Source of the DNA: Azolla caroliniana
Lineage: Eukaryota; Plantae; Polypodiophyta
Reading direction: 5' to 3'
Length of the DNA stretch: 64,000 nucleotides
Assembly: GCA_043228905.1 (NCBI GenBank)
Contig: JBHGNT010000062.1
Coordinates: 1 to 64,000, forward strand
The notes beneath the pieces were generated by a model that saw only the letters and a program-made list of their open reading frames with translations, was not told the origin of the DNA and did not search any database. Of this stretch, positions 1 to 64,000 are shown one piece after another. A program made the translations under genes and the position numbers. Each line of letters starts with the position of its first letter. The stretch's first letter is position 1.

Positions 1-607
1 CCAAAAATTTATTCGTGAGCATGTTGAGCTAAAAAAGAACATGCATGTATTCTTGTTTGCTCACGGACTCCATAGCTTATGAGGGGAGAGGAGAAGGAAG
101 AAGAGAACTTGTTAGGGTTTGTGGAAGACGAAGAAATGAAAGAAAATTTGGTTCAAACTGTCAAGAGAGAGAGAGGGGGGGGGGGGGGGGGGGGAAGAAA
201 GAAGAGATAGAGATATAATTGAAAAGGAATTATTATATTGAAGAGTAAATGGATTACAAAATTTAGGTTTGGGATGAGTGGTAGATCCCAATTTATAAGT
301 AATAGAGAACACTCTAGAATATTCTAGGTTATCCTAGAATGTAGAGTAATCCAGAAGATCTCTAGAGTATTCTAGAAGGTTCTAGTGTATAGAACACTCT
401 AGAATATTCTAGGTCATTCTAGAATGTAGAGTAATATAGAATATTCCTATGATATTAGATTTCATATTCTAAAAACTATACATACACGAATATTAATACA
501 ATGGCTAAGGATTTGACATGTATACAACAAGGTCATGGGTTCAAATACTTTCGAGGCATAACATGAGTGTCATGATCCTTTCGATGCATGTGAGTGTTAT
601 CATGACA
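1..607 (-). mobile_element. Partial LTR related to the self-priming gypsy (Tcn1-like) LTRs at 26160-26604 and 35417-35847
   Basis: Ends in CATGACA at 607 like the 26604 terminus. Shares GGTCATGGGTTCAAAT and the TCTAGA-rich tract. Minus-strand TATA at about 291-299. Left boundary not resolved. Confidence 0.5.
303..435. repeat. Imperfect ~47-bp direct repeat rich in TCTAGA, within the LTR
   Basis: AGAACACTCTAGAATATTCTAGGTyATyCTAGAATGTAGAGTAAT at about 305-350 and 391-435. Confidence 0.75.
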
Positions 608-880
608 TACACAGGAGAACTATGTTGTCCTTTTGGACAGAGATACGCCTCGATTTTCTACCTAACAAATGCGTGTTATCTAGGATATTCATATTAGCCG
701 ACTTGTACCTAGATATATACGTTACAACAAAACTTGTGCCTACGTATAAGGGCCAGTTCGCGCACCTTATTCTCTGATTCCGCCTAGGGACGGTTTTCTC
801 CACGACATCCGCCCCCACCTGACCGCGCATCCACCGATATGCGCATAAATAGACTCTTGCCAGAGAAGACCGGCCCGCGC

Positions 881-3800
881 TTACCCTTCGTCCTCCAGAT
901 TGCCATTCGCTCCGGGTCCGGTTCGTCCTCGTGCCGCTTTTATCCTTTTCCCAGCCACCGGTACTGCCATCCTCATCCCGTCAAGCTCCACGAGATGGTA
1001 GGTCCCGTTGTCGTTGGCGCTTGTCACCACGTAAGGACCGAACCACCTCCTTGCGAACTTCCGCATCGCCTTGTGCTTGTTATTGAGGTTGCTGTCATAT
1101 ACCAGAACCCAGTCGCCTTCCTCGATTTTCTTCGGCCTTAGTCGATGAGTCCGGTCGATGAGTCCCTTGTTCTTTACCCTCGTGGCCCGCATCTTTTCCG
1201 CGGCTTGTTCCACATCCTCTAGCCTTCACTCGAGTTGTCGGATCCGCGCTGCTAACAGCTCGTCCCAGCTCATCTTGTTTCTCCAGTCCACCGTGGCCCA
1301 TGAGGAGATCGTTTGCTCCATTGGCATGACTGGCTTCTACCCGTACATTAGCTCCGCCGGCATGAACCCGGTTACTGAACTGTGCGTAGTTCGGTCGGCC
1401 CACAACGCATAGGGTAAGAGTTGTGGCCAGTTCCTGACTTGGCCTCCACATGCCTGAACTAACGCTTTGACGATCGGCCCGTGTCCGCGTTCCACCTTCC
1501 TGTTCGACTCCGGATTGTATGCCGTGGTGAGCGAGAGTTTAACCCCTAGCCGGTCAAATAGTTCCTCAGCCTCTTCTGCGTCAAGTTCTCCGCGGTCGGC
1601 TACGATCTTTCCTACGCACCCGTACCGCCATACCACTTCTTCAATCAAAAATTGGCACACGACCGCGGTCGTTTTGTTCGGCAACGCTCGGCCTTCCACC
1701 TGGTTCGTTAGGTCCTCTCGAGCCAACACCAGATATCACATCTGCCCTACCCCCATCGGCATCGTAACCAGATCCACCATCCACTTGATATGGACGGTTG
1801 GAGGGTAGGTTGGGTGAAGCTCGTCCCGATGTCGGACTATGGAGTGCATCTGACAGCTTTCGCAAGCCGTCACGAACCGATGCACGTCCCGGTATAGTCA
1901 TGGCCACCAGTACTTCCCCTTCAACTTCTCGAATGTGGCCCACGTCCCGTGGTGCCCAGCCCAAGGACTTTCGTGGTACGCCGCCAACAATTCCTCATGT
2001 TCCTCTTTCTTCGCCACCACCCGGAGTGGAACGCCGTTTCTCTTCTTCGGGTGTTTCCATATGCACCCATGTCGTAGGAAGAATCGGTACAATTTCTTCC
2101 GAATCTGGTTGGTCTCTTCCTTCGTCCACGCCACGTCCGGTGTCGTTGTCTTTAGGAACCCGCTGATCTGGAGCCACTCCCCGCCGTACTTGCTCTCGTC
2201 GAACTCGTTAAGGGCCGGAGTGCTCCCCTTCCTTGTTGTTACGTAAGCCGACTCGAAGAAGTCCACGCCGACTTCTTCGTCCTCCGAAACCATGCCGTCC
2301 TCATCATCGAATCTTGCCCTCGAAAGCATGTCGGCCATGGCGTTGTCTTTTCCGGAAATGTGTCGTATTTCCGGATTCAGGGACTTGATGTACGCTATCC
2401 ACCTGAGCATAGCAAGCCCCGACGTTGCGCATCCGGAAACCATACCGAGAATCGACATGCAGTCTGTCTCAATTATCACCTCTGTCCCGATCAGGTAGTC
2501 TTTGTCGGCCTTGACCGCCGAAACGATACCCTAGAGTTCGCGTTTAACCTGGGAGTACCCTCGTTGTCGTTCACTGAGGACTTTTGCACCGAACCGAATG
2601 GGGAACCTCGTGCCGTTCTCATCGTCTTGGTTGATCACCCATCCGATTCTAGTCGGACTCGTGTCTACGGTCACGTAAATCGGAATGTCTTTACCGTAGA
2701 CTGCTTTCCGGAGTGCCGGTGCCGCAACAACTGCTTCTTTCATGATCCGGACCGACTCTGTATGCTCCTCTCTCCACTCGAATTTACGCCTTGTCTTCAG
2801 CAGTCCATAGAGCGGCTCCGCGACGAGGGCATAATGCAGGATCTAGAATGGTAGAACGCGCATGCTCCCAAGAATCTCCGGACTTCCGTGACCGAATTGC
2901 AGTCGCGCTTCATCGCGGAGATGGCCTCTACCTTGGCCAGCGACGGTTTCCGACCAAATGGCCTGCATAGGTGTCTGATGACCATGAGCTCCAATTGCCC
3001 GAAGGCCGATTTTTCCCCGGAGAAGGTGAGCCTCGCGCCTTCTAGTCTTCGTAGCACCTTCTCGCAGTCATTGATGTGGTCCGCCACGAATTTCCGATGA
3101 CCGTCCGGTCCGATTGTCTCGTCCTTATCCTCCACCGGGCATCCTTTGATCGGGATGTCGTCTAAGAACGGCATGGTAACGTCCGGGATATAATCCCTTA
3201 GCACCTTGTTCATTGCGTTCACCATGTGGGCTACCGAGTTCGTGCCTCCTTGCGGAAGGGTACACATCCATACTAGGCCGAGGGGAGTCCGCATCGTCGT
3301 AATTTCCCCGCTCTCCACGCCTAGCTGGAATTGATGGTATCCTGAGTACAGATCACCTACCGAGTAAATTGACCTTCCGGCGAAGGCCTCTGCGAACTCG
3401 TCTATGGTCAGTCCGATTCCTGCGTTTTGAATGGTCACCTTGTTGATCGGCTATAGGTCCCGAATGAAGCACAACGTGCCGTTCTTCTTGGGCATAGTAA
3501 ACCACTTATTAGAATACGGGGAACTCGACGGTTCGAGGATGCCCATATCCACCTTCTGTTTCAGCAGCTCCATCAACTTCGGGATGTGAGGTATGGGTAC
3601 AGGAATCGGTTTGAGATTGCACGGTACATGCGGTACCGTAGAGATAACCATCGGTTCCACAATCGTCGGGTTTACGCACCCGATCTCCTCTGGCGAGAAT
3701 GCGAAGGCTTTTCCGTGCCTCCCGAGCATTCTCCGAAACCGGTTCTCCTCTGCCGGCAGTAGAAAGCCACCCCCCCGACCTTGAGCTCCCGTAGCGTTAT

Positions 3801-5786
3801 GTCGGTGAATCGGTGTACTATGCCAGCTGGATCTCGTAAACTTGGGTCTAACGTGACCCCCTTCATTCGTAACTCACTGCCCTCCGGCAAGGGTGCCGCG
3901 ACTGGCCTCACCTTCCGGTCCACAGTCTTGTACTTCGTATCCACTCGGGCCGTCCGATCCGACTCGAGTCCTCTACCGAAGTCGGCGACGACTTCGTACA
4001 TCTTTTCTGTACAGACCGGAATTGTCCAGTCTCCACTAAGGCCCTCTCCGAACACCTCCCGTAGCTTCCCCAAGGTGTCGTCGAAAGAGACTGCCTCCAC
4101 GGCTTCGTTGATGTCCTCTCCGGAGCTGAGGACTCCGTATGCCCTGAGTCGCTCTTCTGTCCGTTTCTTCTCCCAGCCAACGACGCCGGCTACTGTACAA
4201 CCTCTATTGTCGGAGAACCAAAACTTCCTACCTATGTTACAAGTTCTTTTGCCTACTGTACACGTGTGGGGTTTTTCCGGAGTGTCCGGACTATCACGGC
4301 CGCCGAGGGTCTCTCGGTTTCGTTCATGGTTCGGTCATACCGTCAGAAACTGGACAAAGTGACGCCCATCCTGGCTCTTGACTCGCGCGTATGCCGACCC
4401 GTTGTCGAGCTCCTTCGTCTCCATTTGTGCCGTTGTGATGTATGGTTCCCCGAGTATCACCGGATGCGATGATGTCTCCTGCACAAAGAAGTGTTGATCG
4501 ATCTTGACATCACCGATTTTCACTCGTACATTCGAGCCGGCTCCGTGTAGCTCCTTTGTGGCGCGCGTCGCCGCTTGTATTTTCCACCCATGCTTGGTGT
4601 TGATTGGCTACTTGCCCTTCCTGTAAAAGTCCATGGACATGAAGTTGATTTCCGAACCATGGTCTACCAACGCGACCACTGGCTCCTAAACATCTTTGAT
4701 CTTAACGGAGGTCTTCGTAGTGGCTCTGGCCCAATGTAGCCTTGAATAGTGGCTTTCTGCCAACTCGTCTTCCAGGGCCATGTCTTCTAGGTGCGTCATT
4801 CGCACCTCCACCGGCTTCTCCGGCTCCGGCTCTGTCAAAATCCTCTTCCGCTTCATCAAGTCTACGATGGAGTCGTGGAACTCCTTTTTGGCGATACCAA
4901 GCACTTCCCTCAGCGACAACTCCACTTTGCTGTCGAGGATCCATTCCTCCAGGACCTTTCGTAGGTCTGTGGTCCTTCCGATATTTGTGCTCAACCGGTA
5001 ACTGGCCTTCTTGGCCTTGTCTGGTGCGCCGGATGCACCGGCATCATTCTGCCTCAGCCCGAACCGGGTCTCATACCGTTGTGAGGGTCCAGCCCCTCCG
5101 GTCTTTCCCGCACGCTTCTCTTCCACCAGAACCTCGTAGTTTTGGCACGCGGCTTCTACGAAGCCCGTCCCACCCGTCTTTCCTCGCGGTCCGCTTCCTC
5201 TTTCCTCAATCGTACGCCGGCGAGGCCTTCTAGCATCAACGGCCAGAACCCGGAGTCCTTCGTCTTCCGGACTTTGTCGCTCCCGACCCGGATTCCCGCC
5301 GACGCCGAGTAGTGGACAATCTCCGCGTGGCGAGCCACCGCTTCATTTCCCCCCCCACGTGGTGAAGTGTTCTTCAAACTCCCAGAGGAGCACCGACGTG
5401 TTTCTCCCCTTTTCGGGGGTCTCCACCCATTCCATGATGTCCCACTTCAATAGCCGAAGCGCATCATCAAGCCTGTATTTCTCAAGGAGTCGACCTTCAA
5501 ATTCTTCCCAGGTCCGGCCCTCAGCCCGTACCTCGAGCACCTCCACATGGATGCTCGGCATTGCCACCCGAGGGAATCCAGCCAGTCGCCTGTCCTCCAG
5601 AATGTCCCTCATCACCAATTCGTCTCAATAGGCCTCCAAATAGCTTGTGGCGTCCTTTCCACCAAACCGGCCTATCGTGCCGACGATCACTTCAATGGCC
5701 CTATCGAGGGCACCTGTGCCTTCGTGCACACTCACTATTTGATCCACAGCTGAAGCCATGGCTTCTGCAAGCTCCGATCCCCTCAT
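881..5786 (-). pseudogene. Disrupted gag-pro and pol (RT-RH-IN) of the G1 copy
   Basis: ORF fragments 881-1213, 1337-1729, 1898-2479, 2531-2743, 2797-3438, 3451-3729, 4335-4523, 4686-5126 and 5343-5618 are colinear with G1b. Deletions in gag (~5350) and across the gag/pol junction (~4300). Confidence 0.9.
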
Positions 5787-5808
5787 CTTTCTATTCCTCT
5801 GCCGCCTA

Positions 5809-5826
5809 TTCACATCGGGTTCACCA
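5809..5826 (-). promoter_or_regulatory. Primer-binding site, tRNA-Trp
   Basis: Minus strand TGGTGAACCCGATGTGAA, one mismatch from the complement of the plant tRNA-Trp 3' end as I recall it. Confidence 0.75.
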
Positions 5827-6258
5827 AATATGTCTCGTTATTATGTGTGTGTGTGTGTAGAATGAGGCAGAACCACGGGGGTCTTGGTCCAAGGAACAAG
5901 AGAGCAGGAGGGGGAGCAAGAAAGACAATGACCGTGCTTTGCACAGGCACAAATACATAAAAACCGCAACTGATTGAGATAAGATGAATGTGTGTATGGG
6001 TATGTATATATATCAGATAAAAGGGGTTACAACCGGCGGGCCGGTGAGCGACAAGCTCTGCCACCTGCACGCACACGCACACACGCACACAGACGCGAGA
6101 TGGAGACTCGGCCGGAAGCACTCAGGCGTTCCGTGGAGCAGAGTCAGCCTCCCGAAAACCTGCACAGAGAAAATACAGAGAAAGACGAAGGACAAGAGCT
6201 CGGTCTCAGTCCGACAACACTTCGTCCTCAACAAAAGAGATCCCCATTACGATTCCTC

Positions 6259-7186
6259 AAGTTGAGCCCGAAGAAAAAGGCAGAGAAGTCGGATATGATG
6301 AAGATATCATATGCCTCTGCCATCGGAAGCTTGATGTAGGCGATGGTGTGCACCCGACCAAATGTCGGATATGCAATCGGAGTGGTCAGCCAGTTTATGA
6401 GCAATCCGGGAAGAGAACACTGGAACGCGGTCAAGTCGATACTCCAGTACTTGAAAGGCACCTCAAGTATGTGCCTCCGATTCGGCAGAGGTAAAACCCA
6501 ACTAGAAGGCTTTACGGATGTGGATACCAGTCGGTCCACATCCGGATACGTCATGACATATGCAGGGGGAGCCGTATCGTGACAGTTGAGGCTGCAGAAG
6601 TCTGTTGCACATTCAACAAGGGAAACAGAGTACATGGCAGATGTGGAAGATCGCAACGAAGTAATCTGGATGAAGAACTTCATCGGAGAGCTAGGGATCC
6701 GACTGGAGGAATACCGGCTCTACTGCGACAACCAAAGCGCCATCCACCTTGCTAAGAACATGGCCTACCATTCCTGGACCAAGCACATCCAGATAAGATA
6801 TCACTAGCTCCGGGAGAAGGTAGAAGATGAAGACCTCGCGCTTACGAAGATCACCATGGAGGAGAACGGAGCTGACAAACTGGACACATGCCGGAGAAGT
6901 ATTGGACTAACGAGAAATCCCATGCAAGAGTGAAGGGGGAGTTTGTAGGGAATTCAGTTCCCTCCGGAGGAGCCGAAGGAAGGAACCAGACTGAATGCAG
7001 CAACTGAACCGAACTGGAAGGGGTATCCAGATGGATCCGATGTGTGAACCGGATCTAGGGACATGTCTGCAAATATGTTTCAAGTGTGCCTATAAAGGCT
7101 ATATTTCTAAATAGTCCTAAAGTCATATAACTATAATTATGACTTAGGGCAATCACTTTAGAGTGTGAGTGATTATCATTCTATTG

Positions 7187-7231
<45 letters not shown>

Positions 7232-7449
7232 TGTTGTAATCGCCTGTTGGCAAAGATATAGAACTCGAGGTCGTTGCCTCTGAGTCTTCTGTTGTACCTC
7301 CTTCTTGTATAATGATAGTTGGAGTCAGTGGGCTCCTGTGGTTTTTCCCTGTTAGGATTTTCCATGTAAACATCTTGCGTCATCTATTTTTCCTTTGTTC
7401 TCCCATCAAGTGTTTGAGGCTCGGTTGTGGCCGAGCGCTATTCTGCACA
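6259..7449 (+). mobile_element. Ty1/copia (Tork/Tnt1-like) 3' fragment: RT end, RNase H, PPT and 3' LTR
   Basis: YASAIGSLM..VCTRP..GGAVS..TKHIQIRYH. PPT GAGTGAAGGGGGAG at about 6928-6941. LTR begins TGTAGGG at 6944. Right end approximate. Confidence 0.85.
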
Positions 7450-8082
7450 AGTTAGTGAGTTAGATACTCTAGGGTAGTTATAGTTAGAATTAAATATGTG
7501 ATTAGCAATTATTGGTGATAGTAATTACATCGCAGTTGTATTCAATGCATGTAATCATAAGTCAGCAATAATTGGACATTATTGATTGGATTAGTACATA
7601 ATAGTTTGATTATGATTACCAATATATGATTATGAACTTATGATTGAAGTGAAATAAATAAAGGTAAAAAGTAATATACTTCCCTCTTTCCCACATGGGG
7701 GATAGGAATTCTATTCAGATGTGGGGAATGACATTTTTAAATGATTATGATCTTCATTAATGAATAAATGATTGAGATTAGACTTACATATTTATGACTC
7801 TCTAATGATTTTGAATATAGACTATATGTATAGAAATACAAATAGATTTTTTATATAATACACATTTTGGGATATAAACAATAATATTGTATAAAGTAAA
7901 ATTTATGTATATGATAATGACTAGTGTGTACATATATTAATATAATGTATGAAATATACTTTATGTAATAATAATAATATCTGTTTTTATTGGACTTTAG
8001 ATTGAGGGAGGTTATGTGTATAGAGGCACTTATCATTTGTTTCAATCCCTTATATTAGCCTAAGCACATGATTTAGAGAGCT

Positions 8083-9737
8083 ATGTTTGGATCTTACGCC
8101 ATGAGTGAAAACTCACCATTTTCGGTTGAATATTGTTTGTCAAGAGAATCATCGTTTTCGCTTGAAAAGTATTCTTTGTCGATAGAAGCATCATTTTCTG
8201 TCGAAGAATATTGTTTGAGCTCATCTTCTCATATACCTCATGTGAATAACGACTCATGTGAAGTGTTCTCGGTCGAAGAATATGAGTACAATAAAGATAC
8301 AGACAATGAAGGTAATGCTAATGAAATATCGAAGATCATGGGGGATCAAGCTAACAACAACATAATTGTCTCTAATGTGGTTACACCTATTTCTAGTGAA
8401 GCCCTATGCAAATCAGCAGAATCCCACGTAGAATACGTCAGGCAAGATTTAACTTGGTGACATCAGATAAGCAACTTGCATTTGATGTCAACAAAACATG
8501 GTGTGCCCGTGGTTTGTATGTCTATGATTGGAAAGGCAAAGTTGCATGAATTAAGCCGTTACTATTTTTCGATGACTGGTGATGAGCAAGACACTTACCT
8601 CGGATCACATATGCAATTGGTGTCTGACAATTCTTCAAGGATCAAAGTATCATTCGAGTATTATTTCTTTCATCTGCAACAAATATGTAGAGTTGCATTG
8701 AAAATTGCGCTTTGTGTTAGTAACATGCGGCTCCATAGAGTACAAAAATGTCTTCTTAGTGGGGATGACATTGTCAATTGTAAAGATGTTCCAAGTATAA
8801 AAGGTGCAATTAGAAGGCATGCTATTGGTTGGATGAGAATTTACTTCAAGTTAAATTGTGAAGTAATGCCTACTATAGGGAGGATGCACCTCTCTGATAA
8901 TTACACACTTCGGGAAGTTTATGATGTCTATCGATCATAAATGCTATTATCAAGTGATAAAAACGTCACATACAACCAGTTCACAAGATTGTGGAGAACA
9001 TGGTTTTCAAATGTTATTATTCTGTGTCCAAAGTACGCATGGGGTATTGTTCGATTTGTGTAAACCTTAAATGTATGGCTAAAGGTGCGAAGACAACAAC
9101 GAAAAAGGATATGAGTAAGAAGTTACTATAGGAGCATGTTTATAGTGATTAGAAAGGAATTATTGACAATTGTGTATCTAGTGATAATTTGACTTTGGAA
9201 ATGCCATTCACATGGTCGCTACAACATGATCGTGTAAATAAATCTCTGGAGCAAGCAACCAATGCAATTAATGAAAGTTTGGTTTATCCACAACAAAGAG
9301 ACATTTATGTGGGACCAAGGATGACCAAAGCAGCTATAGCTAGATGGCAAGGCAATTTGAAAGAGCTCGTGGTGGGGATGTTGATTGCAACACCTGCTAA
9401 TGACAACGACCAATACCACCAATTTTGGATTGGTAAAATTCTAGAAGTGCTGATGCATGAAATAGAAAACACGATCAAGTGTATAAAAGTGCATTGGTAC
9501 AACACTAGAAGTCCAAATGCCTTTACAGGTAAGTATACATTGGAGATGATGGAATGCCTGACGACAAGGGGAAGTAGGAAGAGGAAGCGAAACATTCGTA
9601 ACACCTCGACCCTTGATATCTCTAATGTGGATATCATCATGTATGACATCACGCTTACAAAAGCTGGACGTTTAAGGAAGTCAACAATAGATATAATAAA
9701 AGAAAAATTACCAGGTCTAGAAGGTGGTTCAAGTTGA
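8083..9737 (+). pseudogene. Probable DNA-transposase relic (Sola/DUF7869-like N-terminal region plus C-terminal domain; catalytic core apparently deleted)
   Basis: GWMRIYF..CEVMP..MHLSDNYT..EVYDVY..FTRLW..FSNVII..RMGYCSIC..EH, read through stops and a frameshift, then FWIGKI..IKVHWY. Family assignment is from remembered motifs, not a search. Confidence 0.45.
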
Positions 9738-10239
9738 AGGCAAACGAGATCTGTTGCACATAATCTAGAGTCACACCATTTGGTTTATGATGAAGATAAT
9801 GCATTAATTGGTACATCCGAGGATGACGAGGAGGAATCCGAGTCATTGTATATTAGCTATAGTAGTGATTCTCCGTAAAGGAGTGATCATGAATGTATTT
9901 TTGGCTATTAAGTGTAACTATCTTCCACTTGTAACAAATCGAGTAATATAAAAGCATGTGTTTTGAATTCTTTCGATTCCTCAGAATATCATTTCCTATA
10001 AAAAACATTGGTTGTAAAGTTTGTGATATAAATTGAGAATGTAATTTTTTGAATTTCAACTTCTTCTTTTTTTAAATCACGAAATGGTGTATTTTTAACC
10101 TTTTTCATAGTATATTTGAGAATGTATGATATTGGTATCAATGTGTTTTGTATTATCACTAAAAAAGTACTAAAATGATACAAAATATTGCTTATCCTTC
10201 CATTTATGCACGATCCTTCCACTTGTGAACGCGAACATG

Positions 10240-11545
10240 TTGACTCGGTTGAAAAATTATGGACTAAACTAGGTAGTACCTATGAAAAAGAGACTACGTC
10301 AAAGAAAGTTTATCTAATGAGAAAACTCTATGATCTTCGCAAAACGGATACTGGCAATGATTTCTCTCATTTGAATGACTTAGATGTAATATGGTCCCAA
10401 CTACAGGCTCAAAAAATATAAACAATGAGCTTAAATGTGTCTTTCTCTTATGCACTATGATTGCCTCATGGAGCACATTTTGCATTGTTGATAGAAATTA
10501 GTGCACCACATGGAAAAAAAGTCTATAATGAAATATGTGGAGCGCTATTGAGTGATTTAGAAATTTGTAGGAAATCTATGGCTACATCACATAATGAAAT
10601 GCATATAGTGTGTATGAGGTTGGTGCTCTCAAGAACCAACAATGTGGTAGGAGACAAACAAGGAACACTAGTAGAAAAATAGAGGTAGAAGCAAGTCTAG
10701 GAAGAAAAACATAGAGTGTCATTATTGCTATAAGAAGGGACACCTCAAGATAGATTGTTATGCCTTGAAAAATAAGGAAAAGGATAATGCTAAATCCAAA
10801 GGTGATGGGCATGCAAGACAATCTAGTGGTCCCTCTTCCTTAGTGGAAATCGAGGAAATAAATGCAACATGTGATGAGATAGACATTTTAGATTTTAGTC
10901 TTAGATGATGTTACTAGACATGTTGGGGTGAATATGGTTTTTCCTCCCTCCCATACATGGTTATTGGATTCCGGTGCATCATTTCATGCGACTCCACATG
11001 GTGAGTTGTTCACATGTTATTAAGCCAAGTTACTTAGCAAGGTTAGACTTGGAGACTCACATTTGTGTGATATGATTGGTATTGGAGATATCTCAGTGCA
11101 TTTAAGTGATGGTTCTGATGTCATCATGAATTATGTATGCCATGTTCTCCAACTAACTCATAGTTTAATGTTTGTTGGTGAGCTTAATGAGAGGGGCTAT
11201 AAAGTAATATTTGATGAATCCCAATCCCATCGTATAACGAAAGGAAATATAATTATTGGAAAAGGGAATAAATTTGGTTCCCTCTACCCACTATTCGTTC
11301 ATAAGAAGGAACATCTTTTGGTTGTCATAGACCAACCTATGATGGATATTTGGCATGGAAGTTTAGGCCACATGTCACCAAATGGCATGGCAATTCTTTC
11401 CCTCAAGCCACTTACCTAAGTTGTCATTTTCTAATTTTGCATTTTGTGAACATTGTCAACATGGTAAGCAAACTAGAAATGCACATAAGACCCATGTTAA
11501 CTCATCCACTATACCATTGGATCTTGTTCACATGGATGTTTGTTG
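10240..11545 (+). pseudogene. Old AT-rich Ty1/copia remnant (gag, zinc knuckle, protease, start of integrase)
   Basis: LWTKLGSTYEK..KVYLMRKLYDL, WLLDSGASFH (~10958), WHGSLGHMS, CEHCQHGKQ, LDLVHMDVC. Confidence 0.85.
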
Positions 11546-11699
11546 AACTATTTCATTTCTTTGAAGGATCTCGAAATTCCAGGTGGAGAAATAAGTAGGA
11601 AGAACGTAAATTTAAATATGATCCTTAGAGATCGGTACTAGACGATGACAAAAATAAAAACACAAATTTCCTGTCTTCATCTCAAAACTTCCTATATAG

Positions 11700-12760
11700 A
11701 AAAACAACAATTAGCAACTTGAATAACATAAATTATAGAGTCCGGAGTAGCAAAATGACTCTCCTTTTCAAACAACTGAAGTTATGGGTAGTAGTTGAGG
11801 GCACAGAGACACAACTCAACACGTCAGACCCGAACTACCCTGCATGGGAAGAAAAAGATCTAGTAGCAAGGCCAGAAATAATGTCGAATCTAGAAGACCA
11901 ACAAGTTGACGCGATCAGAAATTGTTGCACTGCAAACACCATGTGGATAGACTTGAAGAATAAATTCGAACCAACTATAGACAGAAATCAAGTCATGACT
12001 CTAAAATCATTTTAATTTTAAAGATGCAAGAAGAAGAAGATGTGTGTGCATTTATAAACTCATGGAAATGCAAACTAGAGGACTATCTTACATTAGTAGT
12101 CGAAATAGAACCAAAGTTGCAAAGACTCCTCCTATTAGGTGCATTGCCACCATCATGGAGCACTTTCGTGACCACCCAAAATTTCAACACAAACGCAACT
12201 CTCATTGACCTCAAAGAAAATTTCGTTTACTATATAAGAGAAGAAGAGGCAATGAAAAAGGCACGCCGACCGGAACTAACACAACACACATTAGCAATGA
12301 TAGCATACCGTAGCAAACAACCCTATCAAAATCAAAGAACGGAATACAAGCCTAGAAACTACCTAGAACAAGCCCACTTAGCTGAAGAAATTTCAGAAGA
12401 TGAGTCATACCCAACATAAACAAACGATGAAAAAATAGACGACGGTTATGATGACCTCATGGAAGGCTTTCTTGCAGAAGCTTTAACTGCAGAAATCAGA
12501 CAACACTTGCTACTTTAATACCGGTGCCACCCATCACATGAAAAATAATAGGCAATCCATAAAAAATTATAAACCCTTACCAGTACCAATCCCCATTGTG
12601 TTTGATAATAATGGTAGGCTAAATGCTTAATAAGTTTAGGAAAAGGGGATATAAACCTTCTCCTTGAAGACAATCAACTTCTCACCATAGACAATGTTTA
12701 TTTTGTTCCTGCAATTACAAACAACCTACTAGATCAGTCTGTCAAGCAGCGAAAAATGGT
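11700..12760 (+). pseudogene. Second old Ty1/copia remnant (gag and protease), different family
   Basis: NYRVRSSKM..LWVVVEG, LLLGALPPSWSTFV, degenerate protease FNTGATHHM, DNVYFVPAITNNLL. Confidence 0.78.
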
Positions 12761-13666
12761 AAATTGTACCTCTATAAAGTTCAAAGAAACATAAGAACAT
12801 TGGGACATTTGAAACAAGTAATATGTCACATTCCCTTATTGATAATTACGTGAGAGGTCAAGAATTACCTTTTTGTACCAAACTTTTAAGAACATATCGC
12901 GCATGCATACATGATTTTTAAAGACACCACTAAAAAATGCAATTAATATTTTGATGATTAAAAATTAAACCAACATTTTTTTAATTCAAAAATACAAATT
13001 TATCCAATTCTTAGATAAGATGATGAGAATGCATGCAATTATAATTGTAATATGCTTCATTGTACAGAATGTTAAATTCTATTACAACTTAACAAATTTG
13101 GAAATGCAATTATGTTTGTATATTTGTCTCTAAAACTTATAAATATTGATCTGTCGAGTTTGTAAATACGGTTTAAGGATATAATTAGAAAAATATTCGT
13201 AAAAGAAAATCTCACGAGATACCACACATGTAGAAAAACCACTATGCAAATTATATGTCAATCATGTGAACAAACGTGAACGCATAATCATATGAGCTAC
13301 CATCTTGACTTAATATCATTGTATTTACTCAAAACTAGTTTACCAAGAATTATGACAACAGAAATCATATTAATAGGATACCAAATATACTTAAACACTA
13401 CATTCAATTATCTTAACTAAGAAATAATAATATCCAACATTTTTCATACAATCGATAAGTTAAAAGCATATGTTCAATGGAAATTATACTTAACCATATA
13501 CTCTACAAGTCAACATTTGTAACATACGATAGACACACTGAGTTAGATACACCAATAGGATAGAGTAAAGACAAAATGTTACTCCAAGATTATACTCAAA
13601 CTAAAAGTTCTTACAATTCAAAATATTGTGTTAGTTACAAATACAAAGCAATATACAATTCATTCC

Positions 13667-14151
13667 TGTTGAAATCAAGCTCAACCTAGTCTAGTGTGTG
13701 AACACACCTTTGAGAATCTATGGGCAGTCAAAGATCAAGAGTCACACCACTCTTATAGATTAACTATGTGTCATATAATCATATTCTATGACACATAACT
13801 AATGAGTTCCGTATTCCCCATGACTATAAGTCTTTACGTTCCTCAAGGTTCTAGAGAGAGAGTGGACGTTGTAGTGAGTTAATGAAGAGCGAGGGTGACC
13901 TTATATAAAGCACCCTCCTCCTACTTCATACTAAGTCGGTTATGACTCCTTGTAATGCTACATTTTACAATTCATATTCTTGTTGTGAATATACATCTTC
14001 TTCTTCTTGAGTATTCTATTTTCCATTCTATACAATCTATCTTGTGTTTCTCTTCTCTTTTGTGTTTCCTCTCACACATACACATAACACACATCTCTAA
14101 CCTCTTCCACTGCACAAGAATCATATCCGATTCTTTACATGGTATCAGAGC
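13667..14151 (+). mobile_element. LTR (13667-14139) plus tRNA-iMet PBS of a truncated element
   Basis: TG..CA termini, TATATAAA at about 13902, TGGTATCAGAGC at 14140-14151. Only ~85 bp of internal sequence follows. Left end less certain. Confidence 0.7.
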
Positions 14152-14236
14152 GGTTTGGTAGCTTGATCTAGGCCATCTGTGTGTGTTGTGTTCTACACCG
14201 AAGTTAATGAAGAACCGACACATCGCTATCGTAGTG

Positions 14237-14281
14237 CAACGCCAGTCTTAAGCCTCCTAGTTATTCTTGTATCATCTCTCT

Positions 14282-14312
<31 letters not shown>

Positions 14313-14339
14313 GTGAGTCTTACACACTCCCTTCCTCTT
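14237..14339 (+). mobile_element. R/U5 part of a self-priming gypsy LTR, continuing at 24574 after the Copia A insertion
   Basis: Joining 14237-14339 to 24574-24643 reproduces the reverse complement of the LTR at 26160-26360. Confidence 0.85.
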
Positions 14340-14419
14340 TGTTGGGTACAAGGTCGTTAGTGCGGAAGAACAAATATCTGTGATGTTGAAGGACCTGTGT
14401 ATGAGAATGAACAAGATAC

Positions 14420-14463
<44 letters not shown>

Positions 14464-14669
14464 GCACAAAGAAATGTTTTATTTCTTAATAGTAATAGTT
14501 ACAAATGACAACCAACTCATCACTAAAGCTTACAAAGTCACTTTATATAGTGACTATCCTAGGGCAACTGCCCTTTATGCTATTTACAGAAATAGCCCAA
14601 ACTGTTAGGAAGCAGGTCCCTCCGGATGGGAAGTGAGAAGAACAGTACTGATATCGGCCTCGGCCGAAA

Positions 14670-14900
14670 CCGGATGTGGAGTACCCAACCACGGAAGATC
14701 CGGTCAGAACTGGATGTGGAGTACCCGGCAACAGAAGACCCGGTGAGACCGGATGACGATTACCTGGCAAGAGCCGGATGGTGAAGACCCGGTGAGAATC
14801 GGATGACGAGTACCCGGCAATGGAAGACCCGGTGAGAACCGGATGACAAGTACCCGGCAAGAGCCGGATGGTGAAGACCCGGTGAGAAGTGCTCACCGGA
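14670..14900 (+). repeat. U3 tandem array of ~40/50-bp units in the Copia B LTR (also 18948-19070)
   Basis: Unit CCGGATGNNNAGTACCCGGCAA(NG or GAGCCGGATGGT)GAAGACCCGGTGAGAA, about 5 copies. Confidence 0.85.
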
Positions 14901-15079
14901 TGAAGGGACATATTCGTAAATATGTTTTCTGAGAGTCCATCGGGGCTATATTTGTAAATAGCCGAAAATTCCTATTAGTATGAATATGAGTTGGGGCAAA
15001 CTCAGTATATATAGTTTTGTAGTGGTTGTTGTCATTCTTGTTGGCGCAAGATTAGAGGGCAACAGTGTATAGAGAGACA

Positions 15080-15111
<32 letters not shown>

Positions 15112-15415
15112 TGAAGAGTTCGTATCTTTGTTGTAACCGCCGCCTGTGGCAAAGACAGTGAACAAGAGGTCGTTGCCTCTGTGTTCATCTATTGTACATT
15201 GTTACATAGTGATAGTTAGTAGTCAGTGGACTGTCATGGTTTTTCCCGTGTTTGGGTTTTCCACGTAAACATCCTGTGTACTCTTCTCTCCATTGTGTCG
15301 TGCATTCATCTCCCGCTTTTCTGTGTTTGATCCTAGACTCAGTTGTGGCCGAGCGTTGTTCATCGGGAGCGTGTAGTTCCTGACAAAGTGGTATCAGAGC
15401 GAAACGACACAGAAA

Positions 15416-18400
15416 ATGGACGAATCGTTGGGAGGCATGTTCAAGCTCACCGGCTCCAACTATTCGGTGTGGAAGTCGAAGATGAGGGACATGCTCGTGG
15501 TTAAAGATCTTTGGTTGCCGGTCCAGTTCAGGGACAAGAGACCAGACAAAATCGACGCCACGATATGGGAGGTGATGCACATGAAGACAACGGCGTACTT
15601 ACAGTGCTTCATCGACATGCTTTTCTACAATAACTTCAATGAAGAGAGCAAGGCTCATGAGCTCTGGGAGAAGATCGGCATTATGTTTCAAAACAAAAAT
15701 GTTGTTAATCAGGTTTCAGTATTTCGGAAGCTAGTAAGACTCCGGTACCAAGATGGCTCCAGCATGGCAGAGCACATGAATGCCTTCCAGAGGCTGATCC
15801 ACCAGGCAACATCATTGGAAGTACCTCTCGCCGATGAGGTACTAGCGCTACTCCTACTCGGTTCCCTTCCAGATAGCTGGGAGATGTTGGTTGTCACTTT
15901 GGGCAACGCAGGGCCGGAAGGGAAACGGTTATCCCTAGCAAGAGTGAAGTCGAGCTTGCTTGATGAGGAGGCGCGTTGGAAAGATAAGGATACGAGTTCC
16001 AACTCCAAAGCGCTCCTTACCGAATCGGAATGCGGAAGACAAAGGAACCGTAGCCCCCAGAACCGGGAAAAGTCAGGGACACGGTCAAAGTGAAGGGGGA
16101 GGCTACTTGCTTCTATTGCGGCAAGCCGGAACACTTCCAGAAGAACTGTTGGCACTTCCGAAAAGACAAGGAAACCGACGGTACCGATTCGAAGCGAACA
16201 CCGAACCGGAACGGTAAAGGCCGGAGCGGGCCGGACTGGAAGGGAACGACGTCAATCGCGGCAAGTGAAGAAGAGTTGATGCTCATCACCAAGCAGAGTG
16301 AGCTAAACCTTGCCGACGACGAGATGACCTGGGTGGTCGACTCTGGAGCGTCGTTCCACCTTACCCCGGACCGGAAATGCTTCGCATCCTACTCAGCCGG
16401 TGATCACGGCTGTGTTCGGATGGGGAATGAAGGTACATGCCGAATTGTCGGCATAGGAGACGTGTGCTTGACAACACCAACCGGTTGCAAGTTGCTGCTG
16501 AAGGATGTCCGACACGTTCCGGAGGTTCGTCTGAACCTGATATCAGCTGGTCGGCTAGATGATGAAGGCTACACGGGTAGCATCTGGAACGGTGCTATGA
16601 AGTTCAGCAAAGGGAGCCTGATTATGGCTCGGGCCTGGAAGGTCAACACGTTGTACCTGATGAATGCCCGGTTATGCCCGGAAGAAGTGAACGTGGCATC
16701 CGACACTGTCGGTGAGCTGTGGCACAAGAGGTTGTGTCACATGAGCTTGAAGGGGATGAAGAGGCTTGCAGATGACAACCTCATTCCAGTGAAGAACGTG
16801 CACTTGGAGAAGTGCACTGATTGTCTGGCCGGTAAACAAAACCGAACCTCCTTCCGATCGAGGCCACCGATGAGACGTAATGCACCACTAGAGTTGGTGC
16901 ATACTGATGTATGTCAAATGGACACGAAGTCACATGCCGGATCGCAGTACTTCGTGACATTCATAGATGACCACAGTCGGAAGCTGTGGGCCACACCGTT
17001 GAAGACGAAGGATTAGGTGTTATCCGTCTTCAAAGACCTCCACGCAAGAGTGGAAAGAGAAACCGGCCGGAAGCTGAAGGCGGTTCAAGCAGATAACGGA
17101 GGTGAATACCGGGGGCAATTTGAGGAGTATTGTCGCTCGAAGGGAATCCAGCTCGAATTTACCGTGCCGAAGACGCCGGAACTAAACGGGCTGGCTGAGA
17201 GGATGAACCGGACCATAATGGAGAGGGTCCGGAGTATGCTGGCGCATGCAAAACTACCCAAGAAGTTTTGGGCTGAGGCACTATCGACGGCGACATATGT
17301 GATAAACAGATCACCCTTAGTACCCTTGGACGGAGACACGCCACAGAGAGTCTGGACCGGTAAGGAAGTGTCCTACCGGCATCTGAAGGTATTCGGGTGT
17401 CTTGCGTATGTGCATGTAGCTAAGGACCAGAGAGAAAAACTAGATCTGAAGACCCGGCCATGCATATTCCTCGGTTACGGCGACGATGAGTTCGGCTACT
17501 GAGTGTGGGACCTGGTCGACAAGAAGGTATTCCGGAGTCGAGATATTATCTTCATGGAGGACAAGACCCTTGCCGACTGGGAGTCGGAGAAGAAGATAAT
17601 GAACTCCAATGAGATTCGGACACACCCGGCTAAGAGCCGGTTGACACTCGAGGAACCAGCTGGTTACAGTGAGGATACCAAACCGGAAGAAGAAGAAGTA
17701 GAGGAAGCTGAAACCGGAACCGGCCAAGATCCCGAATCGGATTCGGATGAAGAGCGAATGGAGGAGACGGTTTTCGAAGCCCAAAGACGGAGATATCCTC
17801 TCAGAGAGAGAAGGGCCCCCCGGAGATTTCCGGATGCAGAGCATGTGCTGCTAATCGATGAGGGGGAGCCAGAAAGCTTCGAAGAAGCGAAGGATCACAC
17901 CCACAGCCGCAAATAGTTAAGTGCCATGCAGGATGAGATGGATTCCCTGCACGAGAACCATACGTACGAATTGGTGGAATTGCCGAAAGGAAAGCGAGCA
18001 CTCCGAAACAAGTGGGTGTACAAGTTGAAACCGGGAGATGCCGGGAACAGCCCGAGATACAAAGCCAGGATCGTGGTGAAGGGGTTCCAGAAGAAGAAGG
18101 GCGTGGACTTCGATGAGATATTTGCCCCGGTAGTAAAGATGACCTCCATCCGGACGGTGCTAAGTATAACGGCAAGCATGGACCTCGAGGTAGAGCAGCT
18201 AGACGTGAAGACGACATTCCTTCACGGTGACCTCGAAGAGGAGATCTACATGCAGCAACCAGAAGGATTTGTGGAGAAAGGGAAGGAGCACCTGGTTTGC
18301 CGGTTGAAGAAGAGCCTATACGGACTGAAGCAGGCTCCTCGATAATGGTACCGGAAGTTCGATTCCTTCATGGCCGATCAAGGGTACCACAAGACGCAGG

Positions 18401-18950
18401 CCGATCACTGCGTGTTTGTGAAGAAGTTCGAAGGAGGCGACTTCTTGATACTCCTTCTGTACGTGGATGACATGTTGATCGTCGGACAGAACCAAGCCAG
18501 AATAGGGATGCTTAAGAAGGCTCTTAACCAAACTTTCGCGATGAAAGACTTGGGTCCGACAAGACAGATGATGGGGATGCATATCAACCGGAACCGGCAA
18601 ACGAAGCAATTGTGGCTGTCATAGGAAAATTACGTGACAAAGGTGCTTCAATGGTTCAACATGTTAGAAGCAAAACCGGTCAGATCGACACTCCCGACAA
18701 ACTGCAGATTATTCGGTAAGCAAAGCCCGAAGACGAAAGCAGAGAAGGCTGATATGATGAAGGTTCCATATGCCTCTGCCATCGGGAGCTTAATGTACGC
18801 AGTGGTATGTACCCGACCGGATATAGGATATGCAGTCGGAGTGGTGAGCCGGTTTATGAGCAATCCCGGCAAGGAGCACTGGAATGTGGTAAAATGGATA
18901 CTCTGGTATTTGAACGGCACCTCAAATATGTGTCTCCGATTCGGCTCTGG
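15416..18950 (+). pseudogene. Copia B gag-pol, disrupted
   Basis: ORFs 15416-16093, 16090-17016, 17017-17502, 17503-17916, 17926-18345, 18370-18624 and 18634-18975 are colinear with intact Copia C. Confidence 0.93.
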
Positions 18951-19791
18951 TGAAGACCCGGTGAGAACCGGATGACAAGTACCCGGCAACGGAAGACCCA
19001 GTGAGAACCGGATGACGAGTACCCGGCAAGAGCCGGATGGTGAAGACCCGGTGAGAAGTGCTCACCGGATGAAGGGACATATTCGTAAATATGTTTTCTG
19101 AGAGTCTATCGGGGGTATATTTGTAAATAGCCGAAAATTCATATTAGCATAAATATGACTTGGGGCAAACTCAGTATATATAGTTTTGTAGTGGTTGTTG
19201 TCATTCTTGTTGGCGCAAGATTAGAGGGCAACAGTGTATAGAGAGAGAGAGAGAGAGAGAGATGAAGTGTTCGTATCTTTGTTATAACCGCCGCCTGTGG
19301 CGAAGACAGTGAACAAGAGGTCGTTGCCTCTGTGTTCATCTATTGTACATTGTTACATAGTGATGGTTAGCAGTCAGTGGACTGCTGTGGTTTCTCCCGT
19401 GTTTGGTTTTTCCACGTAAACATCATGTGTACGCTTCTCTCCATTGTGTCGTGCATTCATCTCCCGCTTTTCTGTGTTTGATCCTAGACTCGGTTGTGGC
19501 CGAGTGTTGTTCATCGGGAGCGTGTAGTTCCTGACACAAACTTGGGTTGTCCAAAGGGATAATGTGAATACGGCCATTATTCACTCGCATTCGACACTCC
19601 TCCGTAATAGGTGTATACATGGGTTATCTGAAATTACAGGTATATACAAGGTTTATCGGACAGATCGGTTTTGTTCGAGTCGGCAAGATCTGAAGACAGA
19701 AGACCGAACCGATCGGGTCGGAAGAGCTGAAGCCGATCCTCAAAGAACAGATGTTGGTTGTCCGAAACCATCCTTTGCTGTGTGTCCGACT

Positions 19792-22700
19792 TTAACCGGA
19801 CCGATTTTTCGTTACACCCAAATGGTGCCGAAGGGACCGGAAGCGATCCGTCGGAAGACACTTGGTCATTCCATCTGCGACATTATCGATTGTGGATATC
19901 TTCTCGAGACCGATTTTCCCTGAAATGACGCAGTCCCGAACAAAGTGATATCGAACGTCGATATGCGTGGAGGCGTTGTGGTGAACTGGATTTTTTGACA
20001 AGGCAATAACACCCTGACTGTCACTGTAGACAACTAGAGCCGAGTCGAAGTCGACTTGTCGAAACGTGTGCGGCAACTGACCGAGCCATAAAGCTTCTTT
20101 TGCCGCGTCGGACGCAACTACATATTCCGCTTCAATCGCTGAGGTGGCTTTGCACTCCTGAAGTTTCAACTTCCGTGAGATTGCTCCATTGCCGAATTTG
20201 AAACAATATCCGGTTCTTGATTTCCGACTGTCCACGTAGCCAACGAAGTCCGAGTCGGTGTAACAGACTACGACTGAGGTTGAGTTTGGGCCAAAAAGAA
20301 TGTTGTGGTCTTTTGTGCCAGCTAGATGTCTAAACACATGCTTGACTGCATTCCAATGCGATCGGCCTGGGTTGTGTATGAATCTGCTGACGACTCCTAT
20401 GACGTGAGAAATATCAGGTTGTGTCGGGACCATCGCGTACATAAGGGAGCCGACTGCCGGTGCATACGGTACCGACTTCATATCTTCCCACTCCGAACCA
20501 AATGTCGGGCAGTCTTGCTGAGACAACCGAAGGTGAATGGGGAGTGGGGTCAAAGCAGACTTGGCCGAGTGCATGTTGAAGTGTTCCAAGACACGTTCGA
20601 TGTAGTCAGTTTGAGACAAGAAAAGTTGTCGTTTAGTGCGATGCCGACTAATCTTCATACCAAGTATGTATCTTGCCGGACCAAGGTCCTTCATGGCAAA
20701 CTTCAACCGCAGTTTTTGAACGAGTTCAGTGAGCTCTTCGGCATGTCGGCCAGAGAGTAGCATGTCGTCCACGTAAATGATGAGGAAGACGGGAGACCCA
20801 TCTTGAGCTATTTTGGTGAAGAGACAGTGGTCCTCATCGCTCTTAGAGAAGCCGGCCGACTGGATGAAGTCGTCGAACTTCTTCTACCACTGTCGGGGTG
20901 CCTGTTTCAGGCCGTATAAACTCTTCCTGAGTCGGCAAACTAGATGTTCCTGACCGGATGCCACAAAGCCTTTCGGCTGCTCCATATAGATTTCCTCCTG
21001 TAGGTCACCGTGGAAGAATACCGTTTTTACATCTAGCTGAATCAACTCCAAGTTGTCGGCGGCCACGACGCCGAGCATGAAACAAAGGGTTGTCATTTTC
21101 ACCACTGGTGAAAAGATTTCGTCGAAGTTGACGCCATATTCTTGTCGAAATCCCTTCGCAACTAATCTAGCCTTGTACTTTGGGTTGGTCGAGTTGGACG
21201 TCTCTTTTAGTCGATAGGCCCACTTACACGGAAGAGCACATCGATTCTTCGGTAATTCGACCAAGTCCCAAGTCTTGTTTGTGCGAATGGAGTGCATTTC
21301 CGACTCCATCGCCAGATGCCAGGTGGCCATGTCGGTAGACGTCAGTTCACCGATGTCGATAAAGAAAATTCCGGGAGAGTACCTTTTTGGAGGTTGCGAC
21401 AGTCTCTTGGATCTTCGAGGTATGACTGGACTGGTCGCATCGGGTATAGGTGTCGGATGATTGGAAGCCGAGCCACTCGGTTGTGCTGAATTGGTGGATT
21501 CAGGATGGGAGGTGTCGGTTACCTGTGAAACCGATCTCGTGTTGTGGGTTGGGCCTTCATGAAGGGTTGGCACTTCGGAAAATATTACCCTTCGGACTTC
21601 AATAGGCCTTTCGGCCGTTTTATGCATAGTCGACTTGTTGAACACAACGTCCGAACTTCGAACGATTTGTCTATGCTCGGGGTCCCAGAGTCGGTATCTG
21701 ATCTCGCCATCGGATCCATATCCAAGGAAAACGCATTTCCTTGATCTTGGTTCGAGTTTCCGGTGGTCGTTGTTTGGTATGAGGGCATATGCCTCGCAGT
21801 CGAAGATCCTCAACTTGTCATAATTCGGCTTACTCCCGGTCCATGTTTCCTGAGGTATTTTAAGTCCTAGAGATCTATTTGGCGACATATTTATTATGTT
21901 TACTGCCGTAAGTAGAGCCTCCGCCCATAAGCCATCCGACAGTCCGGAGTGTTGGAGCATGGATACTATGCGTTCTTGAATCGTCTGATTCATGCGTCCA
22001 GCAATTCCGTTCATCTCCGGACTATAGGGTGCCGTATATTCATGTCGAATGCCGCGTTCCAGGAAAAATTTGACAAATTCGTCAAACTTGAATTCTCCTC
22101 CATTATCGGTTCGAAGACATTTTAGTTTCCGATCGGTCTGGTTTTCGACCATTGCAAGCCATTTGGAGAAGATCGAGAACACCCGATCTTTGGTTCTAAT
22201 GGGGTAAGCCCAAACCTTCCGAGTCCAGTTGTCAATAAAACTGACGAAGTACGAAGCACCGCCGAGAGACTGATGTGGCATCGGGCCACAGACATCCAAG
22301 TGGACCAAATCGAGGGGACTCGATTCTCTTGGTGCTGATGTCGGGTGTGATGCAGCTACATGTTTGTTGTATTGGCAATGCTCAGAGAATTGGTGATCCA
22401 AGAAGGAGAGATTGGGGATGTAACCGGCTCTAGATACGTGCGTTATGCCAGCCTTGCTGAGGTGTCTAAGTCATCCGTGCCATAACGATGACACGGAGAT
22501 ATCAACCAAAAATAAGTCACCCTCTTTGAGTGTGACATATAAAGGGTACAAAGAGTGTACCTTTGGTCCTCGAGCAAGTAGGAGGTTCCCTTTGTGGAGT
22601 ATCCACCCTCCTGATGAGAACCCAACACGGATGTTGGCTTCGTCAAGTTGTCCGACTGAGATCAAGGGTCTTGAAAGCTCAGGAACGTGTCGGACGTTGT

Positions 22701-23746
22701 GTAATACAAGTGTAGAGCCACCTAGAAAGTTGAGCTCTATGGTGCCGATTCCGATTATGGCACAGTGTTGTGAGTTCCCGACTCGAACTAAATCGGAGTG
22801 CCGGTCCGAGTATTGTCGAAACTGAGATCGGTGAGGTGTCACATGATACGATGCGCCTGAGTCCAGGACCCATGTGCGCAACTCCTCAGTCGTAAGCAAA
22901 ACTTCTGATTCAACTGGATTCTCTATGGACAGTATGTTCGGGTTGGTTGTTAAAATTTCGTCTGAAGAGCCGACGTAGTTGACCTCCTCATGCCGGCTAT
23001 TCTTTTGATCCGCTCTCTGAGCTTTGTCGGTTTTTGCTTTGAGTGTCCGGAAATTAGCTTTGATGTGTCCTAGTTTCTTGCAGTAGTTGCAGATTCGGTT
23101 GTCCCGGGACTTGCTCCGGCTTCGCTGATTGTTCGGTGGTCGGGAAGAACTTCTTCCCCGGTTGTTGGATCGGTCGGTCGAACCTTGTACTACGTAAGCT
23201 TCATCTGCCGAGTCTTTGGCAAAAGACTTTCTCCGAGTTGCTTCAGTCAGGATTGCGCTCGTGATTTCAGAGTACTTAATGGAAGTTGTTGAAGCATTGT
23301 GCACGGTTGTGATGAAAGTTTCCCAAGTGGAGGGGAGACTACTCATCAATATCATTGCTCTGAGTTTATCCTCTATTGTCGTCCCCTGAGACGATATTTC
23401 GGAGCTTAGGCTTTCGTACTCGTTGAGGTGTGCCTGAACCGAATCGGATTCTTTCATCCGCAAGTTGTAGAGGCGCCGGATCAGATACATCTTTGTCACG
23501 ACGACCTTCTTTTCATAAGTTTTCGACAGTGTTTTCCAAAGTTCAAATGTTGTCGTGCATGATTGCATTGTGAAGTACACTGACTCCGGCAAGTGCATCC
23601 GAATCGTGGCGCGGATTTTCATTCTCAATCGGGTCTATCTGACCTTTGACTATGAGATAGTCCTGCATTTGTTCCTTCCAAAAGTTGAAGTTCGAACCGT
23701 CGAGCCTCCTTAGACTCATCTCCGATGAGCCAGATGTTGATGCCAT
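19792..23746 (-). pseudogene. Copia A gag-pol (Gag, zinc knuckle, PR, IN, RT, RH), disrupted
   Basis: ORFs 23543-23746, 22471-23628 (WVLDSGASYH), 20884-22401 (LVHLDVCGP, RTDNGGEF, LYGLKQAPRQW) and 19792-20772 (YTDSD, HIDVRYHFVR). Confidence 0.93.
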
Positions 23747-24568
23747 CTTATTCGGTTTCGGTTGGTAAGACTCTATTCAGAGTTGACTAGGAACCTTAGT
23801 GGGGTGTAGCGGGTCGGCTGACCCGATATCGTTTTAGTCGGTCTTGAACCCGAGTCGGTTTGGTTTCGGATACTTGTTTGTTGAACCTTCTTGGAGTGAC
23901 TCCGGTTAGCTTCCGATTTTATGCCAAATACCGATCACAAGAAACTGATTGTTTAGGCCGATTTTGCTTCGGATGACTGCAGCGATGAGAGGGACGGATC
24001 CAATTGAGCCTCCCGAATGTCGATCAGCCGAATGAAGAATGAATTTGGTTATTGCTTGGAGACCAATCTCAAGTGGTTACAATCACAGGAACAGAGTACA
24101 ACCAGCTAGCTTACTCCAATTAGTGATCTAACACGGTGAGATGCAGACTTCTTGTTTGTCTTCTCTCTTGTTTGCTCTTCAAGAGAAACAGAAACAAAAT
24201 GTTGGGTGGTGTACTATGACGGCCGGCAGCGGGTTGAAGAACCTCCAATGCTCTGATACCAAATGTTGGGTACAAGGTCGCCAGTGCGGAAGAACAAACA
24301 ACATCTGTGATGTTGAAGGACCTGTGTATGAGAATGAACAAGATACATAGAGAGAGAGAGAGAGAGAGAGATAGGCACAAAGAAACATTTTATTTCTTAA
24401 TAGCAATTGTTACAAATGACAACCAACTCATCACTAAAGGTTACAAAGTCACTATATATAGTGACTATCCTAGGGCAACTGCCCTTTATGCTATTTATAG
24501 AAATAGCCCAAACTTAGGTTGTCCAAAGGGATAGTGTGAATACGGCCATTATTCACTCGCATTCGACA

Positions 24569-26159
24569 CTCTTAGTACTAATCCTCATAGTACTTCCTTG
24601 TCTAGTACTAATTCTCTCTCTATTTTTAGTACTATTCTTGACACTTTGAACCGAATTTAGTCATCCTCTTATCCCCCCTTCCCTTGATATTAATCCTCTT
24701 ATCCTCCCTAGTAAATGGCAACTGTTAGCGCTCAAGAATACCAATTTGTTTTCTCGGAGCTCCAGTGCTTAAAAGAGAAGTTTGTAGCACCACAACAAAA
24801 AAATCACCGTCTGTTGGGGGATCCTTATCAAATAGCTCTAGAAAAACAATATAGGGAGTTCATGTTACGTGTGCAACAACTTGAAGCAACTATTGTATCA
24901 TTACAACAACAAGGATCAAGCACTCAAGGGACTCACATAGAACCCAAGATCGTTCTTCCTATGAAATATGATGGAACCTGATCACAGTTTAGAGGTTTTC
25001 TTAATCAGGTACGTTTAGTGATTCAAATGCATCCTTTTCGATATCCCACCGATGCATCACGAGTGGGACTAGTAGGCACGCTACTTAGTGGCATGGATTT
25101 GGCATGGTTCGCCCCCCCCCCATGTTAGAAAAAAGCTAGAGAAGTGTAGTTTTGATTGTAGCTAGGTGGAATTTCTCGGCTACATCATTTCCTCGAAAGG
25201 CATCTCTATGGATCTGGCTAAAGTCCAAATTGTGCTAGAGTAGTAGACTTCTAGGATTTGCAAACTTCTATCACAAGTTTATACAAGACTACTCAAAGCT
25301 TATTTTCCCGCTCACACAGTTTACAAAGAAGGGTCAATCGTTTGTTTGGTCTAAGGAAGCGAACACGGCTTCTAAGGGTCTCAAGAAAGCATTTACATCG
25401 GCTCCTATTTTAGCTCATGTTGATCCACAAAAACCATTTATCATGGAGGCAGACACGTTAGATTTCGCCCTAGGTAGTATTTTATCATAACAAGGCGGCG
25501 ATGAGAAGCTACATCCCTTGGTGTTTCACTCACGCAAATTTGGCACCGCTAAACTCAACTATGAGATACATGACAAGGAGCTATTAGCAACAATGAACTC
25601 TTTTGCACAATGGAGGCATTGTTTAGAAGGATCTCCTCATCAAGTCACTATATTAAGTGATCAGAAGAATCTTGCCTTCTTTCAGAATGCTCGCGTGTTA
25701 AATAGACGACAAGCTCGGTGGGCCCAATTCCTCACTCATTTTGATTTTAAGATTACATATAGTCTGGGCAAGCAACAGGGGAAGGTAGATGCATTATCAC
25801 GACGCTTGTATATAGCTCCTCATCCCGGTGCTCCAACCTTTGACAATCAAAAGCAAGTAATCCTGGGACTAACACGACTTCAAGCAACGGGGGTCTTTGA
25901 CACTCCATTGGATTCCTGCATTATCAATACCATACGTGAAGATTTAAAGACAGATGTTTTCGCTCAAGCTATTCTACATCAAATCAATTCTTTTCGGGCA
26001 TCTTGTTCATGATCACAACAACCAGGTATAAATTATCAACAATTCTAATGTCATAATGGATTACTCTTCATTAAGAAACTCTTGTATGTTCCCAATGGTT
26101 CGTGCCGCCTTCGAATAGTACAAAATTGTCATGATACATATACAGCCAGACATTTTGGT
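24569..26159 (+). mobile_element. Self-priming Ty3/gypsy (Tcn1/Tf1-like) copy 1: LTR end, PBS, gag start, deleted pol (RT remnant, RNase H, start of IN)
   Basis: LTR ends TTGACA at 24643. PBS TTGAACCGAATT at 24646-24657. gag from 24715 (EPKIVLPMKYDGT). [35 protein letters not shown] near 26130. Confidence 0.85.
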
Positions 26160-26243
26160 AGTACTAAAAACAAAGAGAGAATTAATACTTGAGAGGGAAA
26201 GTACTATGAGGATTAGTACTAAAAGGAAGGGACTGTGCAAGAC

Positions 26244-26298
<55 letters not shown>

Positions 26299-26604
26299 AC
26301 AGGTGATATATTATATGAAGAGTAAGTACAACAATAGCTAGGAGGCTTAAGAATGGCGTTGAACCGAATTGGTTCAAAATAATGCCTTGTGCCTTTTTTT
26401 ATAGTGCTATCAAGAGCACTCCTGAAGTTTCTAGAATGTTCTAGAGAAATCTAGAATATACATCAATTTTCTATAGTGAAATAATAAATGAAAAACAATA
26501 TTCGTTGGATTACAATGTATAGCTTAATGGTAGTGTTATAACCCATGTGACACTAGGTCATGGGTTCAAATGCTTTTAATGCCATACCATGCTATGTCAT
26601 GACA
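26160..26604 (-). mobile_element. Inverted near-complete LTR of the self-priming gypsy family
   Basis: Reverse complement matches the LTR at 35417-35847 and the split LTR at 14237/24574. Terminus TGTCATGACA at 26604. About 9 nt missing at the other end. Confidence 0.85.
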
Positions 26605-26622
26605 GGCACTATGCAAGAATGA

Positions 26623-29600
26623 TGTCATGGAGAAAACCGTCCCTAGGCAGAATCAGAGAATGATGTGCGCGAACCGGCCCTTACACGCGGGCACAAGTTT
26701 TGTTGTAATGTACATATTTAGGTACAAGTCGGCTGATGTGAATATCCTAGGTCGCACGGAGTTGATAGGTAAGAAATCGAGGCATATCTCTGTCCGAAAG
26801 GATAGAGAATAAAGATGATGTAACAAGTTGTAATGGCCTCCCTCCTTGGGCTATTAAAGAGAGGGAGAGGAATCGTAAAAGGGATCGCTTTTCTGGAGGA
26901 TGAAGTGCTGTCAGACCGGGACCGAGCTCTTCTCCTCTGTCTTTCTCTGTATTTGCTCTGTGCAGGTTTTTGGGAGGCTGACTCTGCTCCGCGGAATGCC
27001 CGAGTGCTTCCGGCAGAGTCTCCATCTTGCTCTTCTGTGTGCGTGTGCGTAGGCGTAGGAGATTTGTCGCTCACCAGCCTGCCGGTTGTAACCCCTTTTT
27101 CATCAGAATATATATATACATATACGCATTCGTCTCATTTCCGTTGTTTTATTCGGTTGCGGTTTCTGTGTATCTGTGTGTGTGTGTGTGGAAGCATGGT
27201 CGTTGTCTTTCTTGCTCCTACTCCTTATCGGTTATTCCTTGGTCCAAGACCCCCTTGGTCACGCCTCGTTCTATATGCATGCGCGTAATAACACAACATA
27301 TTTGGTGAACAAGCGGTAGAGGAATAGAAAAGATGAAGGGAACGGAGCTTGCAGAAGCCATGGCTTCAGTTGTAGATCAATTAGTGAGTGCGCGTGAAGG
27401 CACAAGCGCCCTCGATAACGCTATTGAAGCAATCGTCGGCACCATAGACCGATTCGGTGGGAAGAATGCCACGAGCTATTTGGAGGCCTATTGGGCCGAA
27501 TTGATCATAAGGGACATCCCGGAGGACAAGCGACTGTCCAGATTCCCTCGAGTGGTGACGTCGAGCATCCACACGGAGGTGCTCGAGGTGCTGGCCGGAT
27601 GCCCGGCTTGGGTGGAGCTCGAGTGGTGGCTCCTCGACAAGTACGGGTACGATGATTTGCTTCGGCTGTCGAAGCGGGACTTCATGGCTTGGGTTGAGAG
27701 CCCAGGAAAGGGGAGGAACGTGTCAGTGATACTCTAGGAATTCGAACAACGATTCTCTAGGCTATCGGCGCTGGATTGGACCGTGCTCGACACGAGCATG
27801 GTCTTGTTGTTCGTCAAGTCGGTGCACGCGCTGGATCGGGAGAAGGTGGCTCTCCTATTGGAGACGGATGACGGCCTCACGGCCGACTGGGCCGTGGTCA
27901 AAGGGGTTTGCGCCCACTTTGACAAGCGGCGCAAGTGGAGCCATGAGGGCTCGATGGCGTCAGGGCCGGTCCCGACGAGGAAGCTAGCGGAGCCGGTATC
28001 GGTGCCGGCTGGAAAGGAAGAAACTCGGAATTGGCTCGAGACGGGCCCAGCCTCGAGTGGAGTGGTTCAAGGCTCTTCCGAAGGAGTGGCTCTGGAAGAA
28101 CTGACGCAAATGGTGCGCAACCTCCAGATCACACAAGCACGGAGGGCGATCAACCTCATGACCGAAGGTTGTTGATGGGGCAGCGATTCATGTGGTGTGA
28201 CGCGGTCGGTCACATCGGGAAAGAATGCGCGGATTTCGGAGAGGCACTCCGGGCCATGGTGGTGTACCTTTGGAATCGGCGGGTGCATGTCAGTGACACG
28301 CGGAAAGCCCTAGAGTTGAATACCGGGCACGGTGGGATAAAACGGCTCATGGAGGAAGCGGCGGCCTGCCATGCGGAGACCGGGGGGGCTGGTCCCTCAC
28401 AATGGTATGACACGCGGTTTGGAGCAAAGCAGAATGATGCCGGCAACACCGAGGTGCCGGATAAGACGAAATGAGCCAGTTATCAGTTGAGCACGGAGAT
28501 TGAGAGGTCAACGGACCTGCGGAAGGTCCTGGAGGAACGAATCCTCGACAGCAAAATGGAGTTATCGTTGAGGGAAGTGCTCGGTATCGCCAAGAAGGAG
28601 TTCCACGACTCCATCGTAGACTTGGTGAAGCGGAAAAGGCTTTCGACGGAGTCAGAGCCGGAGAAGCCGGTGGAGGTGCAAACGACGCACCTAGAAGACA
28701 TGGCCCTGGAAGACAAGTTGGCGGAAAGCCACTACTCGAAGCTACATTGGGCTAGGGCCACTACGGAAACCCCTGTTCGGATCGGGCACGTCTAGGAGCC
28801 GGTGGTGGCATTGGTAGACCATGGTTCGGAGATCAACTTGATGTCCACGGACTTCTACAAGAAGGAAAAGTGGCCGATGAACACCAAGCACAGGTGGAAG
28901 ATACTGGCAGCAACGCGCGCCACGGAGGAGCTACATGGAGCCTGCCCGAATGTCCGAGTGAAAATCGGCGATGTCGAGATCAATCAACACTTCTTCGTGC
29001 AGGAGATGTCCTCGCATCTGGTGATACTCAGAGAACCGTACATCACGGTGGTGTGCATGGAGACAAAGGTGATGGACAATGGTTTGGCGTATGCCCGAGT
29101 CAAAAGCCAGGATGGGCATCACTCCGTTCAGTTTCTGACAGTACGACCGAACCACGAGCGTAACTGCGAGACCCTCGACAGCAAAAGCCGAGGGGATTTT
29201 TAGAGAGGGCTAGCAAGGTGTGGGGACTCTCGGAAAACCCCACACATGTACAATAGGCAGAAGAACCTGTAACATAGGTAGGAAGTTTTGGTTTTCCGAC
29301 AACGGAGGTTGTACAATAGTCCTCGCCCCCGAAGAGGAACTCAACGGAGCCGTGGAGGCGGTCTCTCTTGACGACACCTTGAGGAAGTTATGGAAGATGT
29401 TCGGAGAGTGCCTTAGTGAAGACCAGACGATTCCAGTATGTTCGGAAAAGCTATACGAAGTCATCGTCGGCTTCGGTAGAGGTCTCGAGTTGGATCGGAC
29501 AGCCCGAGTGGATGGGAAGTACAAGACTGTGGACCGGAAGGTGAGGCCAGTCGCAACACCCTTGCCGGAGGGCAGCGAGTTACAGATGAAGGGGGTCGCG

Positions 29601-29916
29601 TTAGACCCAAGTTTACGAGATCCGGCTGGCATAGGACACCGATTATCCGACATAACGCTACGGAAGCTCAAGGTCGGGGGAGGGGGGGGGGGGGGTGGCT
29701 TTCTACTGACGGCGGAGGAGAACCGGTTTCGGAGAATGCTCGGGAGGCACGAAAAGGCCTTGGCATTCTTGCCGGAGGAGATCGGGTGCATAGACACGAC
29801 GCTTGTGGAACCAATGGTGATCTTTATGGTATCGCATGTACCGTGGAATCTCAAACCGATTCCAGTACCCAGAACTCACATCCCGAAGCTGATGGAGTTG
29901 CTGATGAAGTTGCTCA
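26623..29916 (+). mobile_element. Ty3/gypsy family G1 copy: 5' LTR, gag-pro and start of pol; 3' part missing
   Basis: LTR 26623-27298. Partial PBS TGGTGAAC at 27303. gag from 27333. LVDHGSEINLM. GGGGATTTTTAG ending at 29203. pol to PKLMELL. Confidence 0.92.
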
Positions 29917-32900
29917 TGTAAAAACAAATAGCGTGTGGAAGCAATAAAAAACAGAAGACAGAGAATAGGTTTAATGGAGAGCTTAACAGTACACGGGAGA
30001 GACAGAGAGAGCAGAACAAGAATCTCTATTCAAAAATTATATCAACACTCTGTACATCGTATGTGTTCAGGGAACACTTTTATACAGGTTCATACGGACT
30101 GATAGAAGTACGGTGTACTTCAATGCTCACTCGAGCATCTGACACTAACTACGAGAGTAATAACTCCCTAGTAGTCTAGCTGCTACTAGGCTTCCGGTTA
30201 CTGATGGATTCAGCTAACCGACTCCCCAACTCACCGGCTCTTTTGCTCACCGGGTGCTCACCGACTCACCGATCCGTCTCGCTCATCGGCTCAGGTTTAT
30301 TCAGCCGATCCGGCTCCAATTGAGCTTGCCGTTCAACACTCCCCCTCAAGCTCAACTTGAGGTCTGGTCGTAGTGTCAACGTTTGTGGCAACCGGTCCTT
30401 CTGCCCGGCTCCTTCTGACGTCACTCCGCCTTGCTCGCGCTCCTCGTCCGGTCCGGTTCTATTTGCCGCGACCCCTCTTGTTCTACGCAACTCGACCTCC
30501 TCGTTCGGCTTGTTTGCTCAACAGGCCTAATTCAGCTCCCTCGCTGTAGTGACTTCGGCGCGTGCCAATTCACCAATTCCTTTGTGTTGGCGTTGACTTT
30601 CGTTGCCTTCTCGTCCTCTTGGCCTTGAATTGATCCGGTTCTTCCAAATCTGTCTGTTGAACCGAATCGACTGTCTCCGATTCGTTCCAGCTCTTGTCCG
30701 AATCAGTTGCTCCCGATTCGTCTTCTGGTTCTAGGCCATTCACCACATCGGACCATGTCCGGGTCTTGGCCTTCTTCTTCCAGTCGGCTCTATCCTTCTT
30801 GACTCTGCCGCCGCTGCCGCTTGTTCTGACTTGTTCAGATGTGTCGACTTCCTTTGTCGACTCGGCTCCTTTCTTCTTCTTGACTCTCCCTTCATCGGCT
30901 CTTCCCTCACTGGCGCAATCAACAGTCTCTTTGCCTTTGCCTGTTCCAGTGTCTTTGCCCGTTCTCCCCTTCAAGTGTGGCATGTCGAGATGCTGAACAC
31001 CAAGCATTTCGGTGAAGTGCTGCAACTTGTCCGATCCGAGTGGTTTGGTGAAGTTGTCGGCAACTTGCCGATTCGTGTGAACATACCGAAGTTCGATCTC
31101 ACCGCTCAAGACACGCTCACGCACGAAGTGATAGTGCACTTCTATGTGCTTTGTGCGAGCATGGAATACGAGGTTCTTGGCGAGCTGCATGCTACTTATT
31201 TTGTCGCAGTAGATCAGAATCGGGGTCGGTACCTTGATCCATAGGTCTTGCAGCAGTTGCCGAAGCCAAATGGCTTCATAGGTGGCAATGGTAGCGCCCC
31301 GATACTCAGTCTCAGTGCTCGACAAAGCAACTATTGGTTGGTTTTTGCTGCTCCACGCAACAGTCGCGCTACCTAGGGAAAACATGTAACCGGGAGGTTG
31401 ATCGGCGATCTGATGCATCGCCAACCCAATCGACATCTGTGTAACCGACCAGCCCTTCGGTTATACCGTGCCGGTATAACAGTCCCCGGTCCTTCGTGCC
31501 GCTCACATACTGCAGTATTCTGTGCGCGCACTAAAGATGCTCTATGGTCAGCTTTTGTATGAATTGGCTAATCACACCGACCAGAGAGTTGATGTCGGGT
31601 TGGGTGATGGTCAAATATATAAGGCTTCCGACAATTTGTCGGAACCGTTTCTCATCGCAGGCCGGTCCGGAGTCGGGACGGAGCTTCTGTTTCCTGTCTA
31701 GGGGAGTAGAGATAGGTCAGCATTCCGTCATGCCGAACTTGTACAACATATTCAACACATAGTTCCTTTGTGAGAGCAATATGCCGTCGGGGCTTCGGAT
31801 CACCTCGATCCCAAGAAAATAATGAAGGTCCCCCAGGTCCTTCATCTCAAACACATCCGACAACTGGGACTTGACTCAATTGATTTCATCGAGTCTGGGT
31901 CCAGTGATGACTAGATAATCAACATACAACAAGATGCAAACTGGACCGTCCGGACCTTGCCGAATGAACAACGAAGAGTCGGACTTGGAGGCCACGAACC
32001 CCATCTTACGCAACCGGTGCGTGATCTTAGCATTCCAAGCTCGAGGGGATTGCTTCAGGCCATAAAGTGACTTCTTCAACCGGCATACCACCGACTTGTT
32101 CATCTCCGTCTGGAAACCGGGGGGTTGTACCATAAAGACCTCTTCTTCAAGATCTCCTTGAAGAAATGCATTCTTCACATCCATCTGGTGAAGAAGCCAT
32201 CCCCTTTCCGCGGCAACCATCAACACCACACGAACCGTCGTCATCTTCGCTACCGCAGCGAAGGTGTTGTCGTAGTTGATTCTATGGGTCTGTGCGTATC
32301 CCTTGTACCGGTTAACTGAACCGTCGGCATTGTACTTTACCTTGTACATGCACTTGCATCTGATCGGTTTACTATGATGGGGAGGGTCAACCAGGTCCCA
32401 TGTATCATTGGCATCAAGTGCCCGCATCTCTTCTTCCATAGCGGCATGCCAATGTGCGTCCTTTGCCGCTTTTGCGTAGCTCTCCGGCTCATGCATTTCC
32501 GCCACCTTGGTCATGTACGCATAGTGATGCGCCATGTACTTATTGTACCCGTACCTCTTAACAGGTTCCTTCTGGAGGGTTCACCGGCATAACCCACCGT
32601 TACCCGGTTTGAGGCCCTTCTTGGCCGGTTCAGTCTTCGGTGCTGAAGAACCGTCATGTTCCTTTCCGGAATCGGATCTGCTCTAATCCGACTCATCATT
32701 ACCAGTTTCATAATCCGGCATCTTCTTCTTCCCCTTCTCTTTGCGCGTGAACCGTCTACTCGGTTGCTTGCGCAGGGAGAGCACGACAGAGTCTTCATTA
32801 TTCGCTGGTTCCTCATCTGACTGGTCAGATTGACCCAGTCTCTCGTTCGGCCCACTCAACCGAAACGATTCCAGACTCTCCTCTTGAGTCCCGGATTCAT

Positions 32901-34050
32901 CATCGTCTATCTGGACCGATTGAGGCTCACTAGCCTCATCCTCCGGTAACCAGTTGCGGTCAGAAGTCAGACCTGGTAAGGCATACCATGATGCCGTCTC
33001 ATCAAACTCAACATCGCGGCTAACTCGGACCTGCTTCGTCCGGGGGTTATAACACTTATACCCCTTTTGCTCATGTGAGTAGCTGACGAGGATGCACTTC
33101 TTTGATTTTGCATCCAGCTTCCTCCGCTTCTCATCCGACACATGCACATATGCTATGCTGCCGAAAATCCGAAGGTGTCTCAAATTTGGCTTGCGCCCGA
33201 AATACAGCTCATGTGCGGACACCTTGTCACCGATCCGGTTTTGGATGTAGACGACCGTTTGGACCGCCTCTACCTAGTCGAAATGGGGCATGCTCTTCTC
33301 CTCCAACATTACCCTGGCCGCGTCGACAAGCGACCGGTTCTTCCTTTCGGCCACACCGTTTTGCTCCGGTGTGTATCTGCAACTGAACTCTCTCCAAATT
33401 CCTGTTTGCTGCAGATAACTGTTGAATTGGCCGGAAAAATATTCTTTTCCGCCATATGACAACAGGCACTTGATCTTCCTCTCCGATTCCCATTCCACCA
33501 TGCTCTGGAGGTTCCTAAAACAATCGAAGACTTCGCTCTTCCACTCAATGAGGTAGATCCATGTGTGTCAGCTATAGTCGTCGATGAAGGAGATGAAGTA
33601 TCGACTCCCGCCAAGACTCACGTTCTGTGCTGGTCCCCATACATCCGAATGAATAAGGTCGAGCTTGTTACGACTTCAGTTTTGTTCGACGAGGAATGGA
33701 AGCCGGTGTTGCTTCCCGAGTTGGCAGGCTTCACATACTTGGGCCTTCCGGCCACTGAACTTCGGCAAACTGAAAACAACTTGTTTCGTTTGCAAGTCTT
33801 GAAGCCGCCGGTAATTGATGTGGCCGATCCGCTTGTGCCACAGGTCAATGTCCGATTCGACCTTCTGTACTTTGGCGAACAAAATGGTGCCGATGTCATT
33901 GGTGTCGAGGATGAACATCCTTCCATCTCTGTGCCCTTGCACGATAATCTGGCCCTCCTCCTCGATGAAGCACCCGAGGTGCGTAAACCGCACCTACATT
34001 CCCTGGTCGACGATCTGTCCGACCGACACCAAGTTCTTCGTGATATTCGG
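29917..34050 (-). mobile_element. Copia D, 5'-truncated (IN, RT, RH, extended 3' region, 3' LTR)
   Basis: LTR 29917-30338. PPT complement CTCCCCCTCAAG at 30339. WHKRIGHIN, YTPEQNGVAERKNR, QMDVKNAFLQG, LYGLKQSPRAW, HARTKHIEVHYHFVRE. Confidence 0.92.
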
Positions 34051-34429
34051 TATTAGAGATCTAGGTACTAAAGTAAGCTTAAGATAAGGATAAACTAATG
34101 ATAGATAGAAAGGAGAAGGAGAAAGAAGGGTGTCGATCCACCCGACCACCCCCGAGCAAAGGGATCGAGACGGACTCGAGCCTCGATCGGCGTCCCATAC
34201 CACCGTTGTGGCGTCGAGTTGTACCTGGTGCTGGCGCGCTCGCTACAAGAGTTGACCCACCACAAGAGCAGAGTCTCGATGTAGTCAAAAAGATGATCAA
34301 ATGAGGGTAGCTAGGCCTCTTATTTATAGCAATACCCAAGGTCCCCAGGCAAGTTCACACTTGACCTAATGGGTTGTTTCAATCCCGAGGATTAAAAGTA
34401 ATCCTCCCCTTCTTTACACTCTCGTTTAA
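34051..34429 (-). mobile_element. Truncated LTR of chromovirus family E
   Basis: Closely matches 36329-36706. Confidence 0.9.
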
Positions 34430-35416
34430 GCATCTGGCTACTGATTCGAGCCGAGAATATACTCGGCTCAATCGATTAGAAGTTGATTTGATCGAAATCA
34501 AATCCAACTCGACGGAAGAAGTCGAAGAACAAGCGATTGTGCCGAACAGAGGTAGAAGATATCCCTTGAGAGAGAGAAGGCCCCCCTGAAGATTTCTGGA
34601 TAAGGAGTATGTGTTACTAACCGATAAGGAGGAGACGGAAAGCTTTGAGGAATCGATGAGAGACACCCACAACTGAATGTGGTTATGTACCATGCAAGAT
34701 GAGATGGAGTTCCTGCATGAGAACCATACATACGAATTGACCGAGTTGCCGAAAGGGAAGAGGGCACTCCAGAATAAGTGGATATACAAGTTGAAACCGG
34801 AAGATGGCCGAAATCCACTCAGATACAAAGCCCAAATCGTCATTAAAGGCTTTCGGTAGAAATATTTGCTTTGATGGTGAAGATGACATCTATTCGAACA
34901 GTGCTGAGCATAGCCGCCAACGAACAATTGGATGTGAAGTCTGCGTTCTTGCACGACGATCTCGAAGAGGAGATCTACATCCAGCAACTAGAAGGATTTG
35001 AGGAAAAAGGGAAAGAAAACTTGGTATGCTGATTGAGGAAGAGCTTATATGGGCTAAAGCAAGCACCTGACAATGGTACCGAAAATTCGAATCCTTCATG
35101 ACTCACAACAAGTACCACAAGACACAAGCCGACCACTATGTATTCGTGAAGAAGTTTGATTGAAGAGAATTCCTCATTTTCCTGCTATATGTGGACAACA
35201 TCATGATAGGCGGACAGGACCATACCAAGATCTGAGCGCTGAAGAAGGCCTTGAGTAGGTCATTCGTGACGAAAGATATGGGTGCGACAAAGCAAATCCT
35301 AAGGATGCACATTTTCGGGAACCGGACAAAGAAATTGTTATGGCTAGCACAAGAATAGTACATGACAAAGGTGCCCCAGAGATTCGGCATGGAAAGCACG
35401 AAACCAATCTACTCGA
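34430..35416 (+). pseudogene. Internal fragment of a Tork-like copia (IN-RT linker and RT), B/C family
   Basis: RRYPLRERRPP, MQDEMEFLHENHTYELTELPKGKRALQNKW, SLYGLKQAP. Many stops. Confidence 0.88.
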
Positions 35417-36328
35417 TGTCATGATATGGCAAGACCAGAACCCATGACCTTATGCTACATGGGTCGAGCTCTTGACCATTAGACCATACCTTCTAATATG
35501 TAGAATATTATTTTCATTTATGTTTTATTATAGAAAATTGATGTATATTCGATATTTCTCTGGAACATTCTAGAAACGTCAGGAGTATTCCTCAGAACAC
35601 TATAAAAGGAGGCACAAGGCATTATTTCGAACCAAATCGGTTCAATGCCAGTCTTAAGCCTGCTAGCTACTACTGTACCTTCTCTTCACAATATATATAT
35701 CTTTTCTTATCATCACTCTCTCTCTCTCTCTCTCTCTCTCCCTCCCTCTCACTCACTCTTTCCTTCTCTCGAGAGTTCTTCACCTCTCTTAGTACTAATA
35801 CTTCTTTTAGTACTAATTCCTTCTCTGTCTTAGTACTGTTCCTGACAGTTTGAACCGATTTTCCTCGTTCTTCCTTCCGTATCTTTCTTTCATCCTCTTC
35901 CTTTTATCTTCTTATTAATCCTCTTATCCTCCCTAGTAAAATGGAAATTGTTGGCACTCAGGAATACCAATCTATTTTCTCGGAGCTCCAGTGCGTAAAA
36001 GAGAAATTTGTAGCACTAGAACAAGAAAATCATCGTTTGTTGGGGGATCTTCAACAAATAGCGCTAGAAAAACAACAACAACATGGGGAGCTGACGTTAC
36101 CACAACTCAAAGCGACTATTGTATCATTACAACAACAAGGATCAAGCACTCAAGCGATTCACAAAGAACCCAAGATCGGTCTTCCTGCAAAATTTGATGG
36201 GACCCGATCACAGTTTAGAGGGTTTTTGAATCAGGTACGTTTAGTGATACAAATGCATCCTTCTCGATATCCCACCGATGCATCACGAGTGGGACTAGTA
36301 GGCACTCTCCTTAGTGGCTCAACGTTAG
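35417..36328 (+). mobile_element. Self-priming Ty3/gypsy copy 2: complete 5' LTR (35417-35847), PBS and gag N-terminus, cut by element E
   Basis: TGTCA..TGACA termini. TATAAAA at 35601. PBS TTGAACCGATTT at 35850-35861. gag from 35941 (EPKIGLPAKFDGTRSQFRGFLNQV). Confidence 0.9.
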
Positions 36329-39300
36329 TATTAGAGATCTAGGTACTAAAGTAAGCTTAAGATAAGGATAAACTAATGATAGATAGAAAGGAGAAAGAGA
36401 AAGAAGGGTGCCGATCCACCCGACCACCCCCGAGCGAAGGGATCGAGACGGACTCGAGCCTCGATCGGCGTCCCATACCATCGTCATGGCATCGAGTCGT
36501 ACCTGGTCCTGGCGCGCTCACTACAAGAGTTGACCCATCACAAGAGCAGAGTCTCGATGTAGTCAAAAGATGATGAAATGAGGGTAGCTAGGCCTCTTAT
36601 TTATAGCGATACCCAAGGCCCCTAGGCAAGTTCACACTTGACCTAATGGGTTGTCTCAATCCCGAGGATTAAAAGTAATCCTCCCCTTCTTTACACTCTC
36701 GTTTAACCCTCACACTTATCCACGTGTATAGAGTACTACGATAAATTCTCACCACGGGATATTATATGGTCATGCCCGTAACATACTCCCCCTCTTTAAA
36801 ACATTGCACTCTTGCAATGGAAAGTTAGGGAAGTTAGTTCTGAGAGTATTTTCACGTTCCCAGGTGGCATCTTTGATTGATTTATCCATCCATTAAATTA
36901 TTTTAAATTCTCGGATTTCTTTAGTATGTAACGTTTTTGTTTTAACATCGAGAATTCTTTCTGGTACATGTGGTTTAGAAGATACATCTTCAAAAGTAAC
37001 CAGAGTTTCAATTGTAACTGTATTATCACCAGAACCTAGAAGTTCTTTTAGACGACTCACATGAAAAACTGGATGAATTCCAACACCATCAGGAAGAGCG
37101 AGACGATAGGTTGATGACCCAATGTGTTTGAGGACTATAAAAGGTCCACAAAACCGTGGGGCTAACTTAGCGCACTTACCCGTAGACAATGTCTTAGAAT
37201 TGTGAGGTACACGTAAAAATACCTTCTGTCCAGTGTTGAATACACGAGGTTGCCTATGATGGTCGGCATAAAAACGCGCTCTATCTTGAGCTGTTTTTAT
37301 ATTATCTCGTGCAATATGCAACATATCTTGCATATCTCGAAGAAAGTTTTGCGTACTTCGCAACTCATCATGATGTATATTAACATCAATTGGGGCTCGT
37401 GGCTGAAAACCATACATCAACATAAAAGGACTATATCCCGTCGATGTATGCTTGGAGCTGTTATAAGCAAACTCCAAAATTGGGAGATAACATTCCCATT
37501 TTTTTGGTTTTGCACCAACGTATGCTCGAAGCATGTCCTCAATAATTTGATTTACTCGTTCTGTTTGTCCATCGGATTGAGGATGATCCGTGGAGCTCAT
37601 GCTCAACGTAGTTTCTAACTTCTTAAAGACTTGCGTCAAAAAGTCACTAGTAAATTTTGGATCTCGATCACTCACGATATCAATCGTTAAGCCATAAAAA
37701 CGAAATAATTCGTCAACGAATTGGTAAGCTAATTCAGGAGCTGTTACCGTGGTTTTAGTAGCAATAAATCTGGCCATTTTAGTTAGTCGATCAACGACAA
37801 CCCAAATGGCATCATGACCTTTTTGGGTGCGAGGAAGGCTAACAATAAAATCCATGGATATACTTTCCCACTTATTATTGGGAATGTCCAAGGGATGTAA
37901 AAGTCCTGCGGCTTTAAGTCGCTCGGCTTTGTTAACCTGACACTAGTGACATTTAGTCACATAGTTATGTATGTCAGGACGCATCTTAGGCCAATAAAAT
38001 TGAGTGGAGATGAGAACGAGTGTACGATGTATTCCAGGGTGCCCTACTGAGGGTGCATCATGGCATTAAAAAAGAATCCTCTTTTTGACCTCAGGTAAAT
38101 CTGGAACACAAACCTTCCCATTACGATAGAGCAAACCGTTAGCAATGTGGAAGTATTCATTCGAGGATGTGGTGGTGTCTGTTCCAGACTCAACTCTTGC
38201 CCAGTATTTTCCAAAATAACTGTCGTCAGGATACTTTCCTCAAAGGTGATCATAAAGATCTAATGTTATTTCAGTGAAGCTAAGCATGTTAACTTCACGG
38301 ATGTGACTTAGTGCATCAGCGACAGTGTTCATAGAACCTTTACGATATCGTATGGAAAAATCAAAGTCTTGGATGAGATCAGCCCATCGTGCCTTACGAC
38401 CTTTCAGGTCTTGTTGGTCACAAAAATATTTCAAGGACTCGTGGTCTGTAGTTACCAGAAAGCGATTTCCATAAAGATAATGGCGCCATGTTTTGAGCGC
38501 ATGTATAACTGCAAATAATTCCTTTTCTTGAACGGTATACCAACATTGAGCAGAATCAAGTTTCTTACTCTCGAATGCTATTGGTTTACCATCTTGATAT
38601 AAGAGAACACCTATAGCATAATCGCTTGCATCGGTTTCAACCTCAAAAGGTTTTGAAGTATCAGGTAAAAGAAGTGAAGGAGCCTTGCAAACCAGGTCCT
38701 TGAGTTCCTTGAAGGCAAGGTCTAGTGTAGCATTCCACACAATAGGTTTTGTAGACTTACACGTTTGACCTTTTAAAAGATCAGTAAACGGCGTCGTCAA
38801 TTGGGAGTAATTACGAAGAGACTTTCGCAAAAACCCGACAAAACCAAGGAATGATCTAACTTCTCGAATATTCCGAAGAGTGGGCCAAAGCTTGATTTTC
38901 TCAATGCGAGAAGGATCAATTTCAACTCCCCGTTCGGTTATGAGATGTCCTAGATAAGTAATTGATTTCTTGAAGAACTCACATTTTGAGATATTCGCAT
39001 AAAACTATTTGTCACGCAATGTTTGTAAAACAAAGCGGACATGTCTAGCATGTTCTTGTAATGTACGGCTATAAACTAAAATATCATCCAAGAAAATAAC
39101 GATAAATTTTCTAAGTTGTTCTCGGAAAATGTCATTCATTTCTTGTTGAAATGTAGCCAGAGCATTGGTCAAATCAAAAGGCATAACCAAAAACTCATAA
39201 TGGCCATAGCGCGTACGAAATGTCGTTTTAGGAACATCGTCCTCACTTATTCGTATTTGATGGTAGCCAGTATGGAGATCAAGTTTCGTAAAATACCGAG

Positions 39301-41948
39301 CTCCCTGGAGACGGTCAATTAGATCGTCAGCCCGGGGCAATGGGTACGAATTCTTGATCGTCACTTTATTCAAGCATCGATAATTAATACACATACGCCA
39401 TGTGCCCTCTTTCTTTTTTACCAAGAGAACTGGTGCACCCCATGGAGATTTACTATAACGTATATAACCCATTCATAAATAGTCCTTGAGTTGCTTAGAT
39501 ACCTCATCTTCTTCGGATCGACTTAAGCGATACGGAGGTATACTTATTGGTGCAACACCAGGTACAATATCTATACGATGGTCTATATTACATTTAGGAG
39601 GTAACCCATCAGGTAATTCACTTGGAAAAAACATCATGAAAATCATTTAAGATTTCATCAAGTTGTTGTTGTTCAAAATATGTTAATTGAACTAGGAAAT
39701 TTTCGATATTGTAAATGTGAATGTCAGGATCAAGTACACAATAAAATAAGGTAGAACAAGACAACTCGGATATTGATGGACATGAGGAAACAATCGAGAG
39801 GGATTGTTTTTTTACACATGAATAAAATGAGTACACTCGTTCAGTACAAAAGAAATGGAATGGCGAACCCAATCAATAAATAAAGAAGAGTTTTTATTAT
39901 AAAACCAGGGATAACCCAGTATTACATCGGTGGTACAAAGATTCATTACATGGAAGTCTACTTCCTCTATATAAGTATCAATAGAAATTCCTAATGAATG
40001 AATCGCCCCGTTGATGTATTGTACTCTTCCATCAGCCAAGTGCACCGTGTAGGTGTGATCACTTACAGTGGGTTGGATTCCCCATATCTGAACCAAACGA
40101 TCATTCACAAAATTGTGTGAGCTTCCCGAATCAAATAAAAATTGTACGGGAGATCCATTGATATACCCGTTTGCACGTAGTAAATCATTGGGACCCAATA
40201 CATAGTGAGGGAAAGAATATTGACAATTACTTAAATGATGTGTATAGACCTGAAGGACATTAGGAATCTGACCTTTATGGTCTGCAGCTTTAGCTTTGTT
40301 GTCGTGCTCTTTCCGTTGGAGCTTTTGACATTGATCTTTTGTATGACCCTTCTTTTTGAAGAATACGCAAAAAGGATGTTGTCGCTTACAATCGCGATCC
40401 ATAAATTCGTTGGGTGTCTTGCGTTTCCCAACGAATTGCGACTGCTTAGTCCCGGGCGCTTCGTTGGGTTTGTTGTGGTCCTTCTTCGAAGTGCGTTGAT
40501 AGCGAAGAACTATTTCAACGGCCTCTTCGAAGGATTTTGGATCATTATCGTGCACTATCCAGTGATAGTCCAAATTGGGGATGCCATTGACAAAACAAGC
40601 TATCAACCAATTGTCCCCTTCTAGACCAATTGTCCCCATTGATTTGGGTTCTAGCATGGTGAACATAGTCTTATAGCGAGGAAAATTTCCTGCTAGAGAG
40701 GTTCATTAAAGCTTGTGCTGCCTCGGTTCGAGAGAGAGGTTGCAGAAATTGGCCCTTAAAAACCGTGACAAAATCTGTCCAGGTATCGGGCAATTTCCCC
40801 ATTGTACGGAGCCCACGCCACTAGGCGGCGGCCTTACCCCCGAGTTCTCGGCCGACATATGCAATCTTCATACTATCTGGCGTGGGATAGAGCTCAAAAT
40901 GAGACTCCCATCGTCCCAGCCATGTGCAGATTGCTTCTTTGGTTCTTTCCTTTCTATCTCCCATAAATGGCTTAACGACAAATGATGGTTCACCTTATCG
41001 CTCATCAGATCTATTAGTCTCACGTTGTAGACTAAAGACACGTGCCTCAAGATCACTCTGAGATTGCCGAAGTTCGGTCATCGGTTGAGCAGTGAAACTA
41101 AGGTATTGGGTTATTTGTGCCAAATACATCTCAATGGACATTTGTCCAGGAGGATTCCTTGAGTTCCTTTCGCTTGAGCGGATGACATCGGGAAAAGATT
41201 ATTTCTGGAAAAGAAATAAAATAAGGTCAGAGAGATAGTCATAACATCATGTCATGATGTAAACATATCATGGGCAAACATTAATCGATATCATGATCTC
41301 ACGTCAATACCCCTCTAGACGTATGAGATGAGGTTCAAGATGAGGTTACTATGGTAACACAAAGGTGTTTTCAAAACCATGGGGGTGACAATTTAATGTC
41401 TTTCCCTGATCTCTATAACGATTTTTTCATGGCGGCTCCCCGAGGCTCAACCATGTATGTTCGCGTCATGAGTAGTTTATACACGAAAAAAAATGTTAAC
41501 AATAAACTATGTTTCTTTGCCCACATATGTGGTTTCGGCTCTTTAAGTCCTATTACGAGGACCCCGAGGTGCACTTAAACCTTAAGTCTAAACATGTGTT
41601 ATAGTCATATGTATCAAGGATGTTGTATGGTCTTGGTCATATTTGAACTGGAGACCTCGAGAACAAATACATTAAACACTTGAGCTAACCAAGTAAGTTG
41701 CTCTTCTCGAATACTTAATGTTTGATGCGTATAAGAGATATGCGAGGCATTTGATCATATATGTTTTTTTTAAAAGAACATATATGTCAAGGGTCCTTAT
41801 TTCGCCCTCATTTACCAAACTATGTTGGTACGTTACCTAACCTCAAGTCTCGTAATTACGATGGCATACGCCAAAGTGCAACCTAATGGTCAAGCCAAAT
41901 GAGCCCTCATTTCGTAGTAGGCCCACGTGGCCCATCACATGGTCACGT
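36329..41948 (-). mobile_element. Chromovirus E (Ty3/gypsy with chromodomain), degenerate; leader interrupted by G1a and apparently resuming at 63792
   Basis: 3' LTR 36329-36783 with PPT complement TACTCCCCCTC. Chromodomain PERILD..W..DATWE (~36840-36965). [63 protein letters not shown]. Degenerate zinc knuckle. Confidence 0.93.
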
Positions 41949-44753
41949 TGTCGCATTGGTACGCGCGCGCGTGGAGAACAAGGCGGGACCACTGGGGTCT
42001 TGGACCGAGGAATAGGTGAGAAGAGGGAGAGAGAGAGAGAGAGCGAGAGAGCGAGAAATGCTCACACACGTATAGACAAAGAAGCGCACGGGGACGCAAC
42101 CCAACAACACAGGAGACACGAGTTGAGAACGCTAGCGTATGTATATAAATATGTGTATGTATTTGTATGTATGCAGACGACTCAAACGGTTACAGTCGAT
42201 CAGGTCGGCGAGATGGATGTCGGCGCCTGATCACCCACGCACACAAGAGAGCAAGATGGAGATTCTGTCGGAAGCACACGGGCATTCCACGGAGCAGGAT
42301 CAGCCTCCTGAGAACCTGCGCAAAAGAAAGCTATGGAGAACGACAGAGAAGAAGAGCTCGGTCCCAGTTCGACAGCACTTCGTCCGCTCTAGCGCGCGAT
42401 ACCTTCTCTCCCCCGTCTCCCTCTCTTTTATAGCTCAAGGAGGGAGGCCGTTTCACCCGTTTACATCACATTAATTCTCTGTCCTTTCGGACAGAGATAC
42501 TCCTCGATTTCCCCTATAGAATATTGCTACCTAGGATTTGAGCTTTGTGCCTACCTATCCACTATACAACAAGGGGCGTGCCCATGTGTAAGGGCCGGTT
42601 CACACACACCATACACGGTTTGCTGCCTAGGGACGGTTTTCTTCACGATATCCGCCCCCACCTAACTGCGCATCCACCGGTATGCGCCAAAATTGAGTTC
42701 CTACGGGAGAAAACCGATCCTTGCTTTTATTCCTCGTTTACCGGTTCATACTCCGCCTCAGGCTACTCGTCGTTGTTGTCCATGCCCCCTAGCTCCGGCT
42801 CACCATCGTGTCGTTTCTTGAATGCTTTGATCCTCTTCCCCGCTACCGGTATCGCCATTCTCGTACCGTCGAGCTCCGCGAGATGGTACGTCCCATTGCC
42901 GTTGGCACCTGTTACTACGTAAGGCCCGAACCACCTCCTCGCAAACTTCCGTGTGGCCCTATGCTGATTGTCGAGGCTGCTGTTGTAGACTAGCACCCAG
43001 TCGCCTTCCTCGATCTTCCTTGGCCGGAGCCGGTGTGTTCGGTTGAACCGGGCTTTGTTCCTTATCCTCGCTACCCGAAGTTTCTCCGCAGCACGCTCTA
43101 CGTCCTCCGGCCTCCGCTCGAGCTGTCGAATCCGTGCCGCCAACAGTTCCTCCTGGCTCATCTCATCCCTCCAGTCCACCGTGGCCCACGAGGAGATCGT
43201 TCGCTCTGTTGGCATGATCGGCTTCTGTCCGAACATAAGCTCGGCCGGCATGAACCCGGTTACCGAACTGTGCGTAGTCCAGTCCGCCCACAAGCCATAA
43301 GGTAGCAGCCGTGATCAGTTCCCGACTTGGCCTCCGCACGCCCGTACTAGCGCTTTGACAATTGGCCCGTGTCAGCGCTCCACCTTCCCGTTCGCCTCCG
43401 GATTGTACGCTGTGGTGAGCGAAAGTTTGACTCCTAGCCGGTTGAACAACACTTCGGCCTCTTCTGCGTACAACTCACCACAGTCAGCCACGATCTTCCC
43501 TACGCACTTGTATCGGCATACCACGTCCTCAATCAAAAACCTGCATACGGTTGCAGTCGTCTTGTTCTGCAGGGCTCTGCCTTCAACCTGGTTTGTTAGA
43601 TCCTCCTGAGCCAACACCAGATACCACATCTGTCCTACCCCCATTGGCATCGTCACCAAATCCACCATCCATTTGAAGTGGACGGTCGGAGGGTAGGTCG
43701 GGTGGAGCTCGTCCCGGTGTCGGATCATGGAGTGAACCTGGCAGCTTTCGCAAGTCAGCACGAACCGATGCACGTCCCGATATAGTCCCGGCCACCAGTA
43801 AATCGACCTTTCGGCGAAGGCCTCCGCAAACTCGTCTATTGTCAGTCCGATTCCTGCATTTCGAATGGTCACCTTGTTGACCGACTGCAGGTCTTCAATA
43901 AAGCGCAGCGTGCCGTCCTTCTTCGGCAAGGTAAACCACCGATTCGAGTATGGGGCACTCGACGGTTCGAGCATTCCCATCTCGACCTTCTGCTTTAACA
44001 GCTCCATCAGCTTCGGGATGTGAGCTCTGGGTACTGGAATCGGTTTGAGACTCCACCGCACATGCGGTACCGTGAATATCACCATCGGTTCCACGATTGT
44101 CGGGGCAGTGCACCCGATCTCCTCCGGTGAGAATGTGAAAGCCTTCCCGTGCCTTCCGAGCATTCCCCGAAAACGGTCCTCTTCCGCCAGCAGTAGGAAG
44201 CCGCCCCCACCAATTTTGAGCTCGCAGCGTTATGTCGGTGAACGTGTGTCCTATGCAGGCCGAAGTTCGTAAACTCGGGTCCGATGCAACCCCCTTTTTT
44301 CGCAACTCGGTGCCCTCCGGCAAGGGAACCGCGACTAGCCTCACCTCTCGGTCCACAGTCTTGTACCTCGTGTCCACCCGGGCCGTCCGATCCAACTCGA
44401 GCCCTCTAATGAAGTCCGCGATGACTTCATATATCCTTTCCGAACATACCGGAATCGTCCGGTCCTCTTTAAGGACTCCTCCGACTACCTCTCGCAGCTC
44501 CCCCAAGGTATCGATGAAAGAGACCGCCTCCACGGCTCCGTTGATTTCCTCTCCAAGGCCGAGGATACCACATGCCCGAAGTTGCTCCTCCGCCCTTTTC
44601 TTCTTCTTGCCAACAACGTCGACTATCGTACACCCTCCGTTGTCGGAGAACCAAATTTCCTACTTATAGTACAGGTCTTCTTTGCTATCGTACACTTGTG
44701 GGGTTCTCCAAGAGTGTCCGGACTATCGCGGCCCCACGCCTTGATAGCCCTCT

Positions 44754-46880
44754 CTAAAAATCCTCTCGGCTTTCGCCCTCGAGGGTCTCAAGGTTCCGCT
44801 CATGGTTCGGTCTCACCGTTAGGAACTCGACCGAGTGACGCCCATCCTGGCTCTTGACCCTTGCATAGGGCGAGCCGTTGTCTAGCACCTTGGTCTCCAT
44901 CCGTGTTGCCGTGATGTACGGTACTCCTAGTATAACCGGATGTGAGGACGTCTCCTGCACGAGGAAGTGTTGATCTATCTCGACATCGCCAATCTTTACT
45001 CGTACATTCAGGCAGGCTCCATGCAGTTCTTCGGTGGCACGCATCGTTGCCCGTATTTTCCACCCGTGCTTGGTGTTGATCGGTCATTTCCCTTTCTTAT
45101 AGAAGTCCATGGACATCAAATTGATTTCTGAACCGTGGTCCACCAACGCCACCACCAGTTCATGAACATCTCCGATCTTCACGGGGGTCTCCGTGGTCGC
45201 TCTGGCCCAGTGCGGCCGCGAATAGTGGCTCTTTGCCAACTCGTCTTCCAGCGCCATGTCCTCTATGTGCGTCGCCCGCACCTCCACTGGCTTCTTTGGT
45301 TCTGTCTCCGTCGACAGCCTCTTCCTCTTCACCAAGTCTACGATGGAGTCGTGGAACTCCTTCTTGGCGATCCCGAGCACTTACCTCGGCGACAGGTCCA
45401 CCTTGCTGTCGAGGATTCGTTCTTCCAAGACCTTTCGCAAGTCCATGGATCTTTTGATTTCTGTGCCCAGGCGGTACCCGCCCCTCTTGGGATTATCCTG
45501 GGCGCCGGTTACACCGGCCTCATTACGTCTTTGCCCAAATCGAGTTTCATATCGTTGTGAGGACTTGGCCCCCCCGGTTTTCCCTACCCGCTTGTCCTCC
45601 ACCAGAGCCTCGTAGTTTTGACAAGCGGCTTCGACGAAGCCCGTCTTTTCTTCCACCGGGTCACTCCACCGGGTCACCTCCCGGACCCATTTTTCAGCGC
45701 GGTCCGCCTCTTCTTTCCTTAGTCGTGCGCCGGCGAGGCCTTCTAGCATCGTCGGCCAGAACCCAGCTTTGCTCGTCTTCGGGGCCTCGCCACCTCTGAC
45801 CCGAATAATAGCTGACACTGAGTAGTGGACGGTCTCCGCGTGACAAGCCGCCGCCTCCTCCATCAGCCTTTTCATACCCCCTCGCCCGACGTTCAAGTCC
45901 AGGGGCCTTCGGGTTTCGCTGTCGTGCATCAGACCGTTCCACAGGTACACCACGTTGCTTCTCATCGCCTCGGCGAAGTCCCCGCAGTCCTTCCGGATGT
46001 GGCCAACCGCGTCACACCACATGCACTTGTTTCCAGCCAGAGGTCGTCGGTCACGGCCCTGTTCACTACCGTCCCTCCATGCCTGGGCGATCTGGAGATC
46101 CTTTACCATCCGCATCAGTTCCTCCAGAGCTACTCCCCCAGACGAGCCCTTGATCATGCCAGTCGAAGCCGATCCGGTCTCGAGCCAATCTCGGGTCTCT
46201 TCCCTTCGCGTTGGTGGCGTTGGCTCGAGCTTCCTCGCTGTGACAGAGCCCGCCCCTGTCGATCCTTTGTCAACCCATTCCCGTCGTTTGTCGAAACGGC
46301 CACAGACCCTTTTCACCACGGCCCAGTCGGCCGTCAGCCCTTCATCAGTCTCCAATAGGAGGCCTACCTGCTCCCAATCCCGCTCATCAACTAACTTAAC
46401 AAACAATAGGACACGGCTTGTGCCCAGAACGGTCCAATCAAGCACCGAGAGGCGCGCGAAGCGTTCCTCAAACTCCCGGAGGAGCACCGACGCGTTCCTT
46501 CCTTTGTTGGGGGTCTCCACCCATCCCAGCAAGTCCCGCCTCGAAAGTCGAAGTGCATCTTCAAGCCCGTATTTTTCGAGGAGCTGACCTTCGAACTCCT
46601 CCCAGATCCGGCTCTCGGCCCGTACCTCAAGCACCTCCGTATGGATACCCGGCATCGCCACTCGAGGGAATCCGGCTATACGCCTCTCTTCCGGAATGTC
46701 CCTCATTACCATCTCAGCCTAGTAGGACGCCAAGTACCTTATGGCATCCTTCCCACTAAATCGGCCGATCGTACCGACAACCGCCTCGATAGCCCTATCA
46801 AGGGCATCGGTGCCTTCGCGCGCACTCACTATACGGTCCACAACCGAAGCCATGGCTTCTGCAAGGTCCGACCCCCTCAT
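44754..46880 (-). pseudogene. G1a gag-pro, duplicate copy with premature stops
   Basis: ORFs 45381-46712, 45084-45380 and 44754-45044 match 48680-50806 at an offset of 3926 bp. Confidence 0.9.
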
Positions 46881-48679
46881 CTTCTACTCCTCTGCCGCCT
46901 CATCACGTCAGGTTCACCAAATATGTCGCGTTGGTACGCGCGTGCATGGAGAACAAGGCGGGACCACTGGGGTCTTGGACCGAGGAATAAGTGAGAAGAG
47001 GCAGAGAGAGAGAGAGAGCGAGAGAGCGAGATATGCGCACACACGTATGGACAAAGAAGCGCACGGGGACGCGGCCCAACAACACAGGAGACACGAGTTG
47101 AGAATGCTAGCGTATGTATATAAATATGTGTATGTATTTGTATGTATGCAGACAACTCGAACGGTTACAGCCGATCAGGTCGGCGAGATGGATGTGGGCG
47201 CCTGATCACCCACGCACACAGGAGAGCAAGATGGAGATTCTGCCGGAAGCACACGGGCTTTCCACGGAGCAGGATCAGCCTCCTGAGAACCTGCGCAAAA
47301 GAAAGCTATGGAGAACGATAGAGAAGAAGAGCTCGGACCCAGTCCGACAGCACTTCGTCCCCTCTAGCGCGCAATACCTTCTCTCCCCCTTCTCCCTCTC
47401 TTTTATAGCTCAAGGAGGGAGGCCGTTTCATCGATGTGCGTCGCCACGATTTTCCGGCACCCGTCCGGTCCGATCGTCTCGTCCCTTTCCTCCACCGGGC
47501 ATCCCTTGATCGGGACATCGTCCAGGAACGGTATGGTGATGTCCGAGATACAATCCCTCAGTACCTTGTTCATTGCGTTCACCATGTGAGCCACCGAGTT
47601 CGTCCCTCCTTGTGGTAGGGTACACATCCGTACTAGACCGAGAGGAGTTCGCATTGTCGTGATGTCTCTACTCTCTATGGCTAGCTGGAACTGATCGTAC
47701 CCCGAGTACAGATCACCGACCGAGTAAATCGACCTTTCGGCGAAGGCCTCCGCAAACTCGTCTATTGTCAGTCCGATTCCTGCATTTCGAATGGTCACCT
47801 TGTTGACCGGGTGCAGGTCTTCAATAAAGCGTAGCGTGCCGTCCTTCTTCGGCAAGGTAAACCACCGATTCGAGTATAGGGCACTTGACGGTTCGAGGAT
47901 TCCCATCTCGACCTTCTGCTTTAACAACTCCATCAGCTTCGGGATGTGAGCTCTGGGTACTGGAATCGGTTTGAGACTCCAACGCACATGCGGTACCGTT
48001 AATATCACCATCGGTTCCACGATTGTCGGGGCAGTGCACCCGATCTCCTCCGGTGAGAATGTGAAAGCCTTCCCGTGCCTTCCGAGCATTCCCCGAAAAC
48101 GGTCCTCTTCCGCCAGCAGTAGGAAGCCGCCCCCACCAATTTTGAGCTCGCAGCGTTATGTCGGTGAACGTGTGTCCTATGCAGGCCGAAGTTCGTAAAC
48201 TCGGGTCCGATGCAACCCCCTTTTTTCGCAACTCGCTGCCCTCCGGCAAGGGAACCGCGACTAGCCTCACCTCTCGGTCCACAGTCTTGTACCTCGTGTC
48301 CACCCGGGCCGTCCGATCCAACTTGAGCCCTCTACTGAAGTCCGCGATGACTTCATACATCCTTTCCGAACATACCGGAATCGTCCGGTCCTCTTTAAGG
48401 ACTCCTCCGACTACCTCTCGCAGCTCCCCCAAGGTATCGATGAAAGAGACCGCCTCCACGGCTCCGTTGATTTCCTCTCCAAGGCCGAGGATACCACATG
48501 CCCGAAGTTGCTCCTCCGCCCTTTTCTTCTTCTTGCCAACAACGTCGACTATCGTACACCCTCCGTTGTCGGAGAACCAAATTTCCTACTTATAGTACAG
48601 GTCTTCTTTGCTATCGTACACTTGTGGGGTTTTCCCGGAGTGTCCGGACTATCGCGGCCCCATGCCTTGATAGCCCTCT

Positions 48680-50806
48680 CTAAAAATCTTCTCGGCTTTC
48701 GCCCTCGAGGGTCTCAAGGTTCCGCTCATGGTTCGGTCTCACCGTTAGGAACTCGACCGAGTGACGCCCATCCTGGCTCTTGACCCTTGTATAGGCCGAA
48801 CCGTTGTCTAGCACCTTGGTCTCCATCCGTGTTGCCGTGATGTACGGTTCTCCTAGTATAACCGGATGTGAGGACGTCTCCTGCACGAGGAAGTGCTGGT
48901 CAATCTCGACATCGCCGATCTTGACTCGTACATTCGGGCAGGCTCCATGCAGTTCTTCGGTGGCACGTATCGCTGCCCGTATTTTCCACCCCTGCTTGGT
49001 GTTGATCGGCCATTTCCCTTTCTTATAGAAGTCCATGGACATCAAATTGATTTCTGAACCGTGGTCCACCAACGCCACCACCAGTTCATGAACATCTCCG
49101 ATCTTCACGGGGGTCTCCTTGGTCGCTCTGGCCCAGTGCGGCCGCGAATAGTGGCTCTTTGCCAACTCGTCTTCCAGCGCCATGTCCTCTATGTGCGTCG
49201 TCCGCACCTCCACCGGCTTCTTTGGTTCTGTCTCCGTCGACAGCCTCTTCCTCTTCACCAAGTCTACGATGGAGTCGTGGAACTCCTTCTTGGCGATCCC
49301 GAGCACTAACCTCGGCGACAGTTCCACCTTGCTGTCGAGGATTCGTTCTTCCAAGACCTTTCGTAGGTCCATGGATCTTTTGATTTCTGTGCCCAGCCGG
49401 CACCCGCCCCTCTTGGGATTATCCTGGGCGCCGGTTACACCGGCCTCATTTCGTCTTTGCCCAAATCGAGTTTCATATCGTTGTGAGGACCCGGCCCCTC
49501 CGATTTTCCCTACCCGCTTGTCCTCCACCAGAGCCTCGTAGTTTTGACAAGCGGCTTCGACGAAGCCCGTCTTTTCTTCCACCGGGTCACTCCACCGGGT
49601 CACCTCCCGGACCCATTTTTCAGCGCGGTCCGCCTCTTCTTTCCTTAGTTGTGCGCCGACGAGGCCTTCTAGCATCGTCGGCCAGAACCCGGCTTTGCTC
49701 GTCTTCGGGGCCTCGCCACCTCCGACCCGAATACTAGCTGACACTGAGTAGTGGACGGTCTCTGCGTGACAAGCCGCCGCCTCCTCCATCAGCCTTTTCA
49801 TACCCCCTCGCCCGACGTTCAGGTCCAGGGGCCTTCGGGTTTCGCTGTCGTGCACCCGACCGTTCCACAGGTACACCACGTTGCTTCTCATCGCCTCGGC
49901 GAAGTCCCCGCAGTCCTTCCGGATGTGGCCAACCGCGTCACACCACATGCACTTGTTTCCAGCCAGAGGTCGTCGGTCACGGCCCTGTTCACTACCGTCC
50001 CTCCATGCCTGGGCGATCTGGAGATCCTTTACCATCCGCATCAGTTCCTCCAGAGCTACTCCCCCAGACGAGCCCTTGATCATGCCAGTCGAAGCCGATC
50101 CGGTCTCGAGCCAATCTCGGGTCTCTTCCCTTCGCGTTGGTGGTGTTGGCTCGAGCTTCCTCGCTGTGACAGAGCCCGCCCCTGTCGATCCTTTGTCAAC
50201 CCATTCCCGTCGTTTGTCGAAATGGCCACAGACCCTTTTCACCACGGCCCAGTCGGCCGTCAGCCCTTCATCAGTCTCCAATAGGAGGCCTACCTGCTCC
50301 CAATCCCGCTCATCAACTGACTTAACAAACAATAGGACACGGCTTGTGCCCAGAACGGTCCAATCAAGCACCGAGAGGCGCGCGAAGCGTTCCTCAAACT
50401 CCCGGAGGAGCACCGACGCGTTCCTTCCTTTGTTGGGGGTCTCCACCCACTCCATTAAGTCCCGCCTCGAAAGTCGAAGTGCATCTTCAAGCCCGTATTT
50501 TTCGAGGAGTCGACCTTCGAACTCCTCCCAGATCCGGCTCTCGGCCCGTACCTCGAGCACCTCCGTATGGATACCCGGCATCGCCACTCGAGGGAATCCG
50601 GCTAGACGCCTCTTTTTCGGAATGTCCCTCATTACCAACTCAGCCCAGTAGGACGCCAAGTAGCTTGTGGCATCCTTCCCACTAAATCGGCCGATCGTAC
50701 CGACAACCGCCTCGATAGCCCTATCAAGGGCGTCGGTGCCTTCGCGCGCACTCACTATACGGTCCACAACCGAAGCCATGGCTTCTGCAAGGTCCGACCC
50801 CCTCAT
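48680..50806 (-). CDS. gag: Uninterrupted Gag-protease polyprotein (708 aa) of G1a
   Basis: IGRFSGKDATSYL capsid-like start, CX2CX4HX4C knuckle CMWCDAVGHIRKDC, aspartic-protease-like LVDHGSEINLM and VILGEPY, ending REDF*. Confidence 0.88.
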   Translation of the reverse strand: MRGSDLAEAMASVVDRIVSAREGTDALDRAIEAVVGTIGRFSGKDATSYLASYWAELVMRDIPKKRRLAGFPRVAMPGIHTEVLEVRAESRIWEEFEGRLLEKYGLEDALRLSRRDLMEWVETPNKGRNASVLLREFEERFARLSVLDWTVLGTSRVLLFVKSVDERDWEQVGLLLETDEGLTADWAVVKRVCGHFDKRREWVDKGSTGAGSVTARKLEPTPPTRREETRDWLETGSASTGMIKGSSGGVALEELMRMVKDLQIAQAWRDGSEQGRDRRPLAGNKCMWCDAVGHIRKDCGDFAEAMRSNVVYLWNGRVHDSETRRPLDLNVGRGGMKRLMEEAAACHAETVHYSVSASIRVGGGEAPKTSKAGFWPTMLEGLVGAQLRKEEADRAEKWVREVTRWSDPVEEKTGFVEAACQNYEALVEDKRVGKIGGAGSSQRYETRFGQRRNEAGVTGAQDNPKRGGCRLGTEIKRSMDLRKVLEERILDSKVELSPRLVLGIAKKEFHDSIVDLVKRKRLSTETEPKKPVEVRTTHIEDMALEDELAKSHYSRPHWARATKETPVKIGDVHELVVALVDHGSEINLMSMDFYKKGKWPINTKQGWKIRAAIRATEELHGACPNVRVKIGDVEIDQHFLVQETSSHPVILGEPYITATRMETKVLDNGSAYTRVKSQDGRHSVEFLTVRPNHERNLETLEGESREDF

Positions 50807-51894
50807 CTTCTACTCCTCTGCCGCCTCATCACGTCAGGTTCACCAAATATGTCGCGTTGGTACGCTTGTGCATGGAGAACAAGGCGGGACCACTGGGGTC
50901 TTGGACCGAGGAATAAGTGAGAAGAGGCAGAGAGAGAGAGAGAGCGAGAGAGCGAGATACGCGCACACACGTATAGACAAAGAAGCGCACGGGGACGCGG
51001 CCCAACAACAGAGGAGACACGAGTTGAGAATGCTAGCGTATGTATATAAATATGTGAATGTATTTGTATGTATGCAGACAACTCGAACGGTTACAGCCGA
51101 TCAGGTCGGCGAGATGGATGCCGGCGCCTGATCACCCACGCACACAGGAGAGCAAGATGGAGATTCTGCCGGAAGCACACGGGCGTTCCACGGAGCAGGA
51201 TCAGCCTCCTGAGAACCTGCGCAAAAGAAAGCTATGGAGAACTTCTTCCCCTCTAGCGCGCTGTCGTGAAGAGAACCGTCCACAAGCGGAATCGGTGCAC
51301 AGGAGCGTAGGAACCGGCTCTTCTCGAATGTTGCCCATAGAAGATCCTAGGCAGGTATATTTAGTGGGTAGGAAGAAAGGGGGGCAACGGCTCCTTCCTT
51401 GCCTATAAAAGGAGGGAGACGAGAAAGGGGGAGGGGATCGGGGAGAGTCGAGGACGAAGTGTTGTCGGTTTGTGTGCGAAGGCTTCTCTCTCTCTCTCTG
51501 GTTCGCAAACTCCATAGCTTCCTTCTATGAAGGTTTCGGGAGGCTCGCACTGCTCTGAGGAATGCCCGAGTGCTTCCGGCAGCACCTCCGACCTGCTCCT
51601 GTCTTTCTGTGCGTTTACGAACAGGCATCGGCATTTGTTCGCCGGCCTATTCGGTTGTAACCGACTTTGTGTTTTTGTTGCTTCCGTGTTCTTGTTGTTG
51701 TCTTGTTAATATATACATACATTCGTGTCTCTCCGTGTCGCTGTCCCACTCGCGTCTTTGTGTTGAAGGGCCGCGTCCCTGTGAATCTACGCTTGCACGT
51801 AGTGGGTCTCTTGTCCCTTCTCTCTTGCTCTTCGGTACAGGACCCCTGAGGTCCCACCTCATTCCACGCATCCGCGAGGAAAACCTCGACATCT

Positions 51895-51912
51895 TGGTGA
51901 ACCCGACGTGAA
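51895..51912 (+). promoter_or_regulatory. Primer-binding site, tRNA-Trp (18 nt)
   Basis: TGGTGAACCCGACGTGAA is the complement of ..TTCACGTCGGGTTCACCA, the plant cytosolic tRNA-Trp 3' end as I recall it. Confidence 0.82.
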
Positions 51913-51934
51913 GGAGGTGGCAGAAGAGCAGAAG

Positions 51935-54061
51935 ATGAAAGGGTCGGATCTTGCAGAGGCCATGGCTTCGGCCGTGGATCGGATATTGAGTCTACGCGAG
52001 GGCACCGGCGCCCTCGACAGAGCCATTGAGGCGGTCGTCGGTACGATCGGCCGGTTCAGCGGAAAGGATGCCACGAAGTATTTGGCGTCCTACGGGGCAG
52101 AAATGTTGATGTGGGATATTCCGAAAGAGAGGCTTCTTGCCGGGTTTCCTCGAGTGGTGATGCCGAGCATCCATGCGGAGGTGCTCGAGGTGCGGGCGGA
52201 GAGCCGTACCTGGGAGGAGTTCGAAGGCCGACTCCTAGAAAAATACGGGCTGGACGACGCGCTCCGGCTTTCAAAACGGGACTTCATGGAATGGGTGGAG
52301 TCCCCCGGCAAGGGAAGAAACGCGTCGGCACTCCTCCGGGAGTTCGAAGAACGCTTTGCGCGCCTTTCGGCGCTTGACCGAACCGTTCTGGATACGAGCT
52401 GGGTCCTATTGTTCGTCAAGTCGGCGGATGAGCGGGACAGAGATCAAGTCGGCTCCTTGCTGGAAACCGAAGACGGGCTGACAACCGACTGGGCTGCGGT
52501 TAAGAGAGTCTGTGGCCGTTTCGACAAACGGCGAGAATGGGCTGACAACGGGGCGGCCGGCGCAGGCTCTGTCACAGCAAGGAGGCTTGAACCGGCACCA
52601 CAAGTACGAAGGGAAGAAACCCGGGAATGGCTCGAAACCGGTCCGGCTTCGACCGGCATGGTCAATGGCTCGTCCGGACGAGCAGCGCTGGAGGAGTTGA
52701 CGCGGGCGATAAAGGATCTCCAGATCGCCTAGACTCGAAGGGAAGGCGGCGAACCGGCTCGTGACCGACGACCGGCAGCGGGGAACAGGTGCATGTGGTG
52801 CGACGATGTCGGCCACATTCGGAAGGACTGCGGCGATTTCGCAGAGGCGTTGAGGAACCGGGTGGTGTACCTGTGGGAAGGCCGGGTGCACACCGGCGAC
52901 ACCAGGAGGGCCCGGAACCGAAACGACGGGCGAGGAGGTATGAAGAGACTGATGGAAGAGGCAGCGGCCCGACACGTAGAGGCCATCCACTACTCGGCAT
53001 CGGCCGGAATTCGGGTCGGGGGCAGCGAGGCCCGAACAGAGGGCAAAGACGGATTCTGGTCGGCAATGCTGGGAGGTCTTGCCGGCGCACGGCTAAGGAA
53101 AGATGAAACGGACCACGCTAAGAGACGGGTCCGGGAAATAACCGGGTGGAGCGATCCGGTCGAGGAGAAGACGGGCTTCGTAGAAGCTGCCTGCCGGAAC
53201 TACAAGGCTTTGGTAGAAGACAAATGAGTGGGGAAAGCCGGAGCGGCCGGGCCCTCACAACGGTACGAGATCCGATTCGGGCAACGACGGAACGATGCTG
53301 GCGGGTCCAGCTCGCAAGATAACCCCAGGAAGGGCGGATACTGATTGGGGACGGAAATAGAAAGGACTACGGACCTACGAAAGGTCCTAGAAGAATGGAT
53401 CCTCGACAGCAAAGTGGAGCTGTCATTGCGGGAGGTGCTAGGGATCGCCAAGAAGGAGTTCCACGACTCCATTGTAGACTTGGTGAAACGGAAGAGGCTG
53501 TTGACGGAGACGGAACCGGAAAGACCGGTAGAGGTGCGAACGACGCACATCGACGACTCGGCGCTGGCAGATGAGTGGGCGGAGAGCCACTATTCGAGGC
53601 CACACTGGGCCCGAGCGACCACGGAGACCCCGGTAAAGATCGGAGATGTTCAGGAACCGGTGGTGGCATTGGTGGACCACGGTTCGGAAATAAACCTGAT
53701 GTCCATGGACTTCTATAAGAAGGGGAAGTGGCCGATCAACACCAAGCACAGGTGGAAGATACGGGCGGCGACGCGCGCCACCGAGGAACTGCATGGGGCC
53801 TGCCCGAACGTGCGAGTCAAGATCAGCGACGTCGAGATTGACCAGCACTTCTTCGTACAGGAGACGTCCTCGCACCCGGTCATATTAGGTGAACCATACA
53901 TCACGGCGGTGCGGATGGAGACCAAAGTGTTGGACAATGGGTCGGCCTACGCGAGGGTCAAAAGCCAGGACGAGCGCCATTCGGTCCAATTTCTGACGGT
54001 GCGGCCGAACCACGAGAGAAACCATGAATCCCTCAGTGGCGAGAACCGGGAGGATTTTTAG
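51935..54061 (+). pseudogene. gag: G1b gag-pro (708 codons, three in-frame stops, no net frameshift)
   Basis: Same length (2127 nt) as 48680-50806. Stops at 52730, 53225 and 53342. Confidence 0.9.
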
Positions 54062-54116
54062 AGAGGGCTGCCAAGGCATGGGGCCGAGACAGCCCGGACA
54101 CTCGGAAAGGACCCCA
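54052..54116 (+). promoter_or_regulatory. Putative -1 ribosomal frameshift signal (G_GAT_TTT, 6-nt spacer, stem-loop or pseudoknot)
   Basis: The -1 frame is open from the heptamer into the RT ORF. GGGCTG 54065-70 pairs with CAGCCC 54090-95, and TGGGG 54079-83 with CCCCA 54112-16. Confidence 0.72.
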
Positions 54117-57100
54117 CGACTGTACGATAAGTAGGAAATTCTGCTTCTCCAACAACGGAGGGTGTATGATAGTCGGCATCGTCGGCCGAGAAAAGGCAAG
54201 GGCGGAGGAGCGACTTCGAGCGTGCGGAGTTCTCGGCCCGGACGAGGAAATCAGCGGGGCCGTGGAGGCGGTCTCCTTCGACGACACCTTGGGGATGCTG
54301 AGGAAGGTAGCCGGAGAAGACCTTAACGAAGACCGGATGATACCGGTATGTTCTGAAGAGATGTACGGAGTCATCGCGGACTTCAGTCAGGGGCTCGGGT
54401 CGGATCGGACAACCCGAGTTAGCACGAAGTACAAGACTGTGGACCGGAAGGTAAGGCCAGTCGCGGCACCCTTACCGGAGGGCAGCGAGTCCCGAATCAG
54501 AGGGGTTGCGTCGGATCCCAGTTTACGAGATCCGGCCTGCATAGGACACACCTTCACCAACGGGACGCTCCGGGAGCTCAAAATCGGTGGGGGCGGGTTC
54601 CTACTGCCGGCGAAGGAAGACCGGTTTCGGAGAATGCTCGGAAGGCACGGGAAAGCCTTCGCATTCTCGCCGGAAGAGATCGGGTGCGTAGACCCGACAA
54701 TCGTGGAGCCGATGGTGATATTCATGGTACCGCATGTGCCGTGGAATCTCAAGCCCATTCCGGTACCAAGAGCTCACATCCCGAAGTTGATGGAGCTATT
54801 GAGGCAAAAAGTCGATATGGGCATTCTCGAACCGTCGAGTGCCCCATACTCGAACCGATGGTTTACCGTACCAAAGAAAAACGGAACAATGCGCTTCATT
54901 CAGGACCTGCAGCCGGTCAACAGAGTGACCGTTCGGAACGCAGGAATTAGACCGACCATAGACGAGTTCGCAGAGGCCTTGGCCGGAAGGTCGATTTACT
55001 CGGTCGGTGATCTGTACTTGGGGTACGACCAGTTCCAGCTAGCCGTGGAGAGCAGAGACATTACGACGATGCGAACCCCCCTCGGCCTAGTGCGAATGTG
55101 TACCCTGCCACAAGGAGGGACCAACTCGGTAGCCCACATGGTGAATGCAATGAACAAGGTACTGAGGGATTGCATCCCGGACATCACCATGTCGTTTCTA
55201 GACGACATCCCGATCAAGGGGTGCCCGGTGGAGGAGAAGGACGAGACAGTCGGGCCGGACGGATGCCGGCGATTCGTGGCGACACACATCAACGACTGCG
55301 AGAAGGTGCTACAAAGGCTAGAGGATGCGAGGCTCACCTTCTCCGGGGAGAAATCGGCCTTCGGGCAATCGGAAATCCTAGTGGTCGGACACCTATGTGG
55401 ACCATATGGCCGGAAGCAGTCTCCGGCAAAGGTAGAAGCCATCTCCGCGATGAAGACCGACTGTAGCTCGGTTACGGAAGTTCGGAGGTTCCTGGGGGCA
55501 TGCGCATTCTACCACATATGGATCCCGCATTACGCCCACGTTGCGGAGCCGCTATACGGGTTGCTGAAGAAAGGGCGAAAATTCGAATGGCGAGACGAGC
55601 ACACGGAGTCGGTCCGGAAGCTGAAGGAAGCTCTTGCGGTAGCACCGGCGCTTCGGAAGGCTGTCTATGGGAAGGGTACCCCGGTATACATAACAGTGGA
55701 TACGAGTCCGACCGGGATCGGATGGGTCGTCAACCAAGAGGACAAGAACGGCATTCGGTTCCCGATCCGATTCGGCGTGAAGGTCCTCAGTGAACGACAG
55801 CGAGGGTACGCCCAGGTTAAACGCGAACTCTGGGGTATCGTTTCGGCAGTAAAGGCCGACAAAGACTACCTGATCGGGGCAGAAGTGGTTATCGAGACGG
55901 ATTGCCTGCCGATTCTCGGCATGGTTTCCGGATGCGCGACACCGGACCTGGCGATGCTCTGGTAGATAGCGTACATCAAGTCCCTGGACCCGGAAATACG
56001 GCACATTTCCGGAAAGGACAACGCCATGGCCGACATGCTTTCGAGGGCGAGGTTTGATGACGAGGGTGGCATGGTTTCGGAGGACGAAGAAGTCGGCGTG
56101 GACTTCTTCGAGGCGGCGTACGTAACGACCGATGGGACGAGCACTCCGGCACTTAACGACTTCGACGAGAGCAGGTACGATGGCGAGTGGCTCCAGATCG
56201 GTGGATATTTGAGGACAATGACACCGGATGCGTCATGGACGAAGGACGAGGCCAACCGGATCCGAAAGAAAGCATACCGATTCTTTCTCCGGGATGGACA
56301 CTTATGGAAGCACCCGAAGAAGAGGAACGGCGTCCCGCTCCGGGTGGTGGCGATGAAGGAAGAACAAGAGGAGCTGCTGACGGCCTACCACGACAGCCCT
56401 TGGGCTGGACACCGTGGAACGTGGGCCACGTTCGAGAAGATAAAGGGGAAGTACTGGTGGCCAGGACTGTACCGGGACGTGCATCGGTTCGTGACAACTT
56501 GCGAGAGTTTTCAGATGCACTCCATAGTCCGACATCGGGAGGAGCTTCACCCTACGTATCCTCCGACCATCCACTTCAAATGGATGGTAGATCTAGTGAC
56601 GATGCCGATGGGAGGAGGACAGATGCGGTATCTGGTCCTGGCTCGGGAAGATCTGACGAACCAGGTGGAAGGCTGAGCCCTTCAGAACCAAACGGCTGCG
56701 GCCGTATGTCGGTTCCTGATCGAGGACGTGATATGCCGGTACGGGTGCGTCGGGAAGATCGTGCCTGATCGCGGGGAGTTGGACGCCGAAGAGGCCGAGG
56801 AGCTGTTCGACCGGCTAGGAGTCAAGCTTTCGCTTACCACTGCGTACAATCCGGAGGCAAATGGGAAGGTGGAGCGCGGACACGGACCGATCATCAAGGC
56901 GTTAGTTCGGGCATGCGGAGGTCAAGTCGGGAACTGGCCGCGGCTGCTGCCTTACGCGTTGTGGGCGGACCGAACTACGCACAGTTCGGTAACCGGATTC
57001 ATGCCGGTAGAACTCATGTTTGGGCAGAAGCTGGTCATGCCGATGGAACGTACGATCTCCTCATGGGCAACCGTGGACTGGAGAGACGAGATGAGCCGGG

Positions 57101-57525
57101 AGGAACTACTGGCGGCGCGTATACGACAGCTCAAGCGAAGACCGGAGGACGTGGAGCAGGCTGCGGAAAAGCTTCGGGAAGCAAGGATGAGGAACAAAGC
57201 CCGGTTCGACCGAACGCACCGGCTCCGACCGAAGAAGATTGAGGAAGGCGACTGGGTGCTAGTCTACAACAGCAGCCTTCACAACCAGCACCGAGCGACA
57301 CGGAAGTTCGCAAGAAGGTGGTTCGGGCCTTACGTGGTACAAAGCGCCAACGACAACGGGACATACCATCTGGCGGAACTCGACGGTACGAGAATGGCGA
57401 TACCGGTAGCGGGGAAGCAGATCAAAGCGTTCAAGAAGCGTCACGACGACGAGCCGGATCCGGTTGGCCTGGACCGCGACGACGAACGATCCGAAACCGA
57501 GGAAGAACCGACGGGCGGGGAATGA
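54058..57525 (+). pseudogene. pol: G1b pol (linker, RT, RNase H, integrase with GPY/F, no chromodomain), two in-frame stops
   Basis: ORFs 54166-55965, 56026-56676 and 56728-57525 share one frame. LPQGGTNS, FLDD, YHDSPWAGH..TCES, AYNPEANGKVERGH, RWFGPY. Confidence 0.92.
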
Positions 57526-58136
57526 CGGCTGGACCGGTTTTCTCCGTCCCAACTCAATTTGGCGCATGCCGGTGGATGCGCGGTTAGGTGGGGGCGTATG
57601 TCGTGAAGAAAACCGTCCACAAGCGGAATCGGTGCACAGGAGCGTAGGAACCGGCTCTTCTCGAATGTTGCCCATAGAAGATCCTAGGCAGGTAGATTTA
57701 GTGGGTAGGAAGAAAGGGGGGAAACGGCTCCTTCCATGCCTATAAAAGGAGGGAGACGAGAAAGGGGGAGGGGATCGCGGAGAGTCGAGGACAAAGTGTT
57801 GTCGGTTTGCGTGCGAAGGCTTCTCTCTCTCTCTCTGGTTCGCAAACTCCATAGCTTCCTTCTATGCAGGTTTTGGGAGGCTCGCGCTGCTCTGAGGAAT
57901 GCCCGAGTGCTTCCGGCAGCACCTCCAACCTGCTCCTATCTTTCTATGCATTTACGAACAGGCATCGGCATCTGTTCGCCGGCCTGTTCGGTTGTAACCG
58001 ACTTCGTGTTTTTGTTGCTTCCGTGTTCTTGTTGTTGTCTTGTTAATATATACATACATTCGTGTCTCTCTGTGTCGCTGTCCCACTCGCGTCTTTGTGT
58101 CGAAGGACCGCGTCCATGTGAATCTACGCTCGCACG

Positions 58137-61100
58137 TGTTGAGAATCAACGCTTCGATTCACCTTCTTCACTCGGCCACAACCGAGTAATTGCGGATCAA
58201 TGGAGCAGAAAATAGGAACCAAAAAAAGAAATACACGAGTACACAGTGATTAACGTGGAAAACCCTAGATGGGAAAAACCACGGGAGTACAAGACTCCAA
58301 ACAACACTATACAAAGAGAAGTATACAATGACGAGCTCCAAGGCGACAACCTTGAGCTCGCTGTCCTCGCCACAGGCGGCGGAAATACACAGAGGCGTCG
58401 TCCTCTTCCTCTCTCGCGCTCTATCTCTCTCTCTCTCTCTCTCACGGCTGCTTACTCTTCACTCCTCTTGAGTGGAAAAAACAGAAAAATGAGAAGCAAC
58501 GACAAAACAGTTTGCCCTAAGTCATATTTATACTCATATGACTTTGGGCTATTTACAACTGTAGCCTCAGGGGCCCATAGCGAACATATTCACGGATATG
58601 TCCCTGCATCCGGATCGCTCTCCGGGTACATTCGTCATCCGGTACCGAAACCGGGGTCTTCGTCATCCGGATCCGAAACCGACAACCGGATCCGACCATC
58701 CCATCCGAAGGGACCGTAATCCCAACAAACTCCCCCTTCACTTCGGCATGGGATGTTTCTCCAATCCGATCCTCTTCCGGCATGCTTCCAGCTTGTCGGG
58801 TGTGAGCACCTTGGTCAGCATATCCGACCCGTTCTCGTCCGTGTGGATCTTCGTCAGCACGAACTCCTTGTCTTCTATCCTTTCCCGGATCCAGTGATAT
58901 CTTCGCTGGATGTGCTTCGTCCGGGAGTGATAGGCCGCGTTCTTTGCAAGGTGGATTGCACTCTGACTGTCGCAGTAGAGTCGGTACTCCTCCTGCCGGA
59001 TACCGAGCTCTCTAATGAAGTCCTTCATCCATATTATTTCCTTGCCGGCTTCAACAGCCGCCATGTACTCCGCCTCCGTGGTTGACAACGCAACCGTCTT
59101 CTGCAGCCTCGACTGCCACGAAACAGCTCCCCCTGCATACGTCATCACATACCCTGATGTGGACCGGCTGGTATCTGCATCAGCCGACATATCAGAATCA
59201 GTAAAGCCTTCGAGTTCGGGCTTACCGGAGCCGAATCGGAGGCACACGTTTGCCGTGCCCTTCAGGTATCGGAGTATCCACTTGACCGCGTTCCAGTGCT
59301 CTTTGCCGGGATTGCTCATGTACCGGCTCACCACTCCGACTGCATATCCTATGTCCGGTCTCGTACACACCATGGCGTACATCAAGCTCCCGACGGCTGA
59401 GGCATACGGCACTTCCATCATATCCTCCTTTTCAGCCTTTGTCTTGGGACTTTGCTTGCTGGTCAGCTTGCAGTTTGTCGGGAGGGTCGATCCGACCGGT
59501 CTCGCTTCCGACATGTTGAACCGGTGAAGCACCTTCGTCACGTACTTCTCCTGTGACAGCCCCAACTGCTTCTTCTTCCGGTCCCGGATGATGTGCATCC
59601 CTAGTATTTGCCTCGCCGGACCCAGGTCCTTCATTGAGAAGGTTCGGTGAAGAGCCTTCTTCAGCATCCGTATCTTGACCTGGTCCCGTCCGACGATCAA
59701 CATGTCGTCCACGTACAGGAGGAGTATTAGAGAGTCTCCTCCTTCGAACTTCTTCACAAACACGCAGTGGTCGGACTGCGTTTTGAGGTACCCTTCGTCG
59801 GTCATGAAGGAGTCGAACTTCCGGTACCATTGCCGGGGAGCCTGCTTCAGTCCGTAAAGGCTCTTCTTCAACCGGCATACCAGGTGCTCCTTCCCTTTCT
59901 TCTCGAATCCTTCCGGTTGCTGCATGTAGATCTCTTCATCGAGGTCACCGTGAAGGAATGCCGTCTTCACGTCCATCTGTTCTACCTCGAGGTCCATGCT
60001 TGCCGCTATGCTCAGCACCGTCCGGATAGAGGTCATCTTCACTACCGGGGCAAATATCTCGTCGAAGTCGACGCCCTTCTTCTGCTGAAACCCCTTCACC
60101 ACGATCCTGGCTTTGTATCTCGGGGGGTTTCCGGCATCTCCCGGTTTCAGCTTGAACACCCACTTGTTTCGAAGTGCCCGCTTTCCTTTCGGCAACTCCA
60201 CAAGTTCATATGTGTGGTTCTCATGCAGGGAATCCATCTCGTCCTGCATGGCACTCAACCACTTGCGGCTCTGGGTGTCATGCTTTGCTTCTTCAAAGCT
60301 CTCCGGCTCCCCCTCGTCGGTTAGTAGCACGTGCTCTGGTTCCGGAAATCTCCGGGGGGCCCTTCTCTCTCTTAGAGGATATCTCCGTTCCGGAGCTTCG
60401 GTAACCGGTTCTCCCGATTCTTCTTCTTCATCCGAATCCATTTCGGGATCGGGAACGGTTCCGGTATCATTTTCATCTTCCTCGGCCGGTTCTCTTTCTT
60501 CACCGTCTTCGGCCGGATCCTCGAGTGCTAACCGGTCCCTTGCCGGTCGGGACTGCTCCTCGTAGAGTTTATCCTCACCAGTCGACTTGGAGCTCTTCAT
60601 CTTCTTCTCCGACTCCCAGTCGGTGAGTGTCTCGTCCTCCATAAAGACGATATCTCGACTCCTGAATATCTTCTTGTCGACCGGGTCCCATACTCGGTAG
60701 CCGAACTCGTCGTCGCCGTAACCGAGGAATATGCATGGCCGGGTCTTCGGATCTAGCTTTCCTCTCCGGTCCTTCGCCACGTGCACGTATGCGAGACACC
60801 CGAACACCTTCAGATGCCGGTAGGATACTTCCCTACCGGTCCACACTCTCTGCGGCGTGTCTCCGTCCAAAGGTACTGAGGGTGATCTGTTTATCACATA
60901 TGTCGCCGTCGACATTGCCTCAGCCCAAAATCCCTTGGGTAATTTCGCATGTGCCAGCATACTCCGGACCCTCTCCATTATGGTCCGGTTCATCCTCTCG
61001 GCCAGCCCGTTCAGTTCCGGCGTCTTCGGCACAGTAAATTCGAGTCGGATTCCCTTCGAGCGACAGTACTCCTGGAACTGCCCCCGGTATTCCCCTCCGT

Positions 61101-63434
61101 TATCCGCTCGTATTGCTTTCAGCTTCTTGCCGGATTCTCTTTCCACTCTCGCGTGGAGTTCTTTGAAGACGCACAACACTTGGTCCTTTGTCTTCATCGG
61201 TGCCGTCCACAGTTTTCGGCTATGATCATCGATGAATGTTACGAAGTACTGGGCTCCGCCATGTGACTTCGTTTCTACTTGACACACGTCCGTGTGCACC
61301 AACTCCAATGGTGCACTGCGTCTCGTCGGTGGCCTTGAGTGGAAGGAAGTTCGGTTCTGCTTACCGGCCAGGCAATCGGTGCACTTCTCCAGGTGCACAT
61401 GCTTCACTGGGATAAGGTTGTCTTCTGCAAGCCTCTTCATCCCCTTCTCACTCATGTGGCACAGTCTTTTGTGCCACAGCTCACCGGCAGTGTCGGCTGC
61501 CACGTTCAGCTCTTCCGGACACAACCAGGCATTCATCAGGTACAGTGTGTTGACCTTCCGGGCCCGAGCCACTATCAAGCTCCCCTTGCTGAACTTCATG
61601 ACACCGTTCCGGATGCTACCCGTGTAGCCTTCATCATCTAGCCTCCCGGCCGAAATCAGGTTCAGTCGGACCTCCGGAACGTGTCGGACATTCTTCAGCA
61701 GCATTTTGCATCCGGTCGGGGTTGTCAACCACACGTCTCCTATGCCGGCAATCCGGCACGTACCTTCGTTTCCCATCCGAACGCAGCCATGCTCCCCGGC
61801 TGTGTAGGATGAGAAGTATCTTCTCTCCGGGGTCAGGTGGAACGATGCTCCGGAATCGACCACCCAGGTCGTCTCATCGCCGGCAATGTTTAGCTCACCT
61901 TCTTCGGTGATGAGCATGATTTCTTCTTCACTTGCCGCGAGTGCCGTCGTTCCTTTCCGGTCCTGCCCTCGCCGATCCGAACCTCTCCGGTCCGTGGCTC
62001 CCCGGTATGCACCGTTTCTCTCCGGTGACTTCTTCGAATCGGTGTCGTCGGCTCCGTTGTCTTTTCGGTAATGCCGACAGTTCTTTCGGAAGTGCCCCGG
62101 CTTCCCACAGTGGAAGCATGTGGGCCTTCCTCTTGACTGCGACCGGGTCCCCGACTTCTCCCGTCTTTGCGGACTCCGGTTCCATTGTCTTCCCCGATCC
62201 GATTCGGTAAATAGCATCTTCGGTTCGGAGGCCGGTTCCTTGTCTCTCCGACGCGCTTCTTCGTTCAAGATACTTGTCTTTACCGTTTGCAAGGACAAGT
62301 TATCTTCGGTGCAGGAGGTGCTGAGAGTCACCACCAAGTTCTCCCAGCTGTCCGGCAATGTACACATCAAGATGATGGCTTGCATTGCATCCTCCAGCGG
62401 GAACTTGATCGCCGCAAGCTGATTCACGAATCCCATGAACGTGCTTACGTGTTCCACCATACTCTCGCCGTCCCGGTACTTGAGATTCACAATCTTCCTC
62501 ATCAGGGAGGTCCGGTTCAACGCATTCTTCCTCTCGTAGAGGCCCGACAGCTTCTTCCACATTTCATATGCGTTGGTGTCGTTCGCCACATGTTGTAGGA
62601 CGCTTACATCGACATATTGTCGGATCGTTGCTACGGCTTTCCGGTTCAGGAGCTTCCACTCCGACTCAAGTACCCCCTTCGGTATTTCCGACCTGTCAAT
62701 CGGTTCGTACAGGTCCCGAACAATCAGAAGATCCTCCATCTTGATCTTCCAGTCGGCGTAATTCTGTGCGTTCAGCACCATCATCCCCGGCTGCCCGCTG
62801 CCGCCGCCTTCCATTTTCTGCAACAGTCGCTCTGATACCAGTTTGTTGAGAATCAACGCTTCGATTCACCTTCTTCACTCGGCCACAACCGAGTAATTGC
62901 GGATCAATGGAGCAGAAAATAGGAACCAAAAAAAGAAATACACGAGTACACAGTGATTAACGTGGAAAACCCTAGATGGGAAAAACCACGGGAGTACAAG
63001 ACTCCAAACAACACTATACAAAGAGAAGTATACAATGACGAGCTCCAAGGCGACAACCTTGAGCTCGCTGTCCTCGCCACAGGCGGCGGAAATACACAGA
63101 GGCGTCGTCCTCTTCCTCTCTCGCGCTCTATCTCTCTCTCTCTCTCTCTCACGGCTGCTTACTCTTCACTCCTCTTGAGTGGAAAAAACAGAAAAATGAG
63201 AAGCAACGACAAAACAGTTTGCCCTAAGTCATATTTATACTCATATGACTTTGGGCTATTTACAACTGTAGCCTCAGGGGCCCATAGCGAACATATTCAC
63301 GGATATGTCCCTGCATCCGGATCGCTCTCCGGGTACATTCGTCATCCGGTACCGAAACCGGGGTCTTCGTCATCCGGATCCGAAACCGACAACCGGATCC
63401 GACCATCCCATCCGAAGGGACCGTAATCCCAACA
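58137..63434 (-). mobile_element. Copia C (Tork/Tnt1-like), intact, 591-bp LTRs, 5-bp TSD GCACG
   Basis: LTRs 58137-58727 and 62844-63434 look identical. iMet PBS 62829-62840. PPT 58730-58741. TSD at 58132-58136 and 63435-63439. Confidence 0.97.
58738..62814 (-). CDS. gag-pol: Intact Gag-Pol polyprotein (1358 aa from ATG 62814): Gag, zinc knuckle, PR, IN, RT, RH
   Basis: CFHCGKPGHFRKNC, WVVDSGASFH, WHKRLCH..CTDC, LVHTDVC, RADNGGEY, LLYVDDMLI, GFTDSD, TEAEY, TKHIQRRYH. Confidence 0.96.
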   Translation of the reverse strand: MEGGGSGQPGMMVLNAQNYADWKIKMEDLLIVRDLYEPIDRSEIPKGVLESEWKLLNRKAVATIRQYVDVSVLQHVANDTNAYEMWKKLSGLYERKNALNRTSLMRKIVNLKYRDGESMVEHVSTFMGFVNQLAAIKFPLEDAMQAIILMCTLPDSWENLVVTLSTSCTEDNLSLQTVKTSILNEEARRRDKEPASEPKMLFTESDRGRQWNRSPQRREKSGTRSQSRGRPTCFHCGKPGHFRKNCRHYRKDNGADDTDSKKSPERNGAYRGATDRRGSDRRGQDRKGTTALAASEEEIMLITEEGELNIAGDETTWVVDSGASFHLTPERRYFSSYTAGEHGCVRMGNEGTCRIAGIGDVWLTTPTGCKMLLKNVRHVPEVRLNLISAGRLDDEGYTGSIRNGVMKFSKGSLIVARARKVNTLYLMNAWLCPEELNVAADTAGELWHKRLCHMSEKGMKRLAEDNLIPVKHVHLEKCTDCLAGKQNRTSFHSRPPTRRSAPLELVHTDVCQVETKSHGGAQYFVTFIDDHSRKLWTAPMKTKDQVLCVFKELHARVERESGKKLKAIRADNGGEYRGQFQEYCRSKGIRLEFTVPKTPELNGLAERMNRTIMERVRSMLAHAKLPKGFWAEAMSTATYVINRSPSVPLDGDTPQRVWTGREVSYRHLKVFGCLAYVHVAKDRRGKLDPKTRPCIFLGYGDDEFGYRVWDPVDKKIFRSRDIVFMEDETLTDWESEKKMKSSKSTGEDKLYEEQSRPARDRLALEDPAEDGEEREPAEEDENDTGTVPDPEMDSDEEEESGEPVTEAPERRYPLRERRAPRRFPEPEHVLLTDEGEPESFEEAKHDTQSRKWLSAMQDEMDSLHENHTYELVELPKGKRALRNKWVFKLKPGDAGNPPRYKARIVVKGFQQKKGVDFDEIFAPVVKMTSIRTVLSIAASMDLEVEQMDVKTAFLHGDLDEEIYMQQPEGFEKKGKEHLVCRLKKSLYGLKQAPRQWYRKFDSFMTDEGYLKTQSDHCVFVKKFEGGDSLILLLYVDDMLIVGRDQVKIRMLKKALHRTFSMKDLGPARQILGMHIIRDRKKKQLGLSQEKYVTKVLHRFNMSEARPVGSTLPTNCKLTSKQSPKTKAEKEDMMEVPYASAVGSLMYAMVCTRPDIGYAVGVVSRYMSNPGKEHWNAVKWILRYLKGTANVCLRFGSGKPELEGFTDSDMSADADTSRSTSGYVMTYAGGAVSWQSRLQKTVALSTTEAEYMAAVEAGKEIIWMKDFIRELGIRQEEYRLYCDSQSAIHLAKNAAYHSRTKHIQRRYHWIRERIEDKEFVLTKIHTDENGSDMLTKVLTPDKLEACRKRIGLEKHPMPK

Positions 63435-64000
63435 GCACGTAGTGGGTCTCTTGTCCCTTCTCTCTTGCTCTTCGGTACAGGACCCCTAAGGTCCCGCCTC
63501 ATTCCACGCATCCGCGAGGAAAACCTCGACAGCGCGATACCTTCTCTCCCCCGTCTCCCTCTCTTTTATAGCTCAAGGAGGGAGGTCGTTTCACCCGTTT
63601 ACATCACATTAATTCTCTGTCCTTTCGGACAGAGATACTCCTCGATTTCCCCTATAGAATATTGCTACCTAGGATTTGACCTTTGTGCCTACCTATCCAC
63701 TATACAACAAGGGGCATGCCCACGTGTAAGGGCCGGTTCACACACACCATACACGGTTTGCGCCTGGGGACGGTTTTCTTCACGACAACGTCATTACGAA
63801 TGCCTCTCGTAAGAACGAGCTCATGGTGGCATCGTATCCATGTAACGAGGGAGGGATGTTGGATACGTGTGTCATTGGAGCGACCTCACTTGAAGTCGGT
63901 CAAGCCCTACGTACTCAACATCATTATGGCTATAGGCGTTTCTTTACGTAACGAAATCGAGGTCATCAACAGGGTTGTCAACAATCAAAAATTGTTGAAA

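Follow-up and report, generated by a model that had tools for sequence, protein, structure and literature searches.

The gag-protease and pol genes of a Ty3/gypsy retrotransposon lineage represented in the fern Azolla caroliniana overlap at the heptamer G GAU UUU, pol lying in the -1 frame, and pol is very probably expressed by pseudoknot-stimulated -1 ribosomal frameshifting between Gag-PR and pol. Held up by an H-type pseudoknot predicted six bases downstream of this heptamer, a fraction of ribosomes would likely slip one base back on it, giving Gag-PR-RT-RH-IN in a set, low proportion to Gag-PR. The layout of heptamer, 6-nt spacer and downstream structure fits the textbook -1 signal, which consists of a heptamer, a spacer of 5-9 nt and a structure (PMC7618472). 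From sequence we infer the shift itself, its rate and a trans-frame peptide, EDFLER in the copy in the window, the window being the whole stretch of 64,000 nucleotides that was analyzed. An earlier note on this DNA had proposed programmed -1 frameshifting, which is still the best reading when related loci are brought in.

The window element and its cassette

The element is of the Phygy type and occupies 51262-63531, between copies of a 4-bp GCGC target duplication (Table 1). Five premature stops mark this copy as dead, and it is thus a fossil of a mechanism that its intact relatives probably use; in a minus-strand unit at 48680-50809 the gag-protease ORF is uninterrupted for 709 codons. The complement of the primer-binding site ends in CCA, and the site may be of the tRNA-Trp type. 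The same complement is listed as a small RNA matching gypsy primer-binding sites, miR894 (PMC5846777). The protease domain matched four Pfam aspartic-protease families, all below cut-off. A fold search with its model (pLDDT 72) matched the Ddi1 RVP, XMRV and HIV proteases, and a PDB sequence search with the protease returned nothing useful. Neither a chromodomain nor an additional RNase H (aRH) nor extra ORFs were found by Pfam searches of the window ORFs and of Pol P0292.

Table 1. Features of the element and of the related cassettes, in window coordinates
Feature	Position	Strand	Details
5' target-site duplication GCGC (4 bp, NCGN type)	51258..51261	+	repeat at 63532-63535
5' LTR (TG...CA)	51262..51891	+	matches the split 3' LTR at 517/539 plus 95/97 positions
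Primer-binding site	51895..51912	+	motif also in 39/80 related loci
gag-protease ORF	51935..54061	+	interrupted here by stops at 52730, 53225 and 53342
Retroviral-type aspartic protease domain	53600..54058	+	Asp-His-Gly at catalytic position; Pfam and fold search
Slippery heptamer G GAT TTT	54052..54058	+	gag-protease frame
6-nt spacer	54059..54064	+	gag-PR stop TAG (54059-54061) plus 3 nt
pol in the -1 frame	54052..57525	+	linker of about 130 codons, RT, RNase H, integrase; stops at 55963 and 56674
Stem 1, 5' arm	54065..54072	+	GGGCTGCC
Stem 1, 3' arm	54088..54095	+	GACAGCCC
Stem 2, 5' arm (predicted)	54079..54083	+	TGGGG in stem 1 loop
Stem 2, 3' arm (predicted pseudoknot partner)	54112..54116	+	CCCCA
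3' LTR	57599..63531	+	split by Copia insertion 58137-63434 with 5-bp duplication GCACG
Homologous cassette, tandem unit 1	48620..48689	-	A GAT TTT variant; heptamer at 48689
Homologous cassette, tandem unit 2	44694..44763	-	heptamer at 44763
Decayed cassette	29194..29255	+	heptamer kept, stem 1 3' arm deleted

The earlier note had described the parts of the cassette correctly. The gag-pro frame ends in G GAT TTT TAG, and the -1 frame at the heptamer (LERAAKAWGRD) runs without a stop into the RT ORF, being open for 637 codons downstream but only 8 upstream. Stem 1 begins six nucleotides after the heptamer, GGGCTGCC pairing with GACAGCCC with a single C-A mismatch, and the TGGGG of its loop is complementary to the downstream CCCCA. 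Folded alone, the window copy did no better than shuffled sequences (z -1.24); the minus-strand units with heptamers at 48689 and 44763 did fold better (z -3.07 and -3.62, for the 48k and 44k units respectively). It is the families described below, and not the window alone, that decide whether the cassette is more than chance.

These two minus-strand units both have GGGCTATC/GATAGTCC as stem 1, and the unit at 48689 has the A_GAT_TTT that the note had reported for one of them. The note had also pointed to a compensatory change in stem 1 within the window. The G-C to A-U difference is indeed present, but it counts as a single event because the two units are 96.9% identical to each other. A further claim, that the loop pairing is retained and extended in the copy at 29190-29255, had to be given up: this copy is broken, a 16-nt deletion having taken out the stem 1 3' arm and the -1 frame being closed after 20 codons, and since its extended helix arose by decay it lends no support. 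A fifth copy near 4300, on the minus strand, has lost its heptamer to deletion, together with most of the cassette.

Conservation of the site and frames among related loci

The best 80 of 164 confirmed related loci, mostly from one series of assemblies, were surveyed. The site is kept in 74 of these 80 fetched loci. Five lack it, which we read as chimeric, deleted or truncated contigs; one other locus ends before the site and one just after it. When the longest downstream frame was scored in the 74 loci it was the -1 frame in 56 and the +1/-2 frame in one, the frame in the remaining 17 being under 150 codons and too short or decayed to score. Frame 0 was found in none, so that gag and pol in one frame, which the note had named as evidence against its proposal, did not occur. 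In 30 of the 56 loci the -1 frame extends for at least 1000 codons. No relatives were found in viral contigs; the sole match in genome contigs, L081, sits among ordinary bacterial ORFs and was rejected as a chance match.

Of 77 sites, 69 have G GAT TTT as the heptamer and 4 have G GAT TTC. Positions at which a change would be silent for gag are fixed, and are conserved more than coding requires. Over 25 families, position 1 is G in 24 of 24 degenerate codons for seven amino acids, where 9.6 are expected, and GAT is used rather than GAC in 23 of 23 (14.0 expected); the families are related, so these trials are not independent. RNA polymerase slippage on the T run, adding a base and so joining the two frames in some transcripts, might be suggested by the five-T run that covers heptamer and stop in most copies. 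However, the run is short and is interrupted in the G GAT TTC families, the RNA reads described below (of low depth) contain no indels, and the fixed, ribosome-length spacer to the stem fits translation; we regard slippage by the polymerase as extremely unlikely.

The stop that follows the heptamer differs among relatives and may be TAG, TAA or TGA, or may lie five codons later. Among the 120 Gag-PR homologs listed, the commonest ending is [DNG]F-stop, with 74 cases; [DG]F-xxx-P[LF]-stop has 15, [DV]F-xxx-LL-stop has 3 and QVF[DY]-stop has 2, and the remaining 26 homologs are mostly predicted gene models. The PL-stop endings were considered as a different heptamer and this was rejected: in the DNA the heptamer is identical, and the stop falls five codons further on, within stem 1. 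Endings with the stop directly after F and with the later stop both occur in Physcomitrium-named proteins, and also in proteins of Riccia and Adiantum. The cassette accounts for the splitting of these elements by gene callers and for their erroneous fusion in gene models predicted for these plants.

Such a varied or displaced stop argues against a splice acceptor, and bears on the proposal that an intron spanning the gag stop is partially spliced out to give access to pol, as in Ogre. The sequence TTTTTAG does look like an acceptor, but its AG is at the stop in only 8 of 24 families, lies at another place in the spacer in 11, and is missing from 5. The gag and pol ORFs overlap rather than being spaced, the linker has conserved pol-frame residues, and RNA reads (labelled as from a related species) showed no joint or indel, although at low depth: 111 and 67 reads were placed, with about 13-16 and 7-9 of them over 54017-54049 and both strands about equally represented. 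No Ogre-type intron between PROT and RT was found, and splicing, which the note had set against its own proposal, is very unlikely.

Upstream of the heptamer the pol frame meets a stop within 20 codons in 18 of 21 families, and conserved pol-frame residues start at the heptamer and continue from there. The linker has zero stops in the scored families (three were unscored, the motif being unmatched or the frame broken), a result which is partly built in, since family representatives were picked by their longest open pol frame. Most families have a Met about 20-25 codons ahead of the RT motif, at which pol could be made separately by internal initiation or reinitiation, the heptamer being incidental. 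This Met is replaced in L021, L056, L077 and L078, however, and conserved pol-frame residues lie upstream of it; separate initiation, which leaves the fixed silent heptamer positions and the fixed spacer unexplained, is likewise highly improbable.

The RNA structure downstream of the heptamer

Structure tests were done on 24 families, the decayed L044 being excluded; alignment A3 also omits L077, L078 and L080, which cannot be aligned by letters. With the 6-nt spacer, 91.3% of stem 1 cells are paired, as against 25-44% in slid controls. Five of nine pairs have changed on both sides, and 0 of 500 shuffles reached as high a value; one pair is found in A-U, G-U and G-C states among close copies. 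RNAalifold recovers stem 1 unaided. Most changes in the 3' arm are synonymous for pol, and part of this pattern is therefore shaped by constraint on coding. Fixed-column versions of the stem 1 tests replace a per-family swap test, which was biased because its arms had been selected to pair. The long bulged hairpin offered in the note as an alternative fold fared poorly: its inner 3-bp helix is paired in only 52% of cells across families, and this inner hairpin was rejected as a conserved structure. An Rfam search gave one match, far below cut-off.

Stem 2, a helix of 4-8 bp located 11-16 nt past stem 1, is found in 20 of the 21 alignable families; L007 has no convincing one. The mean energy of loop-to-downstream pairing is -10.75 kcal/mol, compared to -7.0 for shuffles and -3.2 to -6.7 for other windows. 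Cognate partners also pair better than those swapped between families (-10.75 vs -9.23 kcal/mol, P 0.0004, n 24), but the test weakens to P 0.043 (n 21) and P 0.082 (n 15) once the columns are fixed and the three divergent families left out, and in only 2 of 24 rows does the cognate partner pair best of all. The helix appears to be conserved across families, with covariation statistics of moderate strength, and stem 2, and hence the H-type pseudoknot, is a prediction. Frameshifting might instead be stimulated by the stem 1 hairpin alone, stem 2 being absent or irrelevant, a variant that is counted within our preferred reading. In favor of this variant, the fixed-column results are marginal, chance pairing of a G-run with a C-run arises easily, and the folding programs applied cannot predict pseudoknots. 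Against it, the G-run of the stem 1 loop is nearly invariant among families, the stem 2 partner keeps its distance from stem 1 in nearly all of them, and three distant families, L077, L078 and L080, assemble the two stems out of other letters while keeping the spacing. We consider a stem-1-only stimulator unlikely.

A candidate -2 branch and comparison with known systems

In the sister clade L050 the site is AG GTT TTT, the spacer measures 5 nt and pol occupies the +1/-2 frame. Its gag is open for 761 codons and its pol for 1106, and the -1 frame stops after 6 codons. A second family of this type is indicated by protein sequences. The pattern is as expected of -2 frameshifting, which is the likely reading; the -2 and +1 routes would give trans-frame peptides that differ by one residue, QVFFTR and QVFTR respectively. 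Viral contigs contained no match to the L050-type pattern. The chances seem to us about even that a retrotransposon lineage found in non-seed plants depends for its whole life cycle on a -1 shift driven by a pseudoknot after the protease, and that one branch of it switched naturally to -2 through AG GUU UUU and a spacer shortened from 6 to 5 nt, the pseudoknot being kept. A shorter spacer is reported to favor -2 shifting on an engineered U6A site (PMC3458567), and the L050 spacer, which has one base fewer than that of its -1 relatives, differs in that direction. If true, the switch would put the mRNA-tension model to a test in nature and would provide a -2 retroelement, and a rule from engineered reporters would become a natural evolutionary switch. 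The nearest parallel is the nsp2TF -2/-1 site of the arterivirus PRRSV, GG_GUU_UUU, which also has a long ORF in the -2 frame; it acts through a protein-bound C-rich motif without RNA structure (PMC4937337), whereas L050 is a retrotransposon with a predicted pseudoknot. Our literature search found no description of a -1 cassette in Phygy-type elements or of the L050 -2 pattern.

The window element resembles the Phygy clade of Neumann et al. 2019 (PMC6317226, clade descriptions and gypsy table) in its NCGN 4-bp duplication, a primer-binding site consistent with the tRNA-Trp type, the lack of a chromodomain or extra RNase H match, an internal part filled by coding region, and Physcomitrium-named homologs; in a protease tree, Physcomitrium proteins fall among elements of the window type. 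We file it as Phygy-type and not as proven Phygy because, without the Copia insertion, it is about 7.0 kb and falls below the 7656-9968 bp given there, a descriptive range from the single species P. patens. The ORF organization of Phygy is entered there as ND, and the gypsy table has no row with a -1 overlap of GAG-PROT with RT-RH-INT as the prevailing form, the arrangement seen here. Relatives of the window element also occur in Riccia and Adiantum, and the conserved heptamer and pseudoknot cassette in moss, liverwort and fern elements amounts to a large natural variant library for plant recoding. Ogre and Retand (Tat) elements share a polyprotein split between PROT and RT, but Ogre relies on a spacer, about 274 bp long on average, that is spliced, and Retand has just one stop in frame; aRH is present in both, and the same table lists no overlapping frames for either (PMC6317226).

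Among viruses, the alpharetrovirus RSV likewise shifts after the protease, in the '0/-1' pattern (PMC1224870), and uses a pseudoknot as stimulator (PMC5009743), although its lineage is unrelated and its pseudoknot has a third stem. The note's description of a Gag-PR/Pol shift as the alpharetrovirus arrangement agrees with the first source; in PMC5009743 the protease is assigned to pol in 'all these retroviruses', contrary to PMC1224870. The note had also called GGAUUUU the RCNMV site. For some umbraviruses and dianthoviruses PMC5009743 gives only X_XX, as G_GA; it prints the full heptamer G_GAU_UUU as the site at which pea enation mosaic virus RNA2 (PEMV2) shifts. These sites share with the window cassette the G_GAU_UUU (as printed for PEMV2), a stop close behind it and plant ribosomes, with no sign of shared descent. 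They differ in their stimulators, a stem-loop with long-distance pairing, to a site 4 kb away in RCNMV (PMC5009743), compared to the predicted compact, local pseudoknot of the elements described here.

Sequence and reading frame at the gag-pol junction

The heptamer, gag stop, open -1 frame, first stem and loop pairing reported in the earlier note were all found in the window sequence, and the cassette they form is a real feature. Judged from sequence, it is very probably a programmed -1 frameshift signal. Ribosomes would read GAU and UUU and then likely pause at a predicted pseudoknot 6 nt downstream; a fraction would re-pair one base back and continue through Leu-Glu-Arg and the linker to RT, RNase H and integrase, and non-shifting ribosomes would terminate at once, releasing gag-protease (Gag-PR). 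Protease output would then match that of Gag, as in the "0/-1" pattern of RSV, with rationing limited to RT-RH-IN. We infer the frameshift itself, as well as its rate and role.

Coordinates of the cassette, its host element and related features
Feature	Coordinates	Strand	Remarks
Heptamer G GAT TTT	54052-54058	+	
Gag stop TAG	54059-54061	+	
Stem 1	54065-54072 with 54088-54095	+	
Predicted stem 2	54079-54083 with 54112-54116	+	TGGGG with CCCCA
Ty3/gypsy element carrying the cassette	51262-63531	+	
Primer binding site (PBS) of this element	51895-51912		
Premature stops in this element	52730, 53225, 53342, 55963, 56674		
DUF4100 (Pfam)	53345-53500		
Protease Asp-His-Gly	53675-53683		
Copia insertion splitting the 3' LTR	58137-63434		
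Tandem of two internally deleted units	42187-51239 and 63536 onward	-	Common LTRs; 3926-bp spacing
Distinct gypsy remnant	36893-40702	-	
Tandem heptamers in a related locus	L056:4780-4800		
Candidate natural -2 clade	L050:2496-2560		AG GTT TTT, 5-nt spacer, pol +1/-2; proteins P0144, P0146, P0292, P0012

A metagenome scan confirmed 164 related DNA loci, the best 80 of which supplied the DNA evidence. The site is kept in 74 of these 80, and the longest frame past it is -1 in 56, +1/-2 in one and shorter than 150 codons in 17; gag and pol in a single frame, which was looked for, occurred in none. Enough flank was available at 77 sites, drawn from 73 loci and four window copies; the heptamer there is G GAT TTT in 69, G GAT TTC in four, A GAT TTT in two, and G GGT TTT and G GTT TTT in one each. 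Polymerase slippage on the T run might also realign the frames, but this run is short and is interrupted in the TTC families. Across 25 families (85% clusters), all 24 degenerate codons that provide the first base of the heptamer have G there against 9.6 expected, and the Asp codon is GAT in 23 of 23 against 14.0 expected, both comparisons being inflated by relatedness. Loci L056, L058 and L059 carry tandem G GAT TTC heptamers four codons apart, with a stem at the 6-nt spacer only after the second.

The gag stop itself varies: it may be TAG, TAA or TGA, or lie five codons downstream within stem 1, as in L055, L076, L078 and L080. Pol might instead be produced by splicing across this stop, as the earlier note had allowed, but an AG there is conserved in just 8 of 24 families, and RNA reads labelled as a related species span the site on both strands with no joint or indel, these reads being few (about 7-16 per run) and 80-95% identical. 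Going upstream from the heptamer, a stop closes the pol frame within 20 codons in 18 of 21 families; from the heptamer onward, residues in that frame are conserved. Internal initiation at a linker Met, a residue common there though not universal, could likewise yield pol, but conserved residues lie upstream of it.

Among 120 listed Gag-PR homologs (152 found), the C-terminus is [DNG]F-stop in 74, [DG]F-xxx-P[LF]-stop in 15, [DV]F-xxx-LL-stop in three and QVF[DY]-stop in two; the remaining 26 have other endings and include 24 named Physcomitrium or Riccia gene models. Distant homologs (37-44% identity) often share the ending, and Pol homologs mostly start as separate ORFs.

RNA structure downstream of the heptamer

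Covariation shows stem 1. In an alignment of 23 sequences, 91.3% of its cells are paired and both-side changes occur in 5 of 9 pairs; its pairing or covariation score was equalled in 0 of 500 shuffles, slid controls gave 25-44%, and RNAalifold returns the same stem. The compensatory change claimed against the minus-strand tandem units (heptamers at 48689 and 44763) is present, but it counts as one event only, since these units are 96.9% identical. The plus-strand copy at 29194, offered as further support, has lost both the 3' arm of stem 1 and the pol frame, and the long bulged hairpin suggested as an alternative fold has an inner 3-bp helix that is unconserved across families. Taken by itself, the 54k copy (the cassette-bearing element) does not fold more stably than its shuffled versions (z -1.24).

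Stem 2 is likely. In 20 of 21 alignable families the G-run of the loop has a pairing partner 11-16 nt past stem 1, giving a helix of 4-8 bp. Mean duplex energy is -10.75 kcal/mol; shuffled sequences average -7.0, and displaced windows range from -3.2 to -6.7. Swapping families gave -9.23 kcal/mol (P 0.0004, n=24); with fixed columns and three divergent families removed, the swap test gave P 0.043 (n=21) and 0.082 (n=15). The best qualitative support comes from L077, L078 and L080, in which both stems are remade from other letters with spacing unchanged. Rfam, searched with the cassette, returned no family.

The host element and its protease

The window is made up of nested LTR retrotransposons. 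The 54k element is bordered by a 4-bp GCGC duplication, its two LTRs agree at 517/539 and 95/97 positions, and its five premature stops mark this copy as dead. It sits at the GCGC site in opposite orientation inside one LTR of the tandem, whose units belong to the same lineage. The Copia element has an open ORF of 1375 codons, and its LTRs are identical across 300 nt, so this insertion is recent. The small RNA matching the PBS is presumably a tRNA 3' fragment. It is annotated as miR894 (PMC5846777, in part), and the PBS is its exact complement. By sequence traits the 54k element appears to match the tabulated Phygy clade of non-chromovirus Ty3/gypsy elements, a row in which ORF organisation is "not determined" (PMC6317226, Additional file 5, in part). 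Physcomitrium, Riccia and Adiantum are the sources of the named homologs, and the nearest relatives are metagenome proteins; on this basis the host would be a non-seed plant, probably a moss. The gypsy remnant is more conventional: Pfam clearly identifies a protease, an integrase and an SH3 domain in it, and its Pol shares about 25% identity with that of the cassette-bearing lineage.

The domain ahead of the gag stop is a protease by weak Pfam matches, and its structure model (pLDDT 72) resembles Ddi1 and retroviral proteases (103 matches, E ≤ 0.001). Retroviral proteases have Asp-Thr/Ser-Gly where this one has Asp-His-Gly; the His is shared by 112 of 120 listed homologs (152 found), the motif being unmatched in the other 8. 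The modelled fold is retroviral-protease-like despite this motif. DUF4100 covers the Gag part 5' of the protease lineage-wide.

A possible -2 branch and comparison with known systems

Sequence comparisons point to a possible natural switch to -2 frameshifting in the branch of locus L050. Its intact gag-PR (761 codons) ends CAG GTT TTT TAC TAG, and its intact pol (1106 codons) lies in the +1/-2 frame; the -1 frame stops after six codons. Stem 1 follows the heptamer by 5 nt, not 6, and -2 shifting is described as optimal with spacers 1-2 nt shorter than for -1 (PMC3458567; PMC7618472; both in part). A second family (35 members), its Gag-PR 74% identical to that of L050, ends QVFD-stop in all six listed sequences reaching the end; in a midpoint-rooted protease tree this family clusters with L050, at 100/100, surrounded by -1 elements. 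P0292 (54 members, 81% identical) is the only other Pol found with the L050 linker, and 6 of 15 listed sequences start MTRTV. Its alignment to L050 from position 2503 implies the +1/-2 offset, a placement by homology, since two -1-frame offsets fit the protein ends as well. P0144 is presumably its Gag-PR partner. Over L050 2494-2535, the contigs of two DNA runs show no listed indel, and at their loose ends they resemble P0292. Slipping by +1 along the U run is compatible with L050 but would probably agree poorly with the QVFD family.

Signals of this type are classical. The presence of one in a plant retrotransposon lineage, placed after the protease, appears to be new, as does the possible -2 switch. 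The literature search, which covered few subscription papers, found no description of either, and PMC7466625 and PMC2864245 gave no passage on frameshifting; an earlier mention may exist. Gag and protease frames are tabulated as overlapping in Tcn1 and Selgy elements, direction unstated (PMC6317226, Additional file 5, in part), so further -1 sites may be present in plants. The -2 cases named in a review are phage Mu, arteriviruses and Trichomonas vaginalis virus 1 (PMC5009743, in part). The PRRSV -2/-1 site is GG_GUU_UUU (PMC4937337, in part), to be compared with AG GTT TTT in the L050 clade. The -1 arrangement, with the shift placed after the protease, is likened to the "0/-1" pattern of RSV (PMC1224870, in part).
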